From Candidatus Hydrogenedentota bacterium (lineage in GTDB: Bacteria > Hydrogenedentota > Hydrogenedentia > Hydrogenedentales > SLHB01), in NCBI GenBank assembly GCA_963745075.1, contig CAVUWV010000014.1, forward strand, positions 256,001 through 320,000: a DNA stretch of 64,000 nt, read 5' to 3'. Shown in pieces: positions 1 through 64,000 of the stretch. How positions within the stretch are numbered: position 1 is the first letter of the stretch; each line of letters begins with the position of its first letter. The notes under the pieces are model-generated. The model was given only the letters and a program-made list of their open reading frames with translations, had not been told where the DNA came from and searched no databases. Position numbers and translations under genes: made by a program.

Positions 1-2
1 GG

Positions 3-683
3 AACTGGGATTTCGGAGACGGCACTACGAGTACCGAGCGCAATCCCGTTCACGCCTATGCCGCACGTGGCCGCTACACTGTCAAACTGACCGTTGCCTC
101 CGCAGACCTCCACGACACCCGGACCCGCCGTGGATACATCCGAATTCGCCAGCCCCAGGGGCCCACTGCGGAGTTCGCCGCGTCCCGCCAACGGCCATTG
201 GCGGGAGTCCCCGTTCAATTCTCCGACATCACGGAACCCGGGACGTCGCCGATCGCGACCTGGCTTTGGGATTTCGGCGATGGGGGATGGAGCAAACTAC
301 AAGACCCGGTGCATCTGTACACCGCCGCCACGGTCTACGACGTGTATCTGACCGTGACCACCGCCGAAGGTTCGGACACCGAGATCAAACTAGGCTGCGT
401 GGACGTGCAGCCGGCACCGCCCGACGCCGAGTTTGTGGCTGCGAAACGGAACTGCAGTGTCGGTCAACCGATTGCATTCAGTGACCTGTCCACGGGGAAA
501 GGTGTCCCCATCACCCAATGGAAGTGGGACTTCGGTGACGGAACGACAAGCGCGGAACGGGACCCCCTTCATCCGTACACAACCGCGGGCACCTATACCG
601 TCGCGCTTACCGTCCGCTCCGGCGCAGGTACAGACTTTGAACGCAAACGCGGTTACATATCCGTGCGTGCGGCGCCAAGGTAG
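3..683 (+). CDS. PKD-domain repeat protein, C-terminal part (begins before the window)
   Basis: Frame open from base 3 (NWDFGDGTTSTERNPVHAY...). Three WDFGDG...P.H.Y...G.Y.V.LTV PKD repeats. Confidence 0.9.
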   Translation, partial: NWDFGDGTTSTERNPVHAYAARGRYTVKLTVASADLHDTRTRRGYIRIRQPQGPTAEFAASRQRPLAGVPVQFSDITEPGTSPIATWLWDFGDGGWSKLQDPVHLYTAATVYDVYLTVTTAEGSDTEIKLGCVDVQPAPPDAEFVAAKRNCSVGQPIAFSDLSTGKGVPITQWKWDFGDGTTSAERDPLHPYTTAGTYTVALTVRSGAGTDFERKRGYISVRAAPR

Positions 684-908
684 CTCGTGTCTGAAGTAGC
701 TACCAATAGTTGCGTGCAGTTCGTGCCCGGAGATTCGATCTATGCGTAATGTTGATTCCATGACACCCACTTGGAGCTGGAAGCTACGTAGCTGGACGAG
801 TACCGGTCATCAATTCGCCTTGCGCGCCTTCTCAGCGCTACAATGTGGATTCTGCTTGTGATTCATTATCGGATGCATCCGGGATTTCCACGAGAAGGAA
901 CGCAAACC

Positions 909-1607
909 ATGAAAACATACACAACGATTTGCCTGATGGCCGGCCTCGTACTCTTGGGATGGATATCACCGGGGGCGAATGCGGCGGCGGAACCCGCAGC
1001 GCATCCTGATACCACGGGTTGGGAAGACTTGTTCGCGCCGGACCTGTCGAACGCCGACAAACCCGACAACGTCTGGACGGTGGAAGATGGCGTTCTCACC
1101 GCGAGTGAAGACCAGGCCATATGGACGAAGCGCGACTACGACAACTTTATCCTGGACCTCGAATTCAAGACGGCCGACGGCACCAACAGCGGCGTCATCG
1201 TGTATTGCAGCGACAAGGACAACTGGATTCCCAATGCTGTTGAAATCCAGATCGCGGACGACTACGCCGAGAAGTGGGCCAACTCGCCCGCGAGCTGGCA
1301 TTGCGGCGCAATCTTCGGCCATCTCGCGCCCACCAAAAGCGCGGTCAAGAAGCCCGGCGAATGGAACCGCTACACCATCACCTGCAAAGACCAGCAGATT
1401 GACGTCGTGCTCAACGGCGAACACGTGACCTCGATGGACATGTCCAACTGGACCTCCGCCAAGACCAACCCCGACGGAACGGAAATCCCCGAGTGGCTGA
1501 GCAAACCCTTAGCCGAACTGCCCACCCACGGCCGCATCGGTCTCCAAGGCAAACACGCCGGCGCCCCCATCTGGTTCCGCAACTTGAAGATCAAAGAACT
1601 CGATTAG
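909..1607 (+). CDS. Secreted DUF1080 (3-keto-disaccharide hydrolase-like) protein
   Basis: Signal peptide MKTYTTICLMAGLVLLG...ANA; motifs W.VEDG, NSGV, EIQI.D, KKPGEWN, G.IGLQGKH, FRNLKIKEL. Start placed at ATG 909. Confidence 0.9.
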   Translation: MKTYTTICLMAGLVLLGWISPGANAAAEPAAHPDTTGWEDLFAPDLSNADKPDNVWTVEDGVLTASEDQAIWTKRDYDNFILDLEFKTADGTNSGVIVYCSDKDNWIPNAVEIQIADDYAEKWANSPASWHCGAIFGHLAPTKSAVKKPGEWNRYTITCKDQQIDVVLNGEHVTSMDMSNWTSAKTNPDGTEIPEWLSKPLAELPTHGRIGLQGKHAGAPIWFRNLKIKELD

Positions 1608-1699
1608 AGGAGAAGTACCGCTACAACCGAGTCGGACGGATGGGGGGCCCACAGCGCCGTAGGCCCTTCTACTTCGCGGTGGCGTCAAGCCGCCGAAAT

Positions 1700-1805
1700 G
1701 GCCTGAAGGGCCAACGTATCCATAGCCCGGGGTTGGCCGGCGCGGAGCGTGGGCCTACCCCGGGTACCAGACACCCCCCAACGGGCATACCCTGAAAGGG
1801 TTCTA
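1700..1805. repeat. REP-like palindrome cluster
   Basis: GGCCTGAAGGGCC, CCCGGGGTTGGCC...GGCCTACCCCGGG and ACCCTGAAAGGGT hairpins between convergent genes. Confidence 0.55.
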
Positions 1806-1830
1806 TAACACAGCGACAGCGCGACGGCGC

Positions 1831-3756
1831 TTAAAGCAACTCATCCACACACGCCAGCATTTGCCGGGCCCGGGCCGATGCGGTGTGGTACTGCTTAAAA
1901 TGTTCGTACCCTTGTCGGGCGATGGCTTCCGATTCCTCGGGGTGATTTACGTAATGGTCGAGTTTATGTTCTAGGTCGGGCAGATCGTCAAAAAACACCG
2001 CCGACTCGCCGTTGACGAAGTTGTGCGGAATACGGATTGGCAACCGCTCCGACAACAGCATGCACCCGTGCGCTGCCAGTTCCCAATACCGCACGGTGTC
2101 GAACCCGAACCCGAAGAGGTTTAATCCGATACGGCAGTTGTTTAACGCAGCGGCGTACTCTTCCTGCGAATACTTTCGGTCGAAGGTACGGCCCATTTGC
2201 TGCTCGACTCGTTCGACGTAAAGCCGCCGCAACCCAAACTGCCGGTGCCCGGCCCAAAACAGCGGTTCGGATCGATCCCAGGACAAGGTATCCGGCACCT
2301 TGTGATCCGCATAGGCGAAGGGAAGCGGTCTCGCTACGGGCCCGTAATCCTGGCACGCCAGCATTTCTCGTTTGAAATACCCGTGAACACGGTCTCGGCC
2401 CATAAACGCCAGCGTATCCGGCAGATTGTTCAAGGGGTCGTCCTGTTCGTCCACGATGAACACCGGCACGTCCGGCGCGGCGTCGAGTATCGTCCGCATC
2501 GCGTCCGGCCCGATGTGCTGCTCCACGTCGCCCATCAGGATCAAATCCACGACGCCGTAACGCAAGGCTTCCACGATGTCTTCCAGGGTGCGCGGTTCAC
2601 CCCGGCGGCTGAACATGCAGGGATAATTCGCAAGCTCCTTTGGAACCTCCCCATGCAGAGTCGCTTTCCAGGGCACGTCGATGACGTGTTCGTCGCCCAG
2701 AATCGTGCACAAACCGTCGTACAGCACATCCAGCCCGTAGTGGGGCCGGGGCGGCAACACGAAGAGAACCCGGGGCAGACGCGGTGGGCGCTGCCACTCC
2801 GGAGCGGCCTCGCCGGCTAATGCGGAAGGAAGATCCGGAACCAGCGTCGCCAACCGCCGGTCGATTTCCGGCGACGGATTCACGTGCCGGATTGTTCGCA
2901 ACACTCGTGCCGCCATCGACTCATCCCCGATTCGTCGCCAGAACTCTGCCTGACACAGATAGGGGAGAGGGGCCGTCGGCGCGTTCCAGGTCGCTTCGTA
3001 AAACATGGATTGCGCGTTGAAGAACCGGCCCAGCCGGCCGTCCGGTTCCGCCACCTTGTCCCAGGCCAGCAGGCACATGTGGCGCTCGGCAAAGTACGCG
3101 GCGCGAACCTCCGGCTCCTGCACCAGCGCGTCCGGCACCAAGTCCAGCACTTCGTACGCCCAACCCGGATGACCGGCGGTAAACAACTTCCGCGCATGAA
3201 TCAGCGGATTGTACGTGGGGCGCACTCCCCACAGGAGGAAACCTCGTGATGCGGTGTCTTCCCTGCCGTCGCCGAGGCTCATCGAATCCCGCTCGACCTC
3301 GACATCGTTCGTCGTATAGCACGCCAGCCCTGCGGCATCGACAAGTGCGCTTACAGTTGCCTCGTTGCGCTGACCCGCCGATTCCGCGGTGCCGACGACG
3401 ATGAGCAGGACAAAACCTTCCTCGCTGATTAAGGGAGCCGCGAGGTTCAGAATACGGCCAAGAACCTCATCCGGCAGCGCCGCCGTTTCGACTACGATGC
3501 CGTCGAAATCCCCCGGGGCAAACGGCAGTAGCAGCGTTTCCGGCGACGCGGCATGGAGGGACGCGAGCGCGGGCATCGGTTTTGCCGGGGAAATGGGGTC
3601 CAACCAGACACCGGTCGTGACGGCCCCCGACCGGGTCCCCAGCGCGGCGGCGAGACCATCGCTGGTGACCCCAACGTGCAGAATTCGGCGCGCAAATTGG
3701 GGAATAAGCTGGGCCAGACTGTCAACCAGCCCTAACTCGTCCAGGCTCATACACAT
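1831..3756 (-). CDS. Multidomain glycosyltransferase (degenerate methyltransferase-like N-terminus, TPR-like middle, CgeB/Glyco_trans_1_2-like C-terminus)
   Basis: RILHVG...LPFAPGDFDGIV at the N-terminus; C-terminal IGLNLFGFGFDTVRYWELAAHGCMLL...F.NGESAVFF...IARQG. Start uncertain (3750-3789). Confidence 0.75.
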   Translation of the reverse strand: MCMSLDELGLVDSLAQLIPQFARRILHVGVTSDGLAAALGTRSGAVTTGVWLDPISPAKPMPALASLHAASPETLLLPFAPGDFDGIVVETAALPDEVLGRILNLAAPLISEEGFVLLIVVGTAESAGQRNEATVSALVDAAGLACYTTNDVEVERDSMSLGDGREDTASRGFLLWGVRPTYNPLIHARKLFTAGHPGWAYEVLDLVPDALVQEPEVRAAYFAERHMCLLAWDKVAEPDGRLGRFFNAQSMFYEATWNAPTAPLPYLCQAEFWRRIGDESMAARVLRTIRHVNPSPEIDRRLATLVPDLPSALAGEAAPEWQRPPRLPRVLFVLPPRPHYGLDVLYDGLCTILGDEHVIDVPWKATLHGEVPKELANYPCMFSRRGEPRTLEDIVEALRYGVVDLILMGDVEQHIGPDAMRTILDAAPDVPVFIVDEQDDPLNNLPDTLAFMGRDRVHGYFKREMLACQDYGPVARPLPFAYADHKVPDTLSWDRSEPLFWAGHRQFGLRRLYVERVEQQMGRTFDRKYSQEEYAAALNNCRIGLNLFGFGFDTVRYWELAAHGCMLLSERLPIRIPHNFVNGESAVFFDDLPDLEHKLDHYVNHPEESEAIARQGYEHFKQYHTASARARQMLACVDELL

Positions 3757-3979
3757 CGTACTCCGCTCAACTCCTTCGATTCGACCCACGAAAACCTATC
3801 ACAGGTGGCCGTCGCGAACAAACTCGCGCGGAGAAACGTTGATCTTGAGCGAAGATAGCGGTATTGTGCCGGAAACGGGTAAACAGATTTTTCACATCGT
3901 GAGTTTGGAGTGTAAAGCGTTCCAAAATAGCGCGAAATCTTCCTGTGTCGCACCCCTTCGTATTATAGAAAGGTCCATC

Positions 3980-5011
3980 GTGGCAACACCCTCCAAACCC
4001 AAGCGCTTCGGGCGTCTCGTTGGGGCCAGCGCTGAAATGAAACGCGTATTCGCTGCAATTGCTAAAGCGGCCAAGGTCGATTTGCCCGTGCTGCTTGTCG
4101 GCGAAACCGGCACGGGCAAAGAACTGGTCGCGCAAGAAATTCACGCCCGTAGTGTGCGCAAGGACAACCCTTTCGTACCCATCAATATGGGCGCCGTGCC
4201 GCACGAACTCGTTGCAAGCGAGTTGTTTGGCCATTTGAAAGGCGCCTTCACCGGAGCGAGCGAAGCGCATATCGGCTGCTTTGAAGAGGCCAAGAACGGA
4301 ATCCTGTTCCTCGACGAAATCACCACCATGGAAGACAGCGTCCAAGTCGCGCTGCTCCGAGTGCTGGAAACCAAGCAATTCCGACCCGTTGGGGCGTCAG
4401 GCACACGTATGACTGATGCGCGGATAATCGCTGCCACCAACGTCCCCTTGCGCGAAGCGGTCGAATCGGGCAGCTTTCGGGAAGATTTGATGCACCGCCT
4501 GCAAGTCTTGCAGATCAACCTACCGTCGCTTCGGAGCAATCGTTCGGACATTCCCATGTTGGCGACGTATTTCCTGGCGGAGTTTTGCGAGGAATTCAAT
4601 TTTCCGATCGCGTCCTTCGAAGCGGACACGATTCGATTACTCAAAGCGTATAGCTGGCCCGGAAACCTTCGTGAACTCAAGAACGTCATCGCTCAATCCG
4701 CCGTAACCGCAGAAACCGGGATTATCAACCCCGTCCACCTTCCGGATAGAATCAGAGGAAACGCTTCCAGCGAAGCCTCGACGGCGGATCCACGCATTCA
4801 CAGTCTTGCGGATTCCGACGAATTTGATCCCGCCGATCCCGGTCACAACGGGGTGTCGCTTCCGCTCGTCATACCAATGGAAGACGTTGAGCGCGCCTAC
4901 ATTTCCCAGGCGCTTCAGTATTGCGCGAATAACAAGACTGAGACAGCCCGCCGTCTGGGGATCAGCCGAAAGGCCTTATACGACAAACTGCATCGTTGGG
5001 GGTTGAGTTGA
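3980..5011 (+). CDS. Sigma-54-dependent transcriptional activator (AAA+ and Fis-type HTH, no N-terminal sensor)
   Basis: GETGTGKE, GAFTGA, FLDEI, FREDL, WPGNLREL, NNKTETARRLGISRKALYDKL. GTG start after GAAAGG; the ORF extension to 3389 overlaps the opposite-strand gene. Confidence 0.9.
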   Translation: MATPSKPKRFGRLVGASAEMKRVFAAIAKAAKVDLPVLLVGETGTGKELVAQEIHARSVRKDNPFVPINMGAVPHELVASELFGHLKGAFTGASEAHIGCFEEAKNGILFLDEITTMEDSVQVALLRVLETKQFRPVGASGTRMTDARIIAATNVPLREAVESGSFREDLMHRLQVLQINLPSLRSNRSDIPMLATYFLAEFCEEFNFPIASFEADTIRLLKAYSWPGNLRELKNVIAQSAVTAETGIINPVHLPDRIRGNASSEASTADPRIHSLADSDEFDPADPGHNGVSLPLVIPMEDVERAYISQALQYCANNKTETARRLGISRKALYDKLHRWGLS

Positions 5012-5133
5012 GTACGGGTCACACAATCGGCCCGTAAATCGTTACCTTCCGCTACACCTTCCGTATTTCGCCGCTCGCCGGTATCATTTCCAAGTCATGG
5101 GAAATCAGCAGTTTAAGTGTGCTCCATGCAATG

Positions 5134-5149
5134 TGGTGCGAAAATTGCA
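5134..5149 (+). promoter_or_regulatory. Putative sigma-54 promoter (-24/-12)
   Basis: TGGTGCGAAAATTGCA matches TGGCAC-N5-TTGCW with exact GG/GC spacing. Confidence 0.65.
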
Positions 5150-5191
5150 CCCCGATCGCTGAAGAGATTCGGGGATAACAATTGGATTCTT

Positions 5192-5569
5192 ATGAGTTTG
5201 CAACTTCACACCGCACTAGTCGCTTGCTCGCATCCGCAACGCAAAGAACTATATGCCGACACGATGCTGAAGCGAGGCTGGGATGTGCATACGGTATCCC
5301 GCGGCACTGACGCGCTCGAGATGCTTCACAAGCGCCGGTACCAACTTATCATGATGGATGATTCGGTACCGGACCAGTCACCGTTGGAGTTCTGCCTGAA
5401 CGCGACCGATATCGCGTCCAACGCACCGACGTTGATGGTTGCTTCCGGCAACTTCACGCCGGTCCAGGCGATCTGGGAGAAATGCCGAATTGCCGCCGCG
5501 GCGCCTGCCAGGCAAATCGTCAAGAAACTTCCGGCCGTTATGGATGCAATTGCAGATGGAGGTGGCTGA
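5192..5569 (+). CDS. Stand-alone atypical response-regulator receiver domain
   Basis: GWDVHTVSRGTDALEML...YQLIMMDDSVPDQSPLEFC follows the receiver pattern, but the N-terminal acidic pair is absent. Confidence 0.7.
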   Translation: MSLQLHTALVACSHPQRKELYADTMLKRGWDVHTVSRGTDALEMLHKRRYQLIMMDDSVPDQSPLEFCLNATDIASNAPTLMVASGNFTPVQAIWEKCRIAAAAPARQIVKKLPAVMDAIADGGG

Positions 5570-5578
5570 ACGCTTGCT
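5563..5578 (+). promoter_or_regulatory. Putative sigma-54 promoter for the aconitase gene
   Basis: TGGCTGAACGCTTGCT has correct GG/GC spacing and ends 53 nt before the aconitase ATG. Confidence 0.55.
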
Positions 5579-5631
5579 GGAATCGCTCGACCTTTCCACG
5601 CGACCGTTCACGGAGGAGGGAGTGTCCCACG

Positions 5632-7578
5632 ATGAATCAGAACCTGGCACAGAAACTGATCGCAGAACACCTCGTTGAAGGGGAAATGACGCCCGGCGAG
5701 GAAGTCAGCCTGCGAATCGATCAAACCCTCACACAAGATGCCACGGGCACGCTAGTCATGCTCGAACTCCTGGCCATGGGTCTGGACCGAGCCAAGACCG
5801 AACTTTCCGCACAATACGTCGACCACAATCTCTTGCAGGAAGATAGCCGGAACCCCGAAGACCATCTTTTCCTGATGAGTGCCTGTCAGCGATTGGGGAT
5901 CTGGTACAGCCGTCCCGGCAACGGTGTCAGCCATCCCGTTCATCAAATGCATTTCGGTATTCCCGGAAAAACCCTGCTCGGTTCAGACAGTCACACCTGT
6001 GCGGCGGGTGCGTTGGGGATGTTAGCCATTGGCGCCGGGGGTCTCGAAGTCGCCCTCGCCATCGCGGGCGATCCGCTTCGAATCCGGATGCCCGAAATCT
6101 GGGGCATCAGGCTGACCGGCAAACTCCCGGATTGGGTCAGCGCGAAAGACGTTATTCTCGAAATGCTGCGCCGCCACGGTGTCAAAGGCGGTGTCGGCCG
6201 TATCGTCGAATACCACGGTCCGGGGGTCGATACCTTAACCGTGATGGATCGGCATGTGATTGCCAACATGGGTGCTGAACTTGGCGCCACGACGTCCGTC
6301 TTCCCCTCCGACGACACGGTACGCGCGTACTTGGACCAGTGCAGGCGGAAAGACGACTGGGAAGAATGGTTGCCCGATCCCGGCGCGGGCTACGATGTTG
6401 AAGATGAAATTGACCTGTCCCAATTGCAGCCCCTCATCGCCATGCCGACCAGCCCGGGAAACGTGAAAACGGTGGAGGAGGTAGCGGGCGAGCCGATTTA
6501 CCAAGCCTATGTCGGTTCCTCGGCAAATCCCGGGTACCGCGATTTTGCCATGGCCGCGCAGATCGTTTCGGGCAGGCGCGTGCATCCCCGGGTATCCTTC
6601 GACATCAATCCCACGTCGCGGGACATTCTCGAGGAGCTTGCGAATGATGGGCATCTCATCGCCCTGATCCACGCGGGCGCACGCATCCATCAGGCCGGCT
6701 GCAACGGATGCATCGGCATGGGCCAGGCGCCCGCGACCGGCAAGTACAGTCTGCGCACCGTGCCCCGGAACTTCCCGGGCCGTTCCGGAACCGAGGATGA
6801 CATGGTCTGCCTGGTCAGCCCGGAAACGGCCGCCGCCTCGGCGCTCACGGGAGTCATCACCGATCCTCGAACCCTCGACATGCCCTATCTCGCTCCGCCG
6901 TCGGCGTCAAAGCACCCGGTGGTGAACCGGGACCTCTTCGTCGCCCCGCTGGCGCCGGAGGACGCGCAATCGATCGAGATCGAGAAAGGCGCCAACATCG
7001 TGGATCTGCCGGAGTGTGAGCCGTTGACCGGCAATTTCGAAACGCAGGTTCTGCTTCGCGTGGGAGACGATATCTCCACCGATGAGATCATGCCGGCGGG
7101 AAGTAAGGTGCTGCCATTTCGCAGCAACATCCCCGCGATTAGCCGGTTCGTGTTTCATCCCATCGATCCCGAGTATCCGGAGCGCGCCAAGAAGCTTCGC
7201 GACAACGGCGGGCATGCCATTGTCGGCGGCCGCAACTACGGTCAGGGCTCCAGCCGGGAGCATGCCGCGCTTGCGCCGCGTTTCCTGGGGCTTCGGCTTG
7301 TCGTGGCCAAAAGCTTTGCGCGTATCCATTGGCAGAACCTCCTGAACTGGGGCATCCTGCCGCTCACGTTCGACGACGAATCCGACTATGAGCGGTTGGA
7401 AATCGACACGACTGTTCATGTGGAAGGACTCTACGACCAACTTCGTGCGGGCGACACCATTGAAATAGAAGTAAACGGCAAGTCGCTGAAAACGCGCCAT
7501 CAGCTTTCGCCGACGCAAATCGATGTACTCGAAGCCGGCGGACTGGTCAATGTGAAGCGCGCGGCTCTGGCCGGTTAA
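5632..7578 (+). CDS. Aconitate hydratase (short ~650-aa type)
   Basis: LTQDATGT, YVDHN, GSDSHT, GSSAN, GCNGCIGMG, RNFPGRSG, DDISTDEIMP, NYGQGSSREHA. RBS GGAGG upstream. Confidence 0.93.
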   Translation: MNQNLAQKLIAEHLVEGEMTPGEEVSLRIDQTLTQDATGTLVMLELLAMGLDRAKTELSAQYVDHNLLQEDSRNPEDHLFLMSACQRLGIWYSRPGNGVSHPVHQMHFGIPGKTLLGSDSHTCAAGALGMLAIGAGGLEVALAIAGDPLRIRMPEIWGIRLTGKLPDWVSAKDVILEMLRRHGVKGGVGRIVEYHGPGVDTLTVMDRHVIANMGAELGATTSVFPSDDTVRAYLDQCRRKDDWEEWLPDPGAGYDVEDEIDLSQLQPLIAMPTSPGNVKTVEEVAGEPIYQAYVGSSANPGYRDFAMAAQIVSGRRVHPRVSFDINPTSRDILEELANDGHLIALIHAGARIHQAGCNGCIGMGQAPATGKYSLRTVPRNFPGRSGTEDDMVCLVSPETAAASALTGVITDPRTLDMPYLAPPSASKHPVVNRDLFVAPLAPEDAQSIEIEKGANIVDLPECEPLTGNFETQVLLRVGDDISTDEIMPAGSKVLPFRSNIPAISRFVFHPIDPEYPERAKKLRDNGGHAIVGGRNYGQGSSREHAALAPRFLGLRLVVAKSFARIHWQNLLNWGILPLTFDDESDYERLEIDTTVHVEGLYDQLRAGDTIEIEVNGKSLKTRHQLSPTQIDVLEAGGLVNVKRAALAG

Positions 7579-7645
7579 CAACTCCGCGCCTCGCGGGACG
7601 AACGAGGCAGAGTGCTGCATCCAGTTCGAGGGGCGATGTCTCCGG

Positions 7646-7927
7646 TTATCGGGTGGAAGGATTCTGCCCCATAATCTGATCCGCGTTTTCTTCTAAGACC
7701 GCACCCGCCTCCGTGGCCTGATGCTCGGGGACCTGCACCAGGATGCAGCCGTTTTGCATCGGCAATGCCCGGTCAATGCCCACATTCGATCCGCCGGGTT
7801 CCTTGTCCGTTCGTCCGGTCTCAATGACGAACACGCGAATGCCGGCGTTCTCCAGGCGTTCGCGCGCAAATGTGGTCTGTTCTATGGTGTCGAATCGTAG
7901 CAACGTTACCATGCGCTCGTTCATCAT
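7646..7927 (-). CDS. Small DUF2007-like putative signal-transducing protein
   Basis: MVTLLRF....A...RLENAGIRVFV...VQVPE..A.EA..VL pattern; RBS AAGGAG. Confidence 0.7.
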   Translation of the reverse strand: MMNERMVTLLRFDTIEQTTFARERLENAGIRVFVIETGRTDKEPGGSNVGIDRALPMQNGCILVQVPEHQATEAGAVLEENADQIMGQNPSTR

Positions 7928-7978
7928 GTTTTTTCTCCTTAGAATCTCTAACAAAAAACTATACGAATGGGACGCGGA

Positions 7979-8049
7979 ATGTAGCGCAGGCGTCTCGCCT
8001 GCATCTTGTTCAGTCTAATCCGGCGATTCTGCAGGCGAGACGTTTGCGC
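7979..8049. repeat. GTAG-type REP doublet
   Basis: ATGTAGCGCAGGCGTCTCGCCTGCATCT plus a degenerate inverted copy at 8030-8049. An identical 28-mer occurs at 29420-29447. Confidence 0.8.
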
Positions 8050-8252
8050 GAAATTCCGGCGCGTTTCTCCAGTGTGGTTTCGCGACAATTGGCTAGCAGT
8101 TAATGTTGGAGGTTCTTCGTTCGTCGTGAATGAATCTCGATTATGTGGAAAACACGCGGAAACTCGCCTCTGCGCCAACGGACGAGGAGCGCGAGGATGA
8201 ACCCCGCGCTCCCGCGACTCGAAACGAGCGCGTTCATTTCCAGGGATGGGTA

Positions 8253-9788
8253 TCATGAGGGTGACACGACCAAGTCATTGTCCACCCATGTGGCGCCGCC
8301 CTCATAGGCGTTCTCCTGCGCCGCTTCATATTCGCTCCAGGAATTTACGGTACCCGTCAGGTGCGCTTCGCCGTTGTGGACATCGACCTTGACATCATCC
8401 GCATCCACGAAGGGGCTCCACCACAACTCCGAATCGATAGACGTTTCGATCGCAACGTCGCTCTTCGTCGGATGCGCCGGTTTGTAGTTGTACCAGGTGT
8501 AGTCGTACGGATACCATTGGTCTACATATGGGTCATAGGGCAGCGGGGCGTGGTCGTTGTCCACGACGAGGTCATTTTCAACCGACGTGACCCCCGCCAC
8601 ACGGGAGGCCGCATCGTCCGCTTCACTCTTCTCGAAATAGTCGTCCACGGTTCCCGTCAGATAGGCCTTGCCGTTCACGACGTTCACACCGATGTCGAAG
8701 CGGTCTACAACCGGATCGCGCTCGAGTGCGCTCTCGATGCCTTGCGCGATGCTCGTGTCCGGTATCGCGGTACCGGGCCGCACTTTCAGGTGATTTCGAA
8801 CACTCACAACACCGACCGTCTCGCGGGCAACCTGCGCGGCGGCGCGCTTGGCTTTGAGGTTGTCGACATTGCCGATGAGTGTTACGACGCCGTGGTCCAC
8901 TTCAGGCGCCACGTTAAACGACATGACGCGCGGGTCGTAGATGTACGCGTCTTTCAACGCGTTGGCGATCTGCTGATCCGATTTCGGCACGTACTTGGCT
9001 TCGCGAAGGTCGTTGTCGCGTGCCCAGCGTTCGACTTTCAGCCCGTCGGCGTTAACCGACTTGACGCCTGCAACCCATGCCGCCGCTTCGGCAAGGCCCT
9101 TCTCGGACGCACTTCCCACGACTCCGGACAACTTGACGTTGTCGTTGTTGACCGTCACGTCGATGAGTCCGTCATCGATGAGTGTGTTCCATTTCAGAGC
9201 CTCTTTAATGTCGTTCTTGATTTCGGGATCCGGACGGGTCGCCTTGTAGTTCACGGCAATGTCGTTTTTCAGTCCGGTAACGCCTTCTACCTCCTTGGCA
9301 ACGGTTCCGGCCAATTGCTTTTCCTGCCACGAATCCACGTTCCCGGTCAACGTAACCACGCCATCCGTTACCGTCGGTGTGACTTCGTAAGCGTCCGTTG
9401 CAGGGTCGGCGAGTAGTGCGTTTTCGACATCGGCTGCCACCGCGGCGTCCGTCGAGGAAAACGGCGGCGTTACTTTGATTTCGTTGATGACCGAACGGGT
9501 ACCCCGTACGGTCTCTGCAATATTTGCGGCACGCTCCTTGGCAAGAAGATTATCCACGCTGCCGTCAAGCGTCACGATGCCGTCGGTCGTCTTCACATCG
9601 ATGCGATTGAACGGAACGACCGTGTCGATTAGGAATTCGTTCTCAATTTCGTTGGTGATGTTCGGATCCGATAGATCCGGTTTTGCCATCGTTGTCGCAG
9701 CAAATGCGCTTGCGCAAACGAACACGCACGCGCCAGCGAAGACGACGGGAAACGCATGGTTCCATCGAAGTACTGAATGGAGGTTCAT
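8253..9788 (-). CDS. Secreted protein with six BON domains
   Basis: Signal peptide, then six D..I...V...L......I.V.V.dG.V.L.G.V.....K..A...A..V.GV..V.N.L.V repeats. Confidence 0.93.
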   Translation of the reverse strand: MNLHSVLRWNHAFPVVFAGACVFVCASAFAATTMAKPDLSDPNITNEIENEFLIDTVVPFNRIDVKTTDGIVTLDGSVDNLLAKERAANIAETVRGTRSVINEIKVTPPFSSTDAAVAADVENALLADPATDAYEVTPTVTDGVVTLTGNVDSWQEKQLAGTVAKEVEGVTGLKNDIAVNYKATRPDPEIKNDIKEALKWNTLIDDGLIDVTVNNDNVKLSGVVGSASEKGLAEAAAWVAGVKSVNADGLKVERWARDNDLREAKYVPKSDQQIANALKDAYIYDPRVMSFNVAPEVDHGVVTLIGNVDNLKAKRAAAQVARETVGVVSVRNHLKVRPGTAIPDTSIAQGIESALERDPVVDRFDIGVNVVNGKAYLTGTVDDYFEKSEADDAASRVAGVTSVENDLVVDNDHAPLPYDPYVDQWYPYDYTWYNYKPAHPTKSDVAIETSIDSELWWSPFVDADDVKVDVHNGEAHLTGTVNSWSEYEAAQENAYEGGATWVDNDLVVSPS

Positions 9789-9869
9789 AGCGTCGATCTC
9801 CTTTCCGTGTGTGTTTCCAATTGTCGTTTGTTCTGGCGGCTCACGGCGGCCGTCATTGGGCGAAGGGCT

Positions 9870-9885
9870 CGCATGCGCTGTGCCA
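9870..9885 (-). promoter_or_regulatory. Putative sigma-54 promoter for the BON gene
   Basis: Minus strand reads TGGCACAGCGCATGCG (TGGCAC-N5-aTGC). Confidence 0.6.
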
Positions 9886-10087
9886 ATGCGGTCTTCAGCG
9901 TGTTTTGTAAATGAATCCGTGCTCGGGGTTAGGAGTACGGGGATCCAGAATAAACGCGAAATATGTAGAAACTACACGGGCCGTGACGAAACTACACGCA
10001 GTCGTGCCATGAGTGTTCGCTGCAACGATAAAGCCAGCTACAGTACATCGCTGCTTCCGCGCTTTGACGGAAAGGAGAGTAGGGATG

Positions 10088-10801
10088 TCAGACATTCGGC
10101 GTGAATTGCCGCAGGTCGTAAATTCCTAGCGCCTTTTCGATGTCGGCAACGCGATCCACCATGGCTTCGAAACCGTCGTCACCGAACAGGGTGTGCTCCT
10201 TCTTCTCAAAATCTTCGCCCAGTGCATCGTATTCGTTTGCGGAGACGATTTCGCGGAGCGTGGGGAAGAGAACCGTATCCTCGCGGGCCTCGTGGGGGCT
10301 GTACATGCGGTTGAATGCATGAAGCCATTCGACCAAGTGGTTTCGGTCTTCCGCCGGCCGTAAGTCGCTGGTCGCCGTCAGACCGATAATGTCTTCAGTA
10401 AGGCGACGCCCCGCTTGATGTTGTTGCTCGAGCACATCCACGAGATCGGCCAGGGTGTTGGCCTTTCGAAAACGTGGAAACAGAAAGTCCTCCTCAAGCT
10501 TTTCGTGATAGTCTTCGATGAACGAACGCACGATCGAGGCGGCGTCGTGCAGGTGGGCGGGATTCAGGTCTTCCTTCTCATCAAGCCGGCGGACGCCTTC
10601 GTCGTAAATCAGCAAAATCCGCTTCAACACACCATGCTCGCGCATCAAGTCTTCGGCCGGCGAGATTTCTTCCTCGCCTTCTTCCTCCTCTTCGGCCCTC
10701 GCTGCGGCCGCTGTCACTCCGAATACGCCGCACGCAACCCCCGCCTTTGCCAGGAAACCACGCCGGTCGCTAAGAATTCCGTCGCTTTCGAGTTCGTGCA
10801 T
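10088..10801 (-). CDS. Tat-exported hemerythrin/HHE cation-binding protein
   Basis: SDRRGFL Tat motif; LMREH, YHEKLEEDFLFP, QQH, HEAREDTVLFP; RBS AAGGAGG. Confidence 0.88.
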   Translation of the reverse strand: MHELESDGILSDRRGFLAKAGVACGVFGVTAAAARAEEEEEGEEEISPAEDLMREHGVLKRILLIYDEGVRRLDEKEDLNPAHLHDAASIVRSFIEDYHEKLEEDFLFPRFRKANTLADLVDVLEQQHQAGRRLTEDIIGLTATSDLRPAEDRNHLVEWLHAFNRMYSPHEAREDTVLFPTLREIVSANEYDALGEDFEKKEHTLFGDDGFEAMVDRVADIEKALGIYDLRQFTPNV

Positions 10802-11062
10802 GGGCACCTCCTTTTCTTAGGGCAAGTATCTTTACAGAAGAAACGTTGATGCCGCCTCGTACATTTCGCAGGCACCCCTACCTTGAGTGCCACATCTAAC
10901 CCGCGGGATTCGTTGGACTTTCGCGATAGACCGTGTTGGCACGCATTTTTTGGAATAATTTGCCCCATGCAGCCCTTCCCTTTTGTAGAGAAAAAGACTC
11001 TGCGCGCACCTTCCCGCCTACTAACGATTCGCTGGTCAACCACAGAGCCGAAGGAGGTTACC

Positions 11063-12439
11063 ATGCCGGATGCAACACTATTGGAACGTTGTCAACAGTC
11101 CTTTCGCGGCCGTGTGATAGAGCCAGACGATCCCGACTACGACGGTGCGCGCGCCATTTACAATGCGATGATCGATAAACGGCCACGGATTATCGTGCAG
11201 TGCGCCGACGTTGCGGACGTAATTGCTGCGGTGAATTTCGGTCATGAATACGGTTTGGACACGGCCGTGTGCGGCGGCGGCCATAGCGGACCCGGGCTGG
11301 GGTCGGTGGACGACGGCCTCGTCATCGGCCTTTCTCCGATGAAGGGGATTCGCGTGGATCCCAACACGAAGACGGCGCGGGTACAGTCGGGTTGTTGCTG
11401 GGGCGATGTCGATCACGCGACCCACCCCTTCGGCCTGGCCGCGGTCAGTGGGATTATATCGACGACTGGCGTGCCCGGTTTGACGCTCGGCGGCGGGCAC
11501 GGGTATTTGACGCGCAAGTACGGATTGACCATTGATAATTTGTTGTCTGCCGACGTTGTGCTCGCCGATGGTCGGCTGGTCCACGCAAGCAAAAAGGAAA
11601 ACGCGGATCTCTTTTGGGCGATTCGCGGCGGCGGGGGCAACTTCGGTGTCGTCACGTCGTTCGAGTTCCGGTTGCACCCGGTGGATTCCGTCATCGCGGG
11701 GCCTATGTTCTGGACCCTCGACAATCTGGAACCGGTACTCAAATGGTATCGCGAGTGGTTGCCGCAAGCACCAGAGGACGTATACGCGTTCTTCCTCTTG
11801 GGTACCGTGCCACCGGCCGAACCCTTTCCGGAGAACATTCGAGGAAAACGAGTCTGCGGCCTGATGTGGTGTTACCTGGGACCCGAGGACCAGGCTGATT
11901 CGGTGCTTCAAGCAGCGCGCGATGTGGCTGCTCCGCTGTTCGAACTCGTTGGCCCCCTTCCGTATCCGGATCTGCAGAGCCTATTCGATGGCCTTTACCC
12001 GCCGGGACACCAGTGGTACTGGAAAGGCGACTTCGTACGCGCGATTCCGGATGAGGCCATTGCCCAGCATAAGCGGTTTGCCGCAGTACCGACGTTGCAG
12101 TCGACCATGCATATGTATCCCATCAATGGCGCCGTCCACCGTGTCGGAAAAGCGGAAACCGCGTGGGGCCTTCGCGATGCCAACTGGTCCATGGTGATCG
12201 CCGGCGTTGATCCCGACCCCGCCAACAATGACAAGATCACGCAATGGGCCCGCGGCTACTGGGACGCTATCCACCCGCACTCGGCAGGAGGCTCTTACGT
12301 CAACTTCATGATGGAAGAAGGTGCGGACCGCATCCAGGCCACCTACGGCGGCAACTACAAACGGTTGCAACAGGTAAAAGCGAAATACGACCCCGAAAAC
12401 TTCTTCCACGTGAACCAGAACATCGTACCGGCAGCGTGA
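11063..12439 (+). CDS. FAD-binding oxidoreductase (FAD_binding_4 and berberine-bridge-enzyme domains)
   Basis: GGGHS FAD-attachment motif, GLTLGGGHG, DLFWAIRGGGGNFGVVT, YVNF, K.KYDPENFF; RBS AAGGAGG. Confidence 0.93.
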   Translation: MPDATLLERCQQSFRGRVIEPDDPDYDGARAIYNAMIDKRPRIIVQCADVADVIAAVNFGHEYGLDTAVCGGGHSGPGLGSVDDGLVIGLSPMKGIRVDPNTKTARVQSGCCWGDVDHATHPFGLAAVSGIISTTGVPGLTLGGGHGYLTRKYGLTIDNLLSADVVLADGRLVHASKKENADLFWAIRGGGGNFGVVTSFEFRLHPVDSVIAGPMFWTLDNLEPVLKWYREWLPQAPEDVYAFFLLGTVPPAEPFPENIRGKRVCGLMWCYLGPEDQADSVLQAARDVAAPLFELVGPLPYPDLQSLFDGLYPPGHQWYWKGDFVRAIPDEAIAQHKRFAAVPTLQSTMHMYPINGAVHRVGKAETAWGLRDANWSMVIAGVDPDPANNDKITQWARGYWDAIHPHSAGGSYVNFMMEEGADRIQATYGGNYKRLQQVKAKYDPENFFHVNQNIVPAA

Positions 12440-12606
12440 CGAAACGCAATCTGAGACGATGGAATCCGGCTATGTGTGGCCATCGCCATAACCCGTACCA
12501 TTCATCGATTTCACGGATGTGCACCAATTAGGACAGGAAGAACCGCGTTCGTTCCCAGATTGCATGGGGTTTCGCAGATATGGAAGGGCGATTTAGAGGA
12601 AGAACT

Positions 12607-12945
12607 CCGGACTGGAAGTCCGGCACAAGTCAGCCCAGCGCGGCGTAGCCGCAACCAAATCCGAAATCCGAAGCACGAAATCCGAAACAAATTCCAATTC
12701 TCCAAATGAGAAATCACCAAAACGATCGTTCCCGCCGAAACCGTCAGACGACTTTGTATTGGCAGGCGAACACCTTCACCACATAGCCCCCGAACGGGGG
12801 CGTAGGAAACGGCTTGCATGCCAGGCTTCGTTTGACGTTTGAAAAAGAATTTCATGATCTTTCCGGGTAGGGACCCAAGGCCGAGCGAAGCGCCCCCGTG
12901 GGGGAAATGCTGCCCCTGATAAAGCGCTGAAAGTGCGGGACAACT
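12607..12945. repeat. Composite intergenic repeat region
   Basis: Hairpin CCGGACTGGAAGTCCGG; heptamer run AAATCCG AAATCCG AAGCACG AAATCCG; hairpins GCCCCCGAACGGGGGC and CGCTGAAAGTG. Confidence 0.55.
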
Positions 12946-12947
12946 TT

Positions 12948-14600
12948 CTAATCCTCGAAGTCGCCCACGGCCAATACCCAATCCGAAGGCCATCCCAGTT
13001 CGAGGGTATGCGTGCCGCCACCGAGCCTTTTCAAGGCGATCTCGCTATATTCCGCCTTTGCGTCTACGGCCACGACCGGCTGCGTGCCCGGCATGCCGGA
13101 TAAATCGATGGTCACAACGTCGGCATCCTCCACGAAGACGATAAAATGCGTCTTATCCGCTGACGCCAGACAATACGCTGTTGCCCCGCTGACACGTTCA
13201 TTCTCCGGCGCCATGTCGAGCTTCATCCGCCCGTCCTTCCAGAACTCCCTGTGCGTGCGGAAGGCCCGCTTGAGCGATTCGGGGTGGTAGCCGCACGGAC
13301 CGTCCGGGTTGAACGGTCCATACGCGTTGAACCGTTCCGAGAAGTGGCCGAAAAACCCGCCCATCCCGCCGGCCATGGTCTCCCACCAGATCAACCGGCG
13401 GCAGCCGGTCTCGTTCAACCGATTCGGATCGGCCACCGCGTGCGGCCAGCATTGCCAGCGGTTGTAGGTGTGCCGTTCCTCGTAGATATGCGGACGATCC
13501 GTCCGGGCTTGCATGTGGTGCAGGATTTCGTCGTATCCGGCCGGTCCTTTGTCCGTCGTCATGAGGTCGTAGGGTGCGCCGCCGAACCCTGCGTAGGAAT
13601 AAGCGCCGAAGGCTGCGTCGTCCCAACCGCGCGAGGTGAGGAGGTGGGGCCAGCCCATTCGGTCACTGAGTTGCGTGGCCCACCACGCCCCATCCGCCTC
13701 GGCCTTGGGCATCTCAATCGTGTCGAACCCGAAATTCATACTCCAGCCCGGCAATGGGCCGAGCCGGGCGGCGATGTAGCGCAGCAACCGCCGGTGCCGT
13801 TCGCCTCGAAACCCGTCGCCGAGATGGTTCGGGGTTTGTTTGCGGCCGTTGTCGCCCCAGGCCCAGATGTGCGTGCGTCCGCCTCGATCGTGAGCGTACC
13901 GGATCGCTTGTTCCAACATGGCGAACGTGGCCAAGTCAGGCTCGTCGAGAGCGGGGTCGTCGCCACCGTCGAAATCATCAATGCTCAACGCGCCCATCTT
14001 GAACCAACTGTAGAACACAGCAAAGAAATAGATCTCGAATCCGTTCTCCTGCGAATCCTCCCAATACGCCGGAATCAGATTGGCCCGGTCCGTGTCCCCC
14101 AGGATGCGCGTGCGGTGCTCGTGCTGCTGCTCAAAATCCTGCTGGTTCATGTAGACCTGATAGACATACCCTTCCAGGTCGTCCTCGTCCTCCACCATCA
14201 CCGCGTACTTGTTGCTGACATTCGTCAGAAACCCCTTCACGTCGTCATTCGCTCGCGGCCCCACGATCACCCGCCCCGAATGCCCGTCCAACTCCGGGTC
14301 CTCGCTCGCCGTCGTAAACCTCCACACCCCCGCCCGCGTCCCCGTAAACCGGAAATTCCACACGTCATCCCCGGCGTAGAACAATTCCGTCGTTCGTTGC
14401 GCGCCCGTCTGCTCATGGGTAAACGTGGCCACTGCAAACACGTCAAACGGGTTGCCGGACCAGGATGGGTTCTCGACCGCCCACTCCTGGCATTGCCACG
14501 CGGGGGCCTCGCAATCGGGGATCCGCGCCGCGTGAGAACCGATTAAGGTCATAACCCACATCGAAGCACAAATGATCGTATTGCGAGAAACGAAGCGCAA
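12948..14600 (-). CDS. Secreted DUF5060-domain putative glycoside hydrolase
   Basis: NPFDV.A.ATF.H...FYAG...W.FRF....G.W.F.T.S..PELDG at the N-terminus; RYIAARLG..PGW in the catalytic-like domain. TTG start after GGAGGG gives a signal-peptide-like N-terminus. Confidence 0.75.
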   Translation of the reverse strand: MRFVSRNTIICASMWVMTLIGSHAARIPDCEAPAWQCQEWAVENPSWSGNPFDVFAVATFTHEQTGAQRTTELFYAGDDVWNFRFTGTRAGVWRFTTASEDPELDGHSGRVIVGPRANDDVKGFLTNVSNKYAVMVEDEDDLEGYVYQVYMNQQDFEQQHEHRTRILGDTDRANLIPAYWEDSQENGFEIYFFAVFYSWFKMGALSIDDFDGGDDPALDEPDLATFAMLEQAIRYAHDRGGRTHIWAWGDNGRKQTPNHLGDGFRGERHRRLLRYIAARLGPLPGWSMNFGFDTIEMPKAEADGAWWATQLSDRMGWPHLLTSRGWDDAAFGAYSYAGFGGAPYDLMTTDKGPAGYDEILHHMQARTDRPHIYEERHTYNRWQCWPHAVADPNRLNETGCRRLIWWETMAGGMGGFFGHFSERFNAYGPFNPDGPCGYHPESLKRAFRTHREFWKDGRMKLDMAPENERVSGATAYCLASADKTHFIVFVEDADVVTIDLSGMPGTQPVVAVDAKAEYSEIALKRLGGGTHTLELGWPSDWVLAVGDFED

Positions 14601-14645
14601 TGGTAGGCCCTCCACGCCTTCAGACAAAACGTTTTCAGCCAACCG

Positions 14646-15020
14646 CTAGTCCGTAAGGAAAGGCGCCACGAATGCCCCGTAGACCAGGAAAAGGACTAAG
14701 AGCCAAAGAATGGCTATTAGTCCGTAACAAAACCATCGAATTGGCGAGATCGGGCCACGTTCACTTTTTTGGGTAGGTGTAAGCAGCACGATCTTCTTAT
14801 CCCCGTCCCTTTACGATTCCAATGCGTTGGGATCAAGATTACCCAGTTTTCTCGCCTGGTAAATCAGGGTATGTGCGCCCAAATACGTTGCCCAAAATAG
14901 GTTACTCATGGATACCAGGCGGGTTTCTTGGATTAAGCGCGCGCTCGTCAGGAAGCGACGGGCCAGATATTGTCTCGCCAGAAATTGGGGGAGGCAAAGG
15001 AAACACCCATTGGTCAGCAT
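14646..15020 (-). pseudogene. Small membrane-protein gene interrupted by an in-frame TAA
   Basis: The 69-aa ORF continues in frame past TAA (14811-14813) as RDGDKKIVLL...WFCYGLIAILWLLVLFLVYGAFVAPFLTD*. Confidence 0.4.
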
Positions 15021-15031
15021 CGTAATCGCGT

Positions 15032-16237
15032 CTATTCTTCACTTCGCACTTTCGGCTCAGCCGGTGTTTCGGGAATCTCCGACTTCGTAATCAGCTCATC
15101 GGGGTTGTGGTTCTGGTCGAGGTATTCATCGTAGCCGGTCCGGCCCTTGAGGTAGCGGTCGAAGAAGGCGGTCGTATAACCGTCGATGAGGCCAAAGGCC
15201 ACGTCTTTGGTCACATACGTAATGGGTTCGCCGTTCGTGATGCGTTTACCGGTGCCGACGCCGTCGCCGAAGTTTGGATTGAACTGGTACATCTCGGTGA
15301 AGGAGTAGTGGCCGCCGTTCTTGAACTCGATGAGGTAGTGGGGCCCGGTGGATTCGTTGTAGTAGTTGCGTACGCGTTCGTTCCCCTCCGCGTTGATGGT
15401 GTCGTCTTCGGTCGCCAGAAGAATCATAGCCGGGCAATCGTAGCGGCTACGGGTGCGGGCCACGCCGGCCATAGGCGCAATCGCTTTCACGCGGGGGTCC
15501 TGGTCTGCCACGGCGGTCGTCGTGAATCCGCCGAAGGAATGGCCCGCCACGCCGATGCGGTCCATGTCGATCTTCCCGAAGAAGCGACTATCGTTCCCCT
15601 TGTTCATGCGGTCCATGCAGTCGATGAGAAAACTCACGTCTTTCGGCCGGTCCTCGGAGGCCCGTTCCCGCCCTTCCGGACTGTCGTTGAAGAAGATCGG
15701 TTTGCCGTCGATGATGGTGATCAGGCAATTGCCTGTGTGGTCGGGCGCCATGACGATGTAGCCGTGGCTGGCCATGTGCTCGCACCAGTACACGTTCTGG
15801 CTCCGCATGCCGCCGTTTCCATGTGAGAATAGAAGCAGGGGATAAACGCCGTCGCGGACGCGCGCGTCGCGCACGGCAATGTCCTGGAACGTTTTGTTTG
15901 ACGCCATGAGGTCCGCATCGAACGCCAGCTTCATCGCGGCCGCCGCGGCTTCGACGCCACCGTTGTAGAAGTCGATCAGCCGGTTCGGAGGCAATCCCCG
16001 TGTATCGTCCGTGGCGGGGTACCAGATCTCCGTGAGCAGCGACCGCGGACCACCATCGATCGCCGGGTCGGTGCGGCTGTGGTCGACCAGCATCGTCGTC
16101 GTCACCCCGACAGGGTACGGTCCTGGCTTCGCCGGATCGGAGAGGTCCTCTGCGGCAAGCGCCGTACTAGCGGCGAACACCGCAGCGAGGATGACGAGAA
16201 TGAGGAACACACGATAGCAATGCAGTCGTCGTAGCAT
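15032..16237 (-). CDS. Secreted alpha/beta hydrolase (PAF-acetylhydrolase/dienelactone hydrolase-like)
   Basis: PGPYPVG, EIWYPA, LFSHGNGG, ASHGYIVMAPDH, DRPKDV, GHSFGG nucleophile, GHYSF. Confidence 0.9.
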   Translation of the reverse strand: MLRRLHCYRVFLILVILAAVFAASTALAAEDLSDPAKPGPYPVGVTTTMLVDHSRTDPAIDGGPRSLLTEIWYPATDDTRGLPPNRLIDFYNGGVEAAAAAMKLAFDADLMASNKTFQDIAVRDARVRDGVYPLLLFSHGNGGMRSQNVYWCEHMASHGYIVMAPDHTGNCLITIIDGKPIFFNDSPEGRERASEDRPKDVSFLIDCMDRMNKGNDSRFFGKIDMDRIGVAGHSFGGFTTTAVADQDPRVKAIAPMAGVARTRSRYDCPAMILLATEDDTINAEGNERVRNYYNESTGPHYLIEFKNGGHYSFTEMYQFNPNFGDGVGTGKRITNGEPITYVTKDVAFGLIDGYTTAFFDRYLKGRTGYDEYLDQNHNPDELITKSEIPETPAEPKVRSEE

Positions 16238-16442
16238 CTTGTTCTCCTTGGCACGGCTTGGGTTGCCGACTCAAGCCGCACGAGGGCTTGACGGGAAGTA
16301 CAGTACTTGCTAGGGACGTGGATGCTCAAGTCTTGGATGCAGTTTAATTTTATTGAATGGCCCCATAAGAACAGACCAGCGCGGGGTGACAAGTTCAAAC
16401 AACAGGCACTTTTCCAGCGCGAAGGTATGGTGTGGCCCTGCC

Positions 16443-16566
16443 GGGAGCGCCAAACTCCAGCCTGGCGAGGAGCGAAGCGTATACCGATTACGACACACCA
16501 TTTGCGATTGCGAAGCCTCGATGGACCTGTTCCAAAGGGTCGCCGGGGCGGAGCTTGGTGTTTCCC
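16443..16566. repeat. Imperfect inverted REP pair
   Basis: GGGAGCGCCAAACTCCAGCCTGGCGA ... TCGCCGGGGCGGAGCTTGGTGTTTCCC. Confidence 0.6.
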
Positions 16567-16581
16567 GTGGGCCGGGATGGA

Positions 16582-17250
16582 CTAATCGGGGCTGGATGTG
16601 GCGGCGCGGACTGCGTTGGCACGTTTCAGCAGCGGCCCCACCGCTTCGGCGATGCGCTCCGCAATGACCTTCTGACCCTGCGCGTTGGGGTGGATCTGGT
16701 CGTACATCATGCGGGGATGGCCGAAGACGCCGTCCATGACGTCAGGAAGAAGAAGGGCCCCGTGGCGTTTCGCGATAGCCTCGTATCCGTCGAGGTATTT
16801 GTCCCCGAAGAGCCCGAGCTGGATGTGGACCAGGACGACCATGGCGCCCGCGTCGATGCACCGGGTGACAATGCGGTCAAGGTTTCTGAAGGTCTCTTCC
16901 CGCGGGATCTTCTCGAGAAAGTCGTTGCCGCCGAGTTCGACGATGACCAAGCGCGGGTCGAGTTCGAGCGCATCGCGGTCGAGCCGTTGAAGGCCGGATG
17001 CGGTGGTGTCGCCGTTACGACCCATGTTATGGACGTCCACGCCGAGCATGTCCGAGAGCAGAGCCGGATAGGCCTCTTCCGGCCTGACGCCGTACCCGTA
17101 GGTAATGCTGTCGCCGAACGCGACGATGGCCGTGCCCGCGGAATCCAGATTCGCGGCCTTCGGTTCGCTTCGGCCACATTCCGGCAGTAGGATTAGAAAC
17201 AGCAAGGCGGCCACAGGGGACGCCCATGGCCGCCTGGACTCTGCAACCAT
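16582..17250 (-). CDS. GDSL/SGNH arylesterase (TesA-like)
   Basis: FGDSITYG, G.NGDTT, ELGGND, DQIHPN. Confidence 0.92.
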   Translation of the reverse strand: MVAESRRPWASPVAALLFLILLPECGRSEPKAANLDSAGTAIVAFGDSITYGYGVRPEEAYPALLSDMLGVDVHNMGRNGDTTASGLQRLDRDALELDPRLVIVELGGNDFLEKIPREETFRNLDRIVTRCIDAGAMVVLVHIQLGLFGDKYLDGYEAIAKRHGALLLPDVMDGVFGHPRMMYDQIHPNAQGQKVIAERIAEAVGPLLKRANAVRAATSSPD

Positions 17251-17254
17251 CGTC

Positions 17255-17734
17255 TTACGGTTCGATAACCGGCAGCGTTTCCGGGTCGATTTTCGTGTGG
17301 CACGCATTGCACGAGGCAACCAACGCCTCATACTTCATCTTGGTCGCGGCGAAATCGCGCGTCTTGGCCGCTTCCGCAAGGGCGATCGAAGCGTCAAACA
17401 TTCCCTTGGTCAGCTCTTGCCACTCGGGGTTTTGCGCATCTTCATCGTTGCGGATGGCAATGAGATTGGCGATTTCTGCCCCGCTCGACGCCTCGTCTTC
17501 CACCTTGCGCCATTCCCGGGGACTTCCCGGGTCATTGGCCAGCATTTCATGTAAGGTATCTGCCAACGGGTCTGCAAACTTCTTCATAAACCGCTCCGTC
17601 TTCATGACCGGTTGCGACAAGGCCGGGGCGGCCTGCACTTCTTGCGTGTCCTGTGCGTACACCGCGTGAAGATTCTGACCCATCAATCCACCCGCCAGCG
17701 CGAGGAGCGTCAGCGCAATACACCACTTCCACAT
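17255..17734 (-). CDS. Periplasmic class II (four-helix, c'/c556-like) cytochrome c
   Basis: Signal peptide, helical body and a single C-terminal CNACH; RBS GGAGG. Confidence 0.85.
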   Translation of the reverse strand: MWKWCIALTLLALAGGLMGQNLHAVYAQDTQEVQAAPALSQPVMKTERFMKKFADPLADTLHEMLANDPGSPREWRKVEDEASSGAEIANLIAIRNDEDAQNPEWQELTKGMFDASIALAEAAKTRDFAATKMKYEALVASCNACHTKIDPETLPVIEP

Positions 17735-18183
17735 CGCCAAAACCTCCGAAAGTCTTTGTTTTCAACAACCCCGTCCGGCCCCGTCGGCCGGACTGTACAG
17801 CCACGAAGGGGGTAGCCTACCGGGGAATTCCGTGGGAGATCAAGTAACCTAAGGCGCGGACTGGACCCGCGCGACTGCATTCGGCAAAATCTCGCTGTCC
17901 CGAGTACAATCAAAGTGTGGCTCAGCGTACGAGCGAGGGAGCGATGCGCCATCCCGTGATAAGCGACGTTGCGATTTGGTGCCGAAACATTTCATGATTG
18001 ATGCCAATCGTAACCCTCCGGACGGTGGCCGGTACAATATCACTGGATGGGGATGCCGGATCGAGGGGTCGGCGGCTGCGCGGTCAGATAGGAAATCGTC
18101 ACCGTTCGTTGGCGGGTCTCCAGCCATTAATGCGCTGTGGCAGAGTGACATACATTGCTGAAAACGTCAGGGAGGGGCGGGCA

Positions 18184-19893
18184 TTGAGATTCGAAAAACT
18201 TCTGGTTCGGGGTGTTGTCGTTATTGGCGCGATGCTCGGGTGTGTGCTGTCACAAGCCCAGGTTACCTCACCGGTCAAGCCACCGCGCCATGCCGCCACA
18301 ACCGAAAGAAAGTCCGCCCAAACGGACACGAAACGGCTCTTTCATCTTCTTTTCCCGTCGATGCCGGCGAGGTTTCCCTGGGAATTCCGTTCGATCGACG
18401 GCAGCGGAAATAATGTCATGCATCCAGACTGGGGAATGGCTGGTTCGGAGTTACTGCGTGCGGCGGACACGGCGTATGCGGACGGATCGGGAACGCCCGC
18501 TGGAAGCGGCCGTGATAGCGCCCGGGCCATCAGCAACGGCTGCGCCGCGCAGACGGGATCGATGCCCAACTCGCGAGGTGTCTCGAGCATGGTGTGGCAA
18601 TGGGGCCAATTCATCGACCATGACATCACCCTGGTCGGGACCATGGACCCCATCGAGCCCTTCGATATCGAGGTTCCCGTGGGCGACCCCTATTTCGATC
18701 CTAATTCGACGGGTACGCAAGCGATCGCGCTGGAGCGCTCCTTCTATCACATGGTCGGCGGCGTGCGGCAACAGGTTGATGAACTCACTGCCTACATCGA
18801 CGGGTCGCAAGTCTACGGATCGGATGAGGCACGCGCGACGGCACTTCGTATGCTGGATGGGACCGGCCGGTTGAAGACCAGCGAAGGCCAACTCTTGCCA
18901 TATAACACCGAGGAATTCGAGAACGCTTTTTCCAACGATTCGTCGTTCTTCTTCGCGGGAGACATTCGGGCAAACGAACAAGTCGCCCTGACCTGCATGC
19001 AGACGCTGTTTATGCGCGAACACAACCGGTGGGCCAAGCGGATTCACCGCGCGTTTCCCATGATGGACGGAGACAGGGTCTACCTCTGGGCACGCGCGCT
19101 CGTCGGGGCCGAGATTCAGTCCATCACGTACAACGAGTTCTTGCCGATTCTGCTGGGCCCCGGCGCATTGGAACCCTATACGGGGTACAAACCGGATGTG
19201 CAAGCGGGTATTATGAATGAATTCGCCACCGCCGCCTATCGAGTCGGTCACACGTTTCTGCCACCGGAACTCGAGCGGTTGGACGCCACCCTGCAACCGA
19301 TCCCGGAAGGGAGTCTGCCGTTGGCGAATGCCTTCTTCAATCCCGACGAATACAAGACCATCGGTATCGAGCCGTACCTGCGCGGACTAGCCTCGCAAAT
19401 GGCGCAGGAAGTGGACACCCATGTTGTGGACGGCGTCCGCAACTTTCTCTTTGGTCCCCCGGGGGCCGGCGGTTTTGACCTGGCCTCACTAAACATTCAA
19501 CGTGGCCGCGATCACGGCTTGCCGGATTACAATTCCGTCCGGGTGGCGCTGGGACTCCCGGCGCGCGCGGGTTTTACCGAAATCACGTCCAACACCGATG
19601 CCCAAGCCGCGCTGGCGTCTATGTATTCGTCCGTCGACGACATCGACCTCTGGGTCGCCGGACTTGCCGAAGACCACATGCCCGGCGCCATGGTGGGGGA
19701 AACGTTCTGGACTATCATCAAGATGCAATTTGAGCGCTTACGGGACAGCGACCGCTTCTGGTACCAGGCCTACCTGCCGCCTCATCTCATGCGGATGGTG
19801 GAGAAACGAACGCTGCGGAAGATCATTGGGACGAACACCGAAATTCGCGGGGAACTCCAGAAAGACGTGTTCATGGTGCCGCCGAGTCCGTAG
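18184..19893 (+). CDS. Secreted animal-type (peroxidase-cyclooxygenase superfamily) heme peroxidase
   Basis: RSIDGSGNN, WGQFIDHDI, T.YIDGS.VYG, GDIRANEQ, REHNR, AYRVGH, NIQRGRDHG, QFERLRDSDRFW. Start estimated as TTG after GGAGG. Confidence 0.93.
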   Translation: MRFEKLLVRGVVVIGAMLGCVLSQAQVTSPVKPPRHAATTERKSAQTDTKRLFHLLFPSMPARFPWEFRSIDGSGNNVMHPDWGMAGSELLRAADTAYADGSGTPAGSGRDSARAISNGCAAQTGSMPNSRGVSSMVWQWGQFIDHDITLVGTMDPIEPFDIEVPVGDPYFDPNSTGTQAIALERSFYHMVGGVRQQVDELTAYIDGSQVYGSDEARATALRMLDGTGRLKTSEGQLLPYNTEEFENAFSNDSSFFFAGDIRANEQVALTCMQTLFMREHNRWAKRIHRAFPMMDGDRVYLWARALVGAEIQSITYNEFLPILLGPGALEPYTGYKPDVQAGIMNEFATAAYRVGHTFLPPELERLDATLQPIPEGSLPLANAFFNPDEYKTIGIEPYLRGLASQMAQEVDTHVVDGVRNFLFGPPGAGGFDLASLNIQRGRDHGLPDYNSVRVALGLPARAGFTEITSNTDAQAALASMYSSVDDIDLWVAGLAEDHMPGAMVGETFWTIIKMQFERLRDSDRFWYQAYLPPHLMRMVEKRTLRKIIGTNTEIRGELQKDVFMVPPSP

Positions 19894-19917
19894 AATTACT
19901 TTCTAACGCTTACGTCT

Positions 19918-20002
19918 ACCGTCATTCTGAACGAAGTGAAGAATCTCAAGTCTCCGACGAATTGAACTGAAAGAGATTCTTCACTTCGTTCAGAATGACG
20001 GT
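19918..20002. repeat. 30-bp perfect inverted repeat (GTCAT...GAAG.ATCTC REP family)
   Basis: ACCGTCATTCTGAACGAAGTGAAGAATCTC-N25-GAGATTCTTCACTTCGTTCAGAATGACGGT. Confidence 0.9.
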
Positions 20003-20064
20003 TACGATCTTCCTCGGATAGCATCTACATTCTCATTCTTTAGCCGCAACAGGTCGGTGCAAGT

Positions 20065-20092
20065 GAACTTTTCCCCGGTTCCAGGCATCATA
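20065..20092 (+). promoter_or_regulatory. Possible ECF-sigma promoter
   Basis: GAACTT-N16-ATCATA upstream of the DUF4230 gene. Confidence 0.3.
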
Positions 20093-20163
20093 GATGTAGT
20101 GTAGGGCTGTGTCGATGGCTGTGAACGTCCTGGTTTTGTCACGGCTCACCGTTGGAGATGCTT

Positions 20164-21051
20164 GTGGATAAACAACTTCCGGAAGAATCGAAGAAACCGG
20201 AACTGGTCGAGGCCAAGCCCGTGGAGCGGGAGGACTCGAAGTCCGAGGGTCCGGAAACTACGCGGATTATCGTGCGTAGCCGGGCGGCCGCGCCTTGGGC
20301 CGTAGCGGCCGTGTTTATCACGGCGATTCTGGTCATCGGATACCTGGTCTACAGCGTCACTTACCGGCTGCCCCATGAAGCGGCAACGGTCGCCGTGGAG
20401 GCCGTGAACAAGACCGTCGAGCAGGTGAGCGCGTTGCCCTCGGGGATTGCGGCAGCGTTTAAGCCGACCGTCAATGTGAACACGACCATCCACCGCGCCA
20501 TCGACGAATTGCAGCAGGAAGCAAAGCTGGTCGTATTGACGGCGGAAGTCGACGTGGAAGTCGTGAAGACCAGCGAGAAGCGAATCCTCTGGGATTATCT
20601 GGAGCTGGGCGACACGACGGTGAGCCTGCGCGTGCCGGGCAACAAGGTTCAGTACTACATCCCCGTGGCCGACTTGTCGCGCGCGAGTTTTGAATACGAT
20701 TCGGCGTCCAATGCGTTGTGTCTACACTTGCCGGAACCCATTCTCGACGAGGAATTCGTCGACGTGCAAAGCAATCCCGAAGTCATGGAAGTGAAAACCG
20801 AGGTCGGTTGGGGCCGGCTCGAAGTGTATTCCGGGCGTTTTCTCCAGGACGAAGCACAGAGTGCACTGCGCGGCACCGTCTTGGAGGAAGGCGGGAGCGA
20901 ACTGCTTCGTGACAAGGCGAAGAAGGAGGCCGAACAGGTCGTCACGGCTATGCTGACCAATCTTACTTCGGGCCTGCGCGAGGATGTGACGTTCCGCGTG
21001 CTATTTGACGCGCCACCCCAACCCACCGGGAGCGAGACATTAAATGGGTAA
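20164..21051 (+). CDS. DUF4230-like membrane-anchored protein
   Basis: Single TM helix, AKLVVL..EV.V, LHLPEP, L...A...AE..V. Start between 20152 and 20164. Confidence 0.7.
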   Translation: MDKQLPEESKKPELVEAKPVEREDSKSEGPETTRIIVRSRAAAPWAVAAVFITAILVIGYLVYSVTYRLPHEAATVAVEAVNKTVEQVSALPSGIAAAFKPTVNVNTTIHRAIDELQQEAKLVVLTAEVDVEVVKTSEKRILWDYLELGDTTVSLRVPGNKVQYYIPVADLSRASFEYDSASNALCLHLPEPILDEEFVDVQSNPEVMEVKTEVGWGRLEVYSGRFLQDEAQSALRGTVLEEGGSELLRDKAKKEAEQVVTAMLTNLTSGLREDVTFRVLFDAPPQPTGSETLNG

Positions 21052-21334
21052 GGACAAAGTAGTCGTCGTAGACGAACAAGGTCCCGGTTGTTTCGGCCAG
21101 GGCGTGGCCATGGCGGGAATCGTCGTGTCCATCATATGGCTGTTGAACTTTACGATGGGCGTTTTCGAATTGCCGGACGCTCTGCCCATTGTCGGCAATC
21201 TGGATGAAGCGGCGGCGGCGGCGGTGCTCTTTTCGTGCCTGCGTTACCTGGGATTCGACGTGTTGCCCTTCGGCAAGCGCGGGAAGAAGAAGGACGTTCA
21301 GGTCATCGACGTGGAAGTCGAGAAGGGCGATTAG
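21044..21334 (+). CDS. DUF1232 (YkvA-like) small membrane protein
   Basis: ELPDALPIVGNLDE motif; overlaps the upstream gene. Confidence 0.85.
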   Translation: MGKDKVVVVDEQGPGCFGQGVAMAGIVVSIIWLLNFTMGVFELPDALPIVGNLDEAAAAAVLFSCLRYLGFDVLPFGKRGKKKDVQVIDVEVEKGD

Positions 21335-21873
21335 GACTGCGATTCGGGTTTCAGCCCTTCCTTGCGCGCGATGTCCGCTTCGAGCGCGTCCACTACATTT
21401 TGAAACAGCGTGCGGTTTTCCTCGTTCATGTCCGAAAGAATCAGGTGGGCGTCCAGGATCATGCGGGCCACATCGACCTCTCCTTCCGCGGCCCCAGTCA
21501 GCGGCTGGAGCTTGCCCTGGATCGGCGCGTCCATAAGAAAGATGTCGTAGAGGGCCTCGAATCCCGTAATTTTCAGCGCCTTGGATACGCGCCCTTCCCG
21601 GGCGATCAGCGTCGGCTTGCGCTTGAACTCCTCCTTCGAGAAGCGTGCAACTTCCGCCAAAAGCCCCAAATTTGTGCTGTCCACGCCCGTGGCCTCGGTC
21701 AGGTCCACGACGATGTTCTCGAAGTCCTTTTCCTCGAACAGTTTGTCGAGGAAAGCGCGCAACGCCGTGCTCAAAGGGAAGGTCCAGCGCGTCGTGAAAC
21801 CGATGGACCCCACGAACTTGAGGACGCAGACATCGCCGAACCGGGCGTGAAAAATCTGACCTTGTGGCTCCAT
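21331..21873 (-). CDS. STAS-domain anti-sigma-factor antagonist
   Basis: VVDLTEATGVDSTNLGLLA; C-terminal ILDAH..L.DMNEEN...F.NVV. Confidence 0.88.
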   Translation of the reverse strand: MEPQGQIFHARFGDVCVLKFVGSIGFTTRWTFPLSTALRAFLDKLFEEKDFENIVVDLTEATGVDSTNLGLLAEVARFSKEEFKRKPTLIAREGRVSKALKITGFEALYDIFLMDAPIQGKLQPLTGAAEGEVDVARMILDAHLILSDMNEENRTLFQNVVDALEADIARKEGLKPESQS

Positions 21874-21992
21874 GAACACCCTTTCCAGTGCCTCACTACG
21901 TCTATTGTCCACCGAATCCGGTAGAATATCAATAGCAGCGAGGAGTTGACGAAGCGGAGGGAAGGTGGGGTGAAGAGCAGCTAAAACACCTC

Positions 21993-22021
21993 TTGCATTT
22001 TTGTCAACATTTTACTATACT
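21993..22021 (+). promoter_or_regulatory. Sigma-70-type promoter
   Basis: TTGCAT-17-TATACT. Confidence 0.6.
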
Positions 22022-22113
22022 GCCCAAAGGGAAGCTCGGGAAGGGGCGTCCGGCGTGCCGGACCGGCTTCGCCCCGAGTTGTGGGGAACCTGGAGCCTTT
22101 GCAGGTACATGCC

Positions 22114-22611
22114 ATGAGCAAACAGACGACCCAAGCGAAACAGGAACGTATCATCGAAGCCGTGCGGCACGGGCTCGAGGGCATGGCCGCCGTCGAGTTC
22201 ATCCAGAACAGCGGTTTCGCGATGACCACCGCAGGGATCGCCCGAAACCTGCGTGCCATGGGAGGGAGGGGACGCGTACAGGAACTGGTCAACGACGGTA
22301 AGACCAACATCGAGATCATGCAACTGTGCTTTCCGGAAGAGGATTTGTCGCACCTGCATCCGGAACCACCCAGCCAGCAAGAGTTGTTCGAGGGGGCAGC
22401 TTCCACGCGTCGCAGTACCGTGGTGCCGTTCCGCGACGACCCGCTGTACGAGACGAGGAAAATGTCCATCAAAGTCCCCGCCGACCTCTACGAAGCCATT
22501 CGCCTGGCTGCCAAGGCCGAAGGCAAATCCCAAAATGAACTCATCGTCGACGTTCTCACCTCCGCGCTTTCGCGCATTCCCGGCCCGCACCGGGAAGATC
22601 AGGAGGACTGA
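22114..22611 (+). CDS. Hypothetical DNA-binding protein with C-terminal ribbon-helix-helix
   Basis: TRKMSIKVPADLYEAIRLAAKAEGKSQNELIVDVL is an Arc/HicB-like RHH; the N-terminal part is helical. Confidence 0.75.
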   Translation: MSKQTTQAKQERIIEAVRHGLEGMAAVEFIQNSGFAMTTAGIARNLRAMGGRGRVQELVNDGKTNIEIMQLCFPEEDLSHLHPEPPSQQELFEGAASTRRSTVVPFRDDPLYETRKMSIKVPADLYEAIRLAAKAEGKSQNELIVDVLTSALSRIPGPHREDQED

Positions 22612-22670
22612 AAGAAGGGACGCGCGCGTGGGAATCCATCTTTAGGCGTTGTAGTCACCGACGCCAATCC

Positions 22671-24206
22671 TCAATTGCGCAATTCCACCGACTTCTCCAC
22701 ATAAGCTTTCACCGTGCGCCGGTCCAGACCGAGGCGGTCCGCAGCGGCGGTGTAGGAGCCGCATTCGCAGTGCACGCGGGCGCAGTATTCGGCGAGCAAT
22801 TCGTCAGCGGTCAGTTGATGGCTGCGAATTGCATCAATGTACGCGTCCTGGTCCGCGGCACTCGTAGTCGGCGCAGGGAAGTACGCGCTGCGCACCATGA
22901 CGTTTCGCACGCACTGTTCCAACTCGCGCACGTTGCCGGGCCAGGGGTAGTCGGCGGACAGATTCTGCGCGATCCAACGTTCCGTCTCCTCGGCCAACGC
23001 GTCCGCCTCTTCCTCGCCCGCGACACGACGCGCAATGAACAGAAGTAGATTCCGCAATTGGTCCGGCGCATCCGCGATCTGTTCCCGCAGGGATGGCGTG
23101 CAGATCGTGTCGGAACAAAGGCGGTAGTAAAGGTCCTCGCGGAAGCGTCCGGCCTGCACGGCGGCGGCGAGGTCACGATTGGTTGCCGCAATGATCTTTC
23201 CGCGGAACGGCCGGGTTGCGGTCTCGCCGATTCGCCGGAACGTGCGATCCTCGAAGACCCGGAGCAGTTTCACCTGAATAACGGGATCGAGTTCCCCCAG
23301 TTCGTCAAGCAGCACCGAACCGCATTCGTGGCAAACTTCGAAGAACCCGGCATGATCGTTCACGGCTCCGGTGAACGATCCTTTAACGTGGCCAAACAGC
23401 TCCGATTCGATCAACGCGGAGGACAGTTCGGAAAGGTTCACGGGGTGGAAGCATGCGCGGAAATCGACCAGGGGACGCTTTCGGCTTGCGTCGAAGGGGA
23501 TGTACTGTGCGTATGCGATGGCACGCGCGACGAGTTCTTTCCCCGTACCGGAGGGGCCGGTGATGAGCGTGGTCACGTCCCCCATGCGGCGATAAAGCGC
23601 GCGCCGGTAGCGCTGCATGTCGCAGGTGAAAATGGACTGCCACGTCGCCGCGCGCAGATTCGCGGACGCGGCGGACCCTCCGATGATGTTCTCGAAGATA
23701 AGAAAGAAGGCGCGACGTAACTGGTAGAAACACGCGAAGAGGTGTTCTCGCTCCGGCAGACTCCCGAACGTCAATCCCGGGATGTCGAAGTAGTGGTACA
23801 GGTCCCGTTCGAAACTCTCGTAGAACGGCATAAGCGCGGGCGAGGAGTCGTTCTTGGCGCCGGCGCTGCGAATGTACTTCCAGAACCGGATTTCGTAGCG
23901 GTTGTAGAGGAGATAGAGCACGACGTTCTCATAGAGTGCGCAATCGCCGTCGTCGGCACGGCGCAGGTCAATCAACCGCTGGCGGACATCGTCGGCCATG
24001 TCTTCGGCGAAACGGGTCAGGCGTTCGATATTCGGGCGCTGCGCTTTCTCTGCCGCCTGCTTGTGCCAGACCGACCCCGCCTCACTGAAGGCGTCCCCCA
24101 GGATCTCCCGCTCAAAGCCGATGCGTTCCGGCAGGAACGGATTGCAGTACCCCAGCTTGACGAGCGCATCGACTCGTGTCCGCGTTTCTCCCTCGAAGAG
24201 CGCCAT
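22671..24206 (-). CDS. Sigma-54-dependent activator with uncharacterised N-terminal domain
   Basis: GPSGTGKE, GSFTGA, LDELGE, FREDLYYRL, WPGNVREL, LGLDRRTV; ~200-aa N-terminal domain beginning CNPFLPERI. Confidence 0.9.
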   Translation of the reverse strand: MALFEGETRTRVDALVKLGYCNPFLPERIGFEREILGDAFSEAGSVWHKQAAEKAQRPNIERLTRFAEDMADDVRQRLIDLRRADDGDCALYENVVLYLLYNRYEIRFWKYIRSAGAKNDSSPALMPFYESFERDLYHYFDIPGLTFGSLPEREHLFACFYQLRRAFFLIFENIIGGSAASANLRAATWQSIFTCDMQRYRRALYRRMGDVTTLITGPSGTGKELVARAIAYAQYIPFDASRKRPLVDFRACFHPVNLSELSSALIESELFGHVKGSFTGAVNDHAGFFEVCHECGSVLLDELGELDPVIQVKLLRVFEDRTFRRIGETATRPFRGKIIAATNRDLAAAVQAGRFREDLYYRLCSDTICTPSLREQIADAPDQLRNLLLFIARRVAGEEEADALAEETERWIAQNLSADYPWPGNVRELEQCVRNVMVRSAYFPAPTTSAADQDAYIDAIRSHQLTADELLAEYCARVHCECGSYTAAADRLGLDRRTVKAYVEKSVELRN

Positions 24207-24348
24207 GGCGAGTTCCCCCCAAACGCATACAAGGCTTGCACATCAAGTATACAGGAAATGACTGCGTTATCGCAGGGGTTTGTTGTGTTTAATGTCCTTT
24301 ATGTAGTCTAAACATTACCTGATGGGTTCTGATTGGTGATCTGCAAGT

Positions 24349-24364
24349 TGGTATGCGTCCTGCT
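24349..24364 (+). promoter_or_regulatory. Putative sigma-54 promoter divergent from the activator
   Basis: TGGTATGCGTCCTGCT with exact GG/GC spacing. Confidence 0.65.
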
Positions 24365-24378
24365 CTTAACACGGGGAA

Positions 24379-24554
24379 CGACAAAAGTGGAGAGACAGCA
24401 AGGACACCAGGGACGGCAGGGACGCCGAGCGGCAATCGCTGTGACCCGTAAATCCGCTGTGGCATTCGACTCGGCGGCGAAACTCTGGCCGTTTCGGTAC
24501 ATTTTGTCCCTGATGTCCTTGCCGTCTCTGAAACGCCCGGCCAGACTTTTGTCG
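24379..24554 (+). other. Long nested inverted repeat / candidate structured leader or sRNA
   Basis: CGACAAAAGT/ACTTTTGTCG outer stem; 24-bp stem 24391-24414 with 24506-24529 (2 mismatches); GCCGAGCGGC/GCCGTTTCGGT inner stem. Confidence 0.6.
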
Positions 24555-24601
24555 GACCGGTCTTTCAAGGAGGCGGAACCAAAACAACGGGGGAATGCAG
24601 T

Positions 24602-25171
24602 ATGAAGACGATGGTCTCAGAGATTGTTACCGCTGGGTTCGTTGCCATCGCACTGGTGATCGTCACTGGATGTAACCACGCGACCGAACCGGCACAATCC
24701 CACGCCACGGGCGAGCGCATCGGTGTCTACGATTCGCGGGCCATCGCCGTGGCGTACGCCGGTTCGGACGCCCATGAGGCCGCGCTCGCGAAATTGAAGA
24801 AGCGCTACGACGACGCCAAGGCGGCCGGGAACGCTACGGTCGTCAACGCCTGCGAAACGGAGGCCCAAGCCCAACAGCGTACGATGCACTTGCAGGGGTT
24901 CGGCACGGCGCCGGTCGATGACATCCTCGCGCACATCTCGGGTGAGCTAACCGGGATCATGAGAAAGGCCGGTGTCGTCGCAATCGTGTCCAAATGGGAC
25001 GAAGCGAAACTGGCGCAATACCCGAATGCCGGCCGGGAGGACGTGACCATGGCTTTGGTCGATGCCTTGCATCCGACGGATCGCCAGCGGGAACGAGCCA
25101 TCGACGTCCAGAAACACAAGCCCGTACCCATGGACGAACTGGAGCGACTCATAGAACGCGGCGAGATCTGA
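24602..25171 (+). CDS. Hypothetical lipoprotein (possibly OmpH/Skp-like)
   Basis: Lipobox VTG-C; IGVYDSRAIAVAY followed by helical segments and a D.T..LV ending. Confidence 0.75.
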   Translation: MKTMVSEIVTAGFVAIALVIVTGCNHATEPAQSHATGERIGVYDSRAIAVAYAGSDAHEAALAKLKKRYDDAKAAGNATVVNACETEAQAQQRTMHLQGFGTAPVDDILAHISGELTGIMRKAGVVAIVSKWDEAKLAQYPNAGREDVTMALVDALHPTDRQRERAIDVQKHKPVPMDELERLIERGEI

Positions 25172-25243
25172 AGGAGAGGTTTTGCTGTAACTCAGTTGTT
25201 CTGTACCGAAGCGAAGATCCGACCGCTATCTCACGGTGAGAAT

Positions 25244-26300
25244 CTACTGGTTGTAGAAGTACAGAGAATCGGGGGGGTCGTGAAGTATCGTATCGGCGGG
25301 CGTGTTTGTCATACGCCGCGCAATCCAGTAGGCAACGCGGGCCGCGTAACCGATTGCGACGAATGCCATGAACGAACGTCAATACAATGTAAGACAAAGT
25401 GAGCGCCGAAAAAGGTATGGTGCCCGACCACCACAGGTTGGCGTCCGTAACCACCAACTTGATCAAAGTGAAGTAATCGACGACTTCATCGGTCCTGATA
25501 CCCGCCGTTGAGCCCGGTAGGGAGACCCAGGACCCTACGAACGCCCACGTCAGGGTCGCGTACGACAGCGCCCTTCCCGTGCGGGGCGGACGATCGCACC
25601 ACCAAAGCCAAGCGGTAGACTGAAGGACCATCGCAATCCACGTGACACCAAGTCCCATGCCTGCGAACATCGTGGCTCTCGCCGCAGATGCCGGAATGCC
25701 GAACGTGCTGTCGGTGAACGCGAATTGGGGGACCGATTGCGTTACGAAACACGAACCGATGACAAGCAGCAGGAGCCGGATCGGCGACCAGCGGACGAAC
25801 CACGGCTTTACGCCCCGATCGAGCTGGCGTCGCCATCTGCGCACGATGTACCACGTGAGCGGCGCCAGCGAGCACGCCAGAAACATGTTTTGAGCCGTCC
25901 AGACGGAGCCCCAGAGAATCGAACCGGTTGCGTAGCGTTGTGCGAACCAAACCAGGGTCGTTGTGCTGAACGCGTTCAAGAATCGAATCACTGCGTAGAA
26001 ACTGAGTGTTACTACCGCGATTGCTGCGAGCCTCCGTCCGAGACTGAGGTCCGCTTTCTCCACGTGCGTGTGTTGGAGTAGCGCCTTCATGATTCCCGGG
26101 TCGCCAAAGTGCTCCCGAACAAGGATCAGCGCGTCTTCGTCCGTGATCGGCTCAGAGCCATACCGAAACGCGGCGAACTTGTCCTCCATGTGGGTAAGGA
26201 GTTCTTCCTGGATCTCGGGATCGATGTCCTCCGCGACCGTGATCTGCTTGCACAATGTCCGCAAACGTTCGCGCATCTCCGGAGTCGGTGTTTCAGCCAT
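25244..26300 (-). pseudogene. PadR-associated multi-TM protein (permease-prefix/HAAS N-terminus), paralog 2, with 3' frameshift
   Basis: N-terminus nearly identical to 26325-27341 (EELLTHMED..FGDP). A GAAC duplication at 25370-25377 shifts the last TM helix out of frame; as written the ORF runs to 25149. Confidence 0.7.
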
Positions 26301-26324
26301 CGGTGTTCTCCCCTAAACGCGCCG

Positions 26325-27341
26325 TCATACCGGCACGGTAGCTTCGGCGTTCCTCGTCCGCCACGCCTTTGCTCCGGAATAAATGGCGCGGGCCACCCAA
26401 CTGATGATGACAAGGATAACAAAAGACACCAATGGCCCCATGGTCATTTCGAGTACCGATGTGACGAAGCCGAGTGACCAGTAGAGTTGACCGGTATGAA
26501 ACACAAGATTGACGAGTGTCGAGTGTTCAGGTTTTGACTCTGATATCGTGAGCACGACGCCTTGGATCGATGCACATGAATAGACTAGCGCCCAAACCAC
26601 GCCCGTGTATGACAGCGACCTTTTGGTGCGCGGTGGCCGGTCGCACCACCAGAGCCACAGGATGGATTGGGCGATTACGGACAGCCATGCAAGTCCCATT
26701 CCCCCCCAAAAAAAGGCGCTAGCCCAGCGTGAGGAAAGGGTAACGCCGGGGATATTTCCCCTGACCATGGGCACATAAAAGAAAACCAGAGCCAAACCAG
26801 TTACGAGCAGGATGAGTGATCTCGTCGACCATCGCAGGAACCAGGGACGTTCCCCTTGATCCAGTTGCTGTCTCCAGCGGCGAACAACGAGCCAGATGAT
26901 TGGGGACATCAGGCACACAAACAACAGGTTTGCTACGTTGAAAAGGGAACCAATCCAATTCGCGGAGGATGGGAAATCTCGCGCGGTCCACACAGCAAAT
27001 GAGTTGCCGAGCGCCAGAAGCACTCGCCAAATACCGTAAAGCGCCAAGCTTACGGAGGCTACGGCCGCCAGCCTGCGGCCGAGGCTCAGTCTTAACTCGT
27101 AGTCGTACGTCTCGTGCAGCAACGCCTTGACCACACGCGGGTCGCCGAAATGCTCGCGCACGAGCAGGTAGGCATCCTCTTCCGTTACCGGTTCGGAGCC
27201 ATGGAGGTAGGCATTCAGCTTATCCTCCATGTGCGTGAGGAGTTCCTCCTGGATTTCGGGGTCGATGTCCTCCGCGACCGTGATTTGGCCGCACAATGCC
27301 CGCAGGCGTTCGCGCATCTCTGGATTTGGTGTCTCAGCCAT
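26325..27341 (-). CDS. PadR-associated multi-TM protein (permease-prefix/HAAS N-terminus), paralog 1
   Basis: IQEELLTHMED...EEDA.....EHFGDP, then about six TM segments; overlaps the padR stop. Confidence 0.85.
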   Translation of the reverse strand: MAETPNPEMRERLRALCGQITVAEDIDPEIQEELLTHMEDKLNAYLHGSEPVTEEDAYLLVREHFGDPRVVKALLHETYDYELRLSLGRRLAAVASVSLALYGIWRVLLALGNSFAVWTARDFPSSANWIGSLFNVANLLFVCLMSPIIWLVVRRWRQQLDQGERPWFLRWSTRSLILLVTGLALVFFYVPMVRGNIPGVTLSSRWASAFFWGGMGLAWLSVIAQSILWLWWCDRPPRTKRSLSYTGVVWALVYSCASIQGVVLTISESKPEHSTLVNLVFHTGQLYWSLGFVTSVLEMTMGPLVSFVILVIISWVARAIYSGAKAWRTRNAEATVPV

Positions 27342-27669
27342 GGGTGTCCTCCGCGAGCCGCAACATCATGGTGTGAAGCGTGCTCCACCGTTTCGCCCCC
27401 TCGCTCAATGCGTCCCGGCCTTTGGCCGTGATGTAGTAATACTTGCGGCGCCGGCCCACGTCGGACTCCTGCCACTGGGAGCGGACCAGCCCTTCCTTCT
27501 CCAGCTTGTGCAGGACGGGGTACATGGTGCCTTCCTGCCAGACGAAGAGCCCGTCCGCCTCCTGGTTCACTTCTTTGATGATTTCATAGCCGTAACTGGC
27601 CTTCTTGGCGAGGACCGTCAAAACCAGGATGCGCGTGCTCGCGCCGAGGAGTTCTTTGTCGAAATTCAC
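27334..27669 (-). CDS. PadR-family transcriptional regulator
   Basis: SYGYEII, EGTMYPVLHKLEKEG, RRRKYYYITAKG; GTG start after AGGAG. Confidence 0.95.
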   Translation of the reverse strand: MNFDKELLGASTRILVLTVLAKKASYGYEIIKEVNQEADGLFVWQEGTMYPVLHKLEKEGLVRSQWQESDVGRRRKYYYITAKGRDALSEGAKRWSTLHTMMLRLAEDTHG

Positions 27670-27694
27670 GGTGTAGTCTCCTGTACCTAGAAGT

Positions 27695-27723
27695 ACTATA
27701 CCAAGAACTGCAAGGGTTGTCAA
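27695..27723 (-). promoter_or_regulatory. Strong sigma-70 promoter of the padR operon
   Basis: Minus strand TTGACA-17-TATAGT. Confidence 0.75.
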
Positions 27724-27873
27724 GACCCTTTGTTTGGGCCTAAAATGCCGGGTTCGGTTAGGTACGCTGTAATGTCTGCGCTATTTGTAGGTAGTCAGTA
27801 GAGAATGTGCTAAACTTCAGCACGCTGCAAGGGTTGAAAGAAAGTGGGCGTTTAACCAGAGAAGGAGATCACC

Positions 27874-28011
27874 ATGTCCATCGGAAGAACCACTCGGACG
27901 AAACTTCCAATCAAGGCCGTTGAAGTCGCTCGCATTCCAATTCTGCAGTACCTGATCATGTTGTTTCAGTACTTGCTCAGAATGTTCTTCGATCAGAGCC
28001 ACAACTATTAG
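27874..28011 (+). CDS. Small 45-aa peptide (below the ORF-track cutoff)
   Basis: AAGGAG-6nt-ATG; MSIGRTTRTKLPIKAVEVARIPILQYLIMLFQYLLRMFFDQSHNY*; extended -10 TGCTAAACT at 27808-27816. Confidence 0.65.
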   Translation: MSIGRTTRTKLPIKAVEVARIPILQYLIMLFQYLLRMFFDQSHNY

Positions 28012-28034
28012 TGAGGAATTGATGGGCGGTCTGC

Positions 28035-29393
28035 GTGTTCGCTCGCATGCCGGGACCACCTGTGGAAAGGCGTGATGGCTGGGTCCTTGGATGCGGCGAT
28101 ACACTCATTGAACGACTATTCGTCCGCGAAAACTCGGTGCGGGTCGTGCTGCAATGGGTTGCATTGGCCGTGCTCTGCGCGGGAGCGATTGCGCCGTGGG
28201 CGTGGGTGACCGGCGTTGGGATTGTTTCGTTCTGCCTTCTGGGCATCGGGGTATACCGGACCCACGCGTACGAAGAGGCAGTTTTTGAGGGACTGCCCTG
28301 CCTGACGGCTGGAGGCGGAGGCACGGAGCGGGATAAACTCGTTGGCGTTACCGTGATTTCGCCCGCCCGGAACGAAGAAGCCCGCGTTGAACAAGCACTG
28401 CGATCCCTTTGCGGATTGACGTATTCCCGATTCGAGGTCATCGGCATCGACGACCATTCTACGGATGCAACGCCGGAGATCATGGACACGCTTGCCCGCG
28501 AATTCGCGAACCTGCGCGTCATCCACGATCCCACGCCTCAAGAAGGGTGGACCGGCAAAGCGAACGCCATCTGGAAGGCGCTACCCGAAGCGAACCCGGA
28601 ACACGCGTGGCTGCTCTTCACGGACGCGGATGTTGTCTTTCATCCGAAGGCGTTGGTCCGAGCTGTAGCATTTGCCCAGTCGGAAGGGGTGGATTTGCTC
28701 ACGTTCCTTCCCTATCTGACGAACGGCAGCTTTTGGGAAGATGTAACCCTGCCGCCCATTTGGCACAGCATGATCTGCGGCGTCCCGTATAGCCGGTTGA
28801 ATGATGAAGGTTCTTACCCCGTCGGTATTGGGGCATTCCTGCTGGTCCGTCGCGATGTGTACGAGCGGAGCGGTGGCCATGCCGTATATCCCGATCAGCA
28901 CATGGAAGATATCGTAATCGCGGGACTCGTGAAGGAGTGCGGCGGAAAAGTTGGGGTCGTGTGGACGCCCGATTTACTGTCCATCCGGCTTTACGCCGGA
29001 TTACGGCATCTTGTCGCTACTTCCGTAAACAAGTTGCGCGTACTTGGACGCGATTCCCTTGAGCGTCCTTTATCGGAGGCGAGTCAGCGTGCGTTGCCCC
29101 TTCTATTGCCGCTGCCGCTGAGTCTAATCGCGGTAACGCGACAATTGGTTTCCTCCAACTTTGACGTATTGCTCAGCATATACGCTGCGATCGGCGTACT
29201 CACCTATTGGGAGAACGTCCGCTCGTACAAGGCGGCCCGGACAACCAGCGACATGCGGCCCTGGACACCGTGGGTCCATCCGCTCGGCGGTCTGGTGCGA
29301 TTTTGGATTGCGATGCGCGCGGTCTTCGAGATACTGGTCGACGCAGATTCAAATTGGCGCGGCCGCAAGACCTTCATACGTAAGGACCGCTAA
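28035..29393 (+). CDS. Membrane GT2 glycosyltransferase (HpnB/CrtQ-like)
   Basis: PARNEE, DDHSTD, WTGKANA, FTDAD, GAFLLVRR..YE..GG, MED, WRGR. True start may be GTG 28137. Confidence 0.88.
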   Translation: MFARMPGPPVERRDGWVLGCGDTLIERLFVRENSVRVVLQWVALAVLCAGAIAPWAWVTGVGIVSFCLLGIGVYRTHAYEEAVFEGLPCLTAGGGGTERDKLVGVTVISPARNEEARVEQALRSLCGLTYSRFEVIGIDDHSTDATPEIMDTLAREFANLRVIHDPTPQEGWTGKANAIWKALPEANPEHAWLLFTDADVVFHPKALVRAVAFAQSEGVDLLTFLPYLTNGSFWEDVTLPPIWHSMICGVPYSRLNDEGSYPVGIGAFLLVRRDVYERSGGHAVYPDQHMEDIVIAGLVKECGGKVGVVWTPDLLSIRLYAGLRHLVATSVNKLRVLGRDSLERPLSEASQRALPLLLPLPLSLIAVTRQLVSSNFDVLLSIYAAIGVLTYWENVRSYKAARTTSDMRPWTPWVHPLGGLVRFWIAMRAVFEILVDADSNWRGRKTFIRKDR

Positions 29394-30404
29394 TCGTCCT
29401 TTACTCGATGGTTCCGTTTATGTAGCGCAGGCGTCTCGCCTGCATCTCCCGAACGATCCGTAATCTGTTCAATCCCAACGTTCCGCAGCATCCCAGCATG
29501 TTTCGCGCGCAAAATTGGCGTGCCGGAGAACTCCTCGCGAAACGCTTCCTCATCCATCGCAGCAATCCATTCCGGGTCCGGATTCGCATGGCCGGGGCGG
29601 GGATGGAAGTCCGCTTCGTCCGTTTCCGCTCACTTTGCGATTCCACGGGCACACATCCTGGCAGATGTCGCAACCGAATAACCAACCTTCGAATTTGGGC
29701 TGGAGGTTCTCCGGGATTTCGCCACGGTTTTCAATCGTCTGATAGGAGATGCACCGACGTGAATCGACGACCTTGGGTTCGACAATCGCGTCCGTCGGAC
29801 AGGCATCAATACACAACCGGCAACTGCCGCATTGGTCCGGCACGGGCGAGTCCGGTTCGAGCTCGACCGTCGTGAGAATGACCCCGAGGAAGAACCAGGA
29901 TCCCAGGTCGCGCCGCAGGACTAGGCTATTTTTCCCAATCCAGCCGATCCCGGCGCGTGCCGCCCATGCGCGTTCGAGTACGGGGCCGCTGTCAATACAG
30001 CAGTAGGTCTGCGCGCCGTTTTCCAGCGACTCGATGAACCGCGCCAACCGGCGCAACGGTTTCAACAAGACACGATGATAATCGCGTCCCCACGCATACC
30101 GCGCGACTTTTCCAGCGCCCTCTTTCGCGTCCGGACGTGGCGCATAGTAATTCCGCGCGACGACCACCACGGACTTCGCGCCGGGGAGTTTCTTCTGCAC
30201 GTCCTGCCGGATGTCGCGGGTCCGCTCCATCCAGTCCATGTCCGCGTGGTAGCCGTTGCGCAGCCATTCGCCAAGGCGATCTTCCGGATCGATGGGCGTA
30301 GCCGCTGCGATACCGCAGGCGTCGAAGCGCTCTTCGCGCGCGCATTGCCGTACGCGGTTCGTGTTCGGTGTGGTTATGTCCGTTGCATGACTCGACATTC
30401 GCAT
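29390..30404 (-). CDS. queG: Epoxyqueuosine reductase QueG, with apparent +1 frameshift near 29630
   Basis: YAWGRDYH, ERAWAARAG.GWIGKN, CGSCRLCIDACPT, CISYQTIE, GCDICQDVCPWN. The conserved tail FSGTPILRAK...RN lies in the next frame. Confidence 0.9.
29420..29447. repeat. GTAG-type REP copy
   Basis: Identical to 7979-8006. Confidence 0.8.
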
Positions 30405-30448
30405 TAGCCAGTGACTTGCCGATAGTGTACTGAGTCCTACGTTGGCCC

Positions 30449-30617
30449 TAAGAACATCCCCCTTGATCCCCCTTCAAAGGGGGAATGGCGGCAACGCTTT
30501 GCGTTGCTTGTTAATTCTGAACCGCACCTATGGCGAACTTACAAGATTCTTGCAATTGTTCGACGACTGCGTGTGGCAAATTCCCCCTTTGAAGGGGGAT
30601 CAAGGGGGATGTTCTTA
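30449..30617. repeat. 38-bp perfect inverted repeat, REP doublet / MITE-like
   Basis: TAAGAACATCCCCCTTGATCCCCCTTCAAAGGGGGAAT (30449-30486) and its exact reverse complement (30580-30617). Confidence 0.9.
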
Positions 30618-30655
30618 ATGCAACAAAGGAGCATCTCGCTTCATGCGCCAAGCGC

Positions 30656-31384
30656 TCAGCGCAGGTTCACCCGCGCGCCGTACAGCTCGATCATTCTGCG
30701 GTTCCACTCGTCGCCGCCGGGCAGATTTGCCGTCTTGAACACGGGCGGTTCGGCGCCGCTTTCCGCGAACCGGCGCGACACGCCGTAGACGATTTGTTCC
30801 ACGATTGCAATGCCGATAAGACTCGACGTCGGTCCCGTCATGAGATCGGTGCCCGGAATCGGCAGCGCCGCATCGCCTGGACCGCCGCAATTGTCGATGA
30901 CTACGTCGCAGATTTCGTAAAGTTTCTTGTCCTGTCCGACGCCGTGCTTGGCCGCTCGCGACTGTTCCAACGACGTGATGGCTACGGTCTTAATTCCGCG
31001 GCCCTTCGCGATGAGGGCCATCTCGACCGGCACGGCGTTCTTCCCGCTGGTGGACACGATAGTCAGCACCTCGCCCGCGCGGATGTCCTGTTTGTCCAGC
31101 ACGACCTTCGCCAGACCGGGCAAGCGTTCCAGGTCCGTGCTGGTGACCGGACCCTCGTGTTGCATCAGGGCAGGGAAGAGAATGGCGTTTACCGGCACCA
31201 ATCCGCCGGCGCGGTAATACACCTCCTCGCCAATGAAATGGGAATGGCCAGTCCCGAAGATATGCCAGACGCCGCCGTCCAACAGGCTCTCCGCGACCAG
31301 ATTCGTGGCGGCGGCAATGGTTTCGGACTGGGTCCGCTCCACCTTTTCAAGGATCTTCCCAGCCACGGAAAAGAATTCAAGCAT
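30656..31384 (-). CDS. SIS-domain sugar isomerase-like protein (UPF0309 type)
   Basis: FGTGHSH..EE..YRAGGL, VSTSGKNAVPVEMA, DVVIDN, PPVFKTAN; RBS GGAGG. Confidence 0.9.
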   Translation of the reverse strand: MLEFFSVAGKILEKVERTQSETIAAATNLVAESLLDGGVWHIFGTGHSHFIGEEVYYRAGGLVPVNAILFPALMQHEGPVTSTDLERLPGLAKVVLDKQDIRAGEVLTIVSTSGKNAVPVEMALIAKGRGIKTVAITSLEQSRAAKHGVGQDKKLYEICDVVIDNCGGPGDAALPIPGTDLMTGPTSSLIGIAIVEQIVYGVSRRFAESGAEPPVFKTANLPGGDEWNRRMIELYGARVNLR

Positions 31385-31431
31385 ACGATTACCTCCTCGA
31401 AGGCGAGTATAGCGCGTTAGATTGCGCGTTG

Positions 31432-32280
31432 TTAATTGATGTGAAGCTGCGCGATGACCGGGAAATGGTCGCTGGGATATCGGCCGCCCTGGTTGTACGT
31501 CACGGTTTCGCAGCGATTGACCGCAACCGGTCCGCGTGTGAGAATCCAGTCGATACGCCGGTTTGTGCCGGGCTCGGGGGCTTTGAATGCGCTCCACGTG
31601 ACGGACGGACCGACTTGGTCTCTCGCCGCGCCCCATGCGTCGGTCATTCCGCCGTCGGTAAGAATCGTGTACGGCTCGCTGTGTACCGCGGTAGAATTGA
31701 AATCACCGGTGAGAATGACCGGCGCGTTCTCGGGCAACGTGTTGATGAAATCCAGCAAGACATGCGCGCCGCTTTGCCGTGCCGCTTCGCTTTTGTGGTC
31801 AAGATGGGTGTTCACATAGTAGAAAAAGGTCTTGCTTTCATGGTGGTAGAACTTCGCCCAGGTCGCCATGCGGTTGCACGCGGAATTCCAGGACGACGTG
31901 CCCGGCACATCAGGCGTTTCCGATAGCCAGAAGTTCCCGGAATCAATCGGACTGACAAGGTCAGACCGGTAGAGCACGGCCATACGCTCGCCGTTGCCGT
32001 CCGCTTCTCGACCCACCCCAAACCAGCGATAGTGGGGGAGATGGGCGACAAGGTAGTCGGCCTGAAAATCGAGACACTCCTGCGTGCCGATGATCGTAGG
32101 GGCCTTTTCGCGAAGCATGCCAACGACGATATCCTTTCGATGCTCCCAGGAATTATCGCCGTCGTTTGCGGTCCCGTACCGGATATTGAACGACATGACG
32201 GTCAACGGTATATCGCCTAACGCGGCGGTGGAGCCCAAGGCCAGCAGGATTACGGCTATTGCGGTGAATCGTCGATACAT
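31432..32280 (-). CDS. Secreted endonuclease/exonuclease/phosphatase-family protein
   Basis: SFNIRY, GTQE, NTHLDH, GDFN, RIDWI, PSDHFPV. Confidence 0.92.
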   Translation of the reverse strand: MYRRFTAIAVILLALGSTAALGDIPLTVMSFNIRYGTANDGDNSWEHRKDIVVGMLREKAPTIIGTQECLDFQADYLVAHLPHYRWFGVGREADGNGERMAVLYRSDLVSPIDSGNFWLSETPDVPGTSSWNSACNRMATWAKFYHHESKTFFYYVNTHLDHKSEAARQSGAHVLLDFINTLPENAPVILTGDFNSTAVHSEPYTILTDGGMTDAWGAARDQVGPSVTWSAFKAPEPGTNRRIDWILTRGPVAVNRCETVTYNQGGRYPSDHFPVIAQLHIN

Positions 32281-32286
32281 GACGGG

Positions 32287-34671
32287 CTACTTGGGCCTCC
32301 TCAGTTCGTCCAGTAAGAAATTTGGATACAACACATCATGCACCTTCTCTACAACGATATCTTCGGGCAGATGGAACGTCGTCCTGAGCCGAATATCTTT
32401 CGACGACGAGCCAACCCGCACTTCGTAATCCCCCTTGTCGGCCACCCACGCGCTTCTTCCGCTCCAGAACGAAGCCAAAGCGCGCCCATCCAGTTCGAAC
32501 GAAAGTTGTTGACTCTCGCCGGGCTGCAATAGTTTTGTTTTCGCAAAGCCCTTTAATTCCTGCGTCGGCTTGTCTATCACCGCAGCAGGAGCGGAAAGGT
32601 ATAGTTGGGCAATCTCTTTCCCCTCCACTTTTCCGGTGTTCGTTACGTTCACCGATACGTCCATCTTGCTTGAGAAGGTGTCGCTGCTCAGCTTCAGGTC
32701 CGAGTAGTCAAAGGTCGTGTACGACATCCCGTACCCGAACTCATAGGCCGTCGGCACGTCGAAGGAATCGTAATAGCGGTAACCAACGTAGATCCCTTCG
32801 TTGTAAAAAGAGTTGATCGGATCGTCCGCCGGAACACCGGGGAAAGTACTTGCTGACGGGACATCCTCGTATTTCAACGGGAATGAATCCGGTAGTTTTC
32901 CCGAAGGGGTAACGTCCCCCTTGATGATTTCGGCAATGGCCGTTCCGCCTTCTTGTCCTGGCATCCATGCCAAAACAATGGCATCGGGCTCGTCTCTCCA
33001 GCTTGCCGTCTCCCAAACTCCTCCGATATTGAGCACCACGACAACCTTTTTTTCGGCGGCGTGGTACACTTCGCACACATCATGAAGGAGGTCGCGTTCA
33101 ATTTCGGTCATCGGTAAGTAGCCGTTTTCATAATTCTCGCCGGCACTTCTTCCAAACGTAACGACGGCTACATCCGATCTGGACGCATATCCTTCAATCG
33201 TTTCTCGTGAAAGAGCCTCTTCTTTGCTGAAAGCGACCAGCCTTTCCTTGAAGTGAGGCGGCGCTTGATTTCCCACGATGCCGTTGTCTTTTCGCATTTT
33301 GGGATTATCAAAGTAATCCGGGACGAGGTTTTCCCTTTTTATCTTCTCAATATAGTCGTTGTATTCCTTCTCCATGTCTTTCAACACGGTGAAACCGGCG
33401 GCTTTGAGGCCCTCGTTGACGGATACGCCATGTTTCATGCTTCGGACAATCCCGCTTCCCGTTCCATACGGAATCAAATCGTAGGATGTCTTGCCGAACA
33501 GGGCGACGGTCTTTTCCCCAGTCAAGGGTAGGCAGTGGTCTGTATTCTTGAGAAGCACAATGCCTTCTTCGGCCGCTTCCCGTGCAACATTGTCATGCGC
33601 TTTCAAGTCTGGTTTCGCCGTAGGAACGTATCCTTGTGCCCGAGGAGACTCCAACTTGAACGCGATGAAGCGGACCAGATTCTCGTCAAGCGTGCGTTCG
33701 TCGAGCGTCTTGTCGTTTATGGCGGCTTTGATTTCGTCAAACTCCTGCTGATTTCCGCTCATCAGGAGGTCACTCCCCGCGCGTACCTTTGCTGCGGCGC
33801 TACCGAGCCCGTCGAAATCGGTAATATGAAATCCATCAAACCCCCATTCTTGCCGTGCGATAACCTTGAGCAGGTCAGGGTTTTCAGCAGTATAGAATCC
33901 ATTCAGTCGATTGTATGAACTCATAATGGACTTGGGCTTGCCCTCTTTTACGGCGATCTCGAAGCCTCGCAAATAGATTTCCCGCAACGCCCGTTGGCTT
34001 ACGACCGCATTGTAGGTTCTTCGGTTGGTTTGCTGATTGTGCGCGACGAAGTGTTTCAGTGTTGCGCCGATCCCATTGGATTGGAGCCCGTTTACCATGG
34101 AGGCCGCCATCTTACCGGTAAGGAGGGGATCCTCGGAATAGTACTCAAAAACTCGCCCATCTTTGGGACCGCGATGGATGTTCACCCCTGGCGCGAGTAT
34201 CAGATCGTAGTCATACTCCAAGACCTCGTTTCCAAAAGCCTCTCCCACGCGCTTCACCAGCTCGGGGTTCCACGTAGCCGCCAAGCACGTCCCGGTGGGA
34301 AACGCGGTCGTGTATTGATAATTCTTCTGTCCTTCTTTGCGAGGCTCTCTGTTTAAGCCTGCGGGCCCGTCGGACATAGCAGTAGTTCGAATGGAAAGGC
34401 GCGGTATCACCAGTTTTGACCGCTGATCCTCGACAATTATACCCTTTCCAGCGTCACTGTCATTGGGATCGAAGCCCGGCACGAATCGGCCGTCGCCAAC
34501 GGTCATGCCGATCTTCTCGTCCAGCGTCATTTGCGACACCAACGCTCTTGCTTGTTCCTCGATCGACTTGTCGCCGGAACTCGTATCTGCAGCCCGAGCG
34601 GTGTGCGAAATGCCGCTCAGCATAACAATAGCAATGATCCAAATGCTGTTTGTGAACGTATCCCGATTCAT
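32287..34671 (-). CDS. Secreted GH3 beta-glucosidase
   Basis: DGPAG, AFPTG..LAATWN, EYYSEDP, KHF, ITDF nucleophile, VLLKN, PSGKLP, YEFGYGMSYT, FN3-like C-terminus. Confidence 0.95.
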   Translation of the reverse strand: MNRDTFTNSIWIIAIVMLSGISHTARAADTSSGDKSIEEQARALVSQMTLDEKIGMTVGDGRFVPGFDPNDSDAGKGIIVEDQRSKLVIPRLSIRTTAMSDGPAGLNREPRKEGQKNYQYTTAFPTGTCLAATWNPELVKRVGEAFGNEVLEYDYDLILAPGVNIHRGPKDGRVFEYYSEDPLLTGKMAASMVNGLQSNGIGATLKHFVAHNQQTNRRTYNAVVSQRALREIYLRGFEIAVKEGKPKSIMSSYNRLNGFYTAENPDLLKVIARQEWGFDGFHITDFDGLGSAAAKVRAGSDLLMSGNQQEFDEIKAAINDKTLDERTLDENLVRFIAFKLESPRAQGYVPTAKPDLKAHDNVAREAAEEGIVLLKNTDHCLPLTGEKTVALFGKTSYDLIPYGTGSGIVRSMKHGVSVNEGLKAAGFTVLKDMEKEYNDYIEKIKRENLVPDYFDNPKMRKDNGIVGNQAPPHFKERLVAFSKEEALSRETIEGYASRSDVAVVTFGRSAGENYENGYLPMTEIERDLLHDVCEVYHAAEKKVVVVLNIGGVWETASWRDEPDAIVLAWMPGQEGGTAIAEIIKGDVTPSGKLPDSFPLKYEDVPSASTFPGVPADDPINSFYNEGIYVGYRYYDSFDVPTAYEFGYGMSYTTFDYSDLKLSSDTFSSKMDVSVNVTNTGKVEGKEIAQLYLSAPAAVIDKPTQELKGFAKTKLLQPGESQQLSFELDGRALASFWSGRSAWVADKGDYEVRVGSSSKDIRLRTTFHLPEDIVVEKVHDVLYPNFLLDELRRPK

Positions 34672-34879
34672 GCGCTTTACTCCTTTTCAAACCAAACAGA
34701 GAACGCCCCTTGTGCGACGCAGGTGCGGTCGGCGGATATTTCCGGTGGGACGTCGCCTGGACCATCACAGGAAGGTTAGCAAACATCGTAGAGATACACA
34801 CGGGTAAATTCAAAGGGGGGGTTCTGCCACGTTCGCTCTCTAAGGAAATCTCCGGCCAACCGGCCGCCATGCCGGAAAT

Positions 34880-35821
34880 TTATGCCCCTTCGCGCGCCGT
34901 GGGCGCGCAGCACGGATGGGTCGGTTCCGTGAGCAGAGCACGGATCTTCGACAGGGATTCGTCGGTGAAAAAGACGTCCGCATCGCCTTCGAACGCTTCC
35001 AGCAGGGCATCGGCATCGCGATCTAACTGACTGTGAAGCTCCGAAACGCCCTCGGTAGCATCGCCGTTCATGCGTCGCGCCAAGCGTTCCACGTGGTTTC
35101 GCATAACGCGCAAGTCGTTCCAGTCCCCGAGATGTCCCTGGGCCTTCTTCATCGTGCCGATGAACTGTTGCAGGGGCTTGTCGTAGAGTGCTTTGAAGAT
35201 CTCGCACGTATAACGCATGCGCTTGAACGCAATGCGAACCTGATGGAGGTCTTCCTCACTGTGCGTCTGCCGCCACCTGGTGTGGGCCACGGACAGTGCG
35301 TCCAGGCGCTTTACCAGCGCGGCGCTCGCCGTTTCGAGGTAGCATTGCCGGACCGCCTTGATGCCGCCCTTCAGTGTATCGAGACAATTCGAAAACCGGC
35401 AATCCTGAATCAGGTGCACCGACGCCTCGACATTGGCGGACTCATCCTCGCGTTCCGCACGGAGCAGGCGGAGGATCTGGGTCGTTGCCATTCGCGCGGG
35501 TCCTTTGAGCTTCCGCCGGCGTTTCTCCAACAGGCCGATCGTGACATCGAGTTCGCGCGCCGTACCGAGCCCGCGCGTTACGGCCTTTACCCGCCATTGA
35601 AATTCTTTGAGTGGACGTTTCTTGAACGCCTGTTTGTGCGCCCGGAGCAGGGATCGGATTCGGCGTGACGCCACGCGGACGTCATGAATCCCGTCCACGT
35701 CGTGTTCCGCAGCGGGTCCCGCGGCCTCGAGCAGCAAGACGACCCGCTCGTCCAGCGCACGAGTTGCGAATTCCTCACACAGTCCGCATCGCTTTGGCAC
35801 GTCGTACCTCGCTAGTTGCAA
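34880..35821 (-). CDS. CHAD-domain (polyphosphate-binding) protein
   Basis: IHDVRVASRRIRS, LGTARELDV, LHQVRIAFKRMRY..E, QGHLGDWND. Confidence 0.9.
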   Translation of the reverse strand: MQLARYDVPKRCGLCEEFATRALDERVVLLLEAAGPAAEHDVDGIHDVRVASRRIRSLLRAHKQAFKKRPLKEFQWRVKAVTRGLGTARELDVTIGLLEKRRRKLKGPARMATTQILRLLRAEREDESANVEASVHLIQDCRFSNCLDTLKGGIKAVRQCYLETASAALVKRLDALSVAHTRWRQTHSEEDLHQVRIAFKRMRYTCEIFKALYDKPLQQFIGTMKKAQGHLGDWNDLRVMRNHVERLARRMNGDATEGVSELHSQLDRDADALLEAFEGDADVFFTDESLSKIRALLTEPTHPCCAPTAREGA

Positions 35822-36522
35822 TCGAGAATGCGACCCCGCCAGCCCGTGGGGCGGCCGTAAGCATGCACAATACGAACGATCGGCGATCGTGAAATTCCGC
35901 CGGGGTTCAATCCGGGTTCCCCCTCGGGAATGGGCACCCCTAACGCTTCATAATACGCCTTCCACGGTCCAAATGTCTGCCCGGTCATGGCGTCTCGAAA
36001 CGTCATCGGCGCCAGCGAAAAAACGGGTTGCTTGCCGTTGGCCTCGCGAAACGCTTCGTACACGAGTTCCGAGCAATAGAATGAGGCATTGTCGATAACG
36101 TAGACGGAATCGTAGGGCCGCCCCAGAAAGCCCTTGGCAGTGCGCAGGGCGGCGGGGACCAGGCGTTGGTGGGACTCGTCCACCCGGCCGACGAGAACCT
36201 TCGGTCGTCCGTGGGAATCCTGACTGCGGGACAGAAATTCCGATAACGGTGTCTCCACAACCCCCGCGCTGACTGCTTCGATGATCAGGGGTTCGGATCC
36301 GTCCACGCCGGATACCATGCCCACGTGCGACAGATGGGCGCCATCGACTCCTTGCGTGACGGTTTCGATGGCATCGCAGAGCGGACCGCTATCCAGATCT
36401 TGAAAAAGCAGATCACCGGGACACAGCGCGAAACTCGACTGCTGCGCAGAGTCCGTCGCGCAACCGGATACCGTCACAATCAAACCTAGAAGCAATGTTG
36501 TCAGGTTATTGACGCACTTCAA
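35812..36522 (-). CDS. YiiX/YebB-like permuted NlpC/P60 amidase, lipoprotein
   Basis: Lipobox VSG-C; GDLLFQ, SHVG, LGRPYD, FYCSELV. Confidence 0.88.
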   Translation of the reverse strand: MKCVNNLTTLLLGLIVTVSGCATDSAQQSSFALCPGDLLFQDLDSGPLCDAIETVTQGVDGAHLSHVGMVSGVDGSEPLIIEAVSAGVVETPLSEFLSRSQDSHGRPKVLVGRVDESHQRLVPAALRTAKGFLGRPYDSVYVIDNASFYCSELVYEAFREANGKQPVFSLAPMTFRDAMTGQTFGPWKAYYEALGVPIPEGEPGLNPGGISRSPIVRIVHAYGRPTGWRGRILDCN

Positions 36523-37159
36523 TCGTTCTATCCTCCGCTTCGACTATGATCTCAACCGCTACCTTAAAGACTTCTTCGAAGAGCCCGCGCTTTCGTAGCC
36601 CACCCCAAATGTCCGTAGAACTCGGGCGTCGGAGCAGCGCATGAATCGTCACCGTATCATGTCCTCGCCTCACGCGAAACCCGCACACCGCCGCATCGTG
36701 CGCGCGATCCAGACCATCGGCGATCCGGAGCACGGCCGATAGACGGGAAACCAGCGCCTGGCCGGTTTCGTTCAAATCGCGGAACACCTTGTGATGGGGC
36801 CGCGGATGTGCCTTGCGATGGTAGCGCGCCACACAGGCGATGATGGACCGTTCCCGCTCCGAAAAACCGGTCAGTTCGTAACTCAGGATCAAATCCCTGG
36901 CGTGCTTGTGATGACCTTGAACGCTGATCGTGTGACCGATGTCGTGAAGCAGCGCCGCCGCGGTCAATAGCCGTCGGGCCTTTTTATCGAGCCCGTGCAA
37001 TTTGGCGGTCCGATCGAATAGCTGTTGCGCCAGCCGGCACACCTGAAACGCGTGGGACGGTTCCGGATCTACTTCGCGCGCGAGACGCCGAACCGCGGCA
37101 AGAGCATGGTCCGTTCCTTTCCGGCTGGGCGCCGCACTTTCTTTCGATCCTTCGTCCAC
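36506..37159 (-). CDS. Stand-alone HD-domain protein resembling the Ppx/GppA C-terminal half
   Basis: HA.QV..LA.QLFD, AAALLHDIG, HHKH, ARYHRK, LRIADGLDR; GTG after GGAGG. Confidence 0.88.
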   Translation of the reverse strand: MDEGSKESAAPSRKGTDHALAAVRRLAREVDPEPSHAFQVCRLAQQLFDRTAKLHGLDKKARRLLTAAALLHDIGHTISVQGHHKHARDLILSYELTGFSERERSIIACVARYHRKAHPRPHHKVFRDLNETGQALVSRLSAVLRIADGLDRAHDAAVCGFRVRRGHDTVTIHALLRRPSSTDIWGGLRKRGLFEEVFKVAVEIIVEAEDRTIEVRQ

Positions 37160-37173
37160 GCAATCCTCCGCTC

Positions 37174-40100
37174 TTACTCTTTCGTGAGGACCGTCAGGCC
37201 GAGATCGACGAACTGACCGCCACGGGTCTGGTGACAATGCATCGCGATGGTGTTTTCTTTTCCCGGCTTGAAGAGGGCGCGCTGGGCATCGGTCAGGGAG
37301 ACGCGCTCGTAATCCTGCAAATAGCCTTTTTCTTCAAAAAGCGGTTGGCCGTTCACGTAAACCTCCATGTCTTCATCGTGGTGGAGGGAGAGCCACGCGA
37401 TACCCTTTTCGAACCCTTTCAGGACATTGATTTTCGTACGCAACCAAATGTCCGGGGTCTTCCAATCGGTCCCGACGCGCGCGTGCGGGGTGCCGGAAGT
37501 GCCAAACCCACCCTTGCCGATTTCCCAGGCAGTCATGTCAAAGTCGGGTTGCGCCCAGTCCGGACCCGGATCGCTCAGAACGTAACGCCACACGTGTCCC
37601 TTGGGTCCGGTCTCAAGCAGCGTGTGCAAACGATCGGCAATGACGTTAACCGCCTTCGCCTCGTCTTTGGGTTTGGACGTACCGGGCGCCAGCGTCAAGA
37701 GCAGGGTCGGGTCGGCCGGGGATTGTCCCATCTCGGAACCGTACACGGCGAGACCACCTTTGTGGGCCGCGTCGGCCGCAACTTCGACGCGGATGGTGAC
37801 CGGCTGATTCCGTTCGACCGTCCGTTTCAACGCGGCCAGCGCATCGTCTTCGACGGTCATGTTGACCACCTTTCCGTATGACCCGTGTTGATACGCGGCG
37901 ACATGCGACAGCACGCCCCTCGCATCCGCGAAGTCCGAAGCAATGGAGACGGTCTTGATCGGTTCGCCCGCAATCGAAACGGTTACATCGGTGGGCCAGG
38001 CGCGGCCATCGGTCTGGGGATAATCCTGGGGTTTGGTGCGTGCCGGCCAATCGAGCCGTTCCCGATCGGCTTTCGCACCGATCTCCGCAATGAGGTGAGC
38101 CTCTTCGATGGAATCGGCTTTCAAGTCCTTGGGCATCTGGATCTGATACTCGAAGTAGGTGTCGTTGAAGCCGTACACCTTGCCCGGATGTGGCAAGATG
38201 GTTACGCTCGACGCTCCCGACTTCGTGTCCGAGAAGGACTGAACCGGGAACGTCACCGCGTACACATTGGGTTCATCCCACACGGCCCCATCGACGGCGT
38301 GAACCACGCAATAATTTGCGCCAATCCGCTGCCCGTCTTCGAGGATCTCCGCGACCACAAACATGAGCCCCGAAGCATTGGGGACGCTGAACGCGAAGGG
38401 ATCTTGCGGTGTGACGTGGTACGAAGCGCCTTCCACCGGTCGCTCTACGGCCGGTATCCATTCGCTCCAGGAATTCCCGTCAATGCTTTTGCCTTCGACC
38501 GATACCCGAAGTTTCAAGTCGTTCCGTTCGGACCAGTGGCTGAACAGAATCGGTACGCTTACGTCGCTGCCCGCTTTCGCCTGCTGATAGGGAGCGCAGT
38601 CAAGAACCGGATAGTCAGGGCTTTGCAGGTCGGCGACGGTGATGTCAGCGGGGTAGTTGTAGATCTTGTCCGAGCGGTCGTAATTCATGAATCCGTTGTG
38701 TTCCCACTCGATGTCGGACAGCTCGGTGTAGATGTACCCGTTGATGTTGTCCTGCTTGCGGAGCAGATTCGTGAGGAAAAGAAACACCCACGAGATGTCT
38801 CGGTCGCCGGACCCGGCACTCACGCCGCCATACTCGGAATTCATCAGCGGGGCGGTACCCTGAACCCATCCGTCGGCATAGTTGAAGTCGGACCCGGGAA
38901 ACGTCTTCTCGACCACCTCCGCGATATGGTCTTTGGCACGGTCAAAATTGTCGATATAGAAATGCCAGGAGTTGATGTCCGTTTCGGTGTGGTCATACAG
39001 ACAGGGGGAATTATCTTCTACAAGCCGCGTGGAATCGAGTTCTTTGGTAAGCGTCCACATCGAATGCGCCCAGTCCTGCGCGGCCTTGTCGTAGCCCTTG
39101 TCGCCAATCCCCCAGGTTTCATTAAAGTCCACCCACGCGAAAATGGCGGGATGATTGAAGTCGCGCGCAACCTGCCCGCGCAAGATGGTTTCCCACGCGC
39201 CGTAGGCCCGGTCGGATTTCTCCCAAAAGTTGGGCATGTCGCACATCAGCATGACCCCGAGCTTGTCGGCCCAATACAACGCGCGCGGTTCCTCGGTTTT
39301 AATGTGGATGCGCAGACAATTCAGGCCGTACTCCTTCGCCTTCTCGTAGTCATTGCGGATGAAGTCGTCGTCAGGGTGGGTGTAGATGCCCTTCGGGTTG
39401 AACGATTGATGAAGGGCCCCGCGCAGATAGATGGGCTTGTTGTTGAGCAGGATGTATTCGTGGTCGCTGCCCCCATACGTACCGCGCGCGATGTTCCGCA
39501 TGCCGAAGTAGGTATGCGCCTCGTCGACAACATCGTCGCCTTTGCTGAGCGTGAGGTCTACGTCGTACAGCGCCGGAAAATCGGGCGACCATAACGCGGG
39601 ATTGGGTATGGGCAGGTCGGCCATTATGTAGTTTGTGCCCACGGCGAGAGAGACCCTTGTCGAATGCGAAGCGGACTGTTCCTCGTGGGTTGCCGCCAAC
39701 TTCACCGTGTATTCGCCCGCTTCAGCGGCTACGATGTGGAGTTTGAACTCGGCTCGTTCGCTATCGATATCGGGGTATACGTGTGCTTGCTGCAAATAGG
39801 ACGAGCCACGGGATTCCATATACACGGTCTGCCAAATCCCGCCGGTGTGTGTATACCAATGAACTTGTTTTCCTGTCGGCAGATCCGGCTCGTTACGATC
39901 CACCGCGCGCACTGTCACGGTAACGGAATCGCCGGGCTTGACCATATCCGTCAACTCGACCTCGAAGGGGATGTACCCGCCTTCATGGGAGGTAACTTCC
40001 TGGCCATTGATCCACACCGTCGCACTCCAATCGACCGCGCCGAACACGAGGAATACGCGCGGACCCGCGTCGGCCGGAATGGTAAACCCGCGCTGGTACC

Positions 40101-40371
40101 AGGCGACGCCGTCGTAGTCCACGTTGTGAACGCCGGACAACTCGCTCTGCCAGGGGAAGGGGACGTTGATCCGGTTGTCGAACGTATGCCCCTCAAACCA
40201 ACGCTGCTGGAGTCCCTCGTCGTTAGGATCGAATGCAAAATCCCAGGGGCCGTTGAGGTTCAGCCACGGCCGGGACCAATCGGGACGAGGATGACTTTCC
40301 ACCGATTGCCACGCCTGGCTCCAGGCAGGGGCGCAAATCAGAACCAAGGGCACGATACAACGACTGCTCAT
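37174..40371 (-). CDS. Secreted GH2 glycoside hydrolase with extra C-terminal beta-sandwich domains
   Basis: NLNGPW.F, FGAVDW...VWING, GIWQTV, FGMR, RIHIK, NHPAI..W..FNE, NSEYGG. Confidence 0.9.
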   Translation of the reverse strand: MSSRCIVPLVLICAPAWSQAWQSVESHPRPDWSRPWLNLNGPWDFAFDPNDEGLQQRWFEGHTFDNRINVPFPWQSELSGVHNVDYDGVAWYQRGFTIPADAGPRVFLVFGAVDWSATVWINGQEVTSHEGGYIPFEVELTDMVKPGDSVTVTVRAVDRNEPDLPTGKQVHWYTHTGGIWQTVYMESRGSSYLQQAHVYPDIDSERAEFKLHIVAAEAGEYTVKLAATHEEQSASHSTRVSLAVGTNYIMADLPIPNPALWSPDFPALYDVDLTLSKGDDVVDEAHTYFGMRNIARGTYGGSDHEYILLNNKPIYLRGALHQSFNPKGIYTHPDDDFIRNDYEKAKEYGLNCLRIHIKTEEPRALYWADKLGVMLMCDMPNFWEKSDRAYGAWETILRGQVARDFNHPAIFAWVDFNETWGIGDKGYDKAAQDWAHSMWTLTKELDSTRLVEDNSPCLYDHTETDINSWHFYIDNFDRAKDHIAEVVEKTFPGSDFNYADGWVQGTAPLMNSEYGGVSAGSGDRDISWVFLFLTNLLRKQDNINGYIYTELSDIEWEHNGFMNYDRSDKIYNYPADITVADLQSPDYPVLDCAPYQQAKAGSDVSVPILFSHWSERNDLKLRVSVEGKSIDGNSWSEWIPAVERPVEGASYHVTPQDPFAFSVPNASGLMFVVAEILEDGQRIGANYCVVHAVDGAVWDEPNVYAVTFPVQSFSDTKSGASSVTILPHPGKVYGFNDTYFEYQIQMPKDLKADSIEEAHLIAEIGAKADRERLDWPARTKPQDYPQTDGRAWPTDVTVSIAGEPIKTVSIASDFADARGVLSHVAAYQHGSYGKVVNMTVEDDALAALKRTVERNQPVTIRVEVAADAAHKGGLAVYGSEMGQSPADPTLLLTLAPGTSKPKDEAKAVNVIADRLHTLLETGPKGHVWRYVLSDPGPDWAQPDFDMTAWEIGKGGFGTSGTPHARVGTDWKTPDIWLRTKINVLKGFEKGIAWLSLHHDEDMEVYVNGQPLFEEKGYLQDYERVSLTDAQRALFKPGKENTIAMHCHQTRGGQFVDLGLTVLTKE

Positions 40372-40521
40372 GACGGCTCTCCTCGACGGCGGAAAACATT
40401 CCCCTACATTGTTACGGTGTGGAACCGCTATCCTATGGGCGTTTGGCGAAAGGTGTCAACCTTCTTAGTTTGCGCACTGGTGCGCGGCGGGTGACTACGG
40501 CATGCGGGAGAGATAAGGATC

Positions 40522-42252
40522 TTGTTGACTGGAGAAAAGCTCACGCGGTCCGAGCAGTTTCGATTGATCGTTGCCTGTTTGGCGGTGGTGGGTTGCGCGG
40601 TGGCGTACTCGCCGCATTTAACGTCGTTTCTGCATGTCAAAGAAGGGGTGTTGGCCCTGTTTACGGGCATCCTCGGCATGCTGTTGATGTTTTCGGGGCG
40701 GGTTTCACGAGGGGGGACCGTATTCCTGTCGCCGCTTCTCCTCCTGGCCGTGGTTTCTGCGTCGGAAGGTGTTTGCGGATATATACGTCTCGATCGGGCT
40801 GCCCAAGTGGAACTACTGCGCTGGGCAGTCCTCGGCGCATTCCTGCTCAGCATCTTCGATCTGCTCGAGCGCGACGTTGCGCGTCGAGTACTCACGAAGA
40901 CGATCGTGGGGTCGGCCGTGCTGGTTGCCCTTCTCGGCATCGCCCAATACGCCGGGCTCGCGCGATGGATGTTCCCCGACTACAATGGAAAAGCGCACGC
41001 ACTTTATTCTGTTTTCGGCAATCCCGGCTTGTTTGGCGGATACCTTGCGGCAGCCCTGCCATTGGCGGTTTGGGGGCTGGTGAAAGCCGGTCCGAAACAA
41101 ATCGTTTGGTCGATGTACACCATTGTCTTGGCCGCAGGCTTGGCACTCTCGGGTACGCGCTCCGCATGGGGGGCAGCTCTGGCCGGAATTCTTCTTGTCG
41201 TGATTCAGGGCCGGTTCTGGAATCGCCGGGCGGCATTGGCCGTAGGGATACTTATCCTCGCCGTGGTCGGCGTCGTTCTGGTCGCGCCAAACATGACGCT
41301 TGAGCGCGTACAGACCGCGGTCCACCACGCCGATCCCAGTATAGGGCTCCGCCTCTGGTTTTGGGCGGGTGCATTGCAGATGATCCGGGACCATTTGCCG
41401 TTCGGCGCTGGTCCTGGAAGTTTCGCCTATTATAGCCCGCTGGCGCTCGGGGAAGTGCTTCATCATGCGGGAGGTGACTGGTTCATACATAACGAACTTC
41501 ACACCGATCATGCCCACAACGACCTTCTCGAACTCGGCGCCGAGTTCGGCATTCCGGGGCTGCTTTTGCTGTTCTGGTGGGGACTACGACTGCTCCGGTG
41601 TTCCGGGCCGGAATGGGGAGGACTGATTGCGCTTCTTGTGTTCTCGTGCTTCTATTTCCCGTTCTACAGCGCTCCGCACGCGCTCGTCGGGTTGTTGCTT
41701 GCCGGCATGCTGTTTGCCCGGCATAGGGAGCGCATCGTTCTCGCAGACACCGCCGGCTCCCGGGCCGGCCGCTGGGGCGCCATCGCGATTGGAAGCGGCG
41801 CCCTGTGTGTGGCGCCGCTGGTTTTCTGGATGGTGTTGCTTCCCAGCTTCCGACTGCGCGCGGCGGAGGATATCCACGTGGCGAACGGCGATCCCGTGCC
41901 GGCGTACCAACGCGCGTTGCGCTGCGATTGGGCGCCCGCGGAAGTCCACGAGAAGCTCGGCCTCGCCTTGTTGCAGGCGAGACATGCCGCCGGCGCGGAA
42001 GAAGAATTCCATCGTGCCTTGGAAGGTATGGACACCGGATCCGTCTACTTAGGGTTGGGTGTGGCACTCCTCCAACAGGGGAAAAACTCCGAAGCGCGGG
42101 ATGCATTCGAGGCGTGCGTATACCGCTGGCCGTCTTACCAAGAAGGGTGGGAACTGCTGCTACGCGTAACGCCAAAGGAGGGGCGGGCCAACGTCGTCCG
42201 GCGTGCGGAACGATGGCTCGGTCCCGGTAAACTGAACGCGAAGGAAGAGTGA
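40522..42252 (+). CDS. O-antigen ligase-family protein with C-terminal TPR
   Basis: FGNP, SGTRSAW, R...W..AL.MIRDH.PFG.GPG.F, HAHNDLLE; TPR-like tail. Confidence 0.9.
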   Translation: MLTGEKLTRSEQFRLIVACLAVVGCAVAYSPHLTSFLHVKEGVLALFTGILGMLLMFSGRVSRGGTVFLSPLLLLAVVSASEGVCGYIRLDRAAQVELLRWAVLGAFLLSIFDLLERDVARRVLTKTIVGSAVLVALLGIAQYAGLARWMFPDYNGKAHALYSVFGNPGLFGGYLAAALPLAVWGLVKAGPKQIVWSMYTIVLAAGLALSGTRSAWGAALAGILLVVIQGRFWNRRAALAVGILILAVVGVVLVAPNMTLERVQTAVHHADPSIGLRLWFWAGALQMIRDHLPFGAGPGSFAYYSPLALGEVLHHAGGDWFIHNELHTDHAHNDLLELGAEFGIPGLLLLFWWGLRLLRCSGPEWGGLIALLVFSCFYFPFYSAPHALVGLLLAGMLFARHRERIVLADTAGSRAGRWGAIAIGSGALCVAPLVFWMVLLPSFRLRAAEDIHVANGDPVPAYQRALRCDWAPAEVHEKLGLALLQARHAAGAEEEFHRALEGMDTGSVYLGLGVALLQQGKNSEARDAFEACVYRWPSYQEGWELLLRVTPKEGRANVVRRAERWLGPGKLNAKEE

Positions 42253-42259
42253 GGGGATG

Positions 42260-43703
42260 CTACGACGCCTTGCTGACGGGTAGCAGTCCGCGCACCGTGC
42301 CGTGAATCGTCTCGTTCTCCGGCGCGGCAACGCGAACCGTATAACGGGAACCTGGAATGATGTCGGTCACGATTTCGTATGGCGCCTGCTCAACGACTTT
42401 AACAACCGTTTCGCCGGATACCAATTGCGCGCGGAGCGGGGCGTCTGCGCGATCCGCAACAATCGCGATAGCGGCTTTGCCACAGAGCGCGTCCAGCCAC
42501 GGGGAGCCGGTCGTCGCCCAGATTAGCGAGTACTGAAACGGCGCAGTTCCCGGGGGAAGCGGGCTGGCGTGGTCTTGGGACGTTGAATTCGCCGCGAATT
42601 TCTCAATGGCCGGCCACTGCCGGGTCGGTTCCATTCCCACCAACGTCAGCCAAAGGGCAACGCCGAGAAGCGTAGCCAGGACGGAATGAATGGCACAGAC
42701 CCCGATCAACCGTCCCAAGTGACCTCCCGGTAGGAACAGTAAGGCAACGACCGTTGACGCAGCAAGCGGGCCAACGACCGCGTAGCGCTGATACGGGATG
42801 GGCATCCACAGGAGGAGATACGACACGCAGGCCACCAGGAGTCCCGCGCCGCATGCATCAATGAGCGACATCCCGTCGATGCGGAAAACACGGAAGAGCC
42901 CCCACAAGACCACGGGGCAGCAAAGGAGCAAGCCCCCGCCAATCGCCAGACGCGGCCAATAGAGGACTCCCGCCAATGCAGCGTATACGGAAGCCGGGAG
43001 CGTTTCGCTGGTCGATTCCACCGGAAGATAGCGTAGTCCGATGTACACCGCCCCGGAGAATGCCATGACGGAAAGGAGCCCCCCCACCAATGGCCGCGCC
43101 CACGTTGCGCCAGAACGTCGTACGTTCGGGCAACGGTTTTACGCTGAGAGGCGTGTGGGGATGTGCGAGGGAGGCGTGGCATTGCCAACACCGGTCGAAT
43201 TCCTCGCTGTTTTGAGCGCCGCAGTTCTCGCAGATGCGTCCGCTGCGCAAGTTGATACCGCTGTCGCTGTCGGCGAGGTGCAGCTCATCCTGGGGCGTAT
43301 TGGCCGGTGTCGATCGCAGCCGCTGGACGGAACGGCTGGCAATCGAGTGGTCCGGATCGAGCCGCAGCACCCCTTCCCAGGCGGTCGCGGCTTGTTCGGC
43401 ATGGCCGGCCACTTCGTGCACCTTGGCAAGCTGCTCCCATACCGGAATCTCCGATGGCCACTGCGCGAGGATTTGTTCCAGCTCCGTTACCGCCTCATCG
43501 TACCGGCCCAACCGATAGTACGTGGCCGCAAGATACCGAAGTATGTTGAGCTTCCGGTTCCACTTCTTCTTCAGGATTTGAAGGTGCTTCAGAGACTCGT
43601 TGTACTCCCAGGCCATATACAACTTCTTGGCCAGACGCCACCGGTATTCGTAAGCGTCGGGATGATTCACGACGTAGTCCGCCAAATCCTTGAGATCATT
43701 CAT
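42260..43703 (-). pseudogene. TPR + zinc ribbon + multi-TM protein split by a frameshift in a G7 tract
   Basis: ORFs 42858-43703 (TPR, CENC...CWQC) and 42260-43090 (TM) join as AIGGGLLSVM if one G is removed at 43079-43085. Confidence 0.7.
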
Positions 43704-43763
43704 GGATGCTACTCACCGGTCATCGCAGGCGCGCGGCAATGTATCGACATGAGCCGAAACGGG

Positions 43764-44024
43764 TCATCGTTTCTTCGCCTTCTTTCGGGTTTGTGCGTGA
43801 CGCCGTTTCGACCGTACCTGAAGCGCCGTATTGACGATCCAGGTGACGATTCCCGAAGCGAAAAAGGCAAGCAAGACTCCCAACCCGAACGGGATCGGCC
43901 ACTCCTGATCTTCCCGCACGACGTGCCAGGACAAGTATATAGCCGGAATCAGAAGAATGGCGAATACGACCACCAAAAACACCCAACCCACGCTATCAAT
44001 CGGACTGCGGTCTTGTTTTGGCAT
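43764..44024 (-). CDS. Small two-TM membrane protein
   Basis: Two hydrophobic helices and a basic tail; in operon orientation. Confidence 0.75.
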   Translation of the reverse strand: MPKQDRSPIDSVGWVFLVVVFAILLIPAIYLSWHVVREDQEWPIPFGLGVLLAFFASGIVTWIVNTALQVRSKRRHAQTRKKAKKR

Positions 44025-44036
44025 AAGCTCCTTCGA

Positions 44037-45287
44037 CTACTCCTGCGGTATGACGATTCGAAACAACGCGCCGCCTTCCGGAGAGTGCGACACGCTCAAT
44101 TGGCCATCATGTTCTGCGACGATCTTCTGACAAACGGCCAACCCGAGCCCGGTTCCTTGCGACCCCTTGGTCGAGTAGAACGGATCGAAGATCCGTTTCG
44201 TGTCCTTCTCGGGTATCCCTGGGCCATTGTCCGATACCTCAATAACCAACGCGTTCTTCTCGACGTTTCTCGCTTCGATGCGAACTGCACCGCCTTCGTT
44301 CGGCAGCGCCTCCGCTGCGTTCAGGACCAGATTCAACAAGCAACGATACAATCCACGAGGATCCACGCGGCTTTCCCCGGTCAGTGCTTCCGATGTAACG
44401 GTCAACTCAATCTTCTTGCGCGAAAGCATCGCCCAGAATGTCTGGGACACGTCCTCGATGAGCCCCTGAATATCCGTCAGTTCGCGATGGGGGACGCGCG
44501 GCTTGCTGAAGGCGAGCATATCTTCCACGAAGTTGGCGATTCGTTTCGTGCTGCGTTTGAAAATCGGCCAACTACGTTCCAGAAATTCCGAATTGTTTCG
44601 TTCGAGCCCCTGGTCGATCAAGTCTACACTGCCGCTCATCCCGGTGATGATGTTCTTCGTATAATGGGCCAATCCGGCCACCGCTTGGCCCAGCGCGGCC
44701 AGACGTTCGGCCTGAAGATTCTCTTCGATAAGTCGGGCGTTTGCGATGGACGTTGCCACGAGACCTCCGAAGATCTCCATCACGTGGAGGTCGGTGCTGG
44801 TGAAGGGGCCGCCCCCAACTTTGTTCACAACCTCGATGACGCCGATGAGATTCTCCCGATCCAAGAGCGGAACCGCCAACAACGATCGCGTCTCAAAGTG
44901 GCTGGTCTCGTCTGCGGACTGATAGAAGCGGCGATCCTCGCGCACGTCGGGCACGTTCACGGACTGGCGGGTTTCCGCCGCGACCCCGGCAATGCCCTCG
45001 CCCTTGCTCAGCCGGACCTCGCGCTTGAGGGCCTCCTGATCGCCCGACTCACCGAGGGCAACTTCGAAGTAGAGTTCTTCCGTGGCGGCGTCATACAGCA
45101 TGAGCGAGCAGGCTTCTGCGTGAGCTATCTGCTTGCTTTCCTCCATGATGCGGGCCAGCAGGGTATTGAGATCGGTAATGAGCGCGATAAACCGATGAAC
45201 TCGGTATAGAACATCCACGATGCGCCGCAACTCATCGGGCGAAACGTCATCGAGCCACGCGGCATTTTCCGATATGTTGGAGGTCAC
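44037..45287 (-). CDS. GAF-domain sensor histidine kinase (cytoplasmic)
   Basis: GEGIAG.....V.DV.ED.RF...D....F.TRSLLAVPL (GAF); LAHYTKN H-box; NA.EA, DNGPGI, FDPFYSTK, GTGLGL. Confidence 0.93.
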   Translation of the reverse strand: MTSNISENAAWLDDVSPDELRRIVDVLYRVHRFIALITDLNTLLARIMEESKQIAHAEACSLMLYDAATEELYFEVALGESGDQEALKREVRLSKGEGIAGVAAETRQSVNVPDVREDRRFYQSADETSHFETRSLLAVPLLDRENLIGVIEVVNKVGGGPFTSTDLHVMEIFGGLVATSIANARLIEENLQAERLAALGQAVAGLAHYTKNIITGMSGSVDLIDQGLERNNSEFLERSWPIFKRSTKRIANFVEDMLAFSKPRVPHRELTDIQGLIEDVSQTFWAMLSRKKIELTVTSEALTGESRVDPRGLYRCLLNLVLNAAEALPNEGGAVRIEARNVEKNALVIEVSDNGPGIPEKDTKRIFDPFYSTKGSQGTGLGLAVCQKIVAEHDGQLSVSHSPEGGALFRIVIPQE

Positions 45288-45288
45288 G

Positions 45289-46338
45289 TCAGTCCCGCGC
45301 CTGCCGGTCAAGATAGGCATCAATCTCTGGAAGGGCATCATAGATCACGTCGCCGACGACCTGCAAACTATCCGCGCTTACGTGGTCGATGGTGTCGTTG
45401 GCCGTATGCCACAGGTTGCTGTGATCCAGGCGGGAGCCGCCGTACTCGAAATCGATGACTTCCAGCGACGAAACGCCGGCCAGACGGAACGGCATATGGT
45501 CATCCTGAATCGTCGTGGATTGCGACAGGAAATGACCGGAATACCCCTGGCTCGCCGCAGTAGTCCAAACGATATTGCTCAACCATCCCGGAGCGCCCGC
45601 ATCGCGGACGATCCCAAGGTACTTGTCGCCGATCATGTCGACGTTGATCATCGCGTCCACACTTTTGAGCTTCCCTTGATGGCGCAACGTTCGAACGAAT
45701 TCCCGGCTTCCGTACAAACTGTCCGTGTCCGACCAGTCCTTGAAGGCCTCCTCGCCATCGAACCACACCAGCCAAACGCTCCGTCCATCGCGCCGAGGTC
45801 CCAAGGCGCGCGCCATTTCGATCGTCCACGCGGTGGTCGACCCGCCGTCGTTTGCGCCCACAAACCGAAAGTCCGGGAAATACTTCGTGTCGTAATGATT
45901 TCCCAAAAGAATCACACCGTCCTGCGACCCTTGAATGGTGCCCACCACGTTTACCATGCGCCGCTTCCCCAAGGGAGTTTCGACTTCGAAAGGGTATTCC
46001 TTTACCGGAATGCCGGCCTTATTGAGTTCTTCCCGGATCATCGACCGCGTACGTTCAGCTTCCGGAGAACCCGGGGGCCGCGGCCCGAGTGCGCAGATCC
46101 GCTCCAAATCGGCATAGGCCCGCTTGCCGTCGAAAGGAGAACGCGCACCGGCCTGGTTTGGGATTTGTGCCTTGTCGCGATAGGCCATCTGGTGCATTCC
46201 GGCGCTGAACAGGAGGAGCAAGATAAAGGTACTGACCCCGCCAGCGACGATGACTTTCAAGGCCGTTTTTCCGAACGAGGCCCGTCGTCTCGGCTTACGA
46301 GGAGGGTTGGACGCTTTCTTCGTGCGTTTCTTGCTCAT
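45289..46338 (-). CDS. M28-family peptidase / glutaminyl cyclase-like
   Basis: HYDTK, GANDG, FDGEE, DMIG, DDHMPF, WHT..D; N-terminal TM anchor. Confidence 0.9.
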   Translation of the reverse strand: MSKKRTKKASNPPRKPRRRASFGKTALKVIVAGGVSTFILLLLFSAGMHQMAYRDKAQIPNQAGARSPFDGKRAYADLERICALGPRPPGSPEAERTRSMIREELNKAGIPVKEYPFEVETPLGKRRMVNVVGTIQGSQDGVILLGNHYDTKYFPDFRFVGANDGGSTTAWTIEMARALGPRRDGRSVWLVWFDGEEAFKDWSDTDSLYGSREFVRTLRHQGKLKSVDAMINVDMIGDKYLGIVRDAGAPGWLSNIVWTTAASQGYSGHFLSQSTTIQDDHMPFRLAGVSSLEVIDFEYGGSRLDHSNLWHTANDTIDHVSADSLQVVGDVIYDALPEIDAYLDRQARD

Positions 46339-46386
46339 GTCGGAATTATGCGGTTGTTCGCTGGTAGCGGCAAGTGTCGGGTCCGG

Positions 46387-47118
46387 CTACGGGGTTGGGG
46401 CCGGAGCAACTCGGGTCGCACAATGCTGCACGAAGGCCGCCATTAGCCAATTGGGAGGAGACGGTTCCCGTTCCGGGTGCCATTGCACTCCGATGACAAA
46501 GTCGCGGTCTGGACGCTCGATCGCTTCGATAATCCCGTCATCACTCGATGCGGCAAGTCGAAATCCCGCCGGGACTTCGCGAATGGCCTGATGGTGGGAT
46601 GACGTAACCGTGTGGCATAGGCCCGGGGCGAGGCCGGCCAATTTCGTTTCCTCGACCAACTGCACTTCATGCCGCAGCATTCGGCTTTCGTCGCCGTGCA
46701 ACCGGGCGTTTGGGCACGCGGTCGGGATGTCCTGTATCATCCCTCCGCCGGCAACGACGTTCATCACCTGCATTCCCAGGCAAATACCCAGGAGCGGCAT
46801 GTCGACAGACAGAGCCCCCTTCAGCCACAGACATTCGCTCTCCCAACGTTCCATCGGCAGGGGTACGGAGGCCGGATGTTGGGGTTCCCCAAGTACCGAC
46901 GCGGGGATATCGTCGTTTCCACCCGACAGAATTAATCCGTCCAACCGTTGCAGAGTCTGCTCTACGTTGGGGGCATCCGCGGTAGGCAGGATGACCGGGA
47001 GGCCTCCGGCATTGGCGACCCCCGAGCAGTAACTGGCCAAAATCGAGTTGGCATTCCAGGGGCGCCCCTGGAGGGTATTGGGTAGAAACTCGCTGGTTAT
47101 TCCAATGATGGGTTTCAT
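46387..47118 (-). CDS. Gamma-glutamyl-GABA hydrolase-family glutamine amidotransferase (peptidase C26)
   Basis: KPIIGIT, DGLILSGG, LGICLGMQ, SSHHQA, GVQWHPE. Confidence 0.92.
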   Translation of the reverse strand: MKPIIGITSEFLPNTLQGRPWNANSILASYCSGVANAGGLPVILPTADAPNVEQTLQRLDGLILSGGNDDIPASVLGEPQHPASVPLPMERWESECLWLKGALSVDMPLLGICLGMQVMNVVAGGGMIQDIPTACPNARLHGDESRMLRHEVQLVEETKLAGLAPGLCHTVTSSHHQAIREVPAGFRLAASSDDGIIEAIERPDRDFVIGVQWHPEREPSPPNWLMAAFVQHCATRVAPAPTP

Positions 47119-47352
47119 CGAGCGTATCTCCGGAACTGGCAATAACTTAAAATGAGCGAAGGGCGTCCAGGTATATCCATCCCTCTCGGATACCCTTTCT
47201 TGATTTGTAAGATAATAAATAACAGTACTTTACATGGAATTCGACATACGTCCTGCCAGCCGTTGGCTAGACCCTGGACGGGGGAGTATACCACGGTCCA
47301 TTGGGCGCAATGCGAACTCCATAACTTTTTGTGGGTAACCCGTGACATTTGC

Positions 47353-47381
47353 GAAACCTGTGCATTCCGAGCCGGGTCTAA
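47353..47381 (+). promoter_or_regulatory. Putative ECF-sigma promoter for the RND operon
   Basis: GAAAC-N17-GGTCTAA. Confidence 0.4.
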
Positions 47382-47511
47382 TTTAGTGACTTGGAGTGCG
47401 TCGCGGGGATGCGCACTACTCTAGTAGGTGCAGAAAACGTTCGGCTCAGTCGCGGGATCTCCGTAGTCAAAACGAGCGAAAGACCTTTCTTGAAAGTGGT
47501 ATGGAGGACAT

Positions 47512-48756
47512 ATGCGCAAGGCATTGACACTAGTAGCCATCGTGACGCTGGCGGGACTCGTCTCTGGTTGCCCCGGAAGTGAAAAGAGCGCGTCCGACGA
47601 TAAACCGGAAGCCAAGGCTCCCGAGAAACGGACTTCCATTCCGGTGGAGGCGCAACTTCCAACTCGAGGGGAAATCTCGGAATACTTCGAAACCACCACG
47701 CGCGTCGAGGCGGAACGAAAGGTTACTGTCACCTCCGAAGGCATGGGCAAGTGCATGAAAGTCTACGTCGATGAAGGGGATCACGTCCGCGCAGGGGATG
47801 TCTTGGCTGAATTAGACAAGCAGGAGCTTGACGCTCAGCTTCGATCGGCCAACGCCCAGCTTCAGAAGTTGAAGAGCGACTACGGCCGGTCGAAGGAAAT
47901 GTTTGACGAAGGGTTGGCGGCCAAGGCCGAGTATGACAACGCCCGCTACGCCTACGAACAGCAACTCGCGGTCGTCAATCAGCAACAGGTCCAGTTGAAC
48001 AATATGACAATTCGGGCGCCCATTACCGGCGTGATTACCGTCAAGAACATTCAGCAAGGCGATTTGGTTTCGTCCGGGTCGCCGGCATTCGACGTGGTGG
48101 ACACCAATTCGTACATCCTCACGATCAACCCGCCGGAGAAACTCTTGCCGCGTTTGAAGAAGGGGCAAACCGCACTCGTGAGTGTGGACGCCGCCCAGGG
48201 CGATGAGTTCCAGGCCAAGGTTCGCCGCATCAATCCCGCGGTGGACCCCGCCAGCGGGACCATCAAAGTAACGCTGGATTTCAAAAAGGATGCGATGGCG
48301 CAGTTGCGCGAAGCAGCCTTCGCGCGGGTACGGTTGGTCATGGACACCCATGAGGACGCCCTGCTCGTGCCCAAAGATGCACTTGTCGAAGAAAATGCGC
48401 GGAAATATCTCTTCGTCGTGGAGCCAAAAACCGAAGCGTCCCCGGAGAAGACGACAACCGCGTCGACAGGTGCTGAAAAGGCTGCGGATGCGGAGGTTCT
48501 CGTGGCCAAGCGGGTCGAAGTAAACACCGGCCTGGAGGACAATGCGAACGTCGAGATCGTCGACGGTATCGATGCAGAGTCGCCTATCGTGACCGTGGGG
48601 CAGCAGACTTTGAAGCCGGGTTCGGAAGTCAAGCTGACCACGGCCGAAGACGAGCTGATGGCGAAGGCCGATATGAGTGCGGAAGAGGCTCTGAAAGCAG
48701 CGGAAGCGGAACGCGCCCGTGGCGCGAAGACGGTGGATCGCCGCCAGGGCATGTAA
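47512..48756 (+). CDS. RND efflux periplasmic adaptor (MFP), lipoprotein
   Basis: Lipobox VSG-C; V.EGD.V.AG..LAELD, IRAPITG, INPAVDP.SGT; RBS GGAGG. Confidence 0.93.
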   Translation: MRKALTLVAIVTLAGLVSGCPGSEKSASDDKPEAKAPEKRTSIPVEAQLPTRGEISEYFETTTRVEAERKVTVTSEGMGKCMKVYVDEGDHVRAGDVLAELDKQELDAQLRSANAQLQKLKSDYGRSKEMFDEGLAAKAEYDNARYAYEQQLAVVNQQQVQLNNMTIRAPITGVITVKNIQQGDLVSSGSPAFDVVDTNSYILTINPPEKLLPRLKKGQTALVSVDAAQGDEFQAKVRRINPAVDPASGTIKVTLDFKKDAMAQLREAAFARVRLVMDTHEDALLVPKDALVEENARKYLFVVEPKTEASPEKTTTASTGAEKAADAEVLVAKRVEVNTGLEDNANVEIVDGIDAESPIVTVGQQTLKPGSEVKLTTAEDELMAKADMSAEEALKAAEAERARGAKTVDRRQGM

Positions 48757-48820
48757 GCCCTGTCGCGGACGAACGGCGTCATGTGTGTTGTGGTGTTGAC
48801 CTACTGCGGATTCAATCTCT

Positions 48821-51800
48821 ATGTCTGAGCCTCTTTCTGACCCTTTCGAGCACGAGAAACAGTTCAGCCTGCCCATTCGGCGGCCGGTCACCATGGCCAT
48901 GGTGTTTCTCACCATCGTGGTGTTCGGGTGGAAGTCCTACCAAGAACTTCCCATCAATCTCATGCCGGATATCTCCTATCCCACCCTCACCGTGCGCACC
49001 GAATACGAAGGCGCCGCGCCGGAAGACGTGGAAAAACTCGTTACGCGCCCGCTGGAAGAACAGCTCAGTATCGTCAGTGGCCTCGTAGAACTCAGCAGCA
49101 CCTCTTCCGCGGGCCTGTCCGAAATCGTCATGGAGTTTACCTGGGGCACGGACATGAACGTGGCCCAACAGGACGTGCGCGACCGGCTCGACCTCTTCGA
49201 TCCCCCCAAGGAAGTCACGGAGAAACCCGTGATCCTTCGCTACGACCCGACCTTGGACCCCGTCATGCGCGTCGCCATCACCGGCGCGGACGTCTCCGAT
49301 ATCGCGGATCCCGCCGTGCGGAAGGAACGCAACCAGAATCAGTTGACCGCCATCCGCGAAGCCGCCGAGCGCTACGTGAAGAGCGACCTCGAAGCCGAAA
49401 TCGGCATCGCTCAGGTCCTGGTAAAGGGTGGCCGGGAACAGGAAGTGGAAGTCCTCGTCGACGCCGCGGCAGTCAAGAACAAAGGGCTGTCGGTCGAAGG
49501 AATCGTGCAAGCCCTGGCGCAACAGAATATCAACCTGTCCGGCGGTATCCTGCGTGACGGCAAAACCGAATATCTTGTGCGCACCTGGAATGAGTGGAAG
49601 AGTGTCCGGGAGATCCCGGATTCCGTCATCGGCAGCGTCGACGGCCGGCCCATTCGCTTGTCCGACGTGGCCATGGTGCGCATGGGGGAAAAAGACCGGG
49701 AGTCCATCGTCCGCATTAACGGGAACGAGGCCGTCGAACTCGACATCTTCAAGTGGGGTGACGCCAACACCGTCCGAACGTGCAACACGGTCAAGGATCT
49801 CCTGGGATTCGAACGGGATAAGAGCACGCTCGAAAAGCTGCGCGACTACATGAACGAGGCCTCCAAGCCGCCCACTGACGCGAACGTGCCCACCATTATC
49901 GTCATGCAACAGCTCCAGCAGGAGATGCAGAAGTCGCGCACCTTGCGGGATAAGCTGCCGGAATACTCGCATTTCTACATCGTCAGCGATCAGTCACGCT
50001 TCATCTCGTCCGCGATTAAAGAGGTCCAGTCGGCCGCGATTAACGGGGGTATCCTCGCGATCATCGTGCTGTATTTCTTCCTGAGGAAACTGAAACCGAC
50101 GTTTATCATGGGCGTCGCCATCCCCATTTCCATCGTGGCAACCTTTATCCCCATGTTCATGCAGGATATTACGCTCAACATCATGTCCCTTGGCGGGTTG
50201 GCCATGGGTGTCGGGATGCTGGTCGACAACTCGATCGTCGTCATGGAAAGCATATCGCGATGTGCCGAAGAGGGCGACGATACGTCGAACTCTGCGAACC
50301 GCGGGCGCCAGGAGGTTTTTGGCGCGCTGATTGCCTCGACTCTGACGTCCATCGCGGTGTTCTTGCCGCTCGCATTCGTCCAGGGGGTCGCGGGGCAGCT
50401 CTTCAAGGACCACGCGCTGACGGTCACGTATTCGTTGCTCGCGTCGCTGCTCGTCGCACTTTACCTGGTGCCGATGGTCGCCTCGCGAAACAAACTCTCG
50501 CTCATCGCATCCGGCGACGTGGTGTGGCTCCTGAAAGCCTACCACCAGTCCCGGGTGGACGAGGGGAAAGGACGGCTGGAATCCGCGTTAATGATTCCGC
50601 TGAACGCGGCACTGGCCTCGGCTCAGTGGCTCATCGATCAGGCAACACTGAACTACGCTCCCGCACTGGCCCGGTTCCAGAAGGCCTTTGCGGGCGGCGA
50701 GGGCACGTCTCTTATTCGCCCCATCCATCTGGTGTGGAACCTGCTTACCGGGGCCGTTCTCATCTTCCTGGTCACGCTGCTCTTCAGTATTCAGTGTGCG
50801 CTCCAGGTGCTGTTGCAAACGATCGTGACGATCTTCTTCCTGATTAGTGTCGTATTTGGCGGGGCGTTCAGCTTGGTCGCGGGAATCCTGCACGTCGTGC
50901 TCTGGATTCCACTGTGGTTGTTTGACACCGGGTTTGAAGCGTTCCGCAAGAGTTATACGATATGGCTGCGCTATGCGTTGCGTTGGAGTCCGGCCGTTCT
51001 GGTCCTGGTGGTTCTGCTGGCGTTGCACAGCGCATCCCTGGTGCCGAGCTTGGGCCGCGAATTGATTCCCCATATGAACCAGGGCGAGTTTGGCATCCGG
51101 CTGGAGGAGCCCCCGGGCACCCGGTTGGAAGAAACCGAACGCCGCGCGCGTGAAGTCGAACGCATCGCCATGGCCGTGCCCGAGATTGATAATGTGGCCG
51201 TCGAAATCGGACAGGAGTCGCAGAAATCCACCGAGGAACGGGGCGAGAACGTAGCCGAGTTTTCCATCACCCTGAAAGATCCCAAGAAGAACGTCGTCAA
51301 ACAGGACGAGATCATGAACAACTTGCGCGTTGCCATTCAGCGCGCAACCAGCGGCGACGTGACGTTCTCTCTCCCGAGTCTTTTCAGCTTTAAGACCGCC
51401 ATTGAACTCCAGATTCGCGGAGACCAATACGACGAACTCGAACGCATTGGAAAACGCGTGGTTGCGGCCATCGGCTCCGTGCCCGGCGTCAAAGACCCCG
51501 AGTTGAACATGAAAGAAGGCTCTCCGGAAGTCATCGTGGCGCTGGACCGCGATCTCCTCGCGGCGAAGGGCATTGCTCCGGAAACGGTCGCGCAGCGCTT
51601 GCGCACCGAGGTTCAGGGTGAGAAACCCACCGAACTGAACCGGCAAGGCGAAAAGATCGACATCCGGGTGCGGACCGATCGCTCGATGCTTGCCAGCGTC
51701 GACGATCTGAAACGCTTGTCCGTCGTGGATGGCTATCCGCCGATTCCGTTGGAGTCCGTGGCCCGCATTTCCGTGCAGGAAGGGCCAAATGAGATCAAGC

Positions 51801-52459
51801 GGATCGACCAGCGGCAGGTCGCGCTGGTGACGGCCAACGTGTCCGGCCGCGATCTCGGTGCGGTTATGGACGACGTGTTGGCGGCGGTGAATGACGTGGA
51901 CGTGCCCCGTGGTTACGAGATCAGCCCCAGCGGTCAGGACCGCGAATTGCGTACCGCCTATTCGAGCCTGCAATTCGCTCTGATCCTTGCGGTGTTTCTG
52001 GTCTACGTCGTGATGGCGTGTCAGTTCGAATCGATTCTCCATCCGGCCCTCGTGATGACGACCGTGCCGCTCGCGACCATCGGGGTGATTTATACGTTGT
52101 CCGCCATGTCGGTCAGCATCAGCATCCTGGTCTATATCGGCGTCATCGTTCTCGCCGGAATTGTGGTCAATAACGCCATCGTTCTCGTCGATTACATCAA
52201 TCAACTGATCGAACGCGGCATGCTGCGCGGCGACGCGGTCGTCGAGGCGGGCCGCGTGCGGCTGCGCCCAATTCTGATGACGACCTTGACGACCATTCTC
52301 GGCCTGTGGCCCATGGCCGTGGCTACCGGCGAAGGTGATGAAATCCGGCGTCCCATGGCGGTGACGATTATGGCCGGCTTGGCCTCGTCAACTTTGTTGA
52401 CCCTCGTCGTCATTCCCATGGTCTACTACCTCTTCGGCGGACGGGGCAAAAAAGCGTGA
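48821..52459 (+). CDS. RND efflux permease subunit 1 (AcrB/AcrD/AcrF family)
   Basis: RRPV, P...E..VT.PLEE, GMLVDNSIVV.E, GIVVNNAIVLVD, RLRPILMTT. Confidence 0.95.
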   Translation: MSEPLSDPFEHEKQFSLPIRRPVTMAMVFLTIVVFGWKSYQELPINLMPDISYPTLTVRTEYEGAAPEDVEKLVTRPLEEQLSIVSGLVELSSTSSAGLSEIVMEFTWGTDMNVAQQDVRDRLDLFDPPKEVTEKPVILRYDPTLDPVMRVAITGADVSDIADPAVRKERNQNQLTAIREAAERYVKSDLEAEIGIAQVLVKGGREQEVEVLVDAAAVKNKGLSVEGIVQALAQQNINLSGGILRDGKTEYLVRTWNEWKSVREIPDSVIGSVDGRPIRLSDVAMVRMGEKDRESIVRINGNEAVELDIFKWGDANTVRTCNTVKDLLGFERDKSTLEKLRDYMNEASKPPTDANVPTIIVMQQLQQEMQKSRTLRDKLPEYSHFYIVSDQSRFISSAIKEVQSAAINGGILAIIVLYFFLRKLKPTFIMGVAIPISIVATFIPMFMQDITLNIMSLGGLAMGVGMLVDNSIVVMESISRCAEEGDDTSNSANRGRQEVFGALIASTLTSIAVFLPLAFVQGVAGQLFKDHALTVTYSLLASLLVALYLVPMVASRNKLSLIASGDVVWLLKAYHQSRVDEGKGRLESALMIPLNAALASAQWLIDQATLNYAPALARFQKAFAGGEGTSLIRPIHLVWNLLTGAVLIFLVTLLFSIQCALQVLLQTIVTIFFLISVVFGGAFSLVAGILHVVLWIPLWLFDTGFEAFRKSYTIWLRYALRWSPAVLVLVVLLALHSASLVPSLGRELIPHMNQGEFGIRLEEPPGTRLEETERRAREVERIAMAVPEIDNVAVEIGQESQKSTEERGENVAEFSITLKDPKKNVVKQDEIMNNLRVAIQRATSGDVTFSLPSLFSFKTAIELQIRGDQYDELERIGKRVVAAIGSVPGVKDPELNMKEGSPEVIVALDRDLLAAKGIAPETVAQRLRTEVQGEKPTELNRQGEKIDIRVRTDRSMLASVDDLKRLSVVDGYPPIPLESVARISVQEGPNEIKRIDQRQVALVTANVSGRDLGAVMDDVLAAVNDVDVPRGYEISPSGQDRELRTAYSSLQFALILAVFLVYVVMACQFESILHPALVMTTVPLATIGVIYTLSAMSVSISILVYIGVIVLAGIVVNNAIVLVDYINQLIERGMLRGDAVVEAGRVRLRPILMTTLTTILGLWPMAVATGEGDEIRRPMAVTIMAGLASSTLLTLVVIPMVYYLFGGRGKKA

Positions 52460-55400
52460 AGCGGTCCCTTCCAGGCATAGCGCTCAGCCGCCCGATCACC
52501 GTAATCATGCTCGTGCTGACGGTGATCGGTTTGGGTATCATTGCACGCTATCGAATTCCCCTCGAGTTCTTGCCGCCCATCGATCTCCCCTTCATCTTCT
52601 GCCAGATTCCCTATGTCGGCGCGACGCCCTCTCAGGTGGAGAAGGAAGTCGCCATTCCCGCCGAAGGCGAGTTCCGCACGCTATCGAACTTGAAACGAAT
52701 CCAAACCACGTCCGACATGAACGGATGCGTCGTCCGCATCTTCTTCGATATGGGTACCGACATGTCCCTGGCTACGGCCGAGGTTCGAGATCGGATCGAG
52801 CGGCTAAAGCTGGACTTGCCGGATGAGATCGAGCGCATCGCGATACGTAAGTTCAGCTCCAATTCCATGCCGATTATGGCATTCGCCTTATACGGTCCCG
52901 GCGATGACGAGGAACTCACCTACCTGGTGCGAACCGTGCTGCAACCTCGCATGATGCGCCTCGAAGGGGTCGCGGACGTCAGCGTATTCGGCAAACCGGA
53001 ACGCGAAGTGCTGATTGAGTTCAATCAGTCCGAGTTGCGCAGCCGTGGCTTGAGCCTCTTTCAGGTCGTGTCCGCGCTGCGGCAAACCAGTATCAACATG
53101 ACCGTCGGCGACATGGTAGACGGAAATACGCGCTATTACGTCCGGGCCCTCGACGAATTCACCACTCCGGAAGATCTCGGGCAACTCGTGGTCGGTCCAA
53201 ACGCGTTGCGCTTGCGCGACGTCGCCGACGTAGGTTACCGCACCCGCGACGTGACCTCCGGATACGCCATCGATGGGCAATCCGGCACGTTCTTGTTGGT
53301 CCGCAAGGAGTCGGAAGCCAATACGATCGCCACGTGTAAAGCGGTTCAGGACGAACTCGGACGCATGGAGACCGATCCCCAATTCAAGGGGGTCCAGTAC
53401 TTCATGTTCTTCGATCAGAGCGATATGATTCTCTCCGCCCTCAATGGGCTGGTCGCCGCGGGCAAGTACGGCGGCACACTGGCGGTCATTGTCCTCTTTC
53501 TCTTTCTGGGGCGGATTCGGCCCACGCTCATCGTCGCGCTGGCCATTCCCGCGTCGATCGTGGTGGCGCTGGTATTCATGTTCTTCATCGGCATGACGCT
53601 CAACGTCGTGACGATGATCTCGCTGATTATCGGCCTCGGCATGCTGGTGGATAATTCGATCGTCGTCATCGAAAACATTACACGTCACATCCAATTGGGA
53701 TGCTCCGCCAAGGAAGGCGCGCTTCGCGGCGCTGCGGAAATGGCCATGGCAATATCCGCATCCACCTTGACGACCTGCGTGGTATTCATCCCCATCGTCT
53801 ACCTTGGCGCGGGGGAGATGTCAACGTACATGCGCGCTTTCGCGATACCCATCACGGTTTCCCTGGTGGCTAGCCTCGTTATCGCGTTGACGGTCATTCC
53901 CTTGGCGGCGAGCCGTATGAAGCCGCGGCATGAACTGGCATTGCTGCGAGTATTCAGCCGGCCCGCGATGGCGCAGACCCCCGGCTCGTCCGCGTCGCTC
54001 CCCGGCAAACGCCGGTTTCGTTTTCCCCGGTTCATGCACCCCATCCACTATTTGATTGATTCCTACATCCGATGCCTGGACTGGGTCTTGCGCTGGCGAC
54101 TCGCCACCGCCGTCGTGATCCTTGCGGTTATTGCCGTGACGTTTGCAATCCCCTTCATGCACCTCAAACGGCAGGGGATGCCCACCGTCGATACGCGGCG
54201 AATTTCCATTGAGGTGCAACTCGATCAAGGCTTTACGCTTCAGGAAGCGCGCAATACCTTCGATGAAATCGAGGGGGTTATCGACGAACAACGCGACGAA
54301 CTCGGCATCAAGAACGTCTTTGTCCGCTACGACACAACAGGCGGCAGTGTGGACGTCTACCTCTACACCGACGAAGACCTGGAAGAGAGCGGGGGTACGC
54401 TTCCGTACACCACCGACCAGGTGATGGACATTCTCTGGCAGCGGATGCCGGCTCGGGTGCCGGGCGGTGAACTCCGCTTCTCCATCGCCGAGGCGAGTGA
54501 AACGTCCTCACGCTCATTCGCGCTGCAAGTGCGCGGCGACGACGCCCAAACGTTATCGAAATACGCCGAGCGCTTGAAAGTCCTGATGAAGGAGAACATC
54601 CCCGAGATTCAGGAGATCACGACGGATTCGGACCGCGCCAAGCAGGAAGTGCAGATCGACGTCAATGAAACCTTGGCGGAGTTCTACGGGCTCACGCCCC
54701 TCGCTATCGCTCAGACCGTTGATTTTGCCCTGCGAGGGATTCAGATCACCAAGTTGAAGCAGGGGGGACGGGAGATTCCGGTTTGGGCCCAATTCCAGGA
54801 AGAAGATCGCAAATCACGGAGCAACCTCGAAAACGTGACCGTGTACGGATCCAAGGGGCAACCGGTGCCCATCGAACGGGTCGTCGAATTCTCGAAAGAC
54901 AAAAGCCCCCAGGCGATCGTCCGCGTCAACGGCAAAAACGTTGTCTCGCTTACCGCGAAAATCCGCGGAGAAGACTTGGGCGGCGTGTTGGACAAGCTCA
55001 AGACGCTCCTGAACGACTTCGACCTTCCGCGAGGGTATACCGTCGAGTTTGGAGACGAATTGCTCGCGCTCGACGAAAACATGTCGAACTTCAGCACCGC
55101 GTTCTTTCTCGCACTGGTCCTGATCTATATCGTCATGGGCGCCGTCTTCGAATCCTACTTGTTGCCTTGGTCTATTCTGACCACGATCCCGTTGGCCGGC
55201 ATCGGCGTAGTCTGGTCTCTCTACATTTTCGATTCGCCTGTCGATACCGTGACCATGATTGGGATCATCCTGCTTCTGGGAATCATCGTAAACAACGGGA
55301 TCGTGTTGATCGACTACATCAACCAGATGCGCAAGTCCGGCATGGACCGTCACGACGCCATCATCGGCTCCGGACGCGACCGGTTCCGGCCCGTCATGAT

Positions 55401-55626
55401 GACGGCGTTGACGACAATTCTGGGGTGCGTTCCTCTCGCCCTGGGCGGCGCCATCGGCGGCGAAGTTTCCTTCGGCGGTCTCGGGCGCGCCCTCATCGGC
55501 GGCCTTACCACGGGCACGATCCTGACCCTCTTCATCGTACCCGTCACCTACACCATCTTCGACGATATCCGCATCTGGTTCCTCGAGTTCTTTTCAAACG
55601 TCGCCTCTATCTTCCAGCGCGCGTAG
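52456..55626 (+). CDS. RND efflux permease subunit 2 (AcrB/AcrD/AcrF family)
   Basis: GMLVDNSIVVIEN, GIIVNNGIVLID, RFRPVMMT; GTGA overlap with subunit 1. Confidence 0.95.
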   Translation: MKRSLPGIALSRPITVIMLVLTVIGLGIIARYRIPLEFLPPIDLPFIFCQIPYVGATPSQVEKEVAIPAEGEFRTLSNLKRIQTTSDMNGCVVRIFFDMGTDMSLATAEVRDRIERLKLDLPDEIERIAIRKFSSNSMPIMAFALYGPGDDEELTYLVRTVLQPRMMRLEGVADVSVFGKPEREVLIEFNQSELRSRGLSLFQVVSALRQTSINMTVGDMVDGNTRYYVRALDEFTTPEDLGQLVVGPNALRLRDVADVGYRTRDVTSGYAIDGQSGTFLLVRKESEANTIATCKAVQDELGRMETDPQFKGVQYFMFFDQSDMILSALNGLVAAGKYGGTLAVIVLFLFLGRIRPTLIVALAIPASIVVALVFMFFIGMTLNVVTMISLIIGLGMLVDNSIVVIENITRHIQLGCSAKEGALRGAAEMAMAISASTLTTCVVFIPIVYLGAGEMSTYMRAFAIPITVSLVASLVIALTVIPLAASRMKPRHELALLRVFSRPAMAQTPGSSASLPGKRRFRFPRFMHPIHYLIDSYIRCLDWVLRWRLATAVVILAVIAVTFAIPFMHLKRQGMPTVDTRRISIEVQLDQGFTLQEARNTFDEIEGVIDEQRDELGIKNVFVRYDTTGGSVDVYLYTDEDLEESGGTLPYTTDQVMDILWQRMPARVPGGELRFSIAEASETSSRSFALQVRGDDAQTLSKYAERLKVLMKENIPEIQEITTDSDRAKQEVQIDVNETLAEFYGLTPLAIAQTVDFALRGIQITKLKQGGREIPVWAQFQEEDRKSRSNLENVTVYGSKGQPVPIERVVEFSKDKSPQAIVRVNGKNVVSLTAKIRGEDLGGVLDKLKTLLNDFDLPRGYTVEFGDELLALDENMSNFSTAFFLALVLIYIVMGAVFESYLLPWSILTTIPLAGIGVVWSLYIFDSPVDTVTMIGIILLLGIIVNNGIVLIDYINQMRKSGMDRHDAIIGSGRDRFRPVMMTALTTILGCVPLALGGAIGGEVSFGGLGRALIGGLTTGTILTLFIVPVTYTIFDDIRIWFLEFFSNVASIFQRA

Positions 55627-55649
55627 GCTGAAACATAAACAGGCTGACG

Positions 55650-56936
55650 TTACTTGCGCAACGCCTGCAGCTCGTACTCCGGCAGCTTCTTCTCCGCAAA
55701 AATTGGTTTGAATCGGGTGAAGCGCTGGCGCCCATTGACGACCGGCACGCTTGCCCAGTCTTCTCCGATCAGCGGTTTTGCGTAGCGCACGAAATCGTCC
55801 GTGACGTCGATCTTGTTCGAGGCGAGCCATTCCTTCGGGAACGTGCGCTCCGAGTTGGCGACCTTCTCCAGCGGCACCTGGTCGTACCGCACGTTGTAGA
55901 TGGGACCCGGCTCGCGCAGAATCGTCGCCATCCAGCCGTTCTCGCCTTCGTGCGCGATCAGGGCGGCTTTCTGACCCACCTTGTAGGCTTCGTCGAGGTC
56001 GGGAATGGACGCGTACAAACAGGTGTCACGCTGATCCGTGCCGGAAACCTGGCCCCGGGCCGCGCCGGGCACGGGCAAGCCCCGTTCGTTTAACATCGTC
56101 ACAACTTGCTGAGCGACGGTCGTCTTAGACGCGCTGAACTGGGTATGGCCGAAGCTGTCTTTGGTCGCGCCGATATCGCCGACTTCAAACCCTTCGCTGA
56201 CCACGATGATGCAGCGGCCGTCCCGCTTGAGTCGATCGTTGACGTTGTCGCACATCTCCTCGGCGGTGACCGCGGACTCGGTCAGGTAGATCTGCAAGGG
56301 GATTTCCCGTTTCGGATCCGCGAGTCGTGCCGCGGCGGGGATGTAGCCGATTTTGCGCCCCATGGCTTGCAGCACCAGTACGGGGTCGGCGGGGGACGAA
56401 CCGGCATTTTCCTCATTCGCGTTCTGGACGATGCCCATCCAGTACCGCGCGACCGACCCGTACCCCGGCGTGTGGTCGATAAGTTTGAACTCCGAATCGC
56501 CCACGTCGTTGTCGATAGTTTTCGGGACCCCGACAGCCACCAAATCAAGTCCTCGTTCGTGCGCGAGCACACTGATCTTGTGGGCCGTGTCCATCGAATC
56601 GTTGCCGCCGTTGTAGAAGAAGTAACCGATGTCATGGGCCTTCATGACCTCAATGACACGCTCGAAATCTTCATTCTGGTTCTTCTTCAACTTGTACCGG
56701 CACGTGCCGATGGAACCCGCCGCGGGGGTGTAGCGGAGCAGCGCGACTTCCTCTTCGTCCTGGGCGGAGAGGTTCAACAGTTCCTCTTTCAACACGCCCT
56801 CGATGCCGTGCCATCCCGCGTAGATGGTCCCGAAGGTGTCCGGAAACATTTTGCAGGCGTCAATGACGCCGCGAAGCGAGCTATTGATAACCGGGCTTGG
56901 ACCGCCCGATTGTGCCACGATAACGTTCTTTGGCAT
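55650..56936 (-). CDS. pfp: PfkA-family, probably PPi-dependent phosphofructokinase-like kinase
   Basis: QSGGPSPVIN, GGNDS (Asp indicates PPi use), PKTIDND, MGR, VSEG. Confidence 0.85.
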   Translation of the reverse strand: MPKNVIVAQSGGPSPVINSSLRGVIDACKMFPDTFGTIYAGWHGIEGVLKEELLNLSAQDEEEVALLRYTPAAGSIGTCRYKLKKNQNEDFERVIEVMKAHDIGYFFYNGGNDSMDTAHKISVLAHERGLDLVAVGVPKTIDNDVGDSEFKLIDHTPGYGSVARYWMGIVQNANEENAGSSPADPVLVLQAMGRKIGYIPAAARLADPKREIPLQIYLTESAVTAEEMCDNVNDRLKRDGRCIIVVSEGFEVGDIGATKDSFGHTQFSASKTTVAQQVVTMLNERGLPVPGAARGQVSGTDQRDTCLYASIPDLDEAYKVGQKAALIAHEGENGWMATILREPGPIYNVRYDQVPLEKVANSERTFPKEWLASNKIDVTDDFVRYAKPLIGEDWASVPVVNGRQRFTRFKPIFAEKKLPEYELQALRK

Positions 56937-56991
56937 CCCCCTGTTACTCCTTTCTAACGATAAAATGAATGGCGTCGCAAATACGCCCCCT

Positions 56992-57071
56992 GTCATCCTG
57001 AGCGCCAGCGAAGGATCTCATTACGCCTGCGCTTCTCTATCTGGAGATCCTTCGCTGGCGCTCAGGATGAC
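56992..57071. repeat. 28-bp perfect inverted repeat (same family as 19918-20002)
   Basis: GTCATCCTGAGCGCCAGCGAAGGATCTC-N24-GAGATCCTTCGCTGGCGCTCAGGATGAC. Confidence 0.9.
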
Positions 57072-57117
57072 GGAGCTGTGTCTCCTGGCAGAACGGGCGC
57101 CAGGCCCCGTTGATCCT

Positions 57118-58404
57118 CTAACCGCCAACCACGGCAGGCCGTCGCGGTTCTGGATTGCCCTGCCTTAATCGATACAATACCTCGCCGGCCCGTTCGACGC
57201 GAAGCAGCCCTTCGTCTTTACGGTTTCGCCAGTCCTCCGGATCGATCGAAGCGGGGTCGCGATAGCCGAGGTTGATGGCTTTACACTCGTCCTCGGGTAT
57301 CGATGTGGCCAGCGTCACCTGCACGCGGCACTTCTCCACGCCGTCCTCATAGGTGCCAATCCCGCGCACATGCGTCGAGTGGGCGAGAATGCCGCCGGGG
57401 ATGTCCCGGAAACGATCCATCTGGGCGAGGAAATAGTCGCGCGTGTGATACCCGATCTTCTTGATGAGTTCACCGTGGGTCACGCTTACTTCTTTAATAT
57501 GCGGACCGTAGATGATCAGCTCGCCGCCGTCGGCCACAACCGGCTCCAGTTTGTACATGCACTTGCCCGCAACCCAAATCTCGTCATACATCTCGGGCGC
57601 CATGGCCAGCACGCTCTTGAAGGGGCGGTCCATATAACGGATGTGCGTCTGCGCGGACAGGTCCGCCGCAGCATCCCAGGCCTCTTCCGGCGTTCCGTAG
57701 AAGATACCCTTGCAGTCCTTGCCCATGACGTTCAGGCAGAAACAACGTTTCTCGATATGAATCATGGACGCGGCCGTGTCCACCACTTTGCGGACCGGCG
57801 TGTGTTTCGTCCCATTGATCATGGGATTCGTAATCAACGCGCCGAGCCAATGGAACACGTTTAAGATCTCAGCGCCCGCGATGCCGGGGAAGAAGTACTT
57901 GTTGCCCCCGCTGAATCCAACGACCTCGTGAGGGAATACCGGACCTACAACGCAGATCAGATCGTAGTCGAAGATGCGTCTGTTGATCGTGACGTCGACG
58001 CGCTCATGCAGCAAACCCTGCGAAATCTCGCCGAGCATGTCTTCGGTGAGGGTGCCGATTTTCATCAGGGCGTGGGTGTTCTTCCATTCGTGGTTGAAGA
58101 TGCCGACGTTGCGATACTTGCCCTCGCGTTCCTCACGGGAGATCCCCACGAGTTTCCGGATTGCCGTCTCAGGCATCGGGGGATGGGTGCCAAGCGCGAT
58201 CAGAAAATCCATCTTTGCCACGCGCAGGTGCAAGGTGTCGTGCAATGCACGGAACATCGCGGGCATGGGCATGCTGCGAGTCGCATCGGGTATGATGAAA
58301 AGCACGCGTTTTCCCTGGACGTGCTCCTTGGCAAAGGCCTCGCGCACATAGCGATCGAGCTGGTCGTCGGTCAGGTACCCCGAATCTTGAACGCGTTGAA
58401 TCAT
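57118..58404 (-). CDS. LarA-family (nickel-pincer) 2-hydroxyacid racemase/epimerase
   Basis: PDATRS, ALGTH, PHEVVGFSGGNK, FHW, GKCMYK. Confidence 0.88.
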   Translation of the reverse strand: MIQRVQDSGYLTDDQLDRYVREAFAKEHVQGKRVLFIIPDATRSMPMPAMFRALHDTLHLRVAKMDFLIALGTHPPMPETAIRKLVGISREEREGKYRNVGIFNHEWKNTHALMKIGTLTEDMLGEISQGLLHERVDVTINRRIFDYDLICVVGPVFPHEVVGFSGGNKYFFPGIAGAEILNVFHWLGALITNPMINGTKHTPVRKVVDTAASMIHIEKRCFCLNVMGKDCKGIFYGTPEEAWDAAADLSAQTHIRYMDRPFKSVLAMAPEMYDEIWVAGKCMYKLEPVVADGGELIIYGPHIKEVSVTHGELIKKIGYHTRDYFLAQMDRFRDIPGGILAHSTHVRGIGTYEDGVEKCRVQVTLATSIPEDECKAINLGYRDPASIDPEDWRNRKDEGLLRVERAGEVLYRLRQGNPEPRRPAVVGG

Positions 58405-58425
58405 CGTATGCCCGCTCTCTGTCGA

Positions 58426-58794
58426 TTATTCTGCATCGGGGTCCGGTTGATGAATGCTGAACAGAATTCCCTCCGGATCCTTGCAGGAAGCATTGTATCC
58501 CACACCGGGAACGGCTTTCTTGGGGGCGACAATTTCGCCGCCGCTTCGTTCGATCTTCGCACAAAACGCGTCGATGGAATCCACGAGAATTGTGCTCACG
58601 ACGTGCGGTGCGCCGTCGCCGCATTTCATGACGCCGCCGTCGATGCCAGGTTCGTCATCCGGCCCGGTGCTCAGAACCCAATAGTCCTCCGGTCCGCCGC
58701 AGGGATGCGCAATCCAGCCAAACACTTCCGAATAGAACCGGGCCATGCGCGCCGGATCTTCCGCGTGTATCGCGAAGTGGACTACTCGTGGCAT
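58426..58794 (-). CDS. VOC/glyoxalase-family protein
   Basis: VVHFAI.A.D..R...FY..VFGW, PGIDGG, KDPEG. Confidence 0.9.
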   Translation of the reverse strand: MPRVVHFAIHAEDPARMARFYSEVFGWIAHPCGGPEDYWVLSTGPDDEPGIDGGVMKCGDGAPHVVSTILVDSIDAFCAKIERSGGEIVAPKKAVPGVGYNASCKDPEGILFSIHQPDPDAE

Positions 58795-58829
58795 TTCAAT
58801 TCTCCGTGATGCGCTCGAACTCGCCGCGC

Positions 58830-59972
58830 TCAGGTCGTCCGAAAACCGAGACCCCTGAGACAATCCAGCATCTCGGAATTCTCCGGTTGCACCGTTACCC
58901 GCGTATTGTGAAACTCCCGGCGACGCGGGTATTCCTTGCGCAGTCGGTCAAAATAAGCGCCGCGTTCTTCCGGCGCCTTGTGTATTATAGCGCGCAATTC
59001 ACGGTCGTCGTTCCGGATGTCGTATACCGCCGAAACGGTCTTCAGAATGGCTTCCTGCAGCGGCAGGGAGCCATTCACCGTATATTCCGGGCAATCGGGT
59101 GCCGGCAAGTCGGGTGCGGGATCCCATTTTGGCGTGACACCCAGATGGTGGCATGCCGCCTCATACACTTGCCGGGTGCCGTTCACTTTGCCATCGAAGG
59201 AATAGCCTGCGATGTGCGGCGTCGCCAGAGCAAGATTCGCCAGCAAATCGAGATCGATGTTCGGTTCGCCTTCCCAAACGTCCAGGACGCTCGCGCCCAC
59301 TTTGCCGGATTCGAGCGCGGCGCGCAATGCATCGCCGTCGACCACGGAACCGCGCGACGTATTGATGATTATCGCGCCCGTCTTCAACCGCTCGAAGAAG
59401 GCGGCGTCCAGCAGGTGGTACGTGGCGTCGGGACCGTCCTTGGTGAGCGGTACGTGTACGGTGATGATCTGGCAATCGAAGATCTCGTCCTTCGGGCGGT
59501 ACCGGTCGTCGCCGGTTTTCCGTGCAAGGGGCGGGTCGTTCAACACACACTCCATGCCCAAGGCGCGTGCCTTTTGTTCGACACGCTTACCCACATTGCC
59601 GTGGCCGACGATGCCGAGACGACGGTCCGGCAAGTTGAACCCGCGGGTTTCCGCAAGCACCAGCAGCGCTTCGGCCAGGTATTCGCCGACGCTGTTCGCG
59701 TTGCAACCCGGCGCGCTCGAGAATCCAATGCCCTGCTCAGCGAGATAGGACCTGTCCACGTGGTCTTCGCCGATGGTTGCGGTGCCGACAAACTGAACCT
59801 TGGTCCCGTCCAGAAGGTCGCGGTTCACCTTGGTGATGGAACGAACAAACAAAAGGTCTGCGTCGCGAACCAGGTTGCGGTCCATGGCGCGGCCGGACGC
59901 GGTGACGACCTCTCCCAGCAGGCCAAATGCTTCGCGCGCGTACGGTATGTTTTCGTCTGCGACAATTTTCAT
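58830..59972 (-). CDS. pdxB: 4-phosphoerythronate dehydrogenase
   Basis: MKIVADENIPY, VRSITKV, TATIGEDH, APGCNA.SV.EY, G.GNVG, HVPLT, LDVWEGEP, TPHIAGYS.DGK, FDRLRKEYPRRRE. Confidence 0.93.
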   Translation of the reverse strand: MKIVADENIPYAREAFGLLGEVVTASGRAMDRNLVRDADLLFVRSITKVNRDLLDGTKVQFVGTATIGEDHVDRSYLAEQGIGFSSAPGCNANSVGEYLAEALLVLAETRGFNLPDRRLGIVGHGNVGKRVEQKARALGMECVLNDPPLARKTGDDRYRPKDEIFDCQIITVHVPLTKDGPDATYHLLDAAFFERLKTGAIIINTSRGSVVDGDALRAALESGKVGASVLDVWEGEPNIDLDLLANLALATPHIAGYSFDGKVNGTRQVYEAACHHLGVTPKWDPAPDLPAPDCPEYTVNGSLPLQEAILKTVSAVYDIRNDDRELRAIIHKAPEERGAYFDRLRKEYPRRREFHNTRVTVQPENSEMLDCLRGLGFRTT

Positions 59973-59982
59973 GAGGCGCTGC

Positions 59983-60873
59983 TCAGGATTTCCAGGGCGG
60001 CGTTTCGGGAAGGAACGAGTCAAATTCCTTGATCAGCGCCTCCTCGTATGAGCCCGAGTAGGTCCCGCCGAAGAACTTATCCAGGGCTTCGTCGTGAAGC
60101 CGTTGCCAGGACACTTCCTCCTGACCCGGATTGATGGGGAAGAAAAGCGCGTTGTTGGCCCGCGCGGCCTTCATGTCGCCGGGAGCGTCACCGATCATGA
60201 GCATCTTCTCATTCTCATACCGGCCTTCGGCCGCGAACGCGATATGTTCCGCTTTCTTACCCATTTCCTGGCCGGCGATGGCGAAGACATACTGCGCGAT
60301 ACCCTGTTCGGCCCACTCGCGGGTCAGGGCTTCGGTCGGCGTCTGCGAACAGACCAGCATGTCCGCGCGATCCTTGGCCTTCTCCAGCGATTCACGGACG
60401 TGGGGGAAGGGAGGGAGCCCATCTTTGACGATTTCCGACACGGTCACGTTCACGGCCTTGCTCCAATCAAGGGTCCGGAGCATATCGGCTTCATCGTGGC
60501 TCTTGCAGTAAGCTTCGAGGGCGGGGTTCCCCAGCTTGGACTCGGTCTCCACCCACTTCTTCAAATTGGGGATGTCCGGCGCCTTCCACCCGCGCTCCTG
60601 CACCTTGTCCCAGTCGCTGAGCAGGTCGAAGGTCAGCAGCAAGGCGGGAAAACGATTCACGCCGCGCCACTTGGAATACAGGTTCACAAACTCGGCCGCA
60701 GCCCGCGCGAACTTCGAAATCGGTTGCAGATTCCAGTGCTTAATAATGTTCGGTATAAAGCACTCCTTGTGCTTCACCTCCATGGTGTCAAAGGCGCAGC
60801 CATCGGAGTCGATAGCAATAAGAAAGTCTTTATTAGGCGTATGGTCCTTCAATGCTGCGACCGGATCACTCAT
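59983..60873 (-). CDS. HAD-family phosphatase
   Basis: IDSDG..FDTM, CSQT, GKK, MIGDAPGD. Confidence 0.9.
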   Translation of the reverse strand: MSDPVAALKDHTPNKDFLIAIDSDGCAFDTMEVKHKECFIPNIIKHWNLQPISKFARAAAEFVNLYSKWRGVNRFPALLLTFDLLSDWDKVQERGWKAPDIPNLKKWVETESKLGNPALEAYCKSHDEADMLRTLDWSKAVNVTVSEIVKDGLPPFPHVRESLEKAKDRADMLVCSQTPTEALTREWAEQGIAQYVFAIAGQEMGKKAEHIAFAAEGRYENEKMLMIGDAPGDMKAARANNALFFPINPGQEEVSWQRLHDEALDKFFGGTYSGSYEEALIKEFDSFLPETPPWKS

Positions 60874-60969
60874 GGTTGATACCTTTCCAATTCTAAATCC
60901 TATGTGTATTTTATATTTTACAATTTTGGGCTGTGTTTGGGACCGGTGCCTCCGCCGATCAAGCGACTG

Positions 60970-61803
60970 CTACACCCCTGCGAACGCCGAGAATCCCCCG
61001 TCAACCGGAACGGCAATCCCCGTCACAAACCGGGAGGCATCCGACGCCAGCCACAGGGCCGCACCGATGAGATCTTCGCCCACGCCGAAATCGCCCATGG
61101 GCGTATGGTCGATGATGGCCTGCCCACGTTCGGTCAGATCTCCGGTTCGGTCGTTCGTCAGGAGAAACTGATTCTGTGCCGTGAGGAAGAAACCCGGCGC
61201 GATGGCGTTCACACGAATCTTTTTGCCGCAATCCTTGGCCAGATGCACGGCCAGCCACTGCGTGAAGTTGTTCACGGCACCCTTGGCCGCGCTGTACCCC
61301 ACGATACGGGTCAGCGGCCGAAGAGCGGCCATGGACGAAATATTGATGATCGAACCACCGTGCTCGTTGTCCAGCATTCTTTTCCCAAACACCTGGCAAG
61401 GCTTGACTACCGAGGAGAGGAAGTTCAGTTCCATCACCGTGCGGATGGCGTCGATGGGGAGGTCAAAGAACGTTTGCTCGGGGGTGGTGGTGGCATCTTT
61501 AAGATTGCCGCCGACGCAATTTACGAGGATATCGACTTTCCCGAATTCCTTGTAGATCTCATCACACAGCTCCTCGACCGCGCCTTCCTTCATCGCATCG
61601 AGTTCATAACCCTTTGCATGCCCGCAACTTTCCGCCAGGATGCCGGATACGTATTCGGCCTTATCCATCGTGATATTGGTCACGGCGCATTCGGCGCCCG
61701 CACGTGCGAACCCGCAGGCGATGGAACTTCCGAGCGCCCCACCTCCACCGGTGATGACGGCCACTTTGCCTTTCAGGTTGTAGATGTCGGTACCTTCTGA
61801 CAA
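60970..61803 (-). CDS. SDR oxidoreductase, D-mannonate oxidoreductase (UxuB/fructuronate reductase)-like
   Basis: TGGGGALG, DILVN..GGN...ATT, FFDL, NISSM.A.RPLTR..GYSAAK.AV.NFTQWLAVH, APGFF.T.QN, HTPM; TTG after AAGGAG. Confidence 0.85.
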   Translation of the reverse strand: MSEGTDIYNLKGKVAVITGGGGALGSSIACGFARAGAECAVTNITMDKAEYVSGILAESCGHAKGYELDAMKEGAVEELCDEIYKEFGKVDILVNCVGGNLKDATTTPEQTFFDLPIDAIRTVMELNFLSSVVKPCQVFGKRMLDNEHGGSIINISSMAALRPLTRIVGYSAAKGAVNNFTQWLAVHLAKDCGKKIRVNAIAPGFFLTAQNQFLLTNDRTGDLTERGQAIIDHTPMGDFGVGEDLIGAALWLASDASRFVTGIAVPVDGGFSAFAGV

Positions 61804-62176
61804 GGCAATGCTCCTTTCCGAGAAATCCTGCGTTTGGCGGCGGGATTGGTTGAGCCCGTGGTGGGGATTACTGCGCGAATACCCCCTAACCACACAGCCT
61901 ATGAACGTACCATACACGTCGCGGGGATTCAAGAATCGGGCAGAAAATCGGACGCAATTTGTCGCTGTCCGTACGATTCCGGGATTCCTTGGCGCCTTCA
62001 CCATCCAGGAGTGTCGGTTTTCGCACAACTTTGGACCGGGCCGCCCAAGCATCACGCGCTCCCAGTGGGGCCACAATCAAACCTCAAAGGGGCATGGCCG
62101 CCTATCTTGTGGTATCCTGGACTTCAGGCAGATTCGGTGGATCTTGGGTAGATATTCACTTCGGCAACAATACGAG

Positions 62177-64000
62177 ATGATGACGTTAAACACCCGCACG
62201 CTATGTTTTCTCATCGCCATCCTTCTTTCGCTGGACTTAAGCGCCGCGTGGGGAGATGGCGTGTCGCCAGAAGTTGCGTCGTCTGCCCTGGAATCCGCCG
62301 GCTATCCCGCCTTGGATTACGCCGTCAGGCTTGCTTGGCGCGAACGAGCACCGCACGTGCCCCCGACGTACGTGAACGGATACCATTTGCAGCCGATTAC
62401 CGGCGGTGACACCTTCGACGTATACCTCTCGGATTCCGGAGAACTGCTCACGGAATCTACGCTGGCGGTGTTGGGGATTCAGCCGAAACAGTGGGATCGT
62501 CCCCCGGTTGAACAGCGGGCAGAATCGATCCGGCCCACGACCAAGGCCCTTTCACATCATGTAATTGCGGTGGGGCCGAAATGGGCAGTTCCCATCAGCG
62601 GAGCCGCCTTGCTCGACGAGGTGAACCTCGATGAGGTGCGTGCCGAGGATGCCAACCGCGAGGCCGCGTCCGGCAAGGGGCCGGAACGAATTGGCGTGAT
62701 TCAAGAGCTTTCTGAGGCCGTCACCGTAAATGGCAATATCCTGACGCACGGATTCTGGCAACCGGTCCCCAGCGGAGGCTATCTGTGGTCGGTGGCCCTG
62801 TATTCTCCCGACGCGCTCGGGATTCGCGTCCACTTCGAGGAAATCAAACTTCCGGTGGGTGGCACGGTGGTCGTGTACAACGCGAACGATCCGGACGAAG
62901 CGCACGGGCCCTATCCAGCATCGGGCACAACCGCCAACGACCTGTGGAGCGCAACCTGTTTCACGGACATAGTGGTGGTCGAGTGCTTTGTGCCCGCGGA
63001 CGCGCCGCGCGATGCGGTTCGGATCACCATCGACCGAATCGTCCACAACTACATTCCGTTCGGCGAACTGACTTGGACGAAGTCGGCGGGGACGTGCAAC
63101 GTAGATGTGTCCTGCTATCCGGATTGGGCCGACGCGGCCACGGGGGTCGGGGGCGTCGGCAGCGTTGGGTACAACGGCAATTTCTTTTGTTCGGGTTGCC
63201 TGCTCGCGGATACGGACACGGATACTGACGTTCCCTACTTCCTGACGGCGAACCATTGCGTGAGCACCGAATCCCAGGCGAGCAGTCTCGAAATCTATTG
63301 GCTTTACCAGACCCCCGCGTGCAACGGCGTACCGCCGAATCCCGCAACCGTTCCGCGTACCACGGGCGGTGCGGCGCTATTGGCCACGACAACGGCCACG
63401 GACGGAACCGATTTCTGCCTCCTCCGTCTCAACAACATCCCCCCGCCGGTTTGACCGCCATGGGGTGGTCGTCGGCGCCGACCCCGCTCACGACCAACAC
63501 CGTCTGTATTCATCACCCCTCGGCCGATTTCAAACGAATCACCTTTGGCGTCGTGACGGATGCGAATGAGGCGCTGCGCGATCTACGTCCCGCGACACGG
63601 TTTTACCAATCCAGTTGGACACTCGGGACTACGGAACCCGGCTCGTCGGGAAGTCCCCTGTTCATCGCATCCACGCAGCAGGTGATCGGCCAGTTGTGGG
63701 GCGGGCCGGGATCGTGTACGACAAGCACCAATCTCGACTACTTCGGCCGTTTTGACGTGGGGTTCCCGCTGATGGCGGCGTATCTTGATCCCGGTATTAC
63801 TCCCACGATTACCGTCGCCACGCCGGACAGCGCGAAGAATTGGCCCCTTGGCGAACGGCGTCGCATTCGCTGGACGTCAACCGGCGACGTTGGTCCGAAG
63901 GTGCAGATCGAGTTGTGGCGGAATGGCGGGGTGATTCAGGTCCTCCGCAGCAACACCAATAACGACGGCAAAGCGGGCTGGAACATCGATCCGGCCCTGG
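62177..64000 (+). CDS. Secreted lysyl endopeptidase-like (trypsin-fold) serine protease, frameshifted at a C6 tract, runs off the window
   Basis: CNVDV.C, CSG.LL, YFLTANHC, DFCLL. After adding one C at 63439-63444: GWS, IHHP..D.KRI, TEPGSSGSPLF, IGQLWGG, then an Ig-like domain. Confidence 0.85.

Follow-up and report, generated by a model that had tools for sequence, protein, structure and literature searches.

A conserved Hydrogenedentota operon with a predicted nickel-pincer hexonate epimerase and a phosphofructokinase-like/HAD pair where a gluconate kinase is expected

The operon described here most probably feeds sugar acids of the plant type into the pentose phosphate pathway via a nickel-cofactor epimerase. 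SDR, HAD, PdxB, LarA and a phosphofructokinase (PFK)-like protein, termed PFK* below, form a conserved operon of the Hydrogenedentota that continues with gnd in relatives. As a whole, we consider it reasonably likely that this operon represents the middle part of a hexuronate route that reaches the pentose phosphate pathway without UxuA and in which the phosphate is provided by the PFK*/HAD pair. The trunk of such a route is already known; new is the phylum-wide occurrence of the PFK*/HAD pair at the place where a gluconate kinase is expected.

Organization and conservation of the operon

The window, i.e., the whole stretch of 64,000 nucleotides that was analysed, is located on contig C14 of a genome (G000) that is 89.7% complete. 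As stated in the original prediction, the locus comprises six co-directional genes with short gaps (Table 1): all six ORFs are intact and on the minus strand, their family labels hold by profile scores, and the intergenic gaps measure, in order from SDR to PFK*, 96, 10, 35, 21 and 181 bases. The 181-base gap between larA and pfk contains a 28+28-base palindrome, for which blastn returned 37 pieces distributed over 13 contigs, a count that includes both strands and the self match; this REP-like element is outside the pathway. A promoter and terminator scan of the locus yielded signals at or under shuffle level.

Table 1. Features of the locus, with positions numbered from the first nucleotide of the window.
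Feature	Position	Strand	Remarks
SDR, predicted D-mannonate oxidoreductase (fructuronate reductase) subfamily	60970-61803	-	277 aa, TTG start
HAD, C1-cap phosphatase or phosphotransferase, uncharacterised	59983-60873	-	296 aa
PdxB, 4-phosphoerythronate dehydrogenase	58830-59972	-	380 aa
VOC/glyoxalase-like protein	58426-58794	-	122 aa
LarA-family nickel-pincer 2-epimerase, predicted group 19 (GntE1 type)	57118-58404	-	428 aa
REP-like palindrome between larA and pfk	56992-57071	.	perfect 28-base arms
PFK*, PFK-like, PRK14072-family pyrophosphate-type PFK paralog, candidate sugar-acid kinase	55650-56936	-	428 aa

Conservation was assessed with 80 LarA loci and 79 PFK loci, a set that is phylogenetically clumped and in which many loci are short. 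The expected conservation of gene order is borne out, as SDR-HAD-PdxB-(VOC)-LarA-PFK-gnd is kept, as far as each locus extends, in all 31 loci with a LarA identity of at least 62% (the close set), of which 22 contain the SDR gene. The proposal of a six-gene operon, however, stands for five of its genes only. The VOC protein (PF00903, Glyoxalase, 38.5 versus a cut-off of 20.6) occurs in just six of the 80 LarA loci, all at a LarA identity of at least 77%; it was rejected as a pathway member and is probably a recent passenger. Moreover, the operon is truncated at the PFK* end because in relatives gnd and two more genes follow, which here are on contig C24, where the operon-type gnd carries two frameshifts.

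Within a sample of 126 Hydrogenedentota genomes (95 for some counts), HAD is present in 114 and PFK* in 106, and a LarA ortholog, PFK* and HAD co-occur in 101, all three being absent in 10. HAD, LarA, SDR and gnd are present in genomes G037 (94% complete) and G126, where PFK* was not found. In four genomes (G006, G007, G026 and G037), the operon includes gnd, but no match to zwf was obtained.

Gene products and the hexuronate route

The SDR is predicted to be a D-mannonate oxidoreductase (PRK08277) based on its score of 331.6 bits with NF006132 (cut-off 281), a TGxxxGxG motif and a catalytic YxxxK sequence (YSAAK at position 170). LarA exceeds the Pfam cut-off for the Lar_N domain, and the catalytic residues named in the original prediction are all present (D40, R43, H74, H159, K169, H185 and K281); the equivalents of D72, R75, H108, H174, K184, H200 and K298 are invariant in 108 of 108 aligned sequences. 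In agreement with the type assigned at the outset, LarA resembles hexonate epimerases and not lactate or malate racemases. Its closest solved structure is 4NAR (GntE2; E value of 6.6e-74, compared with 2.5e-8 to 1.2e-5 for lactate racemases), and it stays below the NCBIfam cut-offs for group 18 enzymes and for lactate and malate racemases (NF052594, 194 versus 500; NF033504, 68.7 versus 460; NF052593, 94.6 versus 500; NF052595, 71.1 versus 462). Using the 20-position signature of Desguin et al. 2020, which assigns groups by signature columns and not by a tree with reference proteins, LarA matches group 19 at 18 positions, group 18 at 13 and group 20 at 12, and all 98 close LarA sequences likewise score best with group 19 in these columns. 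LarA is thus predicted to be a group-19 (GntE1-type) hexonate 2-epimerase; membership in group 20, which 4NAR had first suggested, was dropped because the signature of that group (E-S loop, N-A-A-V-I-N helix 14) is matched at only 12 of 20 positions.

The absence of uxuA and larBCE from the window, which had been noted before, is confirmed. The genes for synthesis of the nickel-pincer nucleotide cofactor are in the genome, all over profile cut-off (larB and larC on C11, larE on C24), whereas uxuA was not found in its contigs. None of the three outcomes that were named as refuting the original prediction was obtained, given the hexonate-epimerase type of LarA, the kept gene order and the cofactor genes. 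PdxB is probably a vitamin B6 enzyme. It passes the equivalog cut-off of NF001309 (447.2 versus 434), matches 3OET with an E value of 1.6e-98 and is the sole PdxB-level match in the genome; since pdxJ of the DXP-dependent B6 pathway (on C21 in the source genome) occurs in 93 of 95 genomes, a role in vitamin B6 synthesis is the simpler reading.

An enzyme for entry into the route appeared to be missing when judged by PF02614, a conclusion overturned by a BH0493-type uronate isomerase on contig C17 (E value of 1.7e-167 to BH0493) that escapes PF02614 and NCBIfam. Either classical UxaC or a match to the divergent isomerase query is found in 91 of 95 genomes of the phylum. By contrast, the tagaturonate epimerase UxaE was not found in G000 and gave one match, a weak one, in the 95 genomes.

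From gene identities, gene order, distribution, cofactor genes and absent alternatives, all of which are observed, we infer every substrate and the order of steps. The route probably runs from glucuronate via fructuronate, mannonate, gluconate and 6-phosphogluconate to Gnd, independently of UxuA, as published for Thermotoga. The BH0493-type isomerase would form D-fructuronate, the SDR would reduce its 5-keto group to give the manno configuration, and the nickel-pincer enzyme LarA would invert C2 to give the gluco configuration; Gnd would finally decarboxylate 6-phosphogluconate to ribulose 5-phosphate. The bypass of UxuA from mannonate to gluconate, a central element of the original prediction, is supported by gnd in the operons of relatives and by the restriction of uxuA to 3 of 126 genomes; in outline, this bypass is already known from the gntE route of Thermotoga. 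A uronate version of glycolysis with a fructuronate 1-phosphate aldolase was rejected as no recurrent aldolase was present among the locus clusters.

The phosphorylation step

GntK/IdnK (TIGR01313) was found in none of the 126 genomes and was not found in G000, and no FGGY-type gluconate kinase exceeded the cut-off of 648 in 95 genomes, a threshold to be read with the fact that the locus-linked FGGY protein of L064 itself scores only 380. GntK, FGGY or PfkB kinases are encoded in 18 of the 80 LarA loci and HAD or PFK in 36, both together in none; likewise, none of the 79 PFK loci contains one of these known sugar-acid kinases. The route requires a single phosphorylation, for which no known gluconate kinase was recognised; the PFK*/HAD pair is therefore, provided that the route is correct, the likely supplier of phosphate from pyrophosphate (PPi).

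PFK* scores 368.9 with NF010675 (cut-off 273) and shares the fold and the GGxD and PKTIDND motifs of the PRK14072 PPi-dependent phosphofructokinases (PDB 3HNO, 3K2Q), with a TM score of 0.86 and 37% identity to 3HNO. The Asp in GGxD and the Lys in PKTIDND are marks of PPi-type PFKs; PFK* has GGNDS and PKTIDND, with D113 and K139, and its sugar-binding motifs TIDND, MGR, EG and QR are unaltered. In contrast to these enzymes, it forms a separate, long-stemmed clade (stem 1.17, support 100/100), has a five-residue insert after TIDND and GTDQR, and is a third PFK paralog, which is associated with HAD, gnd, SDR and LarA. Phosphate-side positions vary throughout the PRK14072 family: T occurs directly before the acidic position of the QR motif in 43 of the 121 rows, which makes the altered phosphate-binding residues of PFK* unusable as proof of a new substrate; only the D that follows comes close to being specific (22 of 121). 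The sulfofructose kinase SqiK, presumably another PfkA-family enzyme, plays no part in this argument.

The HAD protein belongs to the HAD superfamily with a C1 cap, as judged by motifs I-IV and the fold of its predicted model (pLDDT 95.5). Residues D22-x-D24, S176, K207 and G228-D229-x-x-x-D233 as well as the cap residues K34, N64, S67, R70, N73 and R74 are invariant in 58 aligned sequences. A search against sequences of solved structures gave no match, and the Atlas returned generic HAD clusters only. The best structural match of the model has a Z score of 17.9 (rmsd 2.9, 196 aligned residues, 17% identity), and its nearest folds are phosphatases and beta-phosphoglucomutases with 7-19% identity. 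The protein stays below the equivalog cut-off for phosphoglycolate phosphatase (Gph; NF009695, 21.6 versus 225). Two PFK-HAD fusions (P0407, P0411) were treated as artefacts since they are joined via out-of-frame stretches.

The leading single mechanism, possible but rather doubtful when taken alone, is that PFK* acts as a PPi-dependent fructuronate kinase. With normal PFK chemistry kept, it would phosphorylate the C1-OH of fructuronate, an analogue of fructose 6-phosphate in which a carboxylate replaces the phosphate arm. The SDR would then form 6-phosphomannonate and LarA 6-phosphogluconate, while HAD would clear off-pathway phospho-acids such as 4-phosphoerythronate, an inhibitor of Gnd, which PdxB, besides its function in vitamin B6 synthesis, might also drain. 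Since the LarA group and the SDR subfamily adjoin ordinary GntK at some loci, these two enzymes need not act on phosphorylated substrates.

It is rather unlikely that the kinase is an unrecognised gene elsewhere, with PFK* being a downstream pentose-pathway enzyme (a fructose 6-phosphate/sedoheptulose 7-phosphate kinase, or one that serves PPi balance) and HAD together with PdxB clearing 4-phosphoerythronate when Gnd flux is high. The source genome does encode two FGGY and several PfkB kinases without assignment, and the conservation of PFK* (78-96% identity over full-length matches within the phylum) resembles that of housekeeping enzymes. PPi-PFKs phosphorylate sedoheptulose 7-phosphate (PMC12203962); in cells growing on gluconate, Gnd is blocked by 4-phosphoerythronate, a compound that phosphatases remove (PMC6449344). 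In Thermogutta terrifontis, a species without transaldolase, xanthan does not induce the genes THTE_2629, 2631 and 2632, a run of PFK, gnd and SDR (fold changes of 0.87, 0.94 and 0.95); the authors of that study read its PFK, a putative counterpart of PFK*, as a sedoheptulose 7-phosphate kinase. Yet the source genome has a transaldolase, for which reason PFK* as a required transaldolase bypass was rejected here, and it has two other PFKs, an ATP-PFK and a canonical PPi-PFK. Nor does a kinase elsewhere account for the strict separation of HAD/PFK from known kinases at the loci, or for the joint absence of LarA, HAD and PFK* from 10 genomes. It is also unlikely that HAD itself, through its aspartyl-phosphate, phosphorylates gluconate or mannonate at the expense of fructose or sedoheptulose bisphosphate, with a PPi-PFK only regenerating this donor and PPi plus gluconate giving 6-phosphogluconate as net reaction. 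HAD is the most widely kept member, remains where PFK* was not found, is paired with a PFK outside the PFK* clade in spirochaete and Glassbacteria loci, and has invariant cap residues (K34, R70, R74); its absence from all 18 known-kinase loci would not be predicted for a general Gnd-protecting phosphatase. HAD-Gnd (P0394) and mannitol-dehydrogenase-family-HAD (P0409) fusions point in the same direction, although each is a single cluster on one contig. Two independent PFK recruitments are not supported, however (AU p values of 0.058 and 0.269), and both PFK types may form one clade. Furthermore, the nearest folds are those of phosphatases and beta-phosphoglucomutases, a literature search turned up no such HAD activity, and the long stem of PFK* would be left unexplained.

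A direct replacement of GntK by PFK*, acting as a PPi-dependent 6-kinase on gluconate or mannonate, would correspond to the step order of the original prediction but is quite improbable. The position of its gene between larA and gnd, a slot taken by gntK in L073, L079, L083 and L084, and a long stem followed by strong conservation are compatible with this function, but PFK-family enzymes act on cyclic ketose phosphates, to which an open-chain aldonate compares poorly, and the sugar-binding motifs of PFK* are unaltered. Equally improbable is a different sugar acid as true substrate (L-gulonate, 5-ketogluconate, 2-ketogluconate or an inositol product) that is processed by a TIM-barrel 3-epimerase and a GhrB-like reductase encoded after gnd. 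The TIM-barrel protein, which has weak matches to IolO and psicose 3-epimerase, is present in 11 and the reductase in 14 of the 31 close loci, i.e., each in less than half. In H. influenzae, fructuronate is the entry point for L-gulonate (PMC5788505), and the Hydrogenedentota-type operon itself holds no uronate isomerase; however, such enzymes are widespread in the phylum and in other lineages are encoded inside the same gene set (18 of 80 LarA loci, 6 of 79 PFK loci). Such entries would in any case feed the same trunk.

Known pathways and implications

The closest known system is the hexuronate shunt of Thermotoga maritima (uxaE, fructuronate reductase, gntE and gntK with gnd; Rodionova et al. 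2012), as it is reported in PMC6978723 and PMC7583248, where GntE2 corresponds to LarAH20 (PDB 4NAR). Both systems, as far as these accounts describe the shunt, combine an SDR fructuronate reductase, a nickel-pincer hexonate 2-epimerase and Gnd in one unit, and the source genome encodes a uronate isomerase, fructuronate reductase, hexonate epimerase and Gnd. By comparison with the shunt so described, the epimerase here is of group 19 instead of 20, a gluconate kinase is not recognised, UxaE is absent, PFK*, HAD and PdxB are added, the BH0493-type isomerase is outside the operon, and the system is near-core in its phylum. For the characterised group-19 enzyme, LarAH19/GntE1 of Corynebacterium glutamicum, the KM for free mannonate is 120 mM, and the authors of that study question whether mannonate is what it acts on natively (PMC7583248). 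LarA shares with this enzyme 18 of 20 signature positions and all catalytic and cofactor residues. Ahead of the catalytic lysine, however, LarA has V and G where the other enzyme has T and A, the G being as in group 20, and its neighbours are different, since PFK, HAD and gnd do not appear in the gene context published for group 19 (PMC7583248). In L. suebicus, 6-phosphomannonate is epimerised (PMC6978723). There, phosphorylation precedes epimerisation and leads to 6-phosphogluconate and Gnd, which matches the fructuronate kinase mechanism from 6-phosphomannonate on; by contrast, its authors presume an ATP-dependent, GntK-like kinase, the genes were not identified there, and the route ends in phosphoketolase. 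Pho13/PGP and B. subtilis CpgA act in proofreading against 4-phosphoerythronate (PMC6449344), and a phosphatase adjoining gnd and PdxB could protect Gnd in the same way. Judged by profile score, HAD falls outside the PGP family, and it lacks a close solved relative. Our literature searches retrieved no description of a PFK/HAD pair in such a hexuronate route.

Almost a whole phylum retains the remaining route, while no known kinase is recognised for its phosphorylation step. Our tentative proposal, which we rate below an even chance, is that PFK* represents a novel type of enzyme within the PfkA family, either a PPi-dependent fructuronate 1-kinase or part of a PPi-driven phosphate relay with HAD. 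Combined with a group-19 epimerase that uses 6-phosphomannonate, PFK* would constitute an ATP-sparing, redox-neutral pathway from uronates to pentose phosphates that is core in nearly all Hydrogenedentota and scattered through other phyla. Phosphorylation with pyrophosphate at this step by PFK* or PFK*/HAD would be a new activity in a textbook enzyme family. If true, the proposal would also assign a gene family to the 6-phosphomannonate epimerase activity, at present an orphan, account for the unfavourable KM of GntE1, and provide an ATP-saving, redox-neutral fermentation of uronic acids, a goal for pectin conversion named in PMC6978723. Finally, it would correct the annotation of genomes that seem unable to use uronates because they lack uxuA, uxaE and gntK and because their isomerase is missed by PF02614 and NCBIfam.

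The operon and its LarA homolog

The genome under study (G000; 6.8 Mb, 89.7% complete), in which the window corresponds to C14:256001-320000, carries all six operon genes intact on the minus strand at the positions given, with gaps of 96, 10, 35, 21 and 181 bases, which agrees with the original prediction of co-directional genes with short gaps. The SDR scored above the cut-off of the D-mannonate oxidoreductase profile, PdxB above its equivalog cut-off and the last gene above that of the PRK14072 PPi-PFK subfamily; profile searches gave superfamily-level labels only for HAD and VOC.

LarA retains all seven catalytic and cofactor residues, as had been claimed for nickel-pincer catalysis, and genes for synthesis of this cofactor are present (larB and larC on contig C11, larE on C24). 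The solved structure closest to it is 4NAR (E = 6.6e-74); lactate racemases come far behind. 4NAR is Thermotoga GntE2, a mannonate/gluconate epimerase of proven activity (PMC7583248). Across the 20 signature columns in that paper, LarA agreed with group 19 (Desguin et al. 2020) in 18, with group 18 in 13 and with group 20 in 12. With rows shorter than 380-390 aa excluded, group 19 scored best for 98 of 98 close LarA sequences and group 18 for ten distant ones from PFK loci. The GntE signature described in PMC11770544 (E, V, A, H) is present in LarA as well. The characterised group-19 enzyme has a KM of 120 mM on mannonate, and according to its authors the native substrate may be another (PMC7583248).

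Neighbourhoods were retained for 80 of 150 LarA relatives. Conservation of gene order held in the 31 loci with a LarA identity of at least 62%, where SDR-HAD-PdxB-(VOC)-LarA-PFK-gnd-(TIM)-(GhrB) is constant as far as each locus extends (SDR 22, HAD 24, PdxB 27, VOC 6, PFK 23, gnd 21, TIM 11, GhrB 14); gnd, encoding the 6-phosphogluconate dehydrogenase Gnd, lies on the opposite strand in L011 and L022. DNA 3' of the PFK stop codon in the close relatives L006 and L008 corresponds to C24:303558-299003 of G000, so the operon is split in this genome, by rearrangement or by assembly. A second gnd, intact, sits in a tkt-tal-gnd-zwf cluster on C28. The RND-type efflux set (see table) stops 23 bases from the PFK stop, where gnd comes next in relatives. 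Operon gaps of L008 hold a dispersed repeat of about 170 bases, distinct from the REP-like palindrome in the table, with many copies in G000. The protease gene in the table seems to be split; as gnd and a PfkB gene on other contigs are split too, the assembly may be prone to indels.

Features in the window and on other contigs of G000
Feature	Location	Strand	Remarks
Detached second operon half	G000:C24:299007-302513 (L089)		gnd (two frameshifts) followed by genes for a TIM-barrel epimerase-like protein and a GhrB-like reductase
BH0493-type uronate isomerase	G000:C17 about 116370-117640 (L252:8371-9645)		E 1.7e-167
Second, more distant uronate-isomerase-like amidohydrolase	G000:C27:237491-238909 (L173:7492-8910)		4I6V E 6.6e-28, no Pfam match
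RND-type efflux set	window 47512-55626	+	one membrane-fusion and two large transporter genes (judged by eye)
REP-like palindrome	window 56992-57071		perfectly paired arms of 28 bases; related copies spread over 13 contigs
Secreted trypsin-like protease gene	window 61784-64000	+	apparently split over two frames (61784-63454; 63256 onward)

The 79 metagenome loci around PFK relatives contain gnd in 37, LarA in 35, HAD in 34, SDR in 31 and PdxB in 21 cases, and outside the phylum their gene orders are shuffled. In thirteen of them (within L094-L117) the gap between larA and pfk encodes a protein with TPR repeats, about 200-240 aa long. L133, L143, L147 and L150 read PFK (operon-type)-HAD-gnd-SDR, with no LarA within the locus DNA, in the order of the T. 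terrifontis run THTE_2629-2632. That run includes a PPi-PFK (THTE_2629), gnd (2631) and an SDR (2632), whose expression hardly differs between growth on trehalose and on xanthan, and gluconokinase is reported missing (PMC5673643). By gene order, THTE_2630 would be an operon-type HAD.

Distribution, uronate entry and gluconate kinases

Among 126 genomes of the phylum that are at least 80% complete, LarA was matched in 110 (one merely a 31% paralog), the operon-type PFK in 106 and HAD in 114; tallied over genome lists, all three occur together in 101 and are jointly absent from 10. uxuA was found in three, GntK/IdnK in none and classical UxaC in 34 (E under 1e-100). The subset of 95 (G000 plus 94 genomes at least 90% complete) contained UxaE once, pdxJ in 93, zwf in 74 and an FGGY gluconokinase above cut-off in none. 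Because the genomes are kin, these counts are non-independent tests. The sole uxuA-bearing genomes belong to genus g26: G115 also has the full operon, and in the fragmented assemblies G113 and G114 larA was not found. A deep-branching member (L225, G002:C24) has uxaC-SDR-larA and no HAD, operon-type PFK or GntK/IdnK match.

In G000, PF02614, UxaE and UxaA gave no match. The C17 uronate isomerase is missed by both PF02614 and NCBIfam, and its type largely alternates with classical UxaC across the phylum. A divergent-isomerase query had weak matches in 73 of 95 genomes, and 18 of the 22 without a match possess classical UxaC; of 12 matched loci examined, ten encode proteins that share 56-73% identity with the one on C17, and two represent a second family.

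Gnd acts on 6-phosphogluconate. Four genomes (G006, G007, G026, G037; 92-98% complete) keep the operon gnd and have no zwf match. In blastp searches with one reference per kinase type, the 80 LarA loci fell into 18 with a GntK/FGGY/PfkB kinase, 36 with HAD or PFK, 26 with neither and none with both, and such kinases occurred in 0 of the 79 PFK loci. Within Spirochaetota, L073 has GntK without HAD, and L047, L049, L050, L058 and L069 have HAD. Beyond the phylum, five of five genomes of the HAD or PdxB type gave no TIGR01313 match.

Source of the phosphate

G000 has two further PFKs, an ATP-PFK (TIGR02482, 407 > 371) and a canonical PPi-PFK (NF010675, 479). The operon-type PFK has a predicted fold like 3HNO (TM 0.86) and keeps the GGNDS, PKTIDND, MGR, EG and QR motifs; residue comparison does not single out one acceptor substrate. 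In a tree of 38 rows its clade has a stem of 1.17, short inner branches and support of 100/100, a shape compatible with a switch of function and strong selection thereafter. Spirochaete and Glassbacteria loci have a PFK outside this clade, and tree tests did not reject a single origin of both types. G037, G126, G128, G129 and G130 hold other set members but gave no match to the operon-type PFK.

The HAD is confidently modelled with a C1-cap (pLDDT 95.5) and lacks a near relative among solved structures (best match at Z 17.9, rmsd 2.9, 196 aligned; many phosphatases and mutases tied). Its invariant cap residues K34, R70 and R74 appear suited to a second anion. Twenty-two longer relatives include fusions with Gnd (P0394) and with a fructuronate-reductase-/mannitol-dehydrogenase-family protein (P0409). 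Further HAD-family fusions involve PF07470 glycoside hydrolase domains (P0408/P0410/P0412) and Cof-type HADs (P0395-P0401). The HADs of L076 (G037) and L069 (G126), where the operon-type PFK was not found, have long branches (0.93 and 0.48), perhaps reflecting relaxed selection, a reading tempered by the long branches of L140 and L162.

Fructuronate differs from fructose in carrying a carboxylate at C6; PFK chemistry at C1 would therefore yield a precursor of 6-phosphomannonate. We rank such phosphorylation of fructuronate by the operon-type PFK first, although it too is less likely than not. Epimerisation of 6-phosphomannonate is described for L. suebicus in a study that names no genes for it (PMC6978723). 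For PPi-PFKs, roles on F6P, on S7P and in PPi balance are listed in a paper that does not contain the word 'uronate' (PMC12203962). An unrecognised kinase elsewhere in the genome is nearly as likely as the first-ranked reading; G000 has FGGY (two) and PfkB (several) proteins without an assigned function, which count against the absence of a kinase, as does the FGGY cut-off, which also misses one locus-linked FGGY. A phosphate relay through the HAD, second among the new ideas, is unlikely, and direct gluconate kinase activity of the operon-type PFK ranks lower still, as improbable.

The operon route would function as the gntE shunt of Thermotoga does, yet it is no member of that system, lacking GntK/IdnK and UxaE; its epimerase belongs to group 19, whereas the shunt enzyme is GntE2 (4NAR). 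PdxB is the sole pdxB of G000, which also has pdxJ, and probably serves vitamin B6 synthesis. With gnd as its neighbour, it could in addition help to clear 4-phosphoerythronate, an inhibitor of Gnd (PMC6449344). Taken as a whole, the operon route probably leads to 6-phosphogluconate and, given this route, the operon-type PFK and HAD rather plausibly supply the phosphate.
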